Positions 1-53,691 of a stretch of DNA of 53,691 nucleotides are shown in pieces. Below the pieces are notes generated by a model that saw nothing but the letters and a program-made list of their open reading frames with translations, ran no database searches and had not been told where the DNA came from. Made by a program: the position numbers and the translations under genes. This stretch comes from Lophium mytilinum. Lineage: Eukaryota. Each line of letters starts with the position of its first letter. Within the stretch, counting starts at the first letter, position 1. The stretch covers positions 2,185,918 to 2,239,608 of the forward strand of contig MU004188.1 in NCBI GenBank assembly GCA_010093605.1. Direction: 5' to 3'.

Positions 1-995
1 TTGCGGTCTTTTGCCTCCTAAGGAGGTAAAATCCTTCATGCATTTGCGGTCTTTTGCCGCCATGATCAGCTTGCTGTCTTTCGTCTCTTTTATGCGCTTG
101 CGGACTAGTTTGCGATGTTTCTACTATAGCTTAAAATACTTGGATTACTCACTACGCTTCTGATCTTGTATGTGACGTGAAGGAGTGACTTTGGGGCAGG
201 ACGTGAAGACGTGCTCAGGCTAGTTTGAAGGCGCGTTTGATGTATTTTGGATGAGGGCTTCGAATCGGACTCCGTGAAGTAGGGTTTGGTCAGATGGATG
301 CCGCTGTCAGAGGTGCCCCAGCGAGAGCTAGGCGTTTGGGGTGCAAGTCGGGTCCTGAGCAGTGTAAATCAGACGCCTCACTTCCACCATACTCGAAAAG
401 CTGAAAGGCTCCAGGATACATGTACCCAGACTGCTTTTGGTGGTTGAATTCGAAGCACATGAATCAGAAAGCGAGAACTACTCAGTTTCCACGATGCTTG
501 AAGACCCGACGGTATTCCGAGAGGACGGCGGGAGCTAATTTCTCATCGCAAATCTAGAGGCGCCTATTCCCCTGTTCCACCTTAAGAGTCCATATCACCT
601 CAAGTACCTTTGAAAGGTGCATCTTATCATATCAAGTTAGGATGGCGATAGAAGAGTGAAGGTGTTGCAATGGTGGACGAGATGACGTCTGAACTCGGCC
701 CCCACTGTCCCGAGGGCTCCGAGCTTCCTCTCTTAGCCTCGCGCCGCACCCGAGTTCAACACCATGACAAGCTATACCACAACCATCACAACCATGTAGC
801 CTCGTACCGGCCGATAGCACCCGCTGCAGCATGCTCCGTCTGCAGCCCAGGCACACTAACCCGCAGCGGGGAAACGGGGAGCAGAAAGATGACAGCCAGA
901 TAGATCGCCATACAAAATGAGCATTGTATATATTCTTGCTGACCGCGTTACTGATCCTCACAGCGTAGGGCCTCAATTGCACCCTATCCACCACG

Positions 996-2123
996 ATGAA
1001 GCTCTCCGCCCTTCTCCCGCTCCTCCCCGCCGTCGCTGCGATCCCCTTTCCTCCTCCAACGGGCCCATACGGCGTAGGCATCACTCAGCATGTCTTCAAC
1101 CACACGACGCCCAACGACCCCGTCGCCTTCGCCGTCAATCCCTCCAATGGCACTGGCCACCTCCTCACGACCATATACTATCCAACGCTTCAGCTGCCTA
1201 CTCCGCTAAATACCACCGCGCCCTACCTCGACCCTACGACCGCCGCTGTTTGGGGCGACCCGCTCCTCTTCCCCAAAGGCGCGCTCGAGACCATTACAAC
1301 ATGGACACAATGGCAGGCCCCGACCCTCAAATCCTCCACCGGCCTACCCACTATAATATTCAGCCCCGGCGGCGGCGAGAACGCGATAATGTACAGCTAC
1401 TTGACAACCGCGCTCGCGTCGAACGGCTACACGGTGCTCGCGCTGGACCACCCGGGCGAGGCACCGTACGTGCAGTTCCCGTACGGCGACGGCGGATACT
1501 ACGGGATCGACATCACAGCCACTTGGAACCGCACCCTCATGACTGATGTCTACAAGATGCGCATCTCAGACGCGCAGGCCATAATCCACAAACTCTTCCC
1601 GCCGCTCGTCGAGACCTACAAAGCGCCCTTCAATACAACCCACTTCGTGATGATGGGGCACTCGATTGGCGGGGCGGCCGCAGCCGGTGCAATGGAGCTC
1701 GAGCCCTCCATCATCGGCGGCGTCAACCTCGACGGCGGCTTCTTCCCCGAGGCCTCGCTGCCGGACGTTAAGCGCCCGTTCTTGCTGATGGCGGGCAGCG
1801 AGCATACGCCCGCCATTGACCCAACGTGGTCGCCGTTTTCGAAGAACCAGAGCGGGTATTGGCAGTGGGTTAATATTACGGGAACGGCGCACCAGGATTA
1901 CAGCGATCTGGCGGACTGGGTGGATTTGCTGGATATGCGCAATAAGACAGCGATACCTGGCAGCTTTGGTACCATATGGGCGCCGCGGATGGACTTTTTG
2001 GTCAACACGTTTGTGGAGGCGTTGCTGGATTTGGTCCTGGGTGTAAGGCAGCATGTGCTCGACGGCCCGAGTCCGAAGTACCCGGAGGTGGTGTTTGTTA
2101 ACGGGAGTAAGAAGGGCTACTAA
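996..2123 (+). CDS. Secreted alpha/beta-hydrolase, PAF-acetylhydrolase-like lipase/esterase (375 aa, intronless)
   Basis: Signal peptide MKLSALLPLLPAVAA; N-terminal PxPTGPYGVG; IIFSPGGG, LASNGYTVLALDHP, nucleophile elbow GHSIGG, NLDG acid motif and GTAHQDYSD His motif. Confidence 0.9.
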   Translation: MKLSALLPLLPAVAAIPFPPPTGPYGVGITQHVFNHTTPNDPVAFAVNPSNGTGHLLTTIYYPTLQLPTPLNTTAPYLDPTTAAVWGDPLLFPKGALETITTWTQWQAPTLKSSTGLPTIIFSPGGGENAIMYSYLTTALASNGYTVLALDHPGEAPYVQFPYGDGGYYGIDITATWNRTLMTDVYKMRISDAQAIIHKLFPPLVETYKAPFNTTHFVMMGHSIGGAAAAGAMELEPSIIGGVNLDGGFFPEASLPDVKRPFLLMAGSEHTPAIDPTWSPFSKNQSGYWQWVNITGTAHQDYSDLADWVDLLDMRNKTAIPGSFGTIWAPRMDFLVNTFVEALLDLVLGVRQHVLDGPSPKYPEVVFVNGSKKGY

Positions 2124-2549
2124 AGTGCCGGGTGGCCTGTATATAGTAGGTAGGCATTTCAAGCTGCATTGCAGTACGGTTTTCGCAATTAAGGAATTCC
2201 AGTCACGTGCGTCCACTCTCACACATATCGCTATTTAAAGACGCGAAGTCACGATGGCGCTCCCTCATACCCTAGTTCTTGGCATTCGGCTTTTTTAAGC
2301 TCTACGGTAAGACTCAATCCTCACTCAGTCAGGATCGTGAAAGAAACGTCTAGTATCCAATCGGACGTCATGTTTCGGAAACCGCCGGAATATGGAAACG
2401 TCTATATTCAGTGTTCATACTCTACTTCTCTATTCATGCGTCCCATCTTCTTCCTATAGTAACAGGCCTCTTCACCTACATCGCAATTGCTCCCTCCCAA
2501 AAAAAACGACATCTCCCAAACCACCCTCTTTTACCTTCAGTCTCCCCTC

Positions 2550-3747
2550 ATGTCGGCAATCCCAATTCCCCACATCTTTCTCCTTGGCGCCACCGGCTAC
2601 CTAGGCGGCTCTATTCTTTCCTCCCTCCTCCCCAAGCTCACTACATCTCCTCCTAGCTACACAATCTCCGCCCTCGTCCGGTCTCCTGAAAAATCAAAAT
2701 GGCTGGACTCTCACAACATCCACCCGGTCCTCGGTTCGCTAGACGACATCGCACTCATAGAAGACGAAGCGAGTAAATCGGATGTGTTAATAAACACCGC
2801 AGACTCGGACCACCTCCCCTCCGCACGCGCTGCCGTCGCTGGTCTCACGCGTCGGTATAACAGGACGCAAAAGAAACCGCTGTATCTACATACGAGGTAT
2901 GCTCATCCTAGGAAAGAGCTATACCCTTCAAGCATCAAGTTCGAGAAGAGCCCTAACATGTGCAAATAGCGGCACAGGCATCCTCATCTCCCCCACCACG
3001 ACCCCCGGCATCCCCGACTCCAAAATCTGGCACGACGACGACGAAACCGGGCTCTCATCCATCCCCCCCACGCATCTTCACCGCGAGACTGACTTGTTCC
3101 TGCTGCATCCGTCACATGAGGAGAAAATACAGATCGTAGTGGTGGCACCCAGCGCGATCTACGGCCTCGGCCTCGGTCCAGAGGGCTTCGCGAACTCCTT
3201 CAGCGTGCAAATACCCTGGCTCGTCTCCAACGCGCTGAAGCTGGGGAAGATGCATATGATCGGCAGGGGCGAGAATTGGAGCTGTCAGGTTCATGTCGCT
3301 GACCTCGTGGGGTTCTATGTTCGCTTGCTTGACCTCTACGTCGCCGCCCCTAGCACCGTGACGAGCCCGGACATTCCAAGGGGGTATCTCTTCTCCGTCC
3401 CCGCAGGCTCGGGCGGCGAGGTTCAGATGCGTGAGCTCGTTGCTGCGCTCGCGAAAGTTATGGCGGCACAGGAGTTGCTGGAGAGCGCAGAGGTCGTGGA
3501 GGTGGAGCCGAGTGATGATGGGTTGAATGCGGTGTTTGGGGGAACGGCGGGGAAATGGTTAGTCGGGGGCAATTGTCGGGCGAGGGGGGTGAGGGCCGTT
3601 GGGACGGGGTGGGTTGCGAGAGAGGCGGGGGTGTTGGATGAAAGGGGGCTATGGGATGTTGTGGAGAGGGTGGCGGCGGCGGTTAAGGAGGGGACGTATA
3701 GGGGCTTTGGGGAGGGGAGGAGGAGTGAGGGAAGGTATAAGGATTGA
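2550..3747 (+). CDS. NAD(P)-binding Rossmann-fold oxidoreductase (atypical SDR / NmrA-epimerase-like), 374 aa; intron 2897-2969
   Basis: IFLLGATGYLGG dinucleotide-binding motif. A GTATGC...CTAAC...TAG intron joins the two ORFs in frame to give LYLHTSGTG. Also SAIYG and VHVADL motifs. Confidence 0.88.
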
Positions 3748-4812
3748 TGGGGATCTGGAAAGAGATGGGAGGGGTGAGGTAGGTTACAGCATACTGCTGT
3801 TCGAAGCAATTGCTTTGATTGAAGTCACTGGAGGTCTGGAAGTATTCGGTGCGCGTGGTCTTCTTTGCGCAGTTGGGCATACGGCTCCCCTGAGCAAGGA
3901 TACGAGGAGAATTCAAGGGGCGACAGATCGAACGAGTGAAAGAGCCTCTAGGGTAGGGGTGCGTAGGGTGTCTTGGGGTACACATAAGGAGAAGTCAGCG
4001 AACGGTGCAGTTCTTGAAAGGAGTTCGTTGACGTACAAAACGGAAATGTGTCACGTACAGCTTGAGACAGATAAATACCCCGCCTACAATAATACAGGAC
4101 TCAGTCGGGCAAGTCTTGGCAGTGCACAAAAGGTGTGGAAGGCAGAGAAGGCTGCGTCCAAAATTGTAGTCGATTTAACGAGGGAGGGGTTGAGGTTCCG
4201 GTTAAACTGGCTACAATTTTGGTGGCAGTCTCTCCGTCCTCCACATCTTTTGCGCACTGCCAAGACTTGCCAAAAGCAGTATTTGATCACGTGTGGCTCT
4301 ACCGCAAAGCAGAGTACATGGCCACCAGATGGCCTTTGTCTACTTCTGGGCCCTAATAGTCTTTGATATGTATTAGACCTTCAAGGATTCAAATGCCCTC
4401 ATACCTACATGTAAGAATAGGGAGGTTTGGCACGGCTCCCTTTACGTCTGTGCTGGGCAACCTCCATCATCATCCATCATCGTTCGTCCATTATAGTTGT
4501 CATCTTATTCAGATAGGAACCTCATTCTACATGTAGCACCGTAACCTTACGCAGACTGAGGTAGCAGCACATGCGCGAAGTTGCAGACGTCACCAGCTGC
4601 GTTATCATGGACTAGTGCTGATGCTTGCCATAATTCGATCGAATTACCTTTGTAACAGCTCTCTGCGCTTGTAGATCACAGTAACTCTGAGCACTAGCTG
4701 CAGTCCAGGATCTTAGACCTTCCGTCTCATAAGCTGGAGATTTCGCAGCAGATTCAGGCCTTCCTACAACTGCGAGATCAGCAAGAACTACATCCACCAG
4801 AAACCGATCGTC

Positions 4813-5562
4813 ATGGCCCTAGACGAAGCCTATCTCCATAAGATCATTCCAAAGCCCGGGAGTCTACCGAATGTCAAATCCGATGCCTCTCGTGCTTTCG
4901 AAGTCCTCAAAGCAGGTGGCGTTGTCATCGCGCCTACAGAAGTGGGCTACGGACTTCTAGCCTCCTCCACCGAAGCTGTCCAGAAAGCATTCGCTGCGAA
5001 AAAGCGCAAACCCGGACATGCTCAAGGCGTGATCGGCACCTACCAGCTCCATCGAGAGCTACATCTTCTCGACGAGAAGCGATTTGAGATAACTCGGGTC
5101 CTCACGCATGATTTGGACATGTCTTTTGGCGTCGTCGCTCCGTTCCGAGCGGACCACCCGCGTCTGCGGCAGCTCACCCCGGAAACGTTAGCGAACTGTA
5201 CCAAGAACGACACGCTTGGCATGTTCGTTGGAGGCGGCTCTTTTCTCTTCGAGCTAGGGAGACTCAACGACGACGATGGCCAGATAATGCTCGGCTCCAG
5301 CGCCAACATCTCCGGCCAGGGCCAGAAATTTCGCGTCGAAGACATTGAGGACGAGATCAAAGAAGCGGCAGATCTGATCGTGGACTACGGCTTGCAACGG
5401 TATTACACATATGGTCGCGCGTCTATCAATTTCGATTTTGGTAATATGAAGGTGCTGAGGATGGGATCTTGCTACGAGCTCTTCAGAGAACGGATGGCTA
5501 AGTTTTGGGGCGTTGAGTTGCCGGAAGACCCTGATTACAAGACCAGTTCGAAAGAAGAATGA
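4813..5562 (+). CDS. Stand-alone YrdC/Sua5/TsaC-fold protein, divergent paralog (249 aa, intronless)
   Basis: LKAGGVVIAPTEVGYGL (cf. PTETVYGL), AKKRK (KxR), GSSANISG (cf. STSANxSG), ADLIVDYG and VLRMG. There is no C-terminal Sua5 domain. Confidence 0.85.
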   Translation: MALDEAYLHKIIPKPGSLPNVKSDASRAFEVLKAGGVVIAPTEVGYGLLASSTEAVQKAFAAKKRKPGHAQGVIGTYQLHRELHLLDEKRFEITRVLTHDLDMSFGVVAPFRADHPRLRQLTPETLANCTKNDTLGMFVGGGSFLFELGRLNDDDGQIMLGSSANISGQGQKFRVEDIEDEIKEAADLIVDYGLQRYYTYGRASINFDFGNMKVLRMGSCYELFRERMAKFWGVELPEDPDYKTSSKEE

Positions 5563-5596
5563 ATGATTTACTCCTCTTCTATTCTTCCGCTCACTT

Positions 5597-7330
5597 TCAA
5601 GCAGTCTCCTGCGCTTTTGGTCTTCTACTATGCAAAAAGTGCAATAACAGCGTCTCAATAATGGCTAAGCCTCCGAACAATATCAAGATCTGGTACCCGT
5701 ACTGGTATTTCGGTGCGTCATACGTTGGGAACAGTGCCACTGGAACCTTGTCAATCTCTACACTCCAATATCGAGGATGGGGAAGCTTACGGGGGAGCCA
5801 GGATGAGAAACAGTACGTGAAGATATTGCCCGTGGCGACCAAAAGCTGTCTCAAATTCGGATCGCCGGCGCTCAGTTCATGGCCCCAGCCCTACATTCAG
5901 TCAGCGAGGGCATCAATACCTACAGGGAGTCCACTAACGATGACAATAGGCTGGGCGGCTGCTCCGACATATGACAGATAGAATGCGAAGAACTTGGCTC
6001 CCTTGGAGATGTCCCATACCGAAAGCAGAATGTTAGAAATCATGACCAGGACTTGAATTGTAACGATAGCCGGCCATCGATGCCCGGTACGGTCCGCAAC
6101 TATACCAAAGGCAAAGGCAGCTACCACGCTGATAGCGCTGCCCGCAGTGGGCAAGGTGTTGATGTGCACGACGCTATACTTTTCGGCTTTGAGCCATAGG
6201 TTGAAGTAATTTGTTCCTGAGCCAGCTTGAGCCACCATTCTAGGATACCTTTAGTGACTGCGCATTCAAAAGTCAAAACATAACCTACAGGTACGGCAAG
6301 ATGAACGCCCACAGCCGCCAGTTGGTGTATACACCCTTGATGACTCGCAGGGTCAGCTTTTCCGGACCTTTGCGTCCCAACTTCTCGATTCTTTCGACAC
6401 CATACTTTTTGTCCTACACAACTTATCAGCATCGAGCAGTTCGTTTCAAAAGCGTGGGAACTTACGTCTTCACTCCAGTAAAATGCTTTCGTGGTGTGTG
6501 GGAGGTCAGGTATCGCAAATATGCCCCAGATGGCAATCGGGAATGAAATAACTCCGTCGAAGATGAACAGCCACCTCCAACCTGCCAGCCCCAATCTGCC
6601 ATTCAGGCCTTTGTATAGCGCTGCCTGCAAGTAGCCACTAAACATGGATGCGATTGCACTCGTCTGCTCAAAGATGGCGACTCTCTTCGTCAGTTGCGTT
6701 GGTCCGTACCAACCTCCCAGCAACGCCGCATACCCGGGAAATGAGCACGCTTCAGCAAGACCGACGAAAAATCGCAAAACGTAGAGGGTCTTGACGTCTT
6801 TGGCTCCGGCCATAGCCATCACCAGGGCAGTCCAGACTATTTCACAGCTCGGGATCCATATGGAGGGGCGGACGTATTTGAGCTGGATCATTTGGGAGGG
6901 GATGGTGCCGATGATGATACCGATGTTGAAGTAAGTGTTTAGCCAATTGCGTTCGTTCCCGTAGAGTTTGAGGTCCTCTTTCATGCCGCTGACGAATGCA
7001 TTGGTATAGTTGGTTTGATCGAGGTACTTGATGAAGTAACCAAGGCAGATGTATGAGCTGCGGCGGTCAATATCTTTGCTTGGGGTTGCAATTGATAGCG
7101 ACTTACAACAAGTACGTATCCAGTCTCTGTACATAACGTCGGTCTCTGGGATCACCTTCCACCGAGTCCCAGATCAATCCCACCGCCTTCCTCCACCACG
7201 CTGTTCTCCGCTTCTCATTGCTTTCCGATATAGGCGCTTTAGATGAGTCTGCATCAGAGCCACCTTCTACAGGCGAACCAGAAACTGGCTCTGTCTGGAT
7301 AGAGACTTCCTTGTCTTTGCTTTCAGCCAT
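5597..7330 (-). CDS. MFS transporter, Dal5/allantoate (anion:cation symporter) family, Liz1/Fen2/Seo1-like, 511 aa; introns 7058-7106, 6414-6465, 6240-6288, 5891-5938
   Basis: Four 48-52 nt GT-AG introns give a continuous frame (1536 nt). Motifs YFIKYLDQTNYTNAFVSGMKEDL, LRFFVGLAE, GLAGWRWLFIFDG and PDLP. Confidence 0.92.
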
Positions 7331-7899
7331 GTCGAGAAAGTTCTGTGAACCCGATCTCACTGATACGTTTTCCAGAATACCGGGAGTCCGGCACTTAAAG
7401 CTGACGATCAAGCTATAGCGCTGGCCTACATTTCTATCCTTACCGTTCTTTGCAATGCGCCGCTACAATTACGAATCGACTTAGCAGCTTCGCGGCGTGA
7501 TAACACAGGTCTCCGTGGTTTAGAATTTGCACACCACGAGTCATTCTTCTTTACCACGGATGAGGGGCCTGCGTCAGGTACGCATCCACTCTCTCGACTG
7601 GTCCCGTTGTTTCGAGGCAAACGCCATATCGGCAAAAATGTTGTCACAGCGATACCTGTCTCGGTCCAATGAGAACAAACACAACTACTCGCATATGCTC
7701 TGGTGTTGCGTGTTGACAAGACTGCAGGGTGGGTTAGCGAGGCCATGAGCAATACCCGCAGATAAGCTCGCAATAGTGGTTAATAATGTATCCAGCACCA
7801 GGAAGAATGCTTCCGGATTTAAACATGGTAAGATAAGACAAGAATATAGGCATTGCGTTCCAAGCGTTCGGTGTACGACTTGAACTGGTATTCGCAAAT

Positions 7900-9217
7900 A
7901 TGACGACCACTACTACCCAAACCGAGACTGCCACGCCCCAGGTCGCTCCAATCAGATTCGAGACATCCGTAAACTACGATGAGGCTCCGGTAAATGGTTT
8001 CCCTGTTACAGTGGTCAGTTCAGCTTCGCTAATCGCTTAATGTAGTACAAATACGCCAACTACCTACCCCATTTCATCCCCGGTCTCCAACCACCCCTCC
8101 AAGAATTCGAACATCACGACCCCGGAGCACGAGCCGACCCATCCAAAGCCGCTCTCTTGAAAGCCTCCGGAATCACCGTCAACGAGATCACCCCTGCAAC
8201 TGGCACCGAAATCCACGGGATCCAGCTCAGCTCGCTCACCGACGCGCAAAAAGATGAACTCGCCCTCCTCGCTGCTGAGCGCGGCGTCGTCGTTTTCCGC
8301 GGTCAAGACTTTGCCGACATAGGCCCTGAACGACAACGCGCTTTCGGCGCGCATTTTGGCCCGCTGCATGTCCACCAGCATGGTGGTCACGTGAAGGACT
8401 TCCCGGAGCTGCTGCCCGTGTATCGTGATTTCAAGGCTGGGTCGGTGGACAATGAGATCAAGAATAATGTGAGTAGTATTAAATGGCATTCGGATATGAG
8501 CTATGAGATGTGAGTGTTTGATCTGTGGCGGAAGGGAGTGCCAGTTTGCTGATGTGAGGCGTAGCAATGGGATGGGAACGACGATCTTCTTCTCGCTTTC
8601 AACGCCGGTTTCCGGGGGTGATACGCTTTATCTCTCGACTACGGCGGCGTATAATGCGCTCTCTGAAACGTACAGAACGAGGTTGCATGGTCTGCAGGCG
8701 ACGCATTCTGGGTACCAGCAAGCGCAGGTCGCGGAGAATAAGGAGAGGTATATTCGCGAGCCAATTGAGACTGTGCATCCGATTGTGAGGACGCATCCTG
8801 TAAGCCCTGCCGTACTTTTTCTCGGGTTTTGAAGTCTTGAGTTCATAGCTCACGGATTCTTAGGCAACAGGAACTAAATCGCTCTACGTGAACCGACTCT
8901 ACACCCGCAGGATCGTGGGCTTGAAGGAGGAAGAGAGTGCAAGCATTCTGGATTTCCTCTACAACCATATCGAGCATGGCCAGGATTGGCATATTCGCGT
9001 GCACTGGACGCCGGGGACGGTCGTGGTTTACGATAATCGCGTGACGCAGCAGTAAGTGGTTCACGCTACATTTCTATAACCCTTTCCATGCAACGTAGGC
9101 TAACTTAGCGGGCCTAGTTCCGCTCTACGGGACTTTCAAGTCAAAGAAGGTGAGACGAGGAGGCATATGCTCCGCATCACGCCGCAGGGCGAGCGGCCGA
9201 GATTTGACGGCCCTTGA
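7900..9217 (+). CDS. Fe(II)/2-oxoglutarate dioxygenase, TauD/TfdA family (Jlp1/TauD-like sulfonate or sulfate-ester dioxygenase), 358 aa; introns 7990-8045, 8510-8564, 8800-8863, 9052-9117
   Basis: Spliced frame is 1077 nt. It contains GTEIHGIQL, AERGVVVFRGQ, the HxD motif KWHSDMSYE, GGDTL, HPIVRTHPATG, the distal His in DNRVTQHSA and the C-terminal RHMLRIT arginine. Confidence 0.93.
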
Positions 9218-9550
9218 GGCTTTGTGATCTTTCAAGCAATTGAATGAGCTATTAATACAAGTCGATAGATGCCGATGGTCCCTAAGAATCGTGTGCAAGT
9301 AAGGCGTGGTAATTCGAACTGACGTGTCTCCCCCGAGCGGAAGTGGCTCCGCAGTGAATGGGTTTTTGTTGCTGCTTGCATAAACTTTTCGCCATACTTC
9401 TTCGTTTCTCTACTAGTGCTTTCCTGAGTCACCATAACAAACCTCGCCCCCGTTTCTTAAGTCATTCAGCGCGTCTCAACACTCCTTTCCCGGCCTGCGC
9501 CCTCCAAACCCTACCTCAAGCTCATGCTAAATATGCAGCGTCTAGAAGGA

Positions 9551-10838
9551 ATGCCACCCGACTCCGAAACCCCATTCGCCTTCGCCGCACTCATCCTTGC
9601 CGATGCCGGAGTAAAGATCACTGCGGAGAAGCTGCTTGCGCTCGTTCGCGCAGCTGGCGTGGTGAAGAGTGATCCGGCTTGGGCGGTGCTATTCGCAAGG
9701 GCACTCATGGGGAAGACAGGACAAGATGCGAAGAAGATTCTATTGAAGTCGAAGATGGAGGCTGCCAAATTCTGGAGATTTTCGCACCATCACCGACATC
9801 CAAAGATACTCCCTGAATTCGCACTACCGAATACGTGCTTTAGGCGCTGGTCGTTATCGAAGCAACATGTAGAAGGATCGGAGAGGTCTCAGAAAGCCCG
9901 TCTGTGCGGCGAGACGAGGACTATCCATGATGACTAGTATGTACCCCTCGCCCGTCAATATAGTCTTTTCATTTCCTTTAAACCTAACGTTGTTACCAAC
10001 CAGCGCCCGAATCAACTTCCTCACTTTCCGCTGCGCCGCCATCAAGCTGAACCGGCTACCATCAGAGATTCGACTCCAAATCTTCCGCGAGGTCTTTCCA
10101 CGCCCCAGCACTACGATCAAATACTATGAACAATCTGGCTCCACCGTGATCACGGTACTCCACGGAAGCCAAGAATGGCGAGTTTTTCAGCGTCCCCCTT
10201 GGAGTTTCTCCCCCGACAGCCTGGTGTACGTCGCACAAAGTACTCCATCCCTCCCACTCGTATCCATGCCTGCCCATGTCCATCTTCACTCGCAGAATCT
10301 AGAATATCGGTTCCTCAGCAGATACAAGTATTGGCTAGACCCGGCAGCCGTTGGACAACTGGCGTATGAGGCCGCGGAGGTCATCTTCGCCCACGCTGTC
10401 TTCGTCTCTCCCTCCGATACCGACGCGCTGGTGTGGCTGGGGAATGAAGCGTGTTCTATGCATGCGAGGCACTTGATACTAGGCCACGGTGAACCCGATT
10501 CCTTGGTCGCCTTACGAGCAATTCTAGGCACAGGGCTTTCCAGGCTCCAAAACCTAAAGCGGGTGGATTTGCTCCACAACAAACGCTCTCAAAGAACACA
10601 GTACCAAGCAACTTCCCACTATGGTGTCCACCGGGAAATGTTTGACCTGGTCAAGGATCTGGTGAAGAGAGGGTTGGAGGTGAACTACGTCCCATTCATA
10701 CCGCCGGCAAGCTGCCAGTTCGACCGGCATTACGGGGGCAGGGGAGAAGACTACGAATGTCACGAAGGAGGACGGTGGAGCGACCAGGAATGGTACTGGA
10801 GATCTATGCTCTACCTTCAAGGGTTTGATGGGCAATAG
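9551..10838 (+). CDS. Chimeric hypothetical protein (~406 aa): N-terminal 60S acidic ribosomal protein P1-like domain plus an F-box/2EXR-like motif and unknown C-terminus; intron 9937-10003
   Basis: FAALILADAGVKITAEKLLALVRAAGV...DPAWAVLFARALMGK matches the P1 N-terminal domain. A GTATGT...CCTAAC...CAG intron removes the TAG at 9935-9937 and joins in frame (GAC TA|C GCC CGA) to the 9927-10838 ORF, which carries LNRLPSEIRLQIFREVF. The start could also be ATG 9524 or 9533. Confidence 0.75.
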
Positions 10839-11094
10839 AGACAACGCCCGAATGCTGGAATCAAGAGGCAAAGACCTGGATAAATGGGCAATGCTGTAAC
10901 TCAAAGACTGGAGCTAGAAGTTGAACGGTCAGAAGAACTCGACTTTAGGATTTCAAATAGAATCAGTGGCCCATAAAGTGCTATCTTTCAGTGACTTGTG
11001 TAACTTAGGCCTTCTCAATTGTGCGAAACCTCACGCAACTCAACCTAACCCTTTCCCTGTTTTTCTCCCTTTCACCCCTTCCCTCCCACCACCA

Positions 11095-11508
11095 CTACAC
11101 AAAATCGCAAAACACCCTACTCACAATCCTCACATCCTTCCCAAACTGCACCGCCTTCCCCTTCCCGGTGGGCATCCCCTCAAACCTCCCCGCCGCGTCG
11201 CTAGAATTGTTCTCGCTCGCCTCGCACGCCACTTTCTCCTGTCCGCTGGTCTCTCCTTGCACTTCCAGTATTTCAGCGGAGATCGGGTTGAGGATGGCAG
11301 GGTTCTGTGTCGTGCCAATGATGACGGTCTTCGTGACGGACGTCGTCGGGGACGTGGCGAAGAAGATTATTGCGCGGGGTTTGTCGGCGTTGAGGTCGGT
11401 GGTGCGGAGGGCGAGGAGGGAGGGGGAGGGGGCTGGGAGGGCTCGGGAATGTTGAGACAAAGAGAGGAAGACTACGAGGGCAGAGAGGAGGGATGAGTGG
11501 GGATGCAT
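11095..11508 (-). CDS. Small secreted protein of unknown function (137 aa, 2 Cys)
   Basis: An internal ATG at 11508 gives a signal-peptide-like MHPHSSLLSALVVFLSLSQHSRA|LP. Codon usage runs C-rich to G-rich as in the neighbouring genes. Confidence 0.65.
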   Translation of the reverse strand: MHPHSSLLSALVVFLSLSQHSRALPAPSPSLLALRTTDLNADKPRAIIFFATSPTTSVTKTVIIGTTQNPAILNPISAEILEVQGETSGQEKVACEASENNSSDAAGRFEGMPTGKGKAVQFGKDVRIVSRVFCDFV

Positions 11509-12268
11509 TGGAGCGCGATAGTGCTGGAGTCTGGCGAGGATTTGATGGTGGGACTGCGATTGGTCGAGGAAAAGAAGTTGAAGTATTTCGGTTTTGGATG
11601 AGAGCTGTAAAGACAAAAATGACTAAGACGAGGAAAGTGTTTATCAGAACTGAATGGCAAAGGCTAAGAATGAGAGACTTGGTAATGCAGCATATCTATC
11701 CACCAAACTTCCCCGCGCTGCGACGCTCATTTGAAGGGCACAGTATTGCGGCGTAGACATCTCTAAATTAACATACCATGCGGCACAGAGATCTGAATCG
11801 TTCGCAGCATCAAATCGCCTCGTACCAAACTCCTGTTCACTCCGTACTGAGTCGATAGATCGCCAAGCTTCTCCCAGCATCCTAGCAAGCGCTCCTACGC
11901 GCCCGTGTGAGCCAAAATTATTTCCTCTTCAAGCAAAACAACTTCGATGTTGGGATTAGAAGCATGCAGAAGAAGTTTCGAGCTATTCTGACGTTAGCGC
12001 CGCTGTGCCGCAGATGTTTGAGGCCCGGGAGCTGGCGGCTATGGGAAGCACGATTGGATGAGATCGCGAAGAGGCGGAAACACCAACATGGTGATTCGAA
12101 ACGGAGGATCATGTTCGGAAGATAACAGTGCTAAGGCGTACTGCTGAGAGGTTGCAAAGATCTCGAGATGTCACGCGAAGCTTTATGCAAACTCGCTACG
12201 AGGATAATGCATTTGTGCATTTGAGTACAAAGCACTATTTCTTAATCTAACTGCACCCCATCCTCCAT

Positions 12269-13850
12269 CTACAACGTATACCTGAAATCCGGGTGCCTAT
12301 CTCCCATCTTGCCCGCGTCAATTTCCTTGATACGCTCTTCAATGGACATGTTCTCGCGCTTGCGATTCAGACCGCGCAGAAGGATGAACATGGTGAAGTA
12401 GCCCACCGCAGCCGTGGTCATAGTACTCAAAGAAATCGCGTGGCCGATAACATAGCGTCCCTCGGAGTTCTTCAAACGATAGATCTGTCCAGCCATGATA
12501 CCCGCGCTGTTTCCGATGGTCTGCTGCAGTCCGATAGCTGTCGCGCGCTTGAAGTAGCCGGCGTTGCTGTTGATGATCCAGGTGACGTTCAAGCCCACGA
12601 CGCAGTAGATACCAGTGGCGGTGACGAAAGTCGCGAAATATAGTACAGCCGTTTTATCCATTGAAACTCCGAGCTGCAGGGCGTATCCGATCGCGGTGAC
12701 GAGGGCCATTGGGACCATGAAGACAGCTCTGCGATTGAAGTGGTCCGATGCGAATGAAACGACGATATAGACAATGGATGCCCAGATATACACCGGTACA
12801 GTAAGTAGTTGGGTGTGGACGCTTGAGTATCCAAAGCCCTTGATGATGGAAGGCAGGAAAGTTGAGAAGCCAAACGAGCACGTGTTGGCGCAAAACTGGC
12901 AGAACGACGACAGCCACACTTTAGGGTCCTGGAAAGCGTACTTTACTTCTTCCTTGTCGAATGTCTCGATGGAGAGCGATGCGCCTTGGTACAAGCTTGC
13001 GTTTCCGGTTCGAGCGCGCATAATGACCTTTTCGTCCTCGCGGAGCCACCACGCCTTCTCGAAATTGTCGGGGAGTAGGAAAATAGCCATTAGGCCGACG
13101 ATCATGGAGATGACGCCCTCGATCAAGAAAAGCCATCGCCAACCTGCAAGGCCCCTGACGCCGTGGAGATTCGTCAGACCATAAGCAAGTAGGCCTCCGA
13201 AGGCGCCAGAGAGAGCTGATGCCACGAAGAGGTACGAAATGCGGCGAGCTTGCTCCAACGGTTGGTAAAAGGTGCTGAGATACAGCGTCAAGCAGGGAAA
13301 GAGCCCACTCTCGAAGCAACCCAGGAGTAGACGAGTCGCAATGAGGCCAGCATAGTTGTTGACGAAGGCTGCGCCGATGATTACAGCACTCCAGCAGATG
13401 ACGAAGAATGGAATAAGACGACTTGGGCGCAGTTTCTTGAGTGCCAATGATGCCGGTACTTCGAAGGCGATATATGTAACTGGATTGAAGTTAAGAGGTT
13501 GAAGGCAGTCGACGAGAGAAGTTCCATACCATAAAATAGAGTCACTGCAACGTTCAACCTATTACCGGTCAGGTTGAGATCCTTTGTCATTCCAGCAATA
13601 GCGGCGTTTCCTATTGGACCGTTAGTATTTGATATCGATGTTCAAGCGGAGTGTGAGACGTACCAATGTTGCTTCGGTCTAGGTATGCTACCAGGAAGAA
13701 AAGAACCATCATTGGCGACAGCATCAGATCCAGCTTCCGAATTAGGCGTTTCTCAGCAACCGGATCGATATATGTCTCGCCTTCAGTGACCTTCAGAGCT
13801 TCCCCCTCGCTGATGGTGGCATCTTTGGAGATGCCCTTTTCGGTGTCCAT
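12269..13850 (-). CDS. MFS transporter, Dal5 family, Tna1 (nicotinate/carboxylate permease)-like, 492 aa; introns 13611-13663, 13480-13529
   Basis: Spliced frame is 1479 nt. Motifs EKRLIRKLD, AYLDRSNIGNA, FEVP, RLLLGCFESGLFP, GLAGWRWLFLIEG and the C-terminal GDRHPDFRYTL. Confidence 0.93.
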
Positions 13851-14004
13851 TCTTAAAGCTCAAAGAATCGAATTGATGTGTCGAGGTGGAGTAGTCGCAA
13901 CTCTCTGTCCTAGTGTCGTGCCATCTCCAACCTGAAGTCGTTGCAGTAGTTATACACCTCATCCCAGATGGCGACGATGTTGTTTGACCGATCATGAAAA
14001 TTTG

Positions 14005-14160
14005 CCGATGAGAAGATGAGGAAGGGATCGGAGAACGAACCATGGGACGATCCGTCGGCATTTCCTCGTATCTATTCTGCCAGCCTCGCCCATGACTAGG
14101 ACGCCTCCCCGCAAACGGAGCTCCGAAGCCAACGGGAAACAAATATCGGGGAATGCCCAT
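14005..14160. promoter_or_regulatory. CGG/CCG-rich divergent promoter; candidate Zn2Cys6 binding sites
   Basis: The 342-bp MFS/TF intergenic region holds a perfect palindrome CGGAGCTCCG (14116-14125), CCGTCGG and ATATCGGGGAAT (14143-14154). Confidence 0.4.
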
Positions 14161-14192
14161 GAGCCCCATGCTTTGTCCTCTCCACCCTCCAA

Positions 14193-16560
14193 ATGCCGAA
14201 CGACACCACGAAACTCGATCCGCCGCGACGGAAACGAGGCCGACACGCTGTTGCGTGTATTCCTTGTCACAGGCGGAAGCAGAAGGTACGCATTACTACT
14301 CTTCATCGTCGGAATGAATCCTGTGTCCTGAAGGTTCAGAGACTTTGATCGGACACACGAATGCGCGTCACGTGATCTCAATACCTCTCCTTGCAATGAG
14401 CATAGAAGAATGAGCATGTCTGGCTAACAGTCCGTCAATGTCTAGTGTGACGGTGCTTACCCTTGCTTCAATTGCAAGCGTCGAAATGTCGCTTCGCGCT
14501 GTGCATACATCGAGGAAGCGCAACGGAGGCATGCAAGCCCGGCTGCAGGTACTCAGAACGGTCGCCCACACCCAGCAAACGAACCCCAAAATGACGGAGA
14601 AAGCAACCATGAAGCCTCGGCCAGCGCTGATCACGACTTTGTTGGGGCTTCTGAGAACTCTGTTCATACTGCAGGCGCGGATGATTCCTCAGACCCCCCG
14701 GTTGGCGACCTCTTCAAAAGCCGAGATGCCCCCTCGTTCTTTGGGTCGTCTTACTTTGGCCCTCAAGCAGCGGCTAAGATTATGGAAGCTCCAGCGCCTG
14801 ATCTAACTTCTGGTATTCGATCTCAGATGGCCAGTTCTACACACTCATTCCGTGACGAAGGAGGCCCTTTTTCGCAAATATGGGATCTCCTTGGTCTATT
14901 GCCACGGAAGAAGAGTACAGTAGACAGGATTACTGATTGCTTTCTTAACGAGCTCAACTGGACTATAGATGCTGTCTGTCCGGCGTCGTTCAGATGCAAG
15001 TACGACGATTTCTGGGAACGAAAGTTCGGATTCGATGACTTCGCTACCATAGACTTGCGCTGGCTGGCACTTCTCTTCATTGTGCTAGCCTTCGGGGTGT
15101 TACTCGATTGTCCGCGTCCTAAGAATAAGGAAGTTCAGAGAGAGCTTCAAGATACGTCTCTGCGATTCTACTGGGCTGCAAGACGGGCTATCGTAATTGC
15201 TCCGACGTTTTACGGCGAGTCAACTGATCTGGTCAGAGCTGGAGTGCTCGTTACGCGTTATTTGATATACACCCGACGAGTGCCTGAGTCGTGGCTTACG
15301 ACTAGCTTTGCGATGGTGCGTATGACTAGACATTCCCCTTTCGGACTATCAACTAATGGTGCATTCGCTACTTAGCGTATGGCGCAAGCGCAAGGCATGC
15401 ACATCGATGGAGAGCGTTGGCGGCTCCCCCGAAAGGAAACCGAAACCCGCCGCAGACTCTGGAGCCATCTATACATGCTCGACAAGACCATTGCTTTGGC
15501 TCTGGGCCGTCCGTTTGCTATCCTAGATCAGCAATGCCTTGTCAAGAAAGCATCGAACGTCTGGCTAGACGACATGAGCGATGGGGAAGCTGCCAGTACC
15601 TCTGAAGCGCCTCTTAGCGAGCCCAAGCTGAGCGTGTGCACTGCTTTAGCCCACGACCTCGCCATCATCGTGGGGAAGATTCAAGAACACTGCTTTGGCT
15701 TATTCACAGGTTCCTACGACATGGTACTCTCCCTAGATGAAGAAATTGTAACTTGGGAAGAAAAGCTCCCTCCGTACTTCAAACTCCATGACCCTGACAC
15801 ATCAAAAGATGGTATCCTTCCATTTCTCATCTGGAATCGGCTGCATCTCCACAGCATGTATCACTTCGCTAGAGTCACGCTTCATCGGCCGTATCTTCTT
15901 CGGCAATCGATCACGAACCGATTTCGACACAGTCATGACGTTTGTATAGCGTCGGCTTGCGCAGATCTTGACATGAGATTGAAGTATCTCTCGCAGCGAC
16001 TCAATGATCGGCTAAAATGGTGTCTCGGCCCTCACCATCTCTTCAACAGTGCCCTCGTTCTAGGGATCATTGCCGTTCGCGAGCCTTCTTCTCGCCGATC
16101 CATAGCTATCCTTGAAGATCTCGAAGCGTACTGCGAGATGCAGAAGAATGACATCTGGATCAATGAATTCGCTCTCGCAGAGGTCAAGATAGTTGAACTC
16201 TGTATCAAGCGTGCGAGAAAGCTTCGAACTTCAGTGCAAAGCTCGTCTGCGGCAGCCCCTCAATCCTCAACTATTCCCACTCAAGCAACCGAGACAACGG
16301 AAGGCTTCAGCTCTGCAAGCACGGAGACAATTGCCCCAACGGCGCCTCCCCATGCACAACCAGCTCCACAGCCGCATTTCGATTATGGCGCTAGCGAACC
16401 CCAAGTCATGCCTTCGTTCACCCCAGGCGACAATGCTCAACCATGGCAAACCGCATGGGCAGACCCATCTTTCTCCCTTCTCGAAGCAGCGGACTTGCAG
16501 CACTGGGAATACGTGCTGGACAACATAACGCAAGACCAGATGAGCTTCATGGGCCAATAA
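14193..16560 (+). CDS. Zn(II)2Cys6 transcription factor with fungal-specific TF (middle homology) domain, 715 aa; introns 14286-14445, 15316-15375
   Basis: Splicing reconstitutes ACIPCHRRKQK|CDGAYPCFNCKRRNVASRC, which is absent from the ORF track. Also RMAQAQGMH and ETRRRLWSHLYMLDK...LGRP. Confidence 0.93.
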
Positions 16561-16603
16561 ATTTCTACCTAAACGCCGATTTTATGCATCCTGATGTGCG
16601 CCC

Positions 16604-17600
16604 TCACACCTTCAATGGCTTATCCTCATATTCCACTTTGTTCACCAAACTCCCCAACCCATGGCTCATCACGACCCTCAAATCATCCCCATCCTTCAAA
16701 TAAACCACCGGCGTCTTACTAATCCCAATCCCATGCGGCGTTCCAGTCATAATCACCGTCCCCTTCTCCAACGTAGTTCCCTGGCTCAGATACGCCACGG
16801 TCTCCGCAATACCAAAGATCATATCATCCGCCCTCCCCTCCTGCATCACCTCCCCATTCAAAAACGTCCTCAGCTCAATGCGCCCTGGGTCCGGAATACT
16901 CCGGGCAGCAACCACACACGGCCCCAACGGCGCGAACCCATCGAAACCTTTCCCAAACCCCCACTGCGCACCGCGGAACTGATGCGTTCGTGCCGTCACG
17001 TCGTTGGAACACGCGTAACCGAGCACGTAGTCCATGGCAGTCTCTTTGCGCACGTTCTTTGCGTCTTTGCCGATTACGATCGCGAGCTCGGCCTCGTAGT
17101 CCGCCTGTCCGTCCGTCGCTTGGTAGGGGATCACGACGGGCGCATTGGGGGCGCCGAGGCAGGATGCGGGCTTGAAGAAGAGGGTTGGGTAGTCGGGGAG
17201 CTCCATGTGCATTTCTTTGGCATGGTTGCGGTAGTTGAGGCCGATGCAGCGGATTGTGCCGACTTCATTTCGGGAGAGGGGAGCTAGGAGGGTGCGGATG
17301 GTGAGGATAGTGGCGGTGGGGCGGGTTGAGGGATCGAGGATGGTGCTTGAGGTGAAGATGCGGACGCGGACGGGGTTGGAGGCTGTGAGGGCGGCGCCGA
17401 CTGTAGGGGGTTAGGAGGAAGTTGGTGTTGACGGAGAGGGTGGCAAGCTTACTGTCAATCTCTGCATCGACGGGTTCGCCGGTGTATTCTTTGTTGTCTT
17501 CTGCTGCTATGAAGCGGACTAGACGGTTCCAGCTCTGCGATAGCAATTAGCTCGATTACACTCATTGCATAAGATCCAATCGAGCACTTACAGTAGCCAT
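16604..17600 (-). CDS. Fumarylacetoacetate hydrolase (FAH) superfamily protein, FAHD/Fmp41-like, 295 aa; introns 17535-17591, 17401-17452
   Basis: A 9-nt first exon (ATGGCTACT), then SWNRLVRF, IRCIGLNYRNHAKE, PTLFFKP, DYEAELAIVIGK, NDVTAR, GKGFDGFAPLGP and TGTP. Confidence 0.93.
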
Positions 17601-18250
17601 CCCCTCCCCAATCTCGACTTGCGGCATTGAACCCATCTTGGAATTTTGAAGATAAGAAATGTAAAGCTTGGCTTAGCTCCAAGAAGAATGGAGAGTTTAA
17701 CGCGAATATATCGGACAACGCGTTCTTTCTCTATCAGCGCCATTCGCCACATGCTCCCGTATTCCCGATCGATCGGCTTTCTCGAGATCTATCACCAAGG
17801 ATCCCTTGCGCGGCCCTCACCCCATGAATCGGGCATTGGAGTCCTACAACTCGGATGGGTATCGAATTCCGACTGCCTATCTTCCCTAGCCTTTCTCTTG
17901 TGATATGTTGTCCATTTGCCGTCGGCTTTGTGGTTTTGATAGGAATGAAGAGGGCCGGGAATACCCCACACTCTTGGCAGGGACAGATATGATGACTTGC
18001 ATGAGTCGCGTGCGAGGGGGACCCGAAGGTCAGGTCACCTAAAGAATCCTCGCTTTGTGCCGGTACTCCAGTCTAGGTATTTCCTTTACCTCTGCTATTC
18101 CACGGCCTAATCGTGGGGTGAAACAAGGCAAGAAATGGAATAAATTTGACGGAGACGACTTAGAACACGATGCGAACGAAAGAGATCCGAGGTTTCATAC
18201 TCTGAGATGTACAAAACACTCCCAAGACTAGAAGTCAAAGACCAGAAACA

Positions 18251-18670
18251 TTACTTCCGCTCTACCTCCTCCCCCTTCCCCTTATCCTGCACAACCAACA
18301 CCATCCCACCCCCCGCCACCGCCGCACTCGTCACCGCCACCAACGCAATCCCCGCAATATTCGGCCGAAACAGTCCCCTCTGTAACAGCCTCAGCGACGC
18401 AAAGTACCGCGTGGTCCCATACGTTAAGCAGCCCGTCCCCGACGCCACCAGCGCCGTCGCCTGGATCTTCAGGTCGCCGTGATCGTGCTTCAGCATCGGC
18501 GAGAGGGCTTCCAGGGCATCGAGCTTGGCGAGAGCGACGCCGAGCGCTACGAAGCCGAGACCGGTGCGCGTCCAGGCGAGAAAGGTGCGCTCGTTGGCGA
18601 GGTGGTCACGTGCGACGCTGCCGATGTTGGCGATGGGGGTGCTGCGGAGGTGGCGGAGGTACCGGGACAT
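18251..18670 (-). CDS. DUF202 (YidH/Vtc1-like) small membrane protein, 139 aa
   Basis: ARDHLANERTFLAWTRT signature followed by three hydrophobic segments. Confidence 0.9.
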   Translation of the reverse strand: MSRYLRHLRSTPIANIGSVARDHLANERTFLAWTRTGLGFVALGVALAKLDALEALSPMLKHDHGDLKIQATALVASGTGCLTYGTTRYFASLRLLQRGLFRPNIAGIALVAVTSAAVAGGGMVLVVQDKGKGEEVERK

Positions 18671-19047
18671 TTGGGGATGATGAGGAGTGGGGTCTCTGTG
18701 AGGAGACGGTTTGGGGTTGAGATGTAGGTGATTTGGAGAGGTTTTTGTTTCTTTCTACGTGTTGAACGTGCACCGCGACCGGTTCAATGACGTATTTCTG
18801 GATGTGTTCTTACTTAAAGCAAAAGTGTAAAGCGTTAAATGGATCTTCTAGGGAGCCTGTCGTCTTCGTGAGCATCGAAGTGTGATATATGAAATAGAGG
18901 CGATAAAGCGTCATGGTGTTGATGAGCGGAAGTTCGAAGATGGAACACCCCCACGTGCTGGGCTACCCCCACGCGGCACGTCGTTGATGCAGGTGGTGTT
19001 TACGCGTTTCCCTTCCATCTTCATCCCCAGCTCACCATCAATCCAGC

Positions 19048-19893
19048 ATGGCATCTGGCCTACGCTCACGGAAGCGCCCGTTCCACGAAGATGTCACTAC
19101 GATTGAAACTGGGAATACATCACCATCGCGAAATGTCCGACAACGCAAAACCTCCGGCAAACGCACCAAGAACATCAAGTTGCTACTCATCTCCTATGGC
19201 CGCACTCACGGCCCTCTGTCGACTCTTATTCCTGGATCCATCGTGGACAGTGGTCACGCTCGCTCCCAGGGTTATGGAGCGAGATATCTCCAGAAGAATT
19301 TCGACCTTAATCACGTCGGGCTAGGCACTCCTGATACCTTGCTCTTCAACACCGACCAAACCGGCCAAACCGCGTTCGTACAAGACACGCTCATGGGGTA
19401 TATAGATAACCGTCAGTGGTTTAGGGAGATATACGGGAAGGTGAAGGACATTATAAGGTGTAGCAGAGAGCAATGGTATAGGCACGTTTCTATTGGCATG
19501 GGTTGCCACAACGGGAAAAGGAGGAGTGTGGCATTCGTGGAGCTGATTGCGAAGAGGTTAAAGAGGGCAGGGCACTGCGAGGTCGAAATTGTGCATCGGG
19601 ATGTCAAGAAGGAGAACCTTTCGGCTGATGTCAAGAAAGAGCTTGAAGGCTTTTTCGTTGCGTGGGACCACTTGACATGGAAGGATATGGACTGGCTTTT
19701 CGATGGGCCTGTTACTCATGAGGCGATTGCACGAGCGACGGAGTTAGCTAAGCGAGATCTCATGACCGAGAGCGAGTTGGAGGACATAGAACGGGAGGAA
19801 GAAGATGATATCCCCTTCTTTCTGAAGGACTGCGAATGCTCCGTATGTCACGACCGGCGGAAAGTTCTCAACTACCCGTACACCTCGCTTTGA
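19048..19893 (+). CDS. Protein with a RapZ/YvcJ C-terminal-like domain (281 aa, intronless)
   Basis: LLLISYGRTHG (cf. xxSFGxKxG), TG motif, SIGMGCHNGKRRSVAFVELIA (cf. IAIGCTGGxHRSV) and VEIVHRD. It has a basic N-terminus and an acidic, Cys-containing tail. Confidence 0.72.
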   Translation: MASGLRSRKRPFHEDVTTIETGNTSPSRNVRQRKTSGKRTKNIKLLLISYGRTHGPLSTLIPGSIVDSGHARSQGYGARYLQKNFDLNHVGLGTPDTLLFNTDQTGQTAFVQDTLMGYIDNRQWFREIYGKVKDIIRCSREQWYRHVSIGMGCHNGKRRSVAFVELIAKRLKRAGHCEVEIVHRDVKKENLSADVKKELEGFFVAWDHLTWKDMDWLFDGPVTHEAIARATELAKRDLMTESELEDIEREEEDDIPFFLKDCECSVCHDRRKVLNYPYTSL

Positions 19894-20002
19894 GACTTAA
19901 GACCACTGTAAGATATCACAATCAGGGGCAGGACGGTGTGTGGATATCTATAGCGAGAAAATGAAGTCCCCAGCCGGCGTCGAACTACCTATCCCTCATC
20001 CC

Positions 20003-20880
20003 CTACCTCTCCTCTTCCCCATCCTTCCGCTCAGCTGGCCACAGCACCCACGCCCCAATCACTCCCGCCTTCAAGCCCGCTGCCGTCCATAGCGCTCCCT
20101 TCATGCCAGCCGTACTATGCGCAAACAGCCCTCCTCCCACCGCTCCGATTAGCAGCAGAACCGGCGCCGCAATTCTCCGATTCCGCTCCACGTTCTCTAT
20201 GAATCCAGTCGTGAACAGCCCCGGGTCGCTAAACAAATCGCAATAATTACTCGTCAGCACCACACTAGTCAGGCCACTGTATTGCAGCACACGGCTGGTA
20301 ACGGCCTGACCAGAAGACTGGAAGGAGATGGCCGCGAGGGGGACAACGACGTTCCATGGAATCTCATTGGAGTCTTTCGGCGGAGCGGTAGTCAGAGTTA
20401 GAATCAGAGCGGCGACGGTAAGGAGGAGTAGTTGAAGAATGAAGCTGAGAAGTAACGTGACGCGTTTGCGGGGACCGAGTAGGCGGTGGAAGGTACTAAA
20501 GAAGAGGGAGCCTAGGCAGAACGAGGCGATTGAGGTAATGGATTTGAGCCAGCGGGTTGAGGCTTGCGGTTCGACGATCCCGAGGCCGAGGTATATGGTG
20601 TTTCCTGGAGAGTCTTAGCGTGGTGTATTTTCGATAGGGAGAAGGAGGAATAGGTACCGGTTTGCATGGAGGCAAACGCTCCCCATATATAGACGGCCGA
20701 GCTGTCGATGAGACCAGTGATGAGATAACCAAAAAGGAGGACGATGTCGGCGCGGTGTTTGCTGACATTGGAAGTCATGTGCTTTCGTAAACGTATAGAA
20801 ATTCTGCCATTGTGCTTTCTTTGGCTTAAAAGGGGTGTGTTCTCGTCTAAAGTGCCATTCCGCGGAGTACCGTTGTCCAT
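20003..20880 (-). CDS. DUF1275 (YoaK-family) multi-pass membrane protein, 274 aa; intron 20605-20657
   Basis: Splicing gives TGLIDSS...FASMQTGNTIYLGLG. Also FQSSGQAVTSR and TSVVLTSNYCDL, with about 6 hydrophobic segments. Confidence 0.88.
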
Positions 20881-21173
20881 CTTTGGCGGGAAGATATTTG
20901 GGACTCGACGACGATGGTTTGATATGCTTAATTAAGATGTTGATATATTTCCAGGATTATGCGGCTAGAGTGCAGTGTTCTTTATCTTTGTTTCTTTTGC
21001 GAGGCTTGATGGTGGACTGCGGGGGCTTTGTTGCATGACGAAGGCTGACGGAGATCGCGGAAGCTAATGCACACTAACCAATACTCACTATGACTAAGTA
21101 GACGACACTTATAACCTCAGTGAACCCTTCCCGTGGGCTTCATTAATCCTCAGCATACTCAAATTTTGGAAAG

Positions 21174-22859
21174 ATGCTTCGATTGACTTTTTTTGTGGTT
21201 GTGGGTGCTTTCATCACTTGTAGTTTTGCTGCGCCGGTCTCGCAACACCCATTTGGGCCTCATGGAGGTCCGCGGGGAAAGCCATTTACGAGGAAGCATA
21301 AGGACCCGTATGACGGGAAAATTGATACTGTCGCTGATGGAGTTCAGCCCCTACCGTTCGTGAGTGTAGCTTTTTGTTTCAAATTCGGCTCGAAAATTAG
21401 TGTTCAGCCGTAAACTTGCTTTTTCGCTCTGTCAAGACCATTCATATTATCTTGAAACCTGTGTAAAGACGAAAGAGTAAACCCTCAGAACTTCGTGACG
21501 ATATCCCAGGATCTTTAGTACTAATTACAAGGTCTAAAGCGAAATGGCGATGGTGCAAGCGTCCTCGGCCCTCGAAACAAAGACCGCGAACGACAAAACC
21601 CGGATCTGATACGCCCGCCGAGTACCGATCATGGTGATATGAAGAACATGCGTTGGTCGTTCGCCGACTCGCATGTTCGCATTGAGGAAGGCGGATGGAC
21701 ACGACAGACTACCATTCGCGAACTTCCTACCAGCGTTGAATTAGCGGGCGTGAATATGCGATTAGACGAGGTAAGAATTCCCATCTAAGAAGCCCTCTGT
21801 GAGCGTAGCTGATAGATCCAGGGCGTCATTCGAGAGCTCCATTGGCATAAAGAAGCGGAATGGGCTTACGTACTTGAGGGGAACGTCCGCATCACAGCGC
21901 TCGATCCTGAAGGCGGAAGCTTCGTGGATGATCTTGAGAAGGGCGATTTATGGTAGTACGTAAACCTCTCACATGGTGCTTCATGCACTCAAAGCTTAAT
22001 AAATCCACCCAGCTTTCCATCTGGGTATCCCCACTCCCTCCAAGGCCTCAGCCCCAATGGCACCGAATTCCTCCTAATCTTCGACGACGGTAACTTCTCC
22101 GAAGAATCCACTTTCTTACTCACTGACTGGCTCGGTAAATCCCCCTCGCCTTCTCTCCCAATCTCAACTAACCCTCTCCCAGCACACACCCCCAAATCCG
22201 TAATCGGCGAAAACTTCCGCCTCGCACCGGAAGTCTTCAATGCCCTCCCCGCCTCCGAGAAATACATCTTCCGCGGCTCCGTCCCGGGCTCCATCGCCGA
22301 CGAGATCCCTAAAGAAGGCTACAAGAAATCCACCCTCCAATTCACCCACAAAATGCTTGCCCAAGAGCCGTTGAATGCCACCGGCGGCACCGTCCGCATC
22401 ACCGACAGCACCAACTTCCCCCTCTCCAAAACCGTCGCCGCCGCCCACCTCACCATCGCGCCCAACGCGCTGCGCGAGATGCACTGGCACCCCAACGCGG
22501 ACGAGTGGTCGTTCTTCATCCGCGGCAGAGCGAGGGTCACGATTTTTGGGAGTTCGGGGACGGCGCGGACGTTTGATTACGGGCCGGGGGATGTGGGGAT
22601 TGTGCCGCGGAATATGGGGCATTTCATTGAGAATCTGAGCGATGAGGATGAGGTGGAGGTGTTGGAGATATTTAGGGCGGACAAGTTTCAGGATTTTAGT
22701 TTGTTTGAGTGGTTGGGGGAGACGCCGCAGCGGTTGGTGAGGGAGCATTTGTTCAAGGGGAGGGAGGAGGAGGGGAGGAAGTTTGCAGCGGCGATTGAGG
22801 GCGCGGGGGAGGATCCGATTAGGGGGGTGCCGGTGGAGGGAATGGAGGAGGAGAGGTAG
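21174..22859 (+). CDS. oxdC: Secreted bicupin oxalate decarboxylase, 449 aa; introns 21360-21539, 21771-21821, 21956-22012, 22135-22182
   Basis: Signal peptide; PPSTDHG, WSFADSH, GGWTRQ and AGVNMRL. The two Mn-binding cupin motifs are [17 protein letters not shown] and [18 protein letters not shown]. The lid reads FSEEST. Spliced frame is 1350 nt. Confidence 0.95.
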
Positions 22860-23232
22860 TTGTAGGTGTGGTAGAAAGCGGTTGGAATATAGCGTGAATG
22901 TTCGGTTTAATCACAGACTGCTTTCGGGAGCGTCATCATTCGGACATGAGTAAATTATCGTGAAGTGTGCATTAACCAGCATGTCGATGCTCGACCCAGC
23001 GAGCATTTAGCTTTACCTTCGAAAGGATAGTGGGTATCATAGCATCGTCGAGTCTGCGATCGCCCGTGATGTGGTGCCAGGAGTTTGAGCGATTACAGGA
23101 CTAACAAAACTCTATCGTTTGCACGCGTTGGCATCTCGTTTCAGAAAAAACAAATACTTGAAGAAAAGCTTGCAACGCCTCCACAAAGTGAAAGCATTCT
23201 GATGAGAAAGTGGAAAAAATCATAAAAGACCG

Positions 23233-25642
23233 TCATACAAGTCGAATGATGACTTCGTCCGAGCCCAAGTCAGTATCCAATTGAAATCCCTCGGGCGACA
23301 ACCCCTCGATATTGCAAGTTCCCGCCATCTTTTTCCAATCTCTTTCTTCCCAAGCAGCGCAACCGACACGTTCAAATTCGCCATCTCCCCGGTTGGTGGG
23401 AACTAACATAATGCAAACCACCCACCCTCGCTTAGGATATCCCGGACTTGGTTGGGTTTTATTCCAACTGCTTATACTGGTGCATACATCTGATGCGTCA
23501 ACAGCGCCCTCTTCACAATAGGGGCACCACGGAGGATGACTGTAAGACAAGATCCCCAAGCAGTACACCTCATGAGCATGGCCCTCGTTTATGTCGAACA
23601 CATATCGACCGCTCGGACGTTTGCCTTTGGCGTCTAGCCATTCCGCGGGCCAATCCTTTGCGTCACTCATATTCCCCGTTCTGAAGATGGTCCTAGTGTT
23701 CACTAGAAAAGGTGCTTCTGTAGCCCAATGCAATGGGGGGGGGCTACCGGGGGGTATTTCGGCTTTCCTAAGCGTTCCTCGCATGAAGACGTGGGGGCTG
23801 TGATATGCATAGCCATTTAGCCCTTCAGGTTGAATCACGCGTGCAATACTAGTAGGTATGGGTCTGGTTCTCGTACGATGCCGTGACATTTCCCCTGGTA
23901 ATGGGTGGATGAACTGGCGATAAGGACTGCAAACAATTCTTCCAGTGAAAGATGTCCAGGAAAACGATGGGCCGGATACTTTGGTCGGGCGAGGAAAAAG
24001 ATTTGGAAATTCGAAGGTCTGAACTGAAGCGCTCGGTATCCACAGGAAGTTTCGCAAGTCGCTGTCAGAGTCTTTGGCTGCACCCTGGTGGCCCACAATG
24101 AGTCCCCATACGAAACTGAGCCCGGTTGCTTGCTCAATAGCTTTTGCCATACCCCATATTGCGTTCGAACGGTCTGTGTCTATAGTCAATTGTCGAGCCG
24201 TGAAGGTCTCAATGACTAAGTTCCAGCCCTCAGCATCGATGAGGTGTTTGGCTCCAGGTACTAGACTCCTTTGGATGGTTTGGTAGATTGGATGATAGTC
24301 GGGTATTCTCGAGATTGGGAGGCCGCCGTCAGTTATAAGAGGATCGAGCTCATCCGCGCAACCCGAAATACAACACCACAATACCGTGTCATTCAAGAAG
24401 ACAAGCTGTCGAGTGCTCAGGGCTTGCTCCTGCATTATCCATCCCCTTTCCCAAAGAGTCGAATTTTGCCGAGCTCTAGGATCGAAATTGCTACTTCCGA
24501 TTCTGAGGGAGACTTCATCTGAGTCTAGCTCATCGGCGAAATCTCGTATTACTGGCAATTTCAGGTCACTTTGCCGAGTTTCGAGACCATTTCTCGGCGC
24601 AAAGAGACCATCTACCCCGTAAATAGACTCCGTTTCCAGTCTCTCCGCATCAGTTGCGTATATGGTATGTGGTTTCGCTGCAAAGATGGTAAAGAGTGAC
24701 CCGCGATAAATGTGGCACATCTTCGCGCTTTCTGCGTCCCAATCGTCTGGTGAGTCTTGGATGATACATAGCGAGTCAATCCATAAATACCTAATCTTCA
24801 ACTTTCGAGTCACGAGAACAGCGTCACAGAAGTTAGGCGGCATGGAATCCAGGGGTATGCTTGCCTGTCTATCATCGAGCGTTGCTATGGTGGTCGTCAT
24901 AACATGGTTGCTCCATCGGTGACTTAGTGTTAGATACACCCCAGTCTGAGACGGCTCGGTTTGGTGTAAGAACGGATGTTCATCGGTAGATCCGACGTTA
25001 ATGACTCGGCTGGGGAGCTTCCTGTCACTAGATGCTTGGAAGGAGTGACAATCCTTGTGTTCAGATAGACATGTTTCTAGCCAGTAGTTCGACAACGCAA
25101 AGGCTGATTCGGAGCCGGTGCTCCAGTCTTCGATACTCATGCAATCTTGTAAAACAGATTCGAGCTTAGTAGCTGGGTCGGGTGTGCTCGTTAGTAGCCG
25201 ATTCGTTCAAAAAGGGACTGATCTAAGAATCATCGGACATACGCAGCTTTGATGAGTGGATATACAAAGTCAGTCCAGTAGCATGTAATTCGGAGATATA
25301 TCCTAGCTGCAGATTGTATGAGACATTGCTCTCCCATTGTGGCGAAATCTTGGCTTCGAAAGAAAGATGCAAATGTTGATAAGCTGTAGATCCTGGATGG
25401 ATGTTGAAGAATTCCGACTCTCGTTTTAATGTTCGCAAGAGTTTCACACAAAGTTGGCAACCTGAGGATGCCGAGGCTTCCAGTGCATCGAGACTGGGTT
25501 GGTGAGTTATGGTGAATTCAAAAATTGTTACCTCTCCATGATGATTTGGAGAGCGTTGGGCATAGGCCTGGAGATCATAGGGGCCTTTCTCCCAGTGCTG
25601 CATGTATGCATCTCGGAAATGGTTGCAATGATCGCAGAACAT
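23233..25642 (-). CDS. Heterokaryon-incompatibility (HET domain, TOL-like) protein, 779 aa; intron 25173-25242
   Basis: WLETCLSEHKDC, LPSRVINV, YLTLSHRW, DAVLVTRKLKIRYLWIDSLCIIQD, MCHIY and LWERGWIMQEQALS. The N-terminal CDHC...ASSGCQLC exon is joined in frame by a GTATGT...CTAAC...CAG intron. Confidence 0.92.
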
Positions 25643-26199
25643 GATTCGGAATCGAAAAGACGAAAAGACAGAAGCTTGCGAGATATTGTGAAGTAGGTGA
25701 AGGGTTGTAAACCTTCAGCCTGATCAGAGCTGCCTAAGTTTGGCTTGCAGTTGAGCACGTGATGATAGGTCTAAGCAATTGGCAGCAACCACAAGTGTAG
25801 TTTGGGGCGCCATGGACTGCTATCAGTAGAGCATCACTCGATATCGCATCCATCACAAGCCGCGAGATTGACCGGCTGCGAGTCACGTGACCTACTCATC
25901 AACCATCAATTCTAATCTTCCACGTATCTCAGCTACCTCCCTCTCCTGATCTATCCCAGACGTTCCTTCTTAACTGTTTATCATCCATCAGGATCATTTG
26001 GATCTAAGCCCATCAAGATTGCGTCTAAAGACCTCGAAACATATACCCCCACTAAATCGGGCTACAAGGAATGAGGATTTAGCTGCTTAGGGACCGAGAC
26101 CGACGCGTAAGTAAGAGGAATCCAGAGCTCGTTCATGACTTGCGTCTCTTCTCCGACGTGCAACCTTACAAGCGGAAAAGGATGTACGGAGAAGTATGT

Positions 26200-26790
26200 A
26201 CCCCCAAGAACAGCTCCAGCATCAGGTTCAGAAGCACATGAATACTCTAGTCCTTCTCAATCACCTTTTCCAAATCTTCAATACACTTCGATCACGCGGC
26301 TCCCACTCCTTTTAGAGAGAATGCTGGATCTACTAACAGATTACTGGTGGAACATATTCTCGCTGCCACATAGCTTAGCTGCAAAACTTAATTACCGCGG
26401 TTTAATTAGCAAGTTTTCTTTGGAAAAGCCTACTCCGCTTTCTCTATCGGCCGAGACCGAGCCTTACCCCGAGTCGAGCCCACATGTTGGACAATCTTGT
26501 TCCCCTGGACACAAGGTACCAGATCCGGCCGAATTATCCCGCATTCTCAACGTCAGTGCAGTCCTACAGTCTCCCCCTGTACATAGGTACCTAGTGACTA
26601 CAAGGCGGGGCCCCGGATTTGTGCCTAGTAACTACGGGGTGTGGCCCCGGACTTATGCCTGGTGACTGCCGGGCTGGGCATTGCGACTGGAGATATCTTG
26701 GGTCGTTAATTAAAATTGGACTAGCAGATTTACACAATTTTCCGCCCCCAGAGTTGCGCCGTGGTGCGTTGTTAGCAGCGGTATATATAG
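26200..26790 (+). promoter_or_regulatory. abfB promoter with candidate CreA sites and a TATA element
   Basis: SYGGRG matches on the minus strand (CTCCAG ~26214, CCCCGG 26611 and 26645, CCCCAG ~26746) and TATATA at 26783. These are short motifs and may be chance matches. Confidence 0.4.
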
Positions 26791-26972
26791 GCCCCATAGT
26801 TCTAACAGCTGGATGAATTCCGATTCGTGCCACTTTGAACCTCGAAAACAGACATCCTCACAGATTGGGCGCCCAATTACAACGTGCGAGCTTCTCGTGC
26901 ATTCCCTATAGGCAACTTGAAACGCTCTCGGCCTGTCTCACCTTCCCGCACTATTACGAGTCAGCCATCACC

Positions 26973-28481
26973 ATGTCTTCGCGATCAAGCTTTGCACGTG
27001 GCCTAGCCCTTGTCGCCACGAGCTCGCTTGTTGCCGCTGGGCCGTGCGATCTGTACGCCACCGGCGGGACGCCTTGCATCGCCGCGCACAGCACCACTCG
27101 CGCCTTGTACAGCAGCTACACCGGCCCTCTCTACCAGGTGAAACGCGGCTCCGACAATACCACGACCAATATCGCGCCGCTATCCGCCGGCGGTGTCGCC
27201 GAGGCCGCCGCCCAAGACTCCTTCTGCGCCAGCACGACATGCCTTATCACCATCATTTACGACCAGTCGGGCCACGGGAATCATCTTACCCAAGCATCGG
27301 CCGGCGCCTTCAGTGGCCCGGAATCCAATGGTGCTGACAACTTGGCCAGCGCGACAGGCGCGCCCGTTACGCTGAACGGGCAGAAGGCGTACGGCGTCTT
27401 CATCCCCCCCGGCGCTGGCTACAGCAACAACGCCGCGAGTGGTACAGCTACAGGCGACGCGGCGGAGGGCATGTACTCCGTCCTTGACGGGACCCATTAC
27501 AATGCTGAATGCTGCTTCGACTATGGCAACGCCGAGGTCAGCAGTCACGATACGGGCAACGGCCACATGGAAGCCATCTACTTTGGCACCAACACCATCT
27601 GGGGCACCGGCTCCGGTAGCGGCCCATGGATCATGGCCGATCTCGAGAACGGCCTGTTCTCTGGCGCCAGCACTGGCAACAACCCCGACGACGCCTCCAT
27701 CTCCTCCCGCTTCGTGACTGCCGCTGTCAAGGGCGGCCCTAACAAGTGGGCAATCCGCGGCGCCAATGCTGTGTCGGGCGCGCTGTCGACGTACTACAAC
27801 GGTACGCGCCCAAATGCGTCTGGCTACAACCCGATGAGCAAAGAAGGCGCCATCATTCTCGGTATCGGCGGCGACAACAGCCCCAATGCCCAGGGCACCT
27901 TCTACGAGGGCGTCATGACCACCGGCTATCCGTCCGACGCCACCGAGAACTCGGTGCAGGCCAACATCGTCGCCGCCAAGTACGCCGTCACGTCGTTGAC
28001 TAGCGGCCCGGCCCTCACGGTTGGCTCCTCCATCTCGCTACGGGCCACCACGGCCGGCTACACGACCCGCTACCTCGCCCACACCGGCTCCACCGTCAAC
28101 ACGCAGGTGGTCTCGTCATCCAGCACCACCGCCCTCAAGCAGCAGGCCAGCTGGACGGTGCGCACCGGCCTGGGCAACAGCGCCTGCTTCTCGTTCGAGT
28201 CCAAGGACACGGCCGGCAGCTACATTCGCCACTCCGCCTTCCAGCTGCTGCTCAACGCCAACGACGGCACCAAGGCGTTTTACGAAGATGCCACCTTCTG
28301 CCCGCAGACCGGCCTCAACGGCCAGGGCAACTCGATCCGGTCCTGGAACTATCCCACCCGCTATTTCCGCCATTTCAACAACGTGGCCTTTGTCGCGAGC
28401 AACGGCGGTGTTGACGCGTTTGATGCCACCGCCTCGTTCAACGACGATGTGAGTTGGGTGCTCAGTACTGGCTTCGCTTGA
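26973..28481 (+). CDS. abfB: Secreted alpha-L-arabinofuranosidase B (GH54 catalytic domain + CBM42), 502 aa, intronless
   Basis: Signal peptide then GPCDLY...PCIAAHSTTRALY, CCFDYGNAE, GHMEAIYFG, WIMADLENGLFSG and GGDNS...GTFYEG. The C-terminal AbfB domain includes YIRH and RYFRH. Confidence 0.97.
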   Translation: MSSRSSFARGLALVATSSLVAAGPCDLYATGGTPCIAAHSTTRALYSSYTGPLYQVKRGSDNTTTNIAPLSAGGVAEAAAQDSFCASTTCLITIIYDQSGHGNHLTQASAGAFSGPESNGADNLASATGAPVTLNGQKAYGVFIPPGAGYSNNAASGTATGDAAEGMYSVLDGTHYNAECCFDYGNAEVSSHDTGNGHMEAIYFGTNTIWGTGSGSGPWIMADLENGLFSGASTGNNPDDASISSRFVTAAVKGGPNKWAIRGANAVSGALSTYYNGTRPNASGYNPMSKEGAIILGIGGDNSPNAQGTFYEGVMTTGYPSDATENSVQANIVAAKYAVTSLTSGPALTVGSSISLRATTAGYTTRYLAHTGSTVNTQVVSSSSTTALKQQASWTVRTGLGNSACFSFESKDTAGSYIRHSAFQLLLNANDGTKAFYEDATFCPQTGLNGQGNSIRSWNYPTRYFRHFNNVAFVASNGGVDAFDATASFNDDVSWVLSTGFA

Positions 28482-30454
28482 GTCTTTGCGCTATCTTTGC
28501 CAAAGCATGGGCATGTGGCGTGCTGGTACTTGCGCATCTTCTCCTCCCAGCCTATCTCCCAATCTGAACCTTTACTTCGTCTCTTACTTGTCTGTTCTGT
28601 ATATATTCTTCACAAATAAAAACCTCCTGGGCGTGCGAGACTGCTGTTACAGTGGCAGAAAGCCATATTGTAGTAGCATTGATGTATGAAACATTGTGGC
28701 AACGCGTATGTCTCTGCGGTCCAAATATCCAATCTTCGACACGGCTTGCAAGAATGAAGTACTCCGCGCTTAGCTCGTTAATGTTCCATCAGCCCTTTGC
28801 CAGTGAGAAGCGGTTTAGTAATTCGCAAAGGGGCCAATTTTCAGGGGGCCTCGCTACGATATCCCTTGAGCTGTGAGGATCGATGACCGTTGCAACTGGC
28901 GACGCGGCCAAGGTGAGCGTGATGGGCCGCAATGAGCACCTAAATCCTCGTCCATGCGTGTAGTGGCGTCGAGGAATCAGGTCAAAAGGATCAGATCAAA
29001 GGAATCGCGTCGACGAATCGCGTCGAGGGATCTCGCGCTGTAGGGAGAGAGGATTGCCGTCGCAGGGTGTAGGGGATCTAGCAACTAGAGAGCGGTCAGC
29101 TTGTAGGTGGCTAAATCCCATTCAATTTCAAAAGACATGTCCCATACAAAAAAAGCAAACCAGCTCTGTAGTATCTTCATGTTCATCTTCGGCGATGAGC
29201 AGCTTTGGCGCTTTGCTTTGTTTCTTAGTCATGGAGGGTTGTGCGAGGTGGCACCTCAGTGCGCGAAGGCGGCTAAGGTCATGAGGGCACTTGGGAAAGT
29301 TCGGTAGAGGGTGAAGAGGAGGGTAAAGTAGAGATGGTGGAGTAAAGTCTCATGGGACCTGCGTCACGATGCTTCGCGCCCGACGTCGGAGGTCGCGAGG
29401 TAAACTCCAGCGCCGGTCTCCGCAACCTCCTCACCTCCCATTACATCAAGAGCAGCCATACTCGGTAAGTCAATCCACCTCAACCTCATCAGGTACATAG
29501 CTAACAGCATTGCAGGCTATGGCTTCCAACGACCCCAACAACCCCAACAACCCAGCCTTTAATCCACGAAGCCCGGACTATGCCCATGGCCAGCACGAGC
29601 CCTCAGGCAACGCCTACGACGGCAACCAGCCCTACCAGCAGCCTTCTCAAGCTTATTATCAGCCCCAGCAAGCCCCAGCTCAAAGCCACAGAAAGTACTG
29701 GACAGCGGGCGATCCAGACATGAGCGGAGTGGGTGGCAGGCCTCACCACTCAAAGTGCATTCGGTGCCACCGGCTCCGCATGGGCCATGGAGGCCAATGC
29801 GGTGATCACCTAGCCTGCCGTAATCTATACTTCTATTGCCACTCTAGGGGGCATGTGGGACGAGTATGTTGCAATCCACCCACTGCAAATCCTTCCCTGA
29901 CGTGTCTAGGCCTGTGAATATCTATACGTCTCCAAGTCCTCGTGGAAGAGCCATTACACACGCCACATCCCGCCAGGAGCCAATATCTTCCATCCAGACA
30001 CGGCAGCCCAGCGCGCCGCTGCTGCCTCAGCTACCCGCCTGCTGGAGCTCCGCAGCAGCAGAGCCTCCCGACATTCCAGCCTTTATCGCGAGCCGATCCA
30101 AGCACGCTCCCCTGACGGACTGAGCAACCGCGCATACAGCCGCATCCGAGCTTGTATGTCACCCAGTCGCCCTATTGAGTTCAGAAGCTAACATTTACGA
30201 GTGGCAGAGGTCCAGCGCCTCGGGAGGCAAATGAGACCCCAGACCTCAGTCTCCTATCGCAGCTCGAAGCCCAGATCAGAACTCTCACAGAAGAGAGAGA
30301 TGAAGCCATTGCACAAAACCACCTCCAATTTCAAGCAGGCTACCAGCGCGCATTGCGCGAGACCGCTCAATCCCAGCAGCCAAGCCAGAGCTTCCAGCCG
30401 GGTGCAGACCACCATATGCACAACGCTGAAGAACATACGATGTCTCTCGAGACA

Positions 30455-31020
30455 CTCGAAGCGCAGGGGTTGCAGTACTTGCAAGCCACCGAGCAGCCTC
30501 AACGCGTGACTGAGACCTTCGAAGAAGCCGCGGCCAAGTACATAAGAGACACCAACAAGCCTCCAAGCGCGGATGGGGTCTTCGAGGAANNNNNNNNNNN
30601 NNNNNNNNNNNNNNNNNNNNNNNNNNNNNNNNNNNNNNNNNNNNNNNNNNNNNNNNNNNNNNNNNNNNNNNNNNNNNNNNNNNNNNNNNNNNNNNNNNNN
30701 NNNNNNNNNNNNNNNNNNNNNNNNNNNNNNNNNNNNNNNNNNNNNNNNNNNNNNNNNNNNNNNNNNNNNNNNNNNNNNNNNNNNNNNNNNNNNNNNNNNN
30801 NNNNACCAACAAGCCTCCAAGCGCGGATGGGGTCTTCGAGGAAGCTGCGGCGAAGTACATGCGAGACACCGAGAAGCCTCAACGCGTGACTGAGACTGAG
30901 AGCTTCGAAGAAGCTGCGGCCAAGTACATGCAAGACACCGACAAGCCTCCAATCGCGGCTGAGGCATTCATGGAGCTTGCGGTCAAGTACCTGCGAGAGA
31001 CTGATAAGCCTTCGCGATGA
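30455..31020 (+). repeat. Coding minisatellite with a ~63-nt unit (FEEAAAKYMRDTxKPxxxxxx)
   Basis: Units such as TTCGAAGAAGCCGCGGCCAAGTACATAAGAGACACCAACAAGCCTCCAAGCGCGGATGGGGTC occur on both sides of the gap. Confidence 0.9.
30590..30804. other. Assembly gap (215 N) inside the 63-nt repeat
   Basis: A run of N with identical repeat sequence on both flanks. Confidence 0.99.
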
Positions 31021-31061
31021 AGCTGACTACCCCGGCGATCGAAAGTGAGTTGGTGCTCTAT

Positions 31062-31200
31062 ATCTGGTGCTTTCCATCAGTAATCCGGTGTTTTCATCGG
31101 TGGTCTCATGATGCTTTTCATCGTTCATCCGGTGCCTTCATCGGTCAGTAATCCGGTGTTTTCATCGGCCATCATTCATCGGACAGTGTCCGGTGCTTTT
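31062..31200 (+). repeat. Short non-coding direct-repeat cluster
   Basis: Exact 23-mer CAGTAATCCGGTGTTTTCATCGG at 31078-31100 and 31146-31168, plus partial TCCGGTGCYTT copies near 31063, 31127 and 31189. Confidence 0.8.
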
Positions 31201-31299
31201 TCGTAGCCTATACTCGCCAGAGCATAATGGACACTCTTCCGCTCGTCAGCATCGTGCCTTGGAAAGTGAGAGACACATCTCCCCTATGTAGTGCTTTCC

Positions 31300-34200
31300 T
31301 GTATATCAAATGATGGGGAGTGTGAAAGAATGAGCGAGGAATGGAGTCAATGTTTGGAATCAGTCCGGGTGTGTCGTGCGGCTGGCATCGCCTATAGGCA
31401 GATTGTGAGGCCCAAATGTGAGGCGGTGAGTCTAGCTACGCGTTATAGTTTTCCCGTGCCCCGTCGTGAGGTTTTTCAGGACGCTTCACCACAATCCATC
31501 CTCCAACAAACAACACCATCAGTAAGTCCATCAACGCACTCGATTATCTCGGTTGGCGTGTTCTTGGCAACTGAGAGCTTGCCGAGGGCTAGACGATGTC
31601 TGTCGGAGGAGCCAGACTGGCAATGGTGTGGCCTCAAAAGTAATGGGCACACTTATCGACTGTAAAAATGAGAGGTCCATTCCGTAAGGACGTAATCGTT
31701 GCAGTGATTGTCAGCACGCATTTGATCTCCAACGACGAGGTCTTCCTGTCTAGACTCAGATGTTTCAGATATCCTCTTCGGCCATTTCGCTGGTGACTGG
31801 TGAAATGAGTATCTGGGCGAATACGAAATTCGAGAATTTGAGGATCAGCATCTCCATTCGGGAGCTCTGCCTCAATCTCGTTCGGGCTCGTTTAGAGAAC
31901 CTCCTGGTCTCGAGGTTGTCGGAGGAGAGGCAAGGGAGAGTACGAGCAATTGAATTGGAAATCTATTCAACTTCTCAGAGCAGTTTTGTTCGGAACCAAG
32001 AAGTAAGCGTGGGGTTGCCCGGGCTGCAGTCATCTGGATATTTTCTGACGGAAGGGCCCATCTAGTCAGGAATTGAGCTCGGCGACTTTGCTGGACGCCT
32101 GAATTAAAAAGAGAAGTACGGTCTAGCTATTCTACCATCTTGCCGTCGAATCGGAATCAGAGAACGCGAGGAGAATCACAGACGCCTCAACGTATGAGAT
32201 AGTCGTAACGGGCTGAAGTACGAACTTCGAGGCATGGAAATGCACAGCGAGCAGTAAGAAGTTTTCTAGAGACAGCTACTATCGTCTCTGTTCGATTGGC
32301 TGGTAGCTGGACGAAAGAGTCTTTATCTTAAGCAACTTCTGGTTGGTCATTTGATCCGAGGCAAAGCACTCACGGCGACTCACCACTTCTTCTAGGAAAA
32401 TACCCATGCTTCCGGTGGCTCGGAATGGGTGCCTCCGGGCTCGAAGTACACTGGATCAAACGCAAAGAGGGCTGCACTTGGCGAGGAAGACGATGATAGC
32501 GGGCTATTGCATCTGGCACCAGAAATGCCTTCGCGTGAGTGTCTGTAGAATTGCCGCCCCCCACAGCGATGATTTCTGATTACCAGCAGCCAGACGGCCC
32601 ATCTAGCTTTACTTTATTTACGATCATCTCGATCGTTTCCGAACCCTTATCTTTCTCAGTCCTCTACCATATCTCTGGCCTTCAAATACGCGGTCATTGC
32701 CGAGAAACCCTTCAGCAGTTCCGTTCTTGCGGGTGCATGCACGTCGCCTAGAAGTCACCTTGTATCAATCGAGTACGCTGCCAGAGATCGGGCTGAGAAC
32801 TGATCTCCAGGGACAGCATTCAAGATGGGCTACCCTGAAAGTCCACTCAACTCTTTCATTTCTCTTGCAACAAAAATCAGCTGCCAACATCTGGCTTGTC
32901 TCTTCTGCTTCCCGACGCATTGACGCTCAACTCATTCAATAGTCAGCCATGAAATTTCTCTCGCAACGCAGCTATCATCATCTGTAGGTAGCTCGCTGAG
33001 ACTACTTGCCGCATTTGCAAGAACTCGAACGTCGCGTTAGCCTTGCAATGGTGCTCGTCGCTAGTCGGCACATTTTTGATGCATCAAGATCCTCGCCTAG
33101 CCACCATTTCCAACAATCAGGTGAGTTTTCTCGCCGCGGGGCGTTCCAGACATCTCGTGCGTCACCGGGTTAATTCGGCTTTCATTCAAGACGAAGTAGG
33201 ACGTAGCAGACGCGCCTGGTTTCGAAGGCGCAATGGATGAGCTCGAAGGGTGGCGCTGTACCGATGTCGAGAGAAGTACTTATAGCGTGTCGGAGGTGAG
33301 CTTTTCTGGAGTTGGGCGGTGACCTTCTCTAATGGTTCGAGTGATCGTATGCAGGGAGCAGCTAAACTACGGCCTAGGGTGTACGCTTGCGAGTACTTGA
33401 ATGTCCGTTTTCCCTCAGAAGCTTCTTCTCGGCAAAGACGGTATGACGGCGTTCGCAGTGTGCTTGGTATTTCTGCACTTCTCCGCGGTAGATTTCTGTT
33501 ATGGAGGCTTACCAGCGTGTACGAAGGGGACGAATGCAGTCACCGAGTATTTTCGAGCGCGTTGATATGGCTGCGGCCATGCTTCTGTTTACGAGGGTGG
33601 ATTGTTGTCCAGCACAGTCCTAACTGTCCTTCTCTCCAGCACCGTATGCTCCAAGGAACAATATACCCCCAGAAACGCACCGCACTTTGGGCCTATCTTA
33701 TTAGAGGGGAGTTGAGCGTTAAATGTAGCCGCGGTTGTAGTCGAATCGCTGGAGAGACAGGCACTCACTTTCCTGGGAGGGAGATAAGCGAAGTCTACAA
33801 ACCGCCCCAAGACTTATGACGAGGTTGCGCACGCCCTTGAAGAGATACCTCGTGACTTTCATGGTTCTAGGGTAGTGTGGTTGAAGTCGGGTGGTCTTCA
33901 GGGAGGCTTCTGATACCTCCTAAAGTCGATGAGCGACAGTAGTCGCAACGCATATAGTCGTGGCCCGCAAGTCATATCGCATGCAGTCCTAGACGTCGTG
34001 GGAGTATTGGTTTGCAGTCAGCTTCTGATGTAGGCGGGAGGAAGGCTGGGTGCATTACGTCTCCCCCGAAATGAAACCCGAGTAATGACAACGGGACGGT
34101 CGACGCTTACCGATGAATTCTAAGAGACGACTCCACACTAACTCGCTGTCGTGCCTCTCCAGCTGACTCAAACGTGTGCACTGAACGTCAGCTTGCGTTC

Positions 34201-37200
34201 TTTATTGTTTTTGGCGACGAGCACTTTATTCTATGTGAGGGGTTGACCAGACTGAAGGAAGTTCTGCTTTACGTCAAGCAAGGCAGAAGCAGCTCGCCTT
34301 CAACGTATTACACCGTCGCATTCGAAGTAGCCGATGAGGACCTGAGTACAGGATACTGGAACGCTCCATGCTTGGAGCAGAAATTTCGAACGACGAAGTC
34401 ATAACCACCACCGCTTCCCCAACGGACATACCCACTGACGTGAATAGAGTCCCAAGATCCCGCATTCCGACTCAATGAACACTGAAGGCTCCGCCCCATT
34501 GCTTCGCGAGGACGGGGACCATCTCTATCGAATTTCCAGGCGCCAAAAGGCGCAACCGTACAGAGCCCGCTCGCCACAGCTTACGGAACCTCGATACTAG
34601 CAAAGAAGAGATTGCCGTGGAGGCTATTTGCCGCAGAGGTTCCTTGTAGATGACCTACTGACTACACTGCAATTGTGAGATTCACTCCGTAAAATTCTCT
34701 TCTCAGGCACATTGGCATCAAACCCTATCTTCTCCATCGTCTACTCCAGTTTCTTCGCTTCCATCCCTGTGAGAAGATCATGGGAACCCTTGCAGAAGCC
34801 TCCAGATATTTGGTCGGGAATGGCCTCGAGATGATAGGCAAGGTTGGAGACCGACAGACGAGCTGCTCAGGAAAACCCGCTGCGTCGAAGTAGCTCGCTG
34901 GTATTGAATGAGGCATATGCGAGCAATCTACACTGCTGTGCCGTGTGTGGTATGCCTTTTGCTTTGAGAAGTGGCTCGATCTCGCCATTGGATTTGCGTA
35001 TAGCGATGGGACTGCGGTGCGATAGTCTCCGGTCACTGCATGTTCGAAGTCTCCAGCAATTTGATCTCCTGAATTTTCCCCAGCCTATCATCTTGTGTGG
35101 CTTTCAGAAACGTGTTCCGCTTCCTAGACGTTGTTGGCGATGACGGCGTGGTGGCAGTCTCGCGAGCTTATGAGAAGAATTGGAACCTCTAGTAGGAGAA
35201 GATACTTGACCTGATAATCTCCACAAACGCCGGGCGGTAGTGGAACCGCACGTGGTCCTTGAAGTTGGAGATCAGAGCGAGCGCAGACTTTTCGTAAATC
35301 GAGGCCCACTATCCATGACTTCCCTACACGGGAGGTCGCCGCTCCGCTTGAGAGCATTCAACTGTTTTAAAGGATAGAGACACTCCTCGAAGGCGGTATG
35401 TGCCCATCGACTCGGTTGCTCGGAGAGGAAATTCGACGGGGTTTAATATATCTCGTCAATTCAGCAACGCATCCGTACCGTAGTCAGAGTATCAAAACCG
35501 GAGGCACGGGAGAGTTGAGGACCGCAGGTATGGAGAAGTGCGCTCGTCAGGCCTTGCGGTGGTGACGGATATCAAGTGGCCTATCATGAGGGGGTCACGA
35601 CTATTTGTTTTGGGGACCGGCATAGCTCTTTGAGGCGTGCAAGATACTTGGTAGCTTGAAATCTAACTAGTCCGCAGCAATTCACGAAGCAGCTACTATC
35701 CTCCGCCTTCATTTCCAGGGCGGACCACAAAGCTCAATATGTCCCCGCTCTCGATACCAAAGGAGGCAGTACCGACCATTCTGGGGCCTTCTGTTGCTGT
35801 GCCATTTCCGTAACGACACTACGCACACGAGATCACTTCATCAAAGAAGAGAAGACCACGGATACACCTCAAGTGGACGTGATGCAAATTGCCTCTCTGC
35901 CGAGGAGTGACAGTCACCCGCGTGCCTTTGCGGTAATTCGTTGGACATAGGCAGCACAAATCTGGACAGAAGAAATCAAGAGTGATTCCCATCCTGTACT
36001 GATCGTCAAAGCCAGAACGATCTTGCTGTTTAGATATCCAGAACGCATTGCAGACTTAGACTGACAAACGCTGGTGGAGCACGCGATCAAAAGCCGCAAC
36101 CAGCTCCATGACGCGTGCTCTGAACAGGAGTTCGAAGTTCTGTGTATCCGCCCACAACCACCCAGCCGCCTGCGCCAACGAATTCAGCATCACCCTCTGT
36201 GCGATGTTCACCTCGGTTTCGTGACCTACCCCAAATCTGGTGAGCTTTCATTATATTGCGAGCCGCAATTGAGAATCCGACACGCAGTTGTAGGCCCCAT
36301 CGCGGACAATGAAGAATTTTCGACTATTTCCTGATTATTGTGCTTTATGGAAGGGATCTCTCAGTCAGATTCGGTTGCCTATTTGCGCACGGGGTCCATG
36401 GCAGGTGACGACCTCAAGATCTTGCTGCCCGAATGGTTGACGGTTAGCGAATTCAAGCCGAACTGAGGCAGGCTGTGTCCATTCGCTTTCGACGACCATG
36501 TAGTTCTATCGCATTCCATCAACTCCGTCCCGTGTCTTGCACGAGGCAACTTTATCATCCTCTCATGCTGGATTGGCGCTTTGGGTTCGACCTACCGCAG
36601 TGTCTCGCGTTGAACCCCACCCAGCGTCTTGCACACGACGGCCATGTCGTGCTGCCATTCCCAATGGCTGAAGGTTCGCGTTGGATGCCACGCCGGCATC
36701 TTGCAACGCAATTCCTGCTGGTGTTCTAGATGTGACGGTGGCTTCGCCTTGTCGCCCTAGATAGTCTGCGGATTACATTCGACTCTGCGCCGCTATTATT
36801 GCTATATTCGCTAGAGTTCTGGATCTGAGCAGGACTGATTCGAAATCCACGAGCTAGAGACTGTCGATTGCACGTACACTCTTCGCCGGTGTCATGTCAC
36901 TGAAGGCCCTTGACGATGAAGTGCTGGCTTTGGACGTGGTTACGGCGTTGGTATGATTCCGCTCGCCTTTCATTAGGTGTCTTCTTGGGCCTTTGGGGAC
37001 GTTCCTCCGCTATGGTGTTCTGGTCCGAGCGAATAGTCTGCTGTGATGGTTGAAAAACTGGTGCTTGCTTTTTCGAGGGCGGAGAACGAGTGAGGAGTCC
37101 AGCTGAACTACGAGGATAAATCGCGAGTTGAGCGGGATAAAGGAGATGGGGTTGGTGTTGCACAGATACGCAGAGGAAGCTCTAAGCATAGAAACACGTA

Positions 37201-40200
37201 AATGCTCTCGTGGAGGTGAACTTACTTGAACTTGGTGGGTTCTCCAGCTCTGCAAGGCACAGAAAGGAAACGTTTTAGGCATAAGAGGCAAATGCCCTAG
37301 GCATCGAGGATCCTATGAGGCCCTCTCCTACCGGGCTTTACGGACGCAGTGAGCTACTGACTCGGGAGAGGTGGTGTCTTCTAAACCACTTTGGAATTGC
37401 GTAATGCTAGAGCGAGTGTGGTTCGGTGGTTGCGACCGTCTCCTTCCTTGCTACGGTGATGATCAACTACGAGAGAACGCATCCGCACAGTATGGAAGAG
37501 CTTTGGCATCTTGTACGGAGCACGAAGAAGACTCTTTTGTCATAGAGTTATTAGTAGCCGAGAGTCGAGCGGTCCCAGCCGACTTTCCATGAACATATCT
37601 ACAAAGGAGAAAGAGGCGTACGAGCCGTTCGTGCCTTCAATTTCCCAAATGCCTGCTGAGTGTTACAGACAAGTACCACAGGTTTCAACGGCTCTCTTCT
37701 GATAAGCAGACGTAGCCCTCACAAGGTCTCTGATCTCGTTACGAGATGCCAAGATGGCATACTAGGCGTTCCCAAATGACCATCCACGACGACAGAGACT
37801 GTCAGGCTAGGTCGCGCAGAATGTACTTGTCATCACAAGGTGAACTATGGAGACCTGACTCGCGGGAATGCTAGTTCTAGCAAGTACTTCACCCTCCGCT
37901 CCCTCAAAACCCACACGGTCACCCACTTGACTCTCCGATGATCCTCTGCACAAAATCGTACTGCTCGGGCAATGACCACGAATGTCCATGTGCATGAACT
38001 CCGTATGACTTGGTGGCATCGTTAATTGAGAATCTTTGTTCTGAGCTCGTGGCAGCGATCTCACGGACACCAAGGAGGGGATAGATCTCATACGGGATGA
38101 AAATCTTCGCTGGACGAGCTCGGGGCCACATCAATCCACGCGGAAGGTCTGTAGCGAGTGCTAAGAAAGAGGTGTGTACCTCGTCCTACTTCTTTTATGT
38201 AGGAGAGAATGATAACCGCCGAGGAGAGAAATGCAGGAAATACACCACAGCCTGGGAGCGAGTTTTGGCAGTGTGCTCATGAGAAAACGACAGGATTGCT
38301 ACACGAGGCACGAACCTTTGACAAATGCGCACTGGTGGAGACTAGTTTGCCAAGCGACTGAAGCGAATTTAAAAGCAAGGCGGTGGTGCTAGGGAAGGTA
38401 GCAAATCGGAATCGAAGGAAGGAGGAAGTATGCAGAGATCTTCTGGATGGAGGCTTCTTGAAATGTGGTTCTCCCACAAGAGACCGTCTAAAGTCTAGTG
38501 CCGATATCTTAGATATTCTCTACACAGCTCACTCGGCAGCCCTGAATTCATGTATCTACAACATTGCCACTCCCGTTGACCCCGAATGCCTCGTCCTAGT
38601 ATCTTACATCTCTCAAAGTGTGGACCGGAAAATGAACTAGACAATCTGAGAAATAGAAGAGCTGCTCGCATACGCAGGAAGACCTTTGTACCCGTCCAAG
38701 AGATGGAAGGGAATGTGAAGAAAGATGCTATGCCTAGCGAAGACCTCCTCCAAGTTAAGTTCCCGGCAAACCGCTCATGATTATGGCGAGCTTTGAACGT
38801 GAAGGTGTTCTTCATCTGACTACTGGGAGGGCACGTAGGATAAGAACCCAGTGAGAACCAATTCGACGTAACTATAGATAGACTAGGCTAGGTACGTAAG
38901 CCTCCTACCTACGAATTTGTGCCGACCTTGTTCCTGAAAAGATATCCACAAGGAGTCCTAGGACCACTCCCATGTCTCCCCTAGCCTCCCAGTGAGAGGG
39001 ACTCGGAGCGATGCATATGAACCTGTAATTGAGGATGACGAAGCGGCAGTAGCAACCGTTCACCCGATGTCAGGTCTTGAAGGCGTGCGAGCAAGTGACG
39101 GGGCGTCTGAATTTTTCACAAGATGAGCTCCAATGATTCGACCTGCGAATTATGCTAGAAGGCGCTAAATCGCCGATGAGGATCCAGGAAATGGCATCGG
39201 AGACAGATGAGGGTTTCTCTCGTTGCAGGAGGACTACGTAGGAACAGGTTTGAAGCCCCTTTCCTTTTCGCTAGCCACAACACCAGCCAGCGATCCTCGC
39301 GAAGAGTCCACCACTCCGCCTTCATTGCTGCAACAGCACGGGATGGGCGGTCGAGTACCTTGTCAAGGTAAAGGAAGGACGGTATAATAGTCTGAGACAA
39401 CAAAGGTGGGGAGCGATAGGGCATTGTTTTCTCGAAGGCGCCCTAGTCATTTATTGATCTCCGCGATGGGTGGTAGGCGCCAAAAGATGGTGGACTGCGT
39501 GTGTTGCGAAGATGCAGAGCGAGAGGCGGAGCAAAGATACTACCAATGAGAGTAAAAGTCGCAGCTTCGATGGCTGGAAGTCCGTCCCTTGATAACCCCG
39601 GCCGCCTATCCGGAACGAAATTCTGGAGTCTTCGGTAGAGGACGTGGCAACGAAACGACCTCGCTGTCACCAAGGGTCCGCACGTCTCTCGTTGGAAGAT
39701 TTGCCAGCTTGCATAATCTTCACGATCTGGCACTAGCGAGTCTCCCAACGAGGACGACAGGAATCCCGGTGGCAGAGAGGTTTCAAATTGGCAGATATGT
39801 GCCTCACCGTATAAGTCATCTCAAGCTGCGTTTGGTCAGTACTCTTGGGCCTGGAACAATTCAACTTGGGCTCCCATACCGTCCAGCCTCCAGACATCGA
39901 TGTCATGCACGCGACCTGGAATCATGTTGAACGTGTCTCGATGGCGGTGAAGTTCTCACGCTGCCGATCGTCGTTCTAGGGGAAGATTCGTGGGTTGGGT
40001 GGAAGTGGGAACCCTGAAATCATCTCCTTGAGCTTTCGGAACAGTCTTCCAGGCAATGAGGTACGATCGACGACGACACCGTTGTAGAAAGCCCCCGAGA
40101 GGTCTGCCTCCGGATGACCTATCGTCACGAATGCAGTAGAAGGAGGAGCGAGGCAGCGAACGCTGATAGATACGGCATTGTAATCGACTTCAATTCGCCG

Positions 40201-43200
40201 GAGGGATGCCTATGGTGTCGCCCAGGAATTCGGCGTAGGTGCGCGCTGGGAAGTTCTGGTGGTGAAAGTCATGCTCGTGAAAGTCAAGTCTATGAGAGGC
40301 TTCTTCATGGGAGACTCATTTATGGGCGGCGACTTCGTGCCCCCCTGCTGGTTCACGCCAAAGCCAGCAAGAATGCCGTTCTTGGAGCCCTGATTGCAGC
40401 GTTCGCCGGCTTGGAGTCGAACGCAGCCCGGCATTCATCTAAATCAGCAAGACTATATGACGAAGGCGTTTGGGACATTAGCATGGATTCGCCGAGGTTG
40501 CTAAAATAAACTCGGAGGTGATCGAATACAACCAGTCTTCGTATCGGGGCGAGGTCGCATGTCGAGTACTATTCAGGGCAGCAACATGACAAGGTCGTCG
40601 CCTGGCATAGATTCCAGGTACTGATTCACGACCAGGCTTATTTTAAATGACGCCCCGCTCCGATCCTTACGCTCAGAGGTCCAGCGGTTACAGATCCGTC
40701 AGAAATTGAAGCTCCCAACGTTGGTAGCTGGGTTGGTGCGGCACAGTGCCTGTTATCTGGAAGTATTCCAAACAAGGAGTAGGAATGGCAAGGAATCTCT
40801 GGGTGCTAGGGCGGCGTGGAGAGAGATGGGGATTTCTTCGATGCCGGTGCACGGATGATGGGGCTGGGTTCTCAAAGCTGAGATTTTCGAACTTCTTTTC
40901 AGAATCAAGCCAGGCAGAGTGGACTCCTGGCTTTAGTCGCCTCGTTTACGAGGTTTAGAGGGCGGGTCCAGTGTGGAAATGCGCTTTCATATGACAGCAA
41001 CGACCTGGTATGGCCCACTCAGACCTGGCGTTTCGTCTGACATGCTATGGCAAGTCCCGGAGTGCTAGACGATGAGGCAAACTGGGTCAGTATCTTTTCC
41101 CCTTGGTGAGGTTGTTTGATAAACTGAACCACGTTTGCGGTAGGCCTGTCTGCCGTATTTACGCTTCAAAGTTTGCTGAGTAGAGCGCAAAATTCATGTA
41201 TGCTACCGTCAGGGGAAACGGCAAGTCAATTAAGGACGCGAGCGATAGCCTTCGCAGTCTTTCGGTCTCGATGATTGTCGCAGAGGAGGGCTGCGTTGAC
41301 TTCTAAATTGCGTGAAGGCATAAGCGGAAATCGCTCCAGACCTCGAGTTGGCCTACCTTATCCCATGAGGCGTTCTCCCATAGGGTTTGACGTGGGGAGT
41401 TGCTATCTCGGGAGAAATAGTATTTCAGCTCCTCATCTCTCACGGCAGCGACGAAGACGCAGTGATGGGCCTGGAGAGAATTCAAAAGCGGAGATCGAAA
41501 ACCCGCACACAGTGATGGGCAGGCTCGAGGGAGTTGGCAGATAAGCTCAGGGGGTAGCTGTGTGAAGCTGCTAGTAAGGTAGAAGTGTCCGAGAGTGAAC
41601 TCGGAGTCCGTACAGTTTTCTCCTTCTTACATTTCAGCAGAGACGACTACTCGTGGCCGAAACGATTTCCGTGCGACATCTGTCCGTTCATTCCATCGCC
41701 AAAGGTTTGGCCATGGACGAGGTCATAGACAACGACAGGGTCGTGGACGATGTCAGAGGCCAAGAAAAGACTCCCACGAACGTGAGCCAAACCACCTCGA
41801 CTTGATTGAGACGCGAAATAGACTAAGCTTCCAGCTATGACCTAACGCCAACCTCTCGAGCACACCGAACTTTACAGGACCTAAGGCTGGATTACCTATC
41901 TAGAGCACTGAAGGACCTAGTGATCAGAGCAAGCAACGACTTCCATGTAGCGTGCTCCGAAAAGGAGTTCGAGTAGCTGAAAACGGAAAGATGAGAACTG
42001 GGGAATCCTTCGAAGCCCTGTCGCTTTTATTCCCCTGACCTAGTGACACAGCTAGCTATGCTGGCAGATATCGATCTGCCAGCTTCCCAGACTCTTGAAG
42101 CTTTTCGAATAGAGAATACGAGCCAAGAGGCAGAGAAAGAGAAAAATCACTTTGCGGCGGAGCAGGCGGAGCGGCAGAATAATGCTCGGACGCAGATCGA
42201 GGGAACGCACTAGGTGGAGGAGATGATAGCCGTGACACTGTGTTGGAGAAAGTAGATACGATGAGACGAGAGATAGAGGAGGAGAAAGATCACCTAGCAC
42301 AGGAGTTGGCGGGGTGCAGTATAGCTGCCGCAGATACAGCGAGCAGATTGAAGAGGCAAGATGCAGAAGAGGAGAAAGATTTCTCGGCGCTGGAGTGGGC
42401 AGAGCGCGTCTAGAGAAATGATGGCTCGCAAAGAAGAACAAGAGGTAAGTCGTACATCAGAAGGCCGGTCGTGTTACAACGGAAGTACCACTCCTCAACG
42501 GAGAGCAGCAAACATTGCCAGGAAGAACTTGCAGCAGTGGACAAGAACCAAGTCTCTTAAGAGAGAAGCACGAACGCAGGAACCGGGCTGGAAGGCGAAG
42601 ATGGTCTCGACGCTTTGCGGAAAGGGAGATTTTGAGAGGAGACAAGAGGCAGAGAAAGAGGGAGCTCATACAACATCCGTGTTAATCAGACGCCAGGATA
42701 AAGGCCACGACTGGAGAGAATGATGGCTCGCAGGGTAGAACACGAAATGCACCGCAGGGGAGAACAGAAAAACTTTCTGCAGAACAAAACGCCGCTCGTG
42801 TTATAGTTGGAGCACCGCTTCTTACAGCACGGCAGCAAACATTGCGGCGAGAAATTTTTCATTAATCGAGGAGGATCACGTATCTTGAAAGAGGAGTGCG
42901 AATGCGGGATACCCTTCGAACGGCGTTGACGACACGGGTACTGGAACGGTGCGTCTTGACGGCGGATACGCCATCGAGATTGCTTTTACTGATGGTGATA
43001 GATGAAATGGCAAAGACGTGACGAGGAGTTCGCATACCATCACGTCAACAACGTTCGCTCCGTTCGAGGAAAGTGAACGAAGAGACTGAGATAGAGAGAC
43101 AGAAAGATCATCCAGCGTGGGAGTCGGCAGAGAGATCACGGTCGTGCCTGAAGAGACCGAAGTATCGCTGAACCGAGGAGAAAGACCACCTAGCGCTGGA

Positions 43201-46200
43201 GTCGGCTGACTACTAGCATGCCAGCCACATATACAGCAAGGCAACAGACCGGAGGGAGAAGAGAACACCCTTGAGATGATGAGAGAGGCCAAAGACAGAG
43301 AAGGGAAAGTCTCGTCTAGATGTGCAGCTGGCCGAGTGCTAAGATGATGGTCGCATCGGTAGCGAGAGGACGAAGTGGAAAGAGAGTATGGTGCCGGTTA
43401 TCCCCTGCTCGAGACCGTCATGCGGGAGCTGGAGCAATGCGTCTCCACAGCGGACAGGTCATTGAGGTCACTCTCATTGACGGCCAGTGCAGCAGGGATG
43501 AGACGGTGCAACGAGAGGATTGCGGAGACTGTGACCGTCGGCGGCTCCACCCGTAGAAGAGAAAGTATGAGAAAAGGCAAATGGCAGAATGGAGTGACTG
43601 TGACAGGATATTAGCCGCATGTACAACGAGGAGATCGGATTAGAAGGGGATCATGATGCGGGATATCCCGCGAGTGAAACAAGTAATACGAGAGCAAGAG
43701 GAGTACGTGTCGCAAGCCATAGTAGTCGCGGAGAGTCCGGTGGGTATGAATGATCCCGGGATGGTGTCCATTGATGATATCGGCGGTCCACATAACGTGG
43801 TACGGAGTATTTAGAAAACGATACAGTGAACGAAGTTCGCCCAGTATCTTCCTGCTGCCACGACGCCCAGCTTTGGAAACCTCCTGCGATTATTCGTACC
43901 GTGGTACCGAAGCTTGATGCCAAACGTCCAAGTCCTATCTGCTCCTCATTGCATGGCGGTCATTTCGTGCGGTACATATTCCGCAAATCAGCGCAACGAA
44001 GCCGCGTAACACAGAATCAAGCGGGGGCAACAGAGAGAGCAAAAACACGATGTGTGGAGAAGAGGATTGATTTCGTTAGAGTCTAAATTTGGGCGGATTT
44101 CAGGAACCATGATCTGAGCCAAGGGGTTGTTCGCAGAAGTAAGAGTCATTGGGGTTACAAACTTTCTGAAGAGCCGCTCTTTTAAATCAGACGATGATGG
44201 AGCGAGTCGGAGTCTTGCTACAGAGCATTGCGGGTGAACAGAACGCAAGCTGCGATCTAGAGGCAGAGTTCTTCCAGTATACCGACTACCTTGACAGCTC
44301 AGTACTCGTCGATGAGGAGCGCGACTCAGCGAGTGCATGGGTATACCACAAGCTTGCGCTGGAATCGCCTAAGATTAGATAGTGGGCAGAGGAGCACAGG
44401 AGATACGGAGATAAACATCAGGCAGTGCTGGAGGAGAGAAAAGGAGAAGGAGGAGAAATATGGGTGTTGATCTCTGACGGGGTCTTGATACTATCCAAAC
44501 TTCGGCATGTCTGGGAAGAATGAAGTGCTCCGTGCTCAGCTCGTTGACGTTCTACCAGCCCTTTGCTGGCGAGAAGCGATTTGGTAATTGGCCAAGGGGT
44601 TGGACGTTCAGAGGAGCGTCGCTAAAATATATCCTGAGCTATGAGGGTCTATGCCCATTGCGGCGGGCAACGCGGCCGAGGTGCATGTGACGAGCCGCAT
44701 CGCCTCCATATTTCGGGGGGTCCGTTTCGTGCCCTCGGGATTGATCCAAAACTTTTCGTTTGCCGTGCTGCAGCTAAGATGTCGCGGCTCGCTATGGGGA
44801 GTTGAAACGCAGTCAAATGGAAAGCGCCCACTGATGTCGATTGATCATATGTCGGGAGCTAGATCGCCCGCCGTCTGATTTCGTTCGTCAAGGGGCATAT
44901 CGCGCCGTTGTCTCGAACACTGCTGACGGCAGCGTGTTGCTCTGTTAGATTTCCTAAAGCTCTGCAGACGGTGAGCAGTTTAACGCGAGGGATGAAATTG
45001 GCAGATGACGAAAGCTATGAATACAAGAACTGTGCGACTGATGGCTCATGGAGCAATAAGAGGTGCGGCGGAGGTGCATTTTCTTTTTGCAGAGTCAGCG
45101 CAAGGACCGGATGAGGAGCACTGGTCACGTTAGCGATGCTTACCCCAAACGTGGGTTCGATCCCTCCACAAGCTTCAGGGTCGCCTTACCCTGGCACTCG
45201 TATCTTTTCCTCCACAAATAACGCGGCTCTATACTCACTGAGATGCAATTTACACGCCACCGACCTCTCGCATTAGGATGGAAGAATGAAGGACGCGATA
45301 GAAATGGCCCAGGGAGCCTCATCCGCCATATGGAACCGCTAGACGGGCGTTGTCAGCCTTGTGCTAAATGACGCACTCACGGTTACCTCCCGGGCAGGTG
45401 TGTATCATTTGCGGCTCCGGTTATCCCGTTCAAGCCAATTTCCTTCGAACCAAAGGGCTTTCTGTAGGGTATTCGGATCTCAGGTGGGACTTGGGGTCAC
45501 TCGTGAGGTATCAGCGGGCGGGAGTTACTGCTAGAGTCCGTGCAAAGATACGGCGTGGTGCGAATCTTGGACCAGTATCCACTGAGCAAAGACGGAGGGC
45601 AAAGGGAGGTCACACGATCTTGATACGACGGTGGTTGTTAGAATACGGCGATCGTGAAGGGCCAGTGGTATTGGATAACCAGCGCTTGGAGTCTCACGGC
45701 CTTCGAACCTGTGAGATTCGTTCAGAAAGTCGGTGAGGATGCGCGTGGTATGAACCGTGACAGTAGTGTCCATTGATGAGGAGTCGAAGTGGTGTTGAAA
45801 AGCGAGATGGAGACGATCTGATGTGGAACTGCAACCTCACCACTCCTCCTCGTATTCCTCCGCAATTGGACTGCCACACGAGCAGGTTTCTTTCAAAACC
45901 AAGTGGTAAGATGAGACGCTGTTATTCGAGACGTCTGTTGACTTGCCGTATAGGCACTCCTATACGCATTGTAGATCCTGCCATGTTCCAAGATCTTTAC
46001 CACGAAGCCGTGGAGACGTTGACTTCCACCCGTCGCTTCTAGGCCGCAGGCCGACCCCTATAAGGAGACTCGATGAGCTGGAGTCTTTCAGAGGGCACCC
46101 AAGGCCGGTAAATCTTTTTCATGCTGGTGGGCAGAGCATCCGCGGTCGTCTTTCAAGTTCCAATTGACCTACCACAAGTATTACACAAACTTGATCGCAA

Positions 46201-49200
46201 ATTGAGATGAGTCGTCACGCTGCAACCTCATGAGCGGGGATTTTCAGGTAGGTCCTAGGGGTCAAGTCTTCTCTTCTTGTTGGTACAAAACTTGAGAATG
46301 CGCAACGAGTGCTGCAGTCCGTGAAGCATCAAGTGGTAGTTGGACTTCTCCACCCGACTACTCCCCGACCGTAAGTCACTTATCGCGATGTGGTTCGAGG
46401 AGTAGATAGCTTAAGAGGAACTTGGACCGCTCGATCGGCGAATGATAGACGCGTAGGATCGTTGACGTTCATATTATCCCTTGGAGCACATCAAGGCTGA
46501 TGTTTGCTGCATTCACTTGGCCCGCCTCCGCTCTATGGCCTGGGCGGCTCTTTCACCCGCTTGAATTCAATAGCGAGCTCATGCTGGAATATACTGCTAG
46601 AACTGATTTTGTCTCGGAGCACTGTCGGGCCATTTTTTGTGATTTTGGGCATTCTTGGTTCTCCTCAAAAATGCCGTCAACAACAGCGTCGTGGTCCTAT
46701 TCCAAACTAAGCCGCTGAATGCAAGACCAGAGGGATTTCTAAGTTTCTCACACAAATCGAACTCTGCTGCTGTACTTGTCTGCTGAAGGTCATCTTCCAG
46801 CTCTGTTTCCAGTCCCTCGACCATGGAAGGACCTCAACGACCGTCTAGATTCAGCGGTGCACACTGCATATCGACCCCCAGCTATATATACGGCTGATTC
46901 TCTGAAAGCTACCGAGTTCTCGACGTTGGTGGGGTACGTTGCTTCGCTCCAATCAAGGAAAGGGGGCAGGTCAGATTGAGGAGAGACTGGGAGAACCGGC
47001 GACAAATGCTTCGACCGGAGAAGCTGCGGATGCTTTGGAGTCATCGACGAGAGTGGAACACTCCTGAGGCATCTCGGAGCGTGCGAACCGTGGTATTCTG
47101 AGTCGAGGGTGCCCGCGGCCTTCACGAACGAGTTTTCTCGCCCCTCTGCCCACTTCCCCCAGCAGTCCTCTTTCTCCCTGAAGGAGTTACCGACGCGTAG
47201 CCTTATTGGCGCATGGACTCCATATGGCTGTGGAGATGCTGCTTCTGGTTCGAGTCGCGTGTCACGAGCTTCACATGCTCCGCAACTACATTCGACGATC
47301 TTCAGGCCCTGCTCCATCATTGGAGATCCCTCTCCTCCTCGCTCGATGGTGAGCTGTCAACGCACCGCCCAAAGAGCAGACAGCTTGTGGAGTTCAGGCA
47401 GAGGGTTCAAAATTGACCGAAAGTCTTCTAGTACGGAGTGTAGATGTTGTCCCGTTCTTGAGTCTTGGGGGTTGCGATCTGTGTTCAGGCAGTCACGTCT
47501 CACCAACGAGAGCAGCCAGAAGATTGATTCCTACCTCGAATCACTCTACACCTACAGTGTGCAACAAATCGAAGAGCCTCTCTGTGCTTGCCATTGTATA
47601 GATTCGGATTCTGCCGCATCCTGCATTTCGATGTCACGAGCCGTAGCGATTGCTTCGAGACTGACTCGCACTCCAGCTTTACAAGACTCTCGCCACCGGC
47701 GCACGCATCGGAACACGTTCCTGAAAGCCAGAAGTGTCCCTATCGTGGGAATGGTGCGTGTGTTCCACGTCCACTGCTCCTATCTTCGTCTCGTGCTTAC
47801 TCCATCAACCAGCGATCCTCGCAGGCGCGCAAGCCAACACCAATCTATTCCGAGATCGGACGTCGCGCGGACGATTCGTATGGCTTTCGGTTTGAGCTCC
47901 TCGAGTGTTGACCGTCGCACGCAGTGTCCGTTGCCCTCCGTCGCCCTTTGTTGAACCTGGCTGTGCCTCCTGCTACAACTACCTCCAACCGACGCTTCTC
48001 ACGAGCGCCCCAATACGAACACTTCCAATACGCGGAGGTCTAGTCATGGTTACTCGAGGATATGGAGTCCCCCTCAACAGCTGCGAGTAGTGTTTCATGC
48101 ATCCGCCGCTCTGTATCATCTGATCGCGTCTCGATGACCGTTCAGTCCCCTCAGGCGCTTACCAACCTCCACTACGTCTTACCCCCAATATGCGGACACC
48201 ACTGGAAGGGATGTCGAGCCCGTACGATCTGCAAGATGTCAGGTCGAGCTCGTCCAATACCACTCAATCGATCGCGGACTCGCTCACGACCAGCGTGCGA
48301 GACCTCCCTTTTGGCGCTGACAAAACACCACCACCGCTAGCACCTCCGAGCGGATAGCTCTCCCGTGGCCCAGCAGGTCCCTCAAGAAAGATTGGAAAGA
48401 TTTACTGCTTCCGCCTCAGTGCGACTGTGCGTTGACATGCAGCAGAAGCGCACGGAGTCCCCAACCGCGTCCGTATGCCACCTTCATGTTGCGCCCTACC
48501 AGGGGACGCAGCCCGGAAGGTTCTTGAGCTCATGGGGTTGAGCTCTTCGAGTCCTGATGAGGTCCTCGGTGCCCATCATTCTCTGCCCTGCCCAATGGCG
48601 AATCAGTCTCCTGTGTAAGCCAGCGCTACCAAATCGGCAAGGCCTCAAGTGCCATACGCACACACCTCAGGACTGTCTAACGAAGCGTAGGATGCACGCA
48701 GCTAACGGGTGGGTAGGACTGCTGCTGCTGCCGATCTCCTATTCTTAACTTCGGGCGTGCCTGCTGCAGATCCGCTGGGGCTCTCCTCTGGCGTTCACAC
48801 AGCTTCACCGCTGTCATCCGTACAAGCGGAAGTCTCGCGGAGGTTTTTGAAAAGGCATAGGATCTAGCTCATCCAATCTTGGACACGTTTACTGCTTCCG
48901 AGAGTCTCCGGTTGACTGGTGCAGCTAACGTGAGCAGACTCCCCGCTCTCGCCAGCTGACTACCAACAGGCCCAGCCTCGAAAGCGGATCCCTCGAGAAG
49001 GCATCTTGTGCTTGTAGGAAACAGTCCGCTGAAGACCTTGGGTAGGTATACTGCGTCCGTGGTCGTATGCTGCCCGTGCTCAGTCTAGCCTGGAGCGACC
49101 GCAAGAGAGATCCCTTCTGGTTCTCGAAAACAACAAGGACTCCATGCCCCCGACGCGCACACCCTTTGGAGCTTTCGGGAAGCTCTGGCATCTAGCTCGG

Positions 49201-49500
49201 AGACTACTGGGCAGGGTAGACGTTCCCGTTGTTCTCCTTTTGCCTGCGAGCTCGCCCACGGGTATTGGCGTATACTCGATCCCCTCGACGGTAGTCACAT
49301 CAATACCGCGACACGCCCGGTGGCCGGAGGTCTCTCAGAGTCTTCTTGACGACATAGCATTCAGCTCGCTCAGATTGGGGCAGATCCGCAGCTACCGCTT
49401 GTCTTTACTGTGCCAAACCGGGTGATTCTCAGGAGCTACAGCCGATAGTGAGCTCCCCCGTTTCATTTCTCAACGCACCTAAGCACAGATCCTTGCTATG
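31300..49500. other. Gene-poor subtelomeric domain of decayed coding-like sequence
   Basis: About 18 kb with no ORF carrying a recognisable family motif (longest 281 aa, GTG start). GC looks roughly balanced and TAG/CTA/CTAG are frequent by eye. Confidence 0.7.
42100..43330 (+). pseudogene. Decayed repeat/coiled-coil protein gene remnant
   Basis: Purine-rich tract. The motif GAGAAAGAYCACCTAGCxxxGGAGTYGGC (EKDHLAxExA-like) recurs near 42281, 42371, 43101 and 43177. CAAGAGGCAGAGAAAGAG occurs at ~42124 and ~42643, and a diverged duplicated block lies at ~42421 and ~42723. Confidence 0.55.
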
Positions 49501-49639
49501 CTTCTCGAATGCTTCTAGGCCCCTGAGACGTCAGCTCGCTTAGTCCTGGGTCTGGGACACTTTGCCATTCCGACTGCTCGTTACCCTGCAGCTATTCTCG
49601 CCATCAGCCACCCTTCATAGCCTGATAACGCATCCGCAC

Positions 49640-50860
49640 TCCCACTCTCCTCAGCGGACTCTCCCTGCATAACCAATGATATCGTAGCATCCAGCTCGGC
49701 CGGTATTGAAAGATCCGACTGCCTCCGCAGTTCACTGCGTACTAGTAAGCCGCCTTGCGGCGACACGAGCTAGTTCCCTCCTCAGTGTCTAGATCATCAC
49801 CATCACCCCAAGAGTGGTCAGAGGACTCTTCCCAGTTGCTTCCCGATGGCTTATCATCCAGCTCAGCGAGTGTTGAATGATGCGGCTGCCTCCGCTATAC
49901 TTTCTTTGGATGCGACTCGCCTTGCAACTACCGCGAGCCAGTTCCCTCGTTGGCTACCACATCACTACCCCAGCCCGTTGTATAGTTTGCGACATCCGGA
50001 TTAGCTAGTTCTAAGCCACCCGACTGTCTCCGCCATCCTTTCCGTGGCCGCAATTCGCCTTGCAGCTGCAGTAAGGCAATTCCGTGTCAGCGACCACAAT
50101 ACCACCCGCACCCTCGCCCTCCTGAGCGGACTGTTCCAGAAGATTGGATAATGCCATAGGATCCAGCTCAGTCAGTGTTGAAAGATCCGACTCCTTCCGC
50201 TACTCTTCCCGTGCTTGCAATTCGCTTTGCAGCCACAGCGAGCCGATTTCCTCGCGGGTGACCAGATTGCCACCACTATCCTCATGCAACTGAACGGATT
50301 TCGCCTGCGTGTTTGGGTATGTCCTAACGTCCAGCTCAGTCAGTGTTGAGCAATCTGCCAGCCTCCGCTATCTTTCGGTAGTTGCAGTTCGCTTTGCAGC
50401 CACAGCGGGCCAATTCCCTCGTGAGTGACCAAATCGACACCACCATCCTCCGGCACCTGAACGGAGCTTGTCTACGTGTTTGGACATGCTCTAACGTCCA
50501 GCTCAGTAAGTGTTGAGCGATCCGCCTGCCTCCGCTATCATATCCGTGATTGCAATTCGCCTTGCATCCTTAGCGAGCCAGCTCCTACGTGCGGATCGCC
50601 ATCGCCACCCTCAGACACCTAAACGGATCTCACCCGAGTGTTTGGGAGTGTCCGAACGTCTAGAGTAGTAAGTGTAGCAAGATCCGACTGCCTCCGCTAC
50701 CTTTTACGTGGTCCCAATCCGCTTTGCATCAACAGCGAGCCACTCAGCCAATTTCCTTGTGGGTGCGCACATTGTCACCACTACCCTCAGACTCTTGATC
50801 GGATCTCGGCTGAGTGTTTCGGAATGTCAGAAGATCCATCCAGGTCAATCTCTTAAGCTT
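49640..50860 (+). repeat. Diverged tandem array A, ~167-bp period, 7-8 units
   Basis: Core CCAGCTCAGTCAGTGTTGA..GATCCGACTGCCTCCGCTA. The CCTCCGC-like anchor lies at 49722, 49889, 50027, 50194, 50362, 50529 and 50691 (spacings 167, 138, 167, 168, 167, 162). Confidence 0.9.
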
Positions 50861-51429
50861 CCGCCGTCGTTCTACGTTCGAGTTGTAGGTAGCCACAGAA
50901 ACCCAGATCCCCCTAAAGACAACCAAAGCACCACCACCCGCCGAATACGAAGCGGAGTTCACCTAGAAGCTTAAGGACTTTGCAGAGTCTAGCATCGTCA
51001 ACGTCGAATGCTTCCGCTGGGTCCCTCATCCTGTGCTCGACTGCACGTCGTCCCGCAGCCACAGGGAACCAGTTCCCGCTGTGGACCATCAACACAGCAG
51101 TACTCGCGGACCCAGCCCCGGACGTCACCCGGGAAACTCTCAGAAGAACAGTATCTGCCTCCCACGGTGCGGAAGTCATTGCGCGCGGCCGGCGATCTAC
51201 GCTCAAGTGGGTGCGAGTCTACAGGTCTTCTCGTTGGGAATAGACATCACTACCGCTCCAAGCTCTAGGAGCGGCTATGGCTTCGAAGTTCTATTGCGAC
51301 GCACGATTCGGCTCGCGAGATATTAGAGAGACTAAGCACCGAGGTGTCTCTACGTTCACCCGCGAGTTTCCACGGCCATTGCGGTCCCGGAGCAGCTCTC
51401 GCAGTTCTCCCCACGAGCGATCGAATCAG

Positions 51430-52445
51430 CACCACTGCATACGACAAAAGCGCGAGGCGTTCAGATGATCTGGCAGACTATCTAGTTCAGCTCGTTGAGT
51501 GCGGAGAAGGTCCCCCGTGTCTGGCGCCCTACGCTTGACCTCCAGTACCGACCCTCAGCCTGCAAGAATTAGCTCCCCTAACAGGCCACCAAGCCGCTAC
51601 CACTCTACACGACAAAGGCGGGCAGGTCTCAGATGATTCAGCAGACTATCTGGTGCAGCTTGTTAACTGCTAAGGAGATCTGTTGTGTCCAAAGCATTAT
51701 GCTCGAACGCGAGTCCTGCAACACCGCCCCGCACCCTGCGAGTTAGCTCCTACATCACCGCCACGGCATACAACAAAAGCGGGAGACCTTCAGATAATCT
51801 GGCAGACTATCCGGCTCAGCTCGTTGAGTGCGGAGAAGGTCCATTGTGTCCGGCGCCCTACGCATGACTGCGAATCCGGCAGCAGCGTCCTCCAGCCAGC
51901 GAGATTTAGCTCCCCCGATAGGCCATTTAATCACCACCATAACTTACTACATCAACGGACAGCTGTTAGACGATCTTGCAGAGTATCCGGTACAGCTCGT
52001 CGAGTGGGCAGAAGGTCCCCTATGTCCAACAGATTACGCTCGAATATCGAATTCCGCAACGCCGCGCTCTAGCCTGGGAGAGTTAACTCCTCCTAAAGGC
52101 GACCACATCACGCCTCCATGCACCGGATGGGGGGCGACTTTCAGATGATCTGGAAGACCATCCGGTGCAGCTCTTTGAGTGCGCAGAAGGTCGCTTGTGT
52201 CCGACGTCCGAAATTCGATTATGAGACCAGCAACCGCCCCTCGGTGTGCGAGAGTTAGCTCTCTTGAAAGGTGAACGCATCACCACCACTCCACACAACA
52301 GAAGCAGACGCCGTTCAGATAATTCGGTAAGCCGTGCGACGCAGCTCGTCGAGTGCTGAGAAGGTCCCCTTTGTCCGACGCCTGAGATCCGACTGCGAGC
52401 CCAGTAGCCACCGCCCTTCAGTGTGCGAGATATAGCTCAGCTCCT
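51430..52445 (+). repeat. Diverged tandem array B, ~171-bp period, 6 units
   Basis: Core CAGATGATCTGGCAGACTATCCGGTxCAGCTCGTTGAGTGCGGAGAAGGTCCxxTGTGTCC at 51462, 51630, 51791, 51967, 52142 and 52316 (spacings 168, 161, 176, 175, 174). Confidence 0.92.
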
Positions 52446-53597
52446 CTCGCAGGCGACCGCCTAGCGGGAGGAGGTGCTCTCGAGATGGTGGTAAGGAAAT
52501 TCGCCGTTGAGGACGAGAAACGCGCCACAGGGAGCTAGATCTTGCGCGTGCTGACTCTTCTTCGCCCACCCTACTCCTCCTTGAGACTTCTGAGCACGAG
52601 TATGAAGCGGTTGAAGTATTTCCACGCCGGAGGGAGATCACATCCTGGTCGTAGATGAATTCGCCATCGGTGACGACAGATGCGTCCCACCGAGCCGAAT
52701 CTTGAACGAGCTAACTCTTCGAAGTCCCTACTACTCCATCGACGTCTCCAAGGATAGTCTTGACGGTAGGAGTATAACGGCGCTGGAAGGGAGCTTACTT
52801 ACTAGTCGCAAAGGAGGTCGCAATTAAGGTTGGCAGATGCGTTACGCGGATCAAAATCTTGCGCGCGGTGGGCCACCCGCAACTAATAAACGCCTTAGAG
52901 TGCCCGCGAAAGGGCGGTAACGTGCTATGGGCTTGCCGGCAGTAAGGTGGTCGGGCTATAGTGTTTGCAACCACACTCGATACTGGGCAAGGCGTGAGAG
53001 GAACCCGCGCTGGACGTAATTCAAGGCGCGGCGAGGTCAGTCCGTATGCGTCCTCGAGGGACCCAAAGGTGTCGTCTCAAGCAGTCGTGTCTTGCTAGCG
53101 CGCGCGGGAGCTCCTACACGGTGGCTGTCGTTTAGAAGTTTGGTAATCGAAGCAGCGGAGATGTTGGAAATGCCGCTTCCGCCCAACCGCGGTGCTCGTT
53201 CATCGAAGTCCTAGCGGACCAATGTTGCCACGAATAACAACTTAAGACGAAGAATAACTAAGATCCGGGAGGTTCTTCCATAGGCGAGAGAAATTAGACG
53301 AAAAATCCCAGCGGCGTAGTCTCACCATGCGACGTAGGTATTGGAGGCGCATGGGCCGAACGTGAGCTGCGAAACGGTGTAACTTAGAATTTCTTATTTA
53401 TCCTGCCAATCCCGGGGCAACTCTTATCCCCGCTTCTCTTCTAGTTCTTAAATTTGCTCTAGCTAGGGTTTGACCCCGTAGGGCCCCAAGATGCCCGCAG
53501 TATAGCAGTAGCCCGTGCCGGCCCGTAGATGTCCGTAGAGCCGAGAAAAGAAAACCCGTTGTGCCCGCCCCGGAACCGTTTGTTGCGGAGGAAAACG

Positions 53598-53691
53598 TTA
53601 GGGTTAGGGTTAGAGTTAGGGTTAGGGTTAGGGTTAGGGTTAGAGTTAGGGTTAGGGTTAGGGTTAGGGTTAGGGTTAGGGTTAGGGTTAG
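53598..53691 (+). repeat. Telomere repeat (TTAGGG)n at the chromosome end
   Basis: 15 full hexamers plus TTAG run to the end of the window with the G-rich strand pointing outward. Two variant TTAGAG units at 53610 and 53640. Confidence 0.98.

Follow-up and report, generated by a model that had tools for sequence, protein, structure and literature searches.

Organization of the locus

The window analyzed here is a 53,691-nt stretch of the Lophium mytilinum genome, and its positions 4813-9217 contain three intact, tightly packed genes. A YrdC-like gene is located on the forward strand at 4813-5562 and consists of a single ORF and exon of 249 aa, with TGA at 5560-5562. A spacer of 34 bp, read from the sequence (5563-5596), separates its stop codon from that of a convergent ACS/Dal5-type MFS transporter gene on the reverse strand (5597-7330; start ATG at 7330-7328, stop codon at 5597-5599). 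The transporter gene in turn shares a divergent intergenic region (7331-7899), with 569 bp between the start codons, with a gene for a TauD/Jlp1-type Fe(II)/2-oxoglutarate dioxygenase on the forward strand (7900-9217; ATG at 7900, TGA at 9215-9217, 363 aa). The three intact genes and both gap lengths given in an initial annotation of this DNA are thus borne out by the ORF and exon coordinates.

The annotated L. mytilinum proteins P0361, P0241 and P0362 are encoded exactly within the stretch. Five exons of the dioxygenase gene (7900-8004, 8046-8510, 8566-8799, 8864-9051 and 9118-9217, forward strand) reproduce P0362. Exact peptide matches to the 468-aa transporter P0241 define seven approximate exon blocks on the reverse strand (7330-7280, 7201-7108, 7057-6465, 6413-6288, 6238-5939, 5890-5792 and 5737-5597). 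The stretch 7279-7202 of the transporter gene lies in frame, and the gene model of M. resinicola treats it as coding.

Features of the transporter and the dioxygenase

The transporter matches PF07690 (MFS_1). Its best NCBIfam match is TIGR00893 (2A0114), for which the orthologue P0363 scored 119 bits, below the cut-off of 395, and its relatives carry the source names "ACS family pantothenate transporter," Liz1 and Fen2. We take Dal5 as the family name for this transporter (ACS, TC 2.A.1.14), and Soa1 and AstA are presumably members of the same Dal5/ACS family. The Lophium protein resembles these and other Dal5-family anion permeases in its MFS_1 domain, in its best match to TIGR00893 and in the ACS, Liz1 and Fen2 names of its relatives; this placement, by profile score and by the names of relatives, is tentative.

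The dioxygenase matches PF02668. A PDB sequence search aligned it with E. coli TauD (1GQW) at an E value of 2.6e-38, the top match being, by a tiny margin, PlaO1 (7QTD, 2.1e-38). Phenoxypropionate dioxygenases were found at 1e-30 to 1e-33, and alkylsulfatases of the AtsK/Rv3406 type were also among the matches. In 36 dioxygenase sequences, the iron triad HxD...H (H183, D185, H331) is invariant and aligns with H99, D101 and H255 of TauD. T210, R346 and R350 are invariant as well and align with TauD T126, R266 and R270, and H145, which aligns with TauD H70, is conserved in at least 90% of the sequences. We take T126 and R266 of TauD to bind 2-oxoglutarate and H70 and R270 to anchor the sulfonate, and Y73 and N95 presumably contact the amine of taurine. 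Judged by these conserved residues, the Lophium dioxygenase looks active and of the sulfonate type, sharing the fold and the iron-, 2-oxoglutarate- and sulfonate-binding residues with S. cerevisiae Jlp1 and E. coli TauD.

However, the enzyme differs from Jlp1 and TauD in several respects. It scores 185 bits with the taurine dioxygenase equivalog NF007104, below the cut-off of 313, and it belongs to a clade of its own (64-92% identity inside), which shares 43-50% full-length identity with another clade containing yeast proteins. In addition, the positions of TauD Y73 and N95 are occupied by Gly and Ser. Therefore, the substrate presumably does not resemble taurine in detail, and a carboxylate is conceivable.

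A recurrent transporter-dioxygenase pair

Orthologues of the dioxygenase and the transporter carry adjacent locus tags in eight other fungal species: Zasmidium cellare (PRZ48_012422/23), Pestalotiopsis fici (PFICI_00072/73), Capronia epimyces (A1O3_10299/300), Penicillium taxi (N7495_000147/146), Fusarium falciforme (NW757_011736/35), Aspergillus nanangensis (FE257_004463/62), Rasamsonia emersonii (T310_0769/68) and Sporothrix eucalyptigena (SEUCBS139899_002570/69). Consecutive accessions were identified in M. resinicola, Xylariaceae FL0804 and L. mytilinum itself, which brings the pairing to at least 11 species, eight by locus tag and three by accession. Because the pairing recurs across so many species, the adjacency of the two genes goes beyond chance. 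Together with the retained iron-, 2-oxoglutarate- and sulfonate-anchoring residues, it supports the earlier suggestion that transporter and dioxygenase may act as an import-and-oxygenase unit.

In the mechanism considered here, the ACS/Dal5-type transporter would import a small anion, for which an aliphatic sulfonate or a sulfate ester is the most likely candidate, and the Jlp1/TauD-type dioxygenase would hydroxylate the carbon adjoining the sulfur group. The hydroxylated product would then decompose, yielding sulfite (or sulfate) together with an aldehyde, and the two proteins together would constitute a sulfur-scavenging module. We infer both this substrate class and a sulfur regulation of the pair.

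Alternatively, the pair might be real without serving sulfur acquisition: it would import and hydroxylate a carboxylate or another anion in order to catabolize it as a source of carbon or nitrogen, to detoxify it or to tailor a metabolite. PlaO1 and the phenoxypropionate dioxygenases act on non-sulfur substrates, and the former is the top PDB match of the Lophium enzyme. The absence of the amine-binding residues of TauD and the naming of the transporter's relatives after pantothenate rather than sulfonates point in the same direction, as does the promoter: no CYS-3/MetR-type site (ATGRYRYCAT, up to one mismatch) was found in the 569-bp region at 7331-7899. Across the whole 53,691-nt stretch, this motif has 11 matches, compared with 16.8 expected. 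On the other hand, the sulfonate-anchoring His and Arg, as we assign them, are kept across the 36 sequences, and TauD and the AtsK/Rv3406-type enzymes are themselves among the PDB matches. The presumed kinship of the transporter to Soa1 and AstA also speaks for sulfur. These sulfonate and sulfate carriers are described as part of a large, much duplicated fungal MFS family (PMC5303821).

Further support for a role in sulfur metabolism comes from Neurospora crassa, in which the TauD genes tdo-4 (NCU07610) and suc-2 (NCU07819) are reported to be more than 59-fold upregulated on sulfur starvation, and CYS-3 to bind and regulate both of them as well as the MFS genes NCU07609 and NCU07820 ("pantothenate transporter"; PMC8550094). 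The consecutive gene numbers suggest that these TauD and MFS genes are neighbors. The arrangements tdo-4/NCU07609 and suc-2/mfs-29 would thus place a TauD gene beside a pantothenate-type MFS gene, as in the Lophium pair, with CYS-3 control being a feature of Neurospora. Two such pairs under direct CYS-3 control argue against a function outside sulfur metabolism, which we regard as a possible but clearly less probable explanation than sulfur scavenging.

The YrdC-like protein belongs to a distinct bacterial-fungal clade

In a Pfam search with E values up to 0.01, the 249-aa YrdC-like protein matched PF01300 alone (47 bits, cut-off 25.1) and showed no SUA5 C-terminal domain. It scores below the cut-offs of both TsaC equivalogs, with 53.8 bits against 123.2 for TIGR00057 and 16.3 bits against 175 for NF007919 (TsaC type 1). 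The residues K63, R65, S163 and N165 of the KxR/SxN tetrad are invariant in two alignments, one of 31 fungal sequences (A1) and one of 20 fungal and bacterial sequences (A2). The residue that precedes SAN, a signature position of TsaC, is likewise a Ser (S162, at least 90% conserved). Fold, tetrad and signature Ser are thus common to the protein and TsaC/Sua5, but the clade carries an additional conserved C-terminal segment, DYGLxxY...R.G.CYE...LP.DP, which was found only inside it.

An AlphaFold2 model of the protein (pLDDT 90.8) gave SMU.1377c of Streptococcus mutans, a structural genomics entry (3L7V), as its best fold match, with a TM score of 0.73, and TM scores of 0.65-0.69 with TsaC2 and Sua5. 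SMU.1377c is also the closest solved relative by sequence, with E values of 1.8e-11 for the single sequence and 7.5e-19 for the family profile. Nevertheless, identity to it is only about 20%, and the sequence alignments end near query residue 190, leaving out the C-terminal segment. With the same profile, YciO (1K7J, 1KK9) gave E values of about 1e-5, and E. coli YrdC gave one of 0.15.

The family is common to fungi, Actinobacteria and Proteobacteria, and a phylogenetic tree separates 62 fungal rows from 85 bacterial rows by a single bipartition with a support of 100. According to a 2023 study, the same clade represents a fungal "TsaC" gained horizontally, which Leotiomyceta carry in addition to Sua5 and whose closest relatives are from Amycolatopsis bartoniae and Verticiella sediminum (PMC10321239). 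Both of these species are represented among the bacterial loci of the present analysis.

Two identities were considered and rejected for this protein. The sub-cut-off equivalog scores and the missing SUA5 domain speak against a housekeeping TsaC/Sua5. Like the clade, YciO is a YrdC-fold paralogue that stands alone and keeps a conserved active site, and it is described as not being the t6A enzyme (PMC12506659). Its profile match is far weaker than that to 3L7V, however, and the rnm neighborhood described for YciO was absent from the labeled neighbor families of the clade, with no RNase AM-type protein among the 33 larger neighbor clusters scanned with Pfam.

In bacteria, members of the family are mostly located in organic-acid catabolic operons, and some in ureido-compound catabolic ones. 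Instead of translation genes, these operons contain TctC, LysR, aconitase-like, ICL-like, PrpD and CoA-ligase genes. Hydantoinase A/B and isochorismatase-type amidohydrolase genes occur beside some members (for example at loci L047, L104, L039, L102 and L108), which fits with ureido chemistry. Bacterial members score 42-50 bits with TIGR00057, and in each of five bacterial genomes the family gene is the third PF01300 gene (41-49 bits) beside two others at 140-184 bits.

From its sequence, the YrdC-like gene is not Sua5 but a member of this distinct clade. That it is probably not the ordinary t6A enzyme, as the earlier proposal requires, is supported by its domain content, by both equivalog scores and by the reported presence of Sua5 in fungal carriers (PMC10321239). 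The same study suggests another possibility: the protein might be a second functional threonylcarbamoyl-AMP synthase, namely a TsaC that was gained by horizontal transfer and backs up Sua5 in t6A synthesis. The complete tetrad, used there as a filter, and the Ser at the signature position, used as a TsaC criterion, are in agreement with this proposal (PMC10321239), as is the modeled fold similarity to TsaC2 and Sua5. Yet YciO has a conserved tetrad and is described as lacking a TsaC role (PMC12506659), indicating that the tetrad is no guarantee of this function. The low equivalog scores, the third-paralogue status in all five bacterial genomes and the catabolic operons also argue against a second TsaC. 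The same applies to the patchy fungal distribution with several paralogues per genome, at least two each being found, for example, in Sporothrix curviconia and Penicillium psychrofluorescens among the best 120 of 228 matches. We therefore consider a role in t6A synthesis unlikely. Based on its fold and tetrad, the YrdC-like enzyme would most likely use ATP to adenylate a small molecule on a carboxy or carbamate group.

Linkage of the YrdC-like gene to the pair

The initial annotation had suggested that all three genes may form one pathway, into which the YrdC-like enzyme was recruited, and had named a lack of recurrent linkage in other genomes as evidence against this idea. A search covering other fungi and bacterial loci largely failed to find such recurrence. 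Among the matches listed, the YrdC-MFS-TauD triple is present only in two Mytilinidiales, L. mytilinum and M. resinicola. The triple proteins of these fungi are 90-97% identical; the two are close relatives, so common descent by itself would lead one to expect the same gene order. In five other species carrying both, the YrdC-like gene is unlinked from the pair: it lies on a separate contig in Thozetella and three Sporothrix species (YrdC matches being the best 120 of 228), and in Xylariaceae FL0804 its accession is about 1470 away from those of the pair. Species co-occurrence was likewise sampled from the best 120 of 228 YrdC matches. Within this sample, the species with a demonstrated pair and a YrdC-clade match are M. 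resinicola, L. mytilinum, Xylariaceae FL0804 and S. eucalyptigena, with adjacency in the first two only. Finally, three fungal metagenome loci that carry a YrdC-clade gene were informative, and none of them contained a TauD or Dal5-type MFS gene within 10 kb.

Adjacency of the YrdC-like gene to the pair in one lineage is about what chance allows, and its position is a lineage-specific subtelomeric juxtaposition in Mytilinidiales, probably without functional coupling. These findings speak against recruitment of the YrdC-like gene, and of the proposed pathway only the transporter-dioxygenase part is supported. On balance, we favor, with modest confidence, a locus composed of an MFS/TauD sulfur-scavenging pair and a separate YrdC-like neighbor of a bacterial-type family. 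The locus would then represent an ordinary scavenging pair beside a probably unrelated gene.

A marine bacterial operon as a distant parallel

A distant echo of the three-gene arrangement exists in one marine bacterial lineage, in which a FrbJ-like TauD-fold hydroxylase, a YrdC-like gene and an NCS2 permease form an operon with gaps of 4-30 bp. Therefore, coupling of a YrdC-like protein to a TauD-fold hydroxylase is possible in principle. In a single pathway of this kind in Lophium, the compound imported by the transporter would be a ureido-, carbamoyl- or amino-sulfonate, which would be adenylated, carbamoylated or de-carbamoylated by the YrdC-like enzyme and then cleaved by the dioxygenase. 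The triple adjacency in both Mytilinidiales, the complete catalytic tetrad and the hydantoinase and amidohydrolase neighbors of some bacterial members are compatible with this scheme. However, the FrbJ-like marine hydroxylase shares only 21% identity with the fungal dioxygenase and is therefore not its orthologue, and a TauD-fold neighbor was found at just four of 88 bacterial YrdC-like loci, all from this lineage. Considered with descent as an explanation of the shared gene order, the unlinked copies in other fungi and the metagenome loci, this leaves a common pathway quite improbable.

Still more speculatively, the clade might constitute a new class of ATP-dependent enzymes that adenylate small molecules on carbamate, N-carboxy or ureido groups and take no part in tRNA modification. 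In Mytilinidiales and in the marine operon, such an enzyme would join a TauD-fold dioxygenase and a permease in degrading an N-carbamoyl or ureido sulfonate or acid; we regard this as very unlikely. The sulfur-scavenging pair with a separate neighbor remains the favored explanation. The marine operon itself was confirmed by Pfam at loci L015, L018 and L020 and its hydroxylase by HMM search at L097, and the same ORF layout is present at L014, L019 and L021.

Structure of the three-gene locus

The YrdC-like gene (4813-5562, + strand; protein P0361) is a single ORF of 249 aa with PF01300 as its only domain. The gene of the ACS/Dal5-type MFS transporter (ATG at 7330 to stop at 5597-5599, - strand; P0241; PF07690) comprises about seven exons and that of the TauD/Jlp1-type dioxygenase (ATG at 7900 to TGA at 9215-9217, + strand; P0362; PF02668) comprises five. 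All three proteins are encoded exactly by the window, with P0241 and P0362 being annotated Lophium mytilinum proteins; the introns are short and of the GT-AG type, and the top protein matches are from Mytilinidiales. Sequence, ORFs and exon matches bear out exactly the arrangement described in the initial annotation, in which 34 bp lie between the convergent YrdC-like and MFS genes and 569 bp between the divergent MFS and TauD genes. A tandem array of GTTAGG (TTAGGG-type telomere repeat, 15.8 copies) occupies 53597-53691 and extends to the window end, which places the locus in a subtelomeric position, ~44-49 kb from the chromosome end. Only three short RNA contigs were obtained from one run (4700-5098, 5315-5465, and 8343-8509), too little for any inference.

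Two gene model details differ between L. mytilinum and Mytilinidion resinicola. The first TauD intron (7990-8045) has two in-frame donors, GTAAAT at 7990 or GTTACA at 8005, resulting in an annotation difference of five residues (VNGFP). At the MFS N-terminus, 78 nt in frame (7202-7279) are spliced out in the L. mytilinum model but retained as coding sequence in that of M. resinicola.

The transporter and dioxygenase genes form a conserved pair

The initial annotation treated the MFS and dioxygenase genes as a unit, and this view is supported by the recurrence of the pairing. The largest exons of the TauD and MFS genes served as queries in a protein database search, and the locus tags of the matches were compared. 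The closest relatives of both proteins carry adjacent locus tags in eight species, i.e., Zasmidium cellare, Pestalotiopsis fici, Capronia epimyces, Penicillium taxi, Fusarium falciforme, Aspergillus nanangensis, Rasamsonia emersonii, and Sporothrix eucalyptigena, which we take to span Dothideomycetes, Sordariomycetes, and Eurotiomycetes. Consecutive accessions were found in M. resinicola, L. mytilinum, and Xylariaceae sp. FL0804, and in at least 12 further species the two proteins are encoded on contigs of identical length.

The dioxygenase matches PlaO1 (E 2.1e-38) and Escherichia coli TauD (E 2.6e-38), followed by phenoxypropionate dioxygenases and AtsK/Rv3406 alkylsulfatases. An alignment of 36 sequences separates two clades, its own with 64-92% identity to the window protein and a second one, which includes yeast proteins, with 43-50%. 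None of H183, D185, H331, T210, R346, and R350 varies across these sequences, and conservation of H145 is at least 90%. In the printed alignment, H183/D185/H331 correspond to E. coli TauD H99/D101/H255, and T210/R346/R350/H145 to T126/R266/R270/H70; judged by the residue roles in E. coli TauD, the former three presumably constitute the iron triad. TauD Y73 and N95 contact the amino group of taurine, whereas these positions are Gly and Ser in the window enzyme, which scores 185 bits against the taurine dioxygenase equivalog, below its cut-off of 313. Because the key residues are kept while the taurine contacts are changed and the equivalog score stays below its cut-off, the protein is predicted to be a competent TauD/Jlp1-type oxygenase that acts on an anionic substrate, though not on taurine in detail.

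A precedent exists in Neurospora crassa, where five TauD genes were reported to be upregulated more than 59-fold on sulfur starvation and where CYS-3 binds and activates the TauD genes tdo-4 (NCU07610) and suc-2 (NCU07819) as well as the MFS genes NCU07609 and mfs-29 (NCU07820, “predicted pantothenate transporter”; PMC8550094). As the gene numbers are consecutive, these genes would make up two TauD/MFS neighbor pairs of the same kind as the window pair, an adjacency deduced here rather than stated in PMC8550094. Jlp1 is described as the sole fungal sulfonate-degrading enzyme with experimental verification (PMC5303821, PMC5857272), and Soa1 and AstA as sulfonate and sulfate carriers within a large, much-duplicated fungal MFS family (PMC5303821). 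The MFS/TauD pair joins this known kind of fungal nutrient-scavenging pair, and its substrate is most likely a sulfonate or a sulfate ester. A CYS-3/MetR-type site (ATGRYRYCAT, at most one mismatch) is missing from the shared 569-bp promoter, which counts against a sulfur role here, though weakly, as the motif is Neurospora-derived; the whole window contains 11 such matches versus 16.8 expected. Consisting of a transporter and a Jlp1-like dioxygenase, the pair is a promising candidate for organosulfur scavenging by filamentous fungi. No published work was found for six locus tags belonging to the pair or the YrdC-like gene, and nothing relevant was found in the literature on a fungal YrdC gene clustered with a dioxygenase.

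Linkage of the YrdC-like gene to the pair

It had further been proposed that the YrdC-like protein acts together with the transporter and the dioxygenase in one organosulfur/carbamoyl pathway. The same three neighbors do occur in M. resinicola (TauD KAF2813636, MFS KAF2813637, and YrdC KAF2813638), with 90-97% protein identity to the window proteins. In the other species compared, the YrdC-like gene is found apart from the pair. Six species appear both among the best 120 of 228 YrdC matches and in the list of TauD orthologues, and in five of these six the genes are separated: YrdC and TauD orthologue are located on different contigs in Thozetella sp., Sporothrix curviconia, S. eucalyptigena, and S. 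brasiliensis, and YrdC lies ~1470 accession numbers from the pair in Xylariaceae FL0804. When metagenome contigs were scanned with the YrdC alignment, three informative fungal-type loci emerged, L001 (= L002), L005 (containing L004), and L006. In none of these three was a TauD or Dal5-type MFS gene detected within 10 kb by Pfam models or our own HMMs, the latter of which detected the window's genes as a positive control.

Some encouragement for a joint pathway comes from one marine bacterial lineage, in which a TauD-fold hydroxylase gene, a YrdC-like gene, and an NCS2 (xanthine/uracil-type) permease gene form a tight operon with 4-30 bp between the first two (metagenome contigs L015, L018, and L020 and the Rhodospirillaceae MAG locus L097); L014, L019, and L021 share its ORF layout. 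This operon shows that coupling of a YrdC-like enzyme with a TauD-fold hydroxylase and a permease is possible. It lifts the three-gene model only slightly, because it is confined to a single lineage and contains a different hydroxylase subfamily: a TauD HMM run over 1034 neighboring ORFs matched in only 4 of 88 bacterial loci, all of the marine lineage. Orthology of the marine and fungal TauD proteins was rejected, as they share 21% identity (pairwise E 0.006) and the marine one is FrbJ-like (5EQN, 1.6e-45). In L015, genes of the M24 creatinase/prolidase type and the arylmalonate-decarboxylase/racemase family (4965-6905) are oriented divergently from the operon.

Among the best 120 of 228 YrdC matches, linkage of the YrdC-like gene to the pair is therefore restricted to Mytilinidiales, and its assignment to the pair's pathway is not supported. 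The most plausible account of the arrangement is that the genes came to lie side by side in one lineage, within a subtelomeric region, and a pathway comprising all three genes appears rather improbable. A real, widely conserved fungal pair is thereby set apart from a neighbor that probably does not belong to it.

The YrdC-like protein belongs to a third paralogue family

The YrdC-like protein scores far below the cut-offs of TIGR00057 (53.8 versus 123.2 bits) and of the TsaC type-1 model (16.3 versus 175 bits). The KxR/SxN tetrad (K63, R65, S163, and N165) is kept in 31/31 fungal and 20/20 mixed sequences aligned, the TsaC signature position as used in PMC10321239 is occupied by Ser, and the alignments reveal a distinctive C-terminal segment common to the clade. 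A confident AlphaFold2 model (pLDDT 90.8) is most similar in fold to 3L7V, a function-unknown protein of Streptococcus mutans (TM 0.73), followed by TsaC2 and Sua5 (TM 0.65-0.69). E-values of the family profile are 7.5e-19 for 3L7V, 1e-7 to 1e-5 for Sua5-type proteins, about 1e-5 for YciO, and no better than 0.15 for E. coli YrdC. Judged by these comparisons, the gene would encode neither Sua5 nor an ordinary TsaC. The family is small, as its profile retrieved only 117 clusters at E <= 1e-30 and 486 at E <= 1e-10 from 1.84 billion representatives.

The family is already known from the literature, where it appears as TsaC (PMC10321239). Leotiomyceta fungi, e.g., Aspergillus, are described there as possessing Sua5 and a “TsaC” with complete tetrad, whose nearest relatives are found in Amycolatopsis bartoniae (47.5%) and Verticiella sediminum (41.9%), and inter-domain transfer was suggested (PMC10321239). 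Both bacteria are among the loci identified here (48 and 42% identity, respectively), and Aspergillus bombycis, an example species of that study, is among the best 120 of 228 YrdC matches. In a FastTree phylogeny of 147 rows, built with every second fungal match and without three bacterial rows containing in-frame stops, a single bipartition with a support of 100 separates the 62 fungal from the 85 bacterial rows. The YrdC-like gene belongs to a horizontally shared, uncharacterised YrdC paralogue family, and the “second TsaC” of Aspergillus-type fungi is a member of this third family.

Gene neighborhoods of the family in bacteria

Neighboring ORFs within 6 kb were clustered for 88 bacterial loci, consisting of 80 named-genome loci and 8 of 22 bacterial-type metagenome loci; the other 14 were left out as short or duplicate (among them L009, L011, L012, L014, L016, L017, L019, L021, L022, L024, L026, L027, and L028). 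TctC binding proteins are the most frequent neighbors (35/88 loci), followed by LysR regulators (18), ICL/PEP-mutase-type lyases (15), the large and small aconitase subunits (at least 15 and 13), GntR regulators (13), AMP-dependent ligases (12), PrpD/MmgE (at least 12), SDR (9), IclR regulators (8), CoA-transferase III (5), and PrpF, HMG-lyase-like proteins, and hydantoinase A (4 each), with hydantoinase B in three. Neighbor clusters 2, 12, 13, and 14 were discarded as spurious ORFs without Pfam match, antisense to real genes in high-GC loci; the numbers given for aconitase and PrpD are consequently minimum values. Two operon types recur, one with LysR beside TctC, YrdC-like, CoA-transferase, HMG-lyase-like, and both aconitase subunit genes, the other with GntR beside ICL-like, both aconitase subunit, MFS or TctC, AMP-ligase, and YrdC-like genes.

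In 5/5 bacterial genomes searched, the YrdC-like gene is the third PF01300 gene, with 41-49 bits beside two at 140-184 bits. Neighborhoods and third-paralogue status are consistent with an enzyme of small-molecule catabolism rather than with a translation factor. Since the family sits in bacterial catabolic operons, its “threonylcarbamoyl-AMP synthase” label is probably an over-propagated name, as for YciO, and its chemistry, once worked out, would give the YrdC fold a new reaction.

Several bacteria carry paired YrdC-like genes, in tandem in L025 (9287-10678), L067, L107, and L108, divergent in L047, and with a PrpD gene between them in L076, suggestive of either hetero-oligomer formation or recent duplication. 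In a minority of loci (L047, L104, L039, L102, and L108), the YrdC-like gene adjoins hydantoinase/oxoprolinase A and B or isochorismatase-type amidohydrolase genes, a set which we take to resemble N-methylhydantoin and N-carbamoylsarcosine breakdown.

Other features of the subtelomeric region

A second Dal5-type MFS gene (12272-13558, - strand; own MFS HMM 6.7e-33) is located beside a Zn2Cys6/fungal-specific transcription factor gene (14446-16560, + strand), which is in turn neighbored by a fumarylacetoacetate-hydrolase-family gene (16604-17410, - strand); together, these genes (12269-17410) may represent a small catabolic cluster. A HET-domain gene (23233-25206) and an alpha-L-arabinofuranosidase B gene (GH54 and AbfB domain; 26817-28481) were also identified. 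From about 31000 to 46800, ~15 kb are devoid of stop-to-stop frames of at least 180 aa, and the ORFs tested there had no Pfam match; this part could consist of degenerate subtelomeric sequence or, alternatively, of long non-coding DNA. A strong purine skew is observed at 42-44 kb (GC skew about 0.2, AT skew 0.22-0.27), and near the telomeric end 2.5 copies of a 167-bp unit follow one another with 80% match (50162-50580).

Follow-up and report, generated by a model that had tools for sequence, protein, structure and literature searches.

When the Lophium mytilinum window (the whole stretch of DNA that was analyzed, 53,691 nucleotides) is read unspliced, the region at 9551-10838 holds two separate open reading frames, the first of which begins like a protein of the ribosomal stalk. 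The question raised by this locus is whether these are two genes or one and, if one, what the front domain of a ribosomal protein does on an unrelated body. An earlier note, made from this sequence alone, had proposed that a canonical 67-nt intron at 9937-10003 removes an apparent stop codon and fuses a P1-like domain to an F-box-like protein. The two frames and their in-frame joining by removal of the intron are present as the note had described them, and the same junction is found in an annotated protein of Mytilinidion resinicola (XP_033580599.1, gene BDZ99DRAFT_568776, hereafter P0003, 384 aa). A TauD-family gene and an MFS gene lie on the two sides of the locus. The features of the locus are collected in Table 1.

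Table 1. Features of the fused gene, in window positions.
Feature	Positions	Strand	Details
Exon 1	9551..9936	+	128 codons plus TA, the first two bases of a split Tyr codon
P1-like head (aa 1-66), P1 N-terminal four-helix domain	9551..9748	+	phmmer, profile, AF2/Foldseek, codon usage, conservation
Basic linker (aa 67-128)	9749..9936	+	conserved HRHPxILPxF..PNTxFRRWSxSK and TIHD motifs
ATG in the exon-2 frame	9927..9929	+	inside the end of exon 1; possible stand-alone start of the body (unspliced or internally initiated)
Stop codon TAG	9935..9937	+	read only with the intron retained; G is the first intron base
Intron	9937..10003	+	67 nt, phase 2, GTATGT donor, CTAAC, CAG acceptor
Exon 2	10004..10838	+	last Tyr base, 277 codons and TAG 10836-10838
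2EXR-like region (aa 16-89 of the exon-2 protein, P0002)	10050..10271	+	sub-threshold match to Pfam PF20150
19-aa in-frame insertion relative to the ortholog (AQSTPSLPLVSMPAHVHLH)	10233..10289	+	alignment gap; GC3 0.42, coding score -0.19

Translation from the ATG at 9551 to the TAG at 9935-9937 gives the uninterrupted 128-aa frame of exon 1, which aligns with residues 1-131 of P0003 collinearly along its full length (66% identical). In-frame ATGs upstream, at 9524 and 9533, are possible alternative starts, and the start at 9551 agrees with that of the ortholog. Of the 31 GT-AG introns that would preserve the frame, 9937-10003 alone has a donor that fits the consensus, a CAG acceptor and, at the usual distance, a branch site (CTAAC, 16 nt before the intron 3′ end). 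The GC content of this intron is 42%, compared to 51-58% in the exons. Splicing changes TA/G to TA/C, which encodes tyrosine, and then enters the frame 10005-10835 (277 aa), giving a predicted spliced product of 406 aa. The open reading frame 9873-10838 reads ...MMTSMYPSPVNIV...ARINFLTF, and the peptide across the junction is TIHDD-Y-ARIN here and TIHDE-Y-ARIN in the ortholog, at the same position and in the same phase. Codon-usage scores in frame are +0.27 for the head and +0.13 for exon 2, compared to +0.11 to +0.52 for reference genes of the window, and the head scores -0.54 and -0.27 per codon in its other two frames. Fusion across 9936/10004 is the gene model best supported by these data, and the gene is presumably spliced and expressed. 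One sequencing run (X1, guessed to be RNA, at 0.12 of words) yielded a single 219-nt contig covering 10006-10224, which does not include the joint.

The two frames could also be explained without fusion, as a P1-paralog remnant or a conserved 128-codon uORF lying ahead of a separate 2EXR/DUF7730 gene whose start codon is the ATG at 9927, in which case the M. resinicola gene model, an automatic annotation, would be a prediction artifact that had by coincidence been given the same splice. Separate unspliced frames, the ATG owned by the exon-2 frame and the weak coding signal of the linker (-0.09, yet the best of its three frames) all suit this explanation, as does the start of typical 2EXR proteins just ahead of their LPxEIR motif. 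It is opposed by the canonical intron signals and low intron GC content, by a junction common to both species in position and phase, and by conservation ahead of the junction. Identity to P0003 is 49/66 in the head and 35/61 in the linker (4 gap columns), at a divergence that leaves the constrained body with 67% identity (167/251 in exon 2), and a dead fragment should have lost its frame. Bicistronic layouts with an 11-nt overlap are also unusual in fungi. Taken together, we regard two separate genes as quite improbable. The earlier note had named a neutrally evolving P1-like exon as the alternative to its reading. The head is the best-conserved part of the ortholog pair, and neither species shows an indel or a break in its frame, which makes a decaying pseudogene fragment unlikely, although the argument for constraint is one pairwise protein-level comparison between two species.

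The assignment of the first ~65 residues to the P1 N-terminal domain holds by sequence and by predicted fold. Head residues 5-64 match yeast P1-alpha (4v6i_Bt, E 4e-8; 5dge_p1, E 6.8e-8) and residues 5-53 match human P1 (2lbf_A, E 6.2e-6) by phmmer against the PDB. A profile of 150 non-fused P1 heads, run against every piece of the 53.7-kb window in six frames, finds the exon-1 frame alone (E 3.6e-21, 71.8 bits), the next best piece having an E of 0.11. The P1 HMM match looked for in the earlier note is thus obtained with this profile but not with Pfam Ribosomal_60s (PF00428), which gives no match to exon 1 at E<=10; none is reported for P0003 either. A profile search returned 174 matches at E<=1e-3, from a representative library that missed P0003 itself and therefore covers the family imperfectly. 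The 150 of these that are listed align with the beginning of the profile alone; most stop by profile position 70, the longest reaches 94, and none of them matches the body. The closest of the 150 P1 heads compared, from fungi and other organisms, are 47-51% identical to the fused head. An alignment of 52 P1 rows has 15 positions with full invariance or conservation of at least 90%, and the fused head retains 14 of them, the exception being Tyr11, which is changed to Phe.

In the AF2 model, the head has a pLDDT of 80-96 over aa 1-60, with helices at 7-19, 25-34, 42-51 and 58-76, and the best six Foldseek matches in the PDB, with a TM by target of 0.43-0.73, are P1 N-domains without exception. 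The fused protein therefore shares with stalk P1 (RPLP1; yeast P1-alpha/P1-beta; 2LBF, 4BEH, 4V6I) the four-helix N-domain fold and the buried interface residues, but carries ~340 extra residues and does without the Ala/Gly/Pro hinge and the (D/E)DMGFGLFD tail; its head also has Leu7, Ala8 and the helix-3 Ile/Phe substituted and falls below Pfam PF00428. The loss of hinge and tail had been noted before, and neither an Ala-rich hinge nor an acidic tail is present in translated exon 1; six-frame searches with profiles built from 35 and 7 P-protein tails give no match at or around 9551-10838. A stretch in a shifted frame at 9673-9816 (...EEDSIEVEDGGCQILEIF...) resembles the Lophium tail; it is not among the best tail-profile matches in six frames, and we consider the resemblance to be chance. 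With no hinge and no acidic tail, the head should be unable to recruit translation GTPases or tail-binding toxins.

The head is probably derived from a divergent subfamily of P1 paralogs and not from housekeeping P1, judging by its residues and its place in trees. Thr7 of the window head, within a Glu-Thr start of helix 1, recurs in 9 of the 150 listed P1 rows, and eight of these nine combine a non-canonical hinge, rich in Gly, Asp and Glu, with an MFDLFG-type tail. In a 42-row maximum likelihood tree, the fused pair joins two divergent P1 paralogs with support of 98/88, a grouping that comes from 68 columns and includes a branch of great length. By path distance, another P1 is nearest in the 152-row tree. 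In both trees, path distances nonetheless place divergent Pezizomycotina P1 paralogs such as L. mytilinum KAF2494403.1 (which UniRef calls "Large ribosomal subunit protein P1") among the closest rows; they share the Glu-Thr start, and one of them belongs to the same order as M. resinicola. Unlike the fused head, which sits on a long branch, these paralogs stand alone as proteins of 109-134 aa and have a hinge and an MFDLFG, MFLLFD or GIFGLFD tail. The fused pair has a stem of 1.13 changes per site, compared to 0.40 between the two orthologs, and a stem of this length suggests a changed function.

Behind the head, the linker is rich in His, Arg and Lys and not in Ala, and has the same character in the ortholog. 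In the AF2 model, helix 4 extends to aa 76, pLDDT is 47-55 from aa 71 onward and the chain lacks predicted secondary structure starting at aa 77. The linker, about 60 residues long, is probably disordered.

The body begins with the LxxLPxEIRxQI-type motif that had been described, and translation places this LPxEIR-type motif, KLNRLPSEIRLQIF, near its start. The F-box-like label attached to it does not hold up. No F-box family (PF00646, PF12937, PF13013) matches either ortholog at E<=10, and a profile of the two orthologs searched against the PDB at E<=10 returns P1 chains and chance PDX1 rows, with no F-box protein. The UniRef label of P0003, "F-box domain-containing protein", is automatic and is not reproduced by HMM, so that an F-box cannot be demonstrated in the body. 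The sole Pfam family found at E<=10 in both orthologs, in the same place, is 2EXR (PF20150), at E 0.022 and 16.3 bits in the window and E 0.0014 and 20.2 bits in P0003, both scores being below the 24.8-bit gathering threshold. The exon-2 protein has two ExR motifs, which we take to be the source of the name 2EXR: EIR at 10065-10073 (aa 21-23) and EWR at 10173-10181 (aa 57-59), for which P0003 has EIR and ESR. An Atlas feature search, which scores language-model likeness, gave 0.96 with 180 shared features, and its named rows, standing for 30 hits, are all Ascomycota DUF7730 and/or 2EXR clusters; the P1 head appears in no description of the clusters shown. Compared to the Ascomycota 2EXR (PF20150) and DUF7730 (PF24864) families, the fused body has the same LPxEIRxxIF start and a second ExR ~35 residues on, but it scores under the curated 2EXR threshold, and the DUF7730 HMM matches neither ortholog at E<=10. 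From the sub-threshold HMM and language-model evidence, the body looks like a 2EXR/DUF7730 protein.

The AF2 model of the body, from a two-sequence alignment, has a pLDDT of 36 and a pTM of 0.27 and is unusable, and the Atlas model of P0003 has a pLDDT of 0.49, with structure matches that all have TM < 0.5 by query. Reading the sequence by eye revealed no canonical in-frame intron able to remove the 19-aa insertion in the body, which is treated as an indel; two candidates for a second intron at 10233-10289 were rejected. The first, from the good donor GTACGT at 10226 to the CAG at 10295, is 70 nt long and out of frame; the second, from GTGTAC, at 10224-10295, is in frame but removes the conserved VYV.

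What the head might bind can be approached through the contact residues of P1. One possibility is that the fused protein is a stalk-docking adaptor or decoy, in which the head pairs with P2 on the P0 spine helix and the body, for example a ubiquitin-ligase substrate receptor, takes the place of one P1 tail. Free P1 depends on P2, and the long flexible linker predicted here would let the body hang from the stalk like a normal tail; both are in line with docking. In the human P1/P2 structure, the P1 side of the interface consists of Tyr11, Leu14, Ile15, Leu31, Ala34, Ala35 and Val37 (PMC3326305). The fused heads have Phe11, Leu14, Ile15, Leu31, Ala34, Ala35 and Val/Met37 at these positions, all kept or conservatively replaced, which also favors docking. 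The same study describes three exposed helix-3 hydrophobics of human P1 that are absent from P2, and modeling puts such residues in the P0-binding cavity (PMC3326305). Two of the three as given there are kept in the fused heads (Trp44 and Leu47) and one is lost in both orthologs; retention of Trp44 and Leu47 would fit continued docking on P0.

Other positions point away from the stalk. Truncation of the extra turn of human P1 helix 1 abolishes P1/P2 pairing, according to the same study (PMC3326305), and it is in this turn, required for the heterodimer, that Leu7 (present in 104 of the 150 P1 heads) is replaced by Thr or Met and Ala8 (139/150) by Pro or Lys. The two orthologs are thus substituted differently, with Thr-Pro in one and Met-Lys in the other. 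Likewise, P1 Ile43 (122/150 heads), the equivalent of human Phe42, becomes Ala or Thr, and a conserved Val that precedes helix 3 (109/150) gives way to Ser or Gln. The residue pattern leans mildly against canonical stalk assembly. The long stem branch and the absence of an F-box signal by HMM in both orthologs weigh against a stalk-docking ligase adaptor as well, and we consider docking of this kind rather unlikely. The residues kept in the head also form its folding core and identify no partner. A prediction of the complex of two copies of the head (aa 1-70) gave a score of 0.14 against a mark of 0.32, which speaks neither for nor against self-pairing.

A related proposal is that the gene has a regulated dual output, the spliced form giving the fusion and the intron-retained form a free 128-aa tail-less P1-like competitor of P1 for P2 or P0 that tunes stalk composition under some condition. 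Because the first intron base completes the stop codon exactly, intron retention would yield a clean peptide of this kind, and intron retention is the commonest mode of alternative splicing in fungi. The residue changes that oppose stalk docking apply equally to such a peptide, however, and a dual output seems very unlikely. In the most far-reaching form of these ideas, the head would pair with P2 on the P0 helix, and the stalk would sometimes bear a 2EXR/DUF7730 adaptor, acting as a ribosome-resident substrate receptor or composition switch and created by exon capture from a P1 paralog, with the retained intron supplying a competitor peptide. We think this whole picture unlikely.

The reading we prefer, and to which we would give an even chance, is that the locus encodes a two-exon, 406-aa chimera of a Dothideomycete close to Mytilinidion, in which the P1-derived head is a co-opted pairing module. 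The head would be the four-helix P1 N-domain minus the hinge and the factor-recruiting acidic tail, and recruitment of elongation factors by the fused protein would be impossible. The basic linker (~60 residues) would connect the head to a ~280-residue body of the fast-evolving Ascomycota 2EXR/DUF7730 class, whose LPxEIR start recalls an F-box. The head retains the buried helix-1/2 interface of P1 and may have been co-opted for protein pairing. With drift at the P1 positions specific to P2 and P0, the head would most likely serve to pair the body, either with another copy of itself or with a partner of the P1/P2 type, outside the canonical stalk role. A head that pairs ahead of the body would be comparable to the dimerization domains that precede some F-boxes. 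In F-box proteins of the Fbw7, Cdc4 and beta-TrCP type, an N-terminal dimerization (D) domain lies ahead of the F-box, and the fused protein appears to have an analogous layout, with a small pairing domain made of helices at the front, followed by an LPxEI-type motif and a C-terminal body. Unlike in those proteins, the pairing domain is ribosomal in origin here, a linker of ~60 residues lies in between and no F-box model matches.

P1 and P2 are usually regarded as dedicated parts of the ribosome. A conserved eukaryotic gene that combines the P1 pairing head with an unrelated body would make the head a portable, reusable module, and would provide a natural test of what the P1 head binds on its own. 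The very large and wholly uncharacterized 2EXR/DUF7730 class of Ascomycota would for the first time have a member whose partner domain can be interpreted, which would provide an experimental handle. Should stalk docking have been retained, the protein would be an unusual specialized ribosome component made by exon capture. A distribution restricted to the two species found limits the weight of these points for now. The fusion appears to be new, as a literature search at title and abstract level found no published account of it; a search on DUF7730 found no paper.

Our reading of the sequence comparisons is that the gene is a real, lineage-restricted chimera, found in two species. The earlier note had suggested searching other fungi for the same architecture, and one relative was found, P0003 of M. 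resinicola, with the same order of head, linker and body. In word-index searches, P0003 is alone among 609 candidates of near length for the exon-2 protein and alone among 880 longer candidates for the exon-1 protein (P0001); none of 21 candidates of near length was significant for residues 1-70 of P0001. Metagenome and metatranscriptome searches gave 126 pattern matches for P0002 and 60 for P0003, none confirmed as a relative. Long P1 proteins were also considered as further fusions. Eight of the 150 listed matches exceed 200 aa, and among the six inspected there is no tail-less fusion: five contain a canonical P1, complete with hinge and acidic stretch or tail, inside apparent merged gene models, and the sixth is an apparent intron read-through.

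We read the gene at window positions 9551-10838, with about even confidence, as a genuine chimera in which a head derived from the ribosomal stalk protein P1 provides a 2EXR/DUF7730 body with a pairing module that works outside the canonical stalk role. Removal of a 67-nt intron turns TA/G into TA/C (Tyr) and leads into the second open frame, giving 128 + 1 + 277 = 406 residues. Enumeration of all GT-AG introns of 40-299 nt that leave an uninterrupted frame between 9551 and 10838 gave 31 candidates, and this is the only one whose donor fits the consensus, whose acceptor is CAG and whose CTRAY branch site lies at a normal spacing (16 nt). The GC content of the intron is 42%, against 51-58% in the flanking exons, and the TauD-family gene upstream, as read from the sequence, has an intron of like style (GTAAGT...GCTAAC...TAG). 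The stop-excising intron and in-frame fusion of the earlier note are supported by canonical signals, by uniqueness among these options and by a junction common to the only orthologue found. In-frame codon bias per codon is +0.27 for the head, +0.13 for exon 2 and -0.09 for the linker, where the frame is still the best of three; eight Pfam-supported ORFs in the window, taken as reference, span +0.11 to +0.52.

Features of the fusion gene and its surroundings (identities are to the Mytilinidion resinicola orthologue, by pairwise alignment)
Feature	Position	Strand	Detail
Intron of upstream TauD-family gene	~9053-9117
Exon 1 frame	9551-9937	+	ATG 9551 to TAG 9935-9937; open frame, 128 codons
Head (aa 1-66)	9551-9748	+	49/66 identical, 0 gap columns
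Tail-like alternative frame	9673-9816
Linker (aa 67-128)	9749-9936	+	35/61 identical, 4 gap columns
Second open frame	9873-10838	+	ends at TAG 10836-10838; from sequence
Internal ATG, exon 2 frame	9927-9929	+	11 nt 5′ of the stop of the unspliced exon 1 frame
Intron	9937-10003	+	67 nt; GTATGT (9937), CTAAC (9984-9988), CAG (10001-10003)
Exon 2 (body)	10004-10838	+	167/251 identical, 28 gap columns
X1 contig	10006-10224		219 nt
In-frame insertion	10233-10289	+	19 aa
HET (heterokaryon incompatibility) domain ORF	23236-25206	-	657 codons; Pfam PF06985, E 2.5e-24
Alpha-L-arabinofuranosidase B gene	26817-28478	+

Among 609 candidates the body search yielded a single relative, and a search for longer head-bearing proteins found it alone again among 880: XP_033580599.1 of Mytilinidion resinicola (P0003), named “uncharacterized protein” at NCBI and “F-box domain-containing protein” in UniRef. 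Two metagenome scans returned no relative. The M. resinicola protein begins with the P1-like head and runs on through ...TIHDE-Y-ARINILTFRCAAVKLNRLPPEIRLQIF, the counterpart of ...TIHDD-Y-ARINFLTFRCAAIKLNRLPSEIRLQIF across the predicted window splice, and the architecture proposed in the earlier note recurs there with head, linker and body collinear and the junction shared. The head is the best-conserved and only indel-free part, though the constrained body has changed by one third. A dead fragment would not be expected to look like this at such divergence, and we infer that the head is not one. An arrangement without fusion, in which a P1 remnant or a long upstream ORF lies beside a separate gene that begins at ATG 9927, is kept alive by the missing RNA evidence for the junction; with head conservation equal to or higher than that of the rest and the junction present in both species, we regard it as improbable. 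The sequencing run X1, guessed to be RNA (12% of sampled words), gave a single contig that does not contain the joint, has a depth of 2.5 and may be DNA. Its 5′-end lies 2 nt into exon 2 and its 3′-end adjoins GTACGT at 10226, a match to splice-like sites that we treat as chance.

The internal ATG could possibly allow an unspliced or internally started transcript to yield a stand-alone body protein. Regulated dual output through intron retention is, in our estimate, the most remote of the explanations considered. Within exon 2, the insertion relative to the orthologue has a low GC3 (0.42) and a negative coding score, and no canonical in-frame intron able to remove it was found; it was perhaps gained recently, or else left out by the gene model of the orthologue.

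The P1 identity of the head emerges from both sequence and predicted structure. In a sequence search of PDB chains, yeast P1-alpha aligns with residues 5-64 (E 4e-8 and 6.8e-8), wheat P1 with 5-57 and human P1 with 5-53 (E 1.5e-6 to 1.9e-5), and archaeal aP1 gives a weak match (E 0.084). AlphaFold2, run on a 52-row alignment, models residues 1-60 at pLDDT 80-96, with helices at 7-19, 25-34, 42-51 and 58-76, and from residue 77 on predicts no secondary structure (pLDDT ~50). Foldseek against the PDB places P1 N-domains in all six top ranks (2LBF and 4BEH from human; ribosome models of wheat, yeast and human; archaeal 3A1Y), with TM by target of 0.43-0.73 and, for the three ribosome models, an rmsd of 1.3-1.4 Å over 48 residues; E-values of just 0.009-0.5 are what a domain this small would lead one to expect. 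A profile of 150 non-fused P1 heads, partly circular since its rows were themselves found with the query, singles out ORF 9461-9934 (E 3.6e-21) among six-frame pieces of the window, the next best being E 0.11, and finds no second P1-like sequence elsewhere in the window. Of these 150 rows, 28 end in a canonical GFGLFD/GLGLFD tail, and the source name of several is “Large ribosomal subunit protein P1”. The Pfam scan reported no Ribosomal_60s match for the head. A 62-aa database record, P0004, is identical to window residues 4-65; the genome assembly that carries it apparently lacks eukaryotic gene-model annotation.

The body is filed as 2EXR/DUF7730-like, short of proven membership in either family, and not as F-box. 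At E ≤ 10, Pfam reports one family per orthologue, 2EXR (PF20150), at an equivalent place in both (window E 0.022, 16.3 bits; M. resinicola E 0.0014, 20.2 bits; both under the 24.8-bit cut-off), and of the two ExR motifs the first reads EIR in both, the second EWR in the window and ESR in M. resinicola. No F-box family was reported by Pfam for either orthologue, and a profile of both found no F-box chain in the PDB at E ≤ 10, so the F-box-like label of the earlier note is dropped. With only the body as query, the Atlas feature search scores 0.96 (180/256 features shared), and by the figures of the tool some 1% of shuffled proteins attain 0.95; the four named rows, standing for 30 matches, are Ascomycota clusters of DUF7730 and/or 2EXR. 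The whole orthologue scores 0.88-0.89, a lead only. The AF2 body model, from a two-sequence alignment, has a pLDDT of 36, too low to serve as support for a fold.

As the earlier note held, the hinge and the acidic tail of P1 are missing: no acidic C-terminal motif occurs anywhere in the 406-aa product. An alternative frame spanning the head-linker boundary (...EDGGCQILEIF; ...EEDSIEVEDGGCQILEIF...) resembles the tail of a Lophium P1 paralogue and was considered as a relic; it is treated as chance because tail profiles run over six frames of the window do not single it out. Residues 67-128 instead form a basic, poorly modelled linker that holds conserved short motifs. Those kept in both species are HRHPxILPxF, PNTxFRRWSxSK (with an RRxS-type site) and TIHD right before the junction.

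Identity of the head to the 150 listed P1 heads reaches no more than 51%, against 75% to the head of its orthologue. A tree of 152 rows pairs the two fused heads with full support; the shortest path from them to another row (1.57) leads to P0006, a P1 from Lophium mytilinum whose hinge is Gly/Glu and whose tail is GIFGLFD. Thr7 follows Glu6 in the window head; Thr occupies position 7 in 9/150 listed P1 rows, and eight of these nine have non-canonical acidic hinges and MFDLFG/MFLLFD-type tails. A 42-row tree was restricted to the two fused heads, the 28 GFGLFD/GLGLFD-ending rows and 12 hand-picked divergent rows. There the fused pair joins the paralogues P0012 and P0154 at 98/88 support, on a stem of 1.13 changes per site versus 0.40 between the orthologues, and the divergent paralogues, P0006 excepted, lie apart from canonical GFGLFD-tailed P1s. 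A single clade uniting the fused heads with the divergent rows was not rejected by an AU test (p 0.51). Resting on 68 columns and involving a long branch, this grouping with divergent P1 paralogues is suggestive, not firm. The free-standing paralogue subfamily comprises P0006, P0012, P0018, P0041, P0046, P0062, P0070, P0084, P0117, P0137 and P0154, and one divergent paralogue is L. mytilinum KAF2494403.1. Many start helix 1 with Glu-Thr, the hinge is rich in Gly/Asp/Glu rather than Ala, and the variant tails are MFDLFG, MFLLFD, GIFGLFD and LLFD.

Passages in Lee et al. (2012, PMC3326305) place the P1 side of the human P1/P2 interface at Tyr11, Leu14, Ile15, Leu31, Ala34, Ala35 and Val37, describe an extra first turn of helix 1 (Leu7) whose truncation abolished heterodimer formation and three exposed hydrophobic residues of helix 3 that are absent from P2, and suggest from modelling a hydrophobic P1 cavity that accommodates the loop between P0 spine helices. 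We transferred the human numbering through P0148, a metazoan-type P1 among the matches whose residues agree with it. The window head has Phe11 and otherwise the same interface residues, M. resinicola differing at Met37, and keeps human Trp43 and Leu46 of helix 3 as Trp44 and Leu47. The fused heads depart from canonical P1 at Leu7 (Leu in 104/150 listed P1 rows; Thr in the window, Met in M. resinicola), Ala8 (139/150; Pro, Lys), the Val before helix 3 (109/150; Ser, Gln) and the Phe42 equivalent (Ile in 122/150; Ala, Thr), and carry a three-residue insertion, TGQ/TGR, ahead of helix 4. By alignment, then, the head appears to keep the folding core and a generic pairing surface and to have lost several P1-specific contacts. 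Were the head to dock on the stalk, the protein could act as an adaptor or decoy, as the retained P1/P2 interface, Trp44 and Leu47 would allow; we think this unlikely given the loss of Leu7, Ala8 and Ile43. Because P1-specific contacts are lost and the stem is long, a changed partner is favoured over canonical stalk assembly. In the chimera that we prefer, the P1-derived head would bring a partner to the body, to which a tether of ~60 residues joins it, and the fused protein would act outside the canonical stalk role.

The domain architecture appears to be new, present in databases only as an uncharacterised protein, and at the level of titles and abstracts no paper was found that deals with such a P1-head fusion or with 2EXR/DUF7730 proteins. 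An exhaustive search, with a profile of the orthologue and the two window exons against 1.84 billion representatives, gave 174 proteins at E ≤ 1e-3. The 150 matches listed all cover the front of the profile only and leave the body unmatched; most end by position 70, and the furthest-reaching stops at 94. This 50% representative library covers the fusion family incompletely, returning neither P0003 nor full-length relatives (0 matches below 1e-30), and P0003 is its own cluster representative in the 90% collection. Eight listed matches exceed 200 aa. Six of these were read as potential further tail-less fusions and rejected: five contain a canonical P1, complete with hinge and an acidic stretch or tail, within apparently merged gene models, and the sixth looks like intron read-through.

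The neighbours of the fusion gene are ordinary Pezizomycotina genes. Upstream are an alpha/beta hydrolase, a Sua5/YrdC gene, an MFS transporter and a TauD dioxygenase; downstream are an MFS transporter, a fungal transcription-factor domain, DUF1275, a cupin, and the HET-domain and arabinofuranosidase genes, both likewise ordinary for the group.
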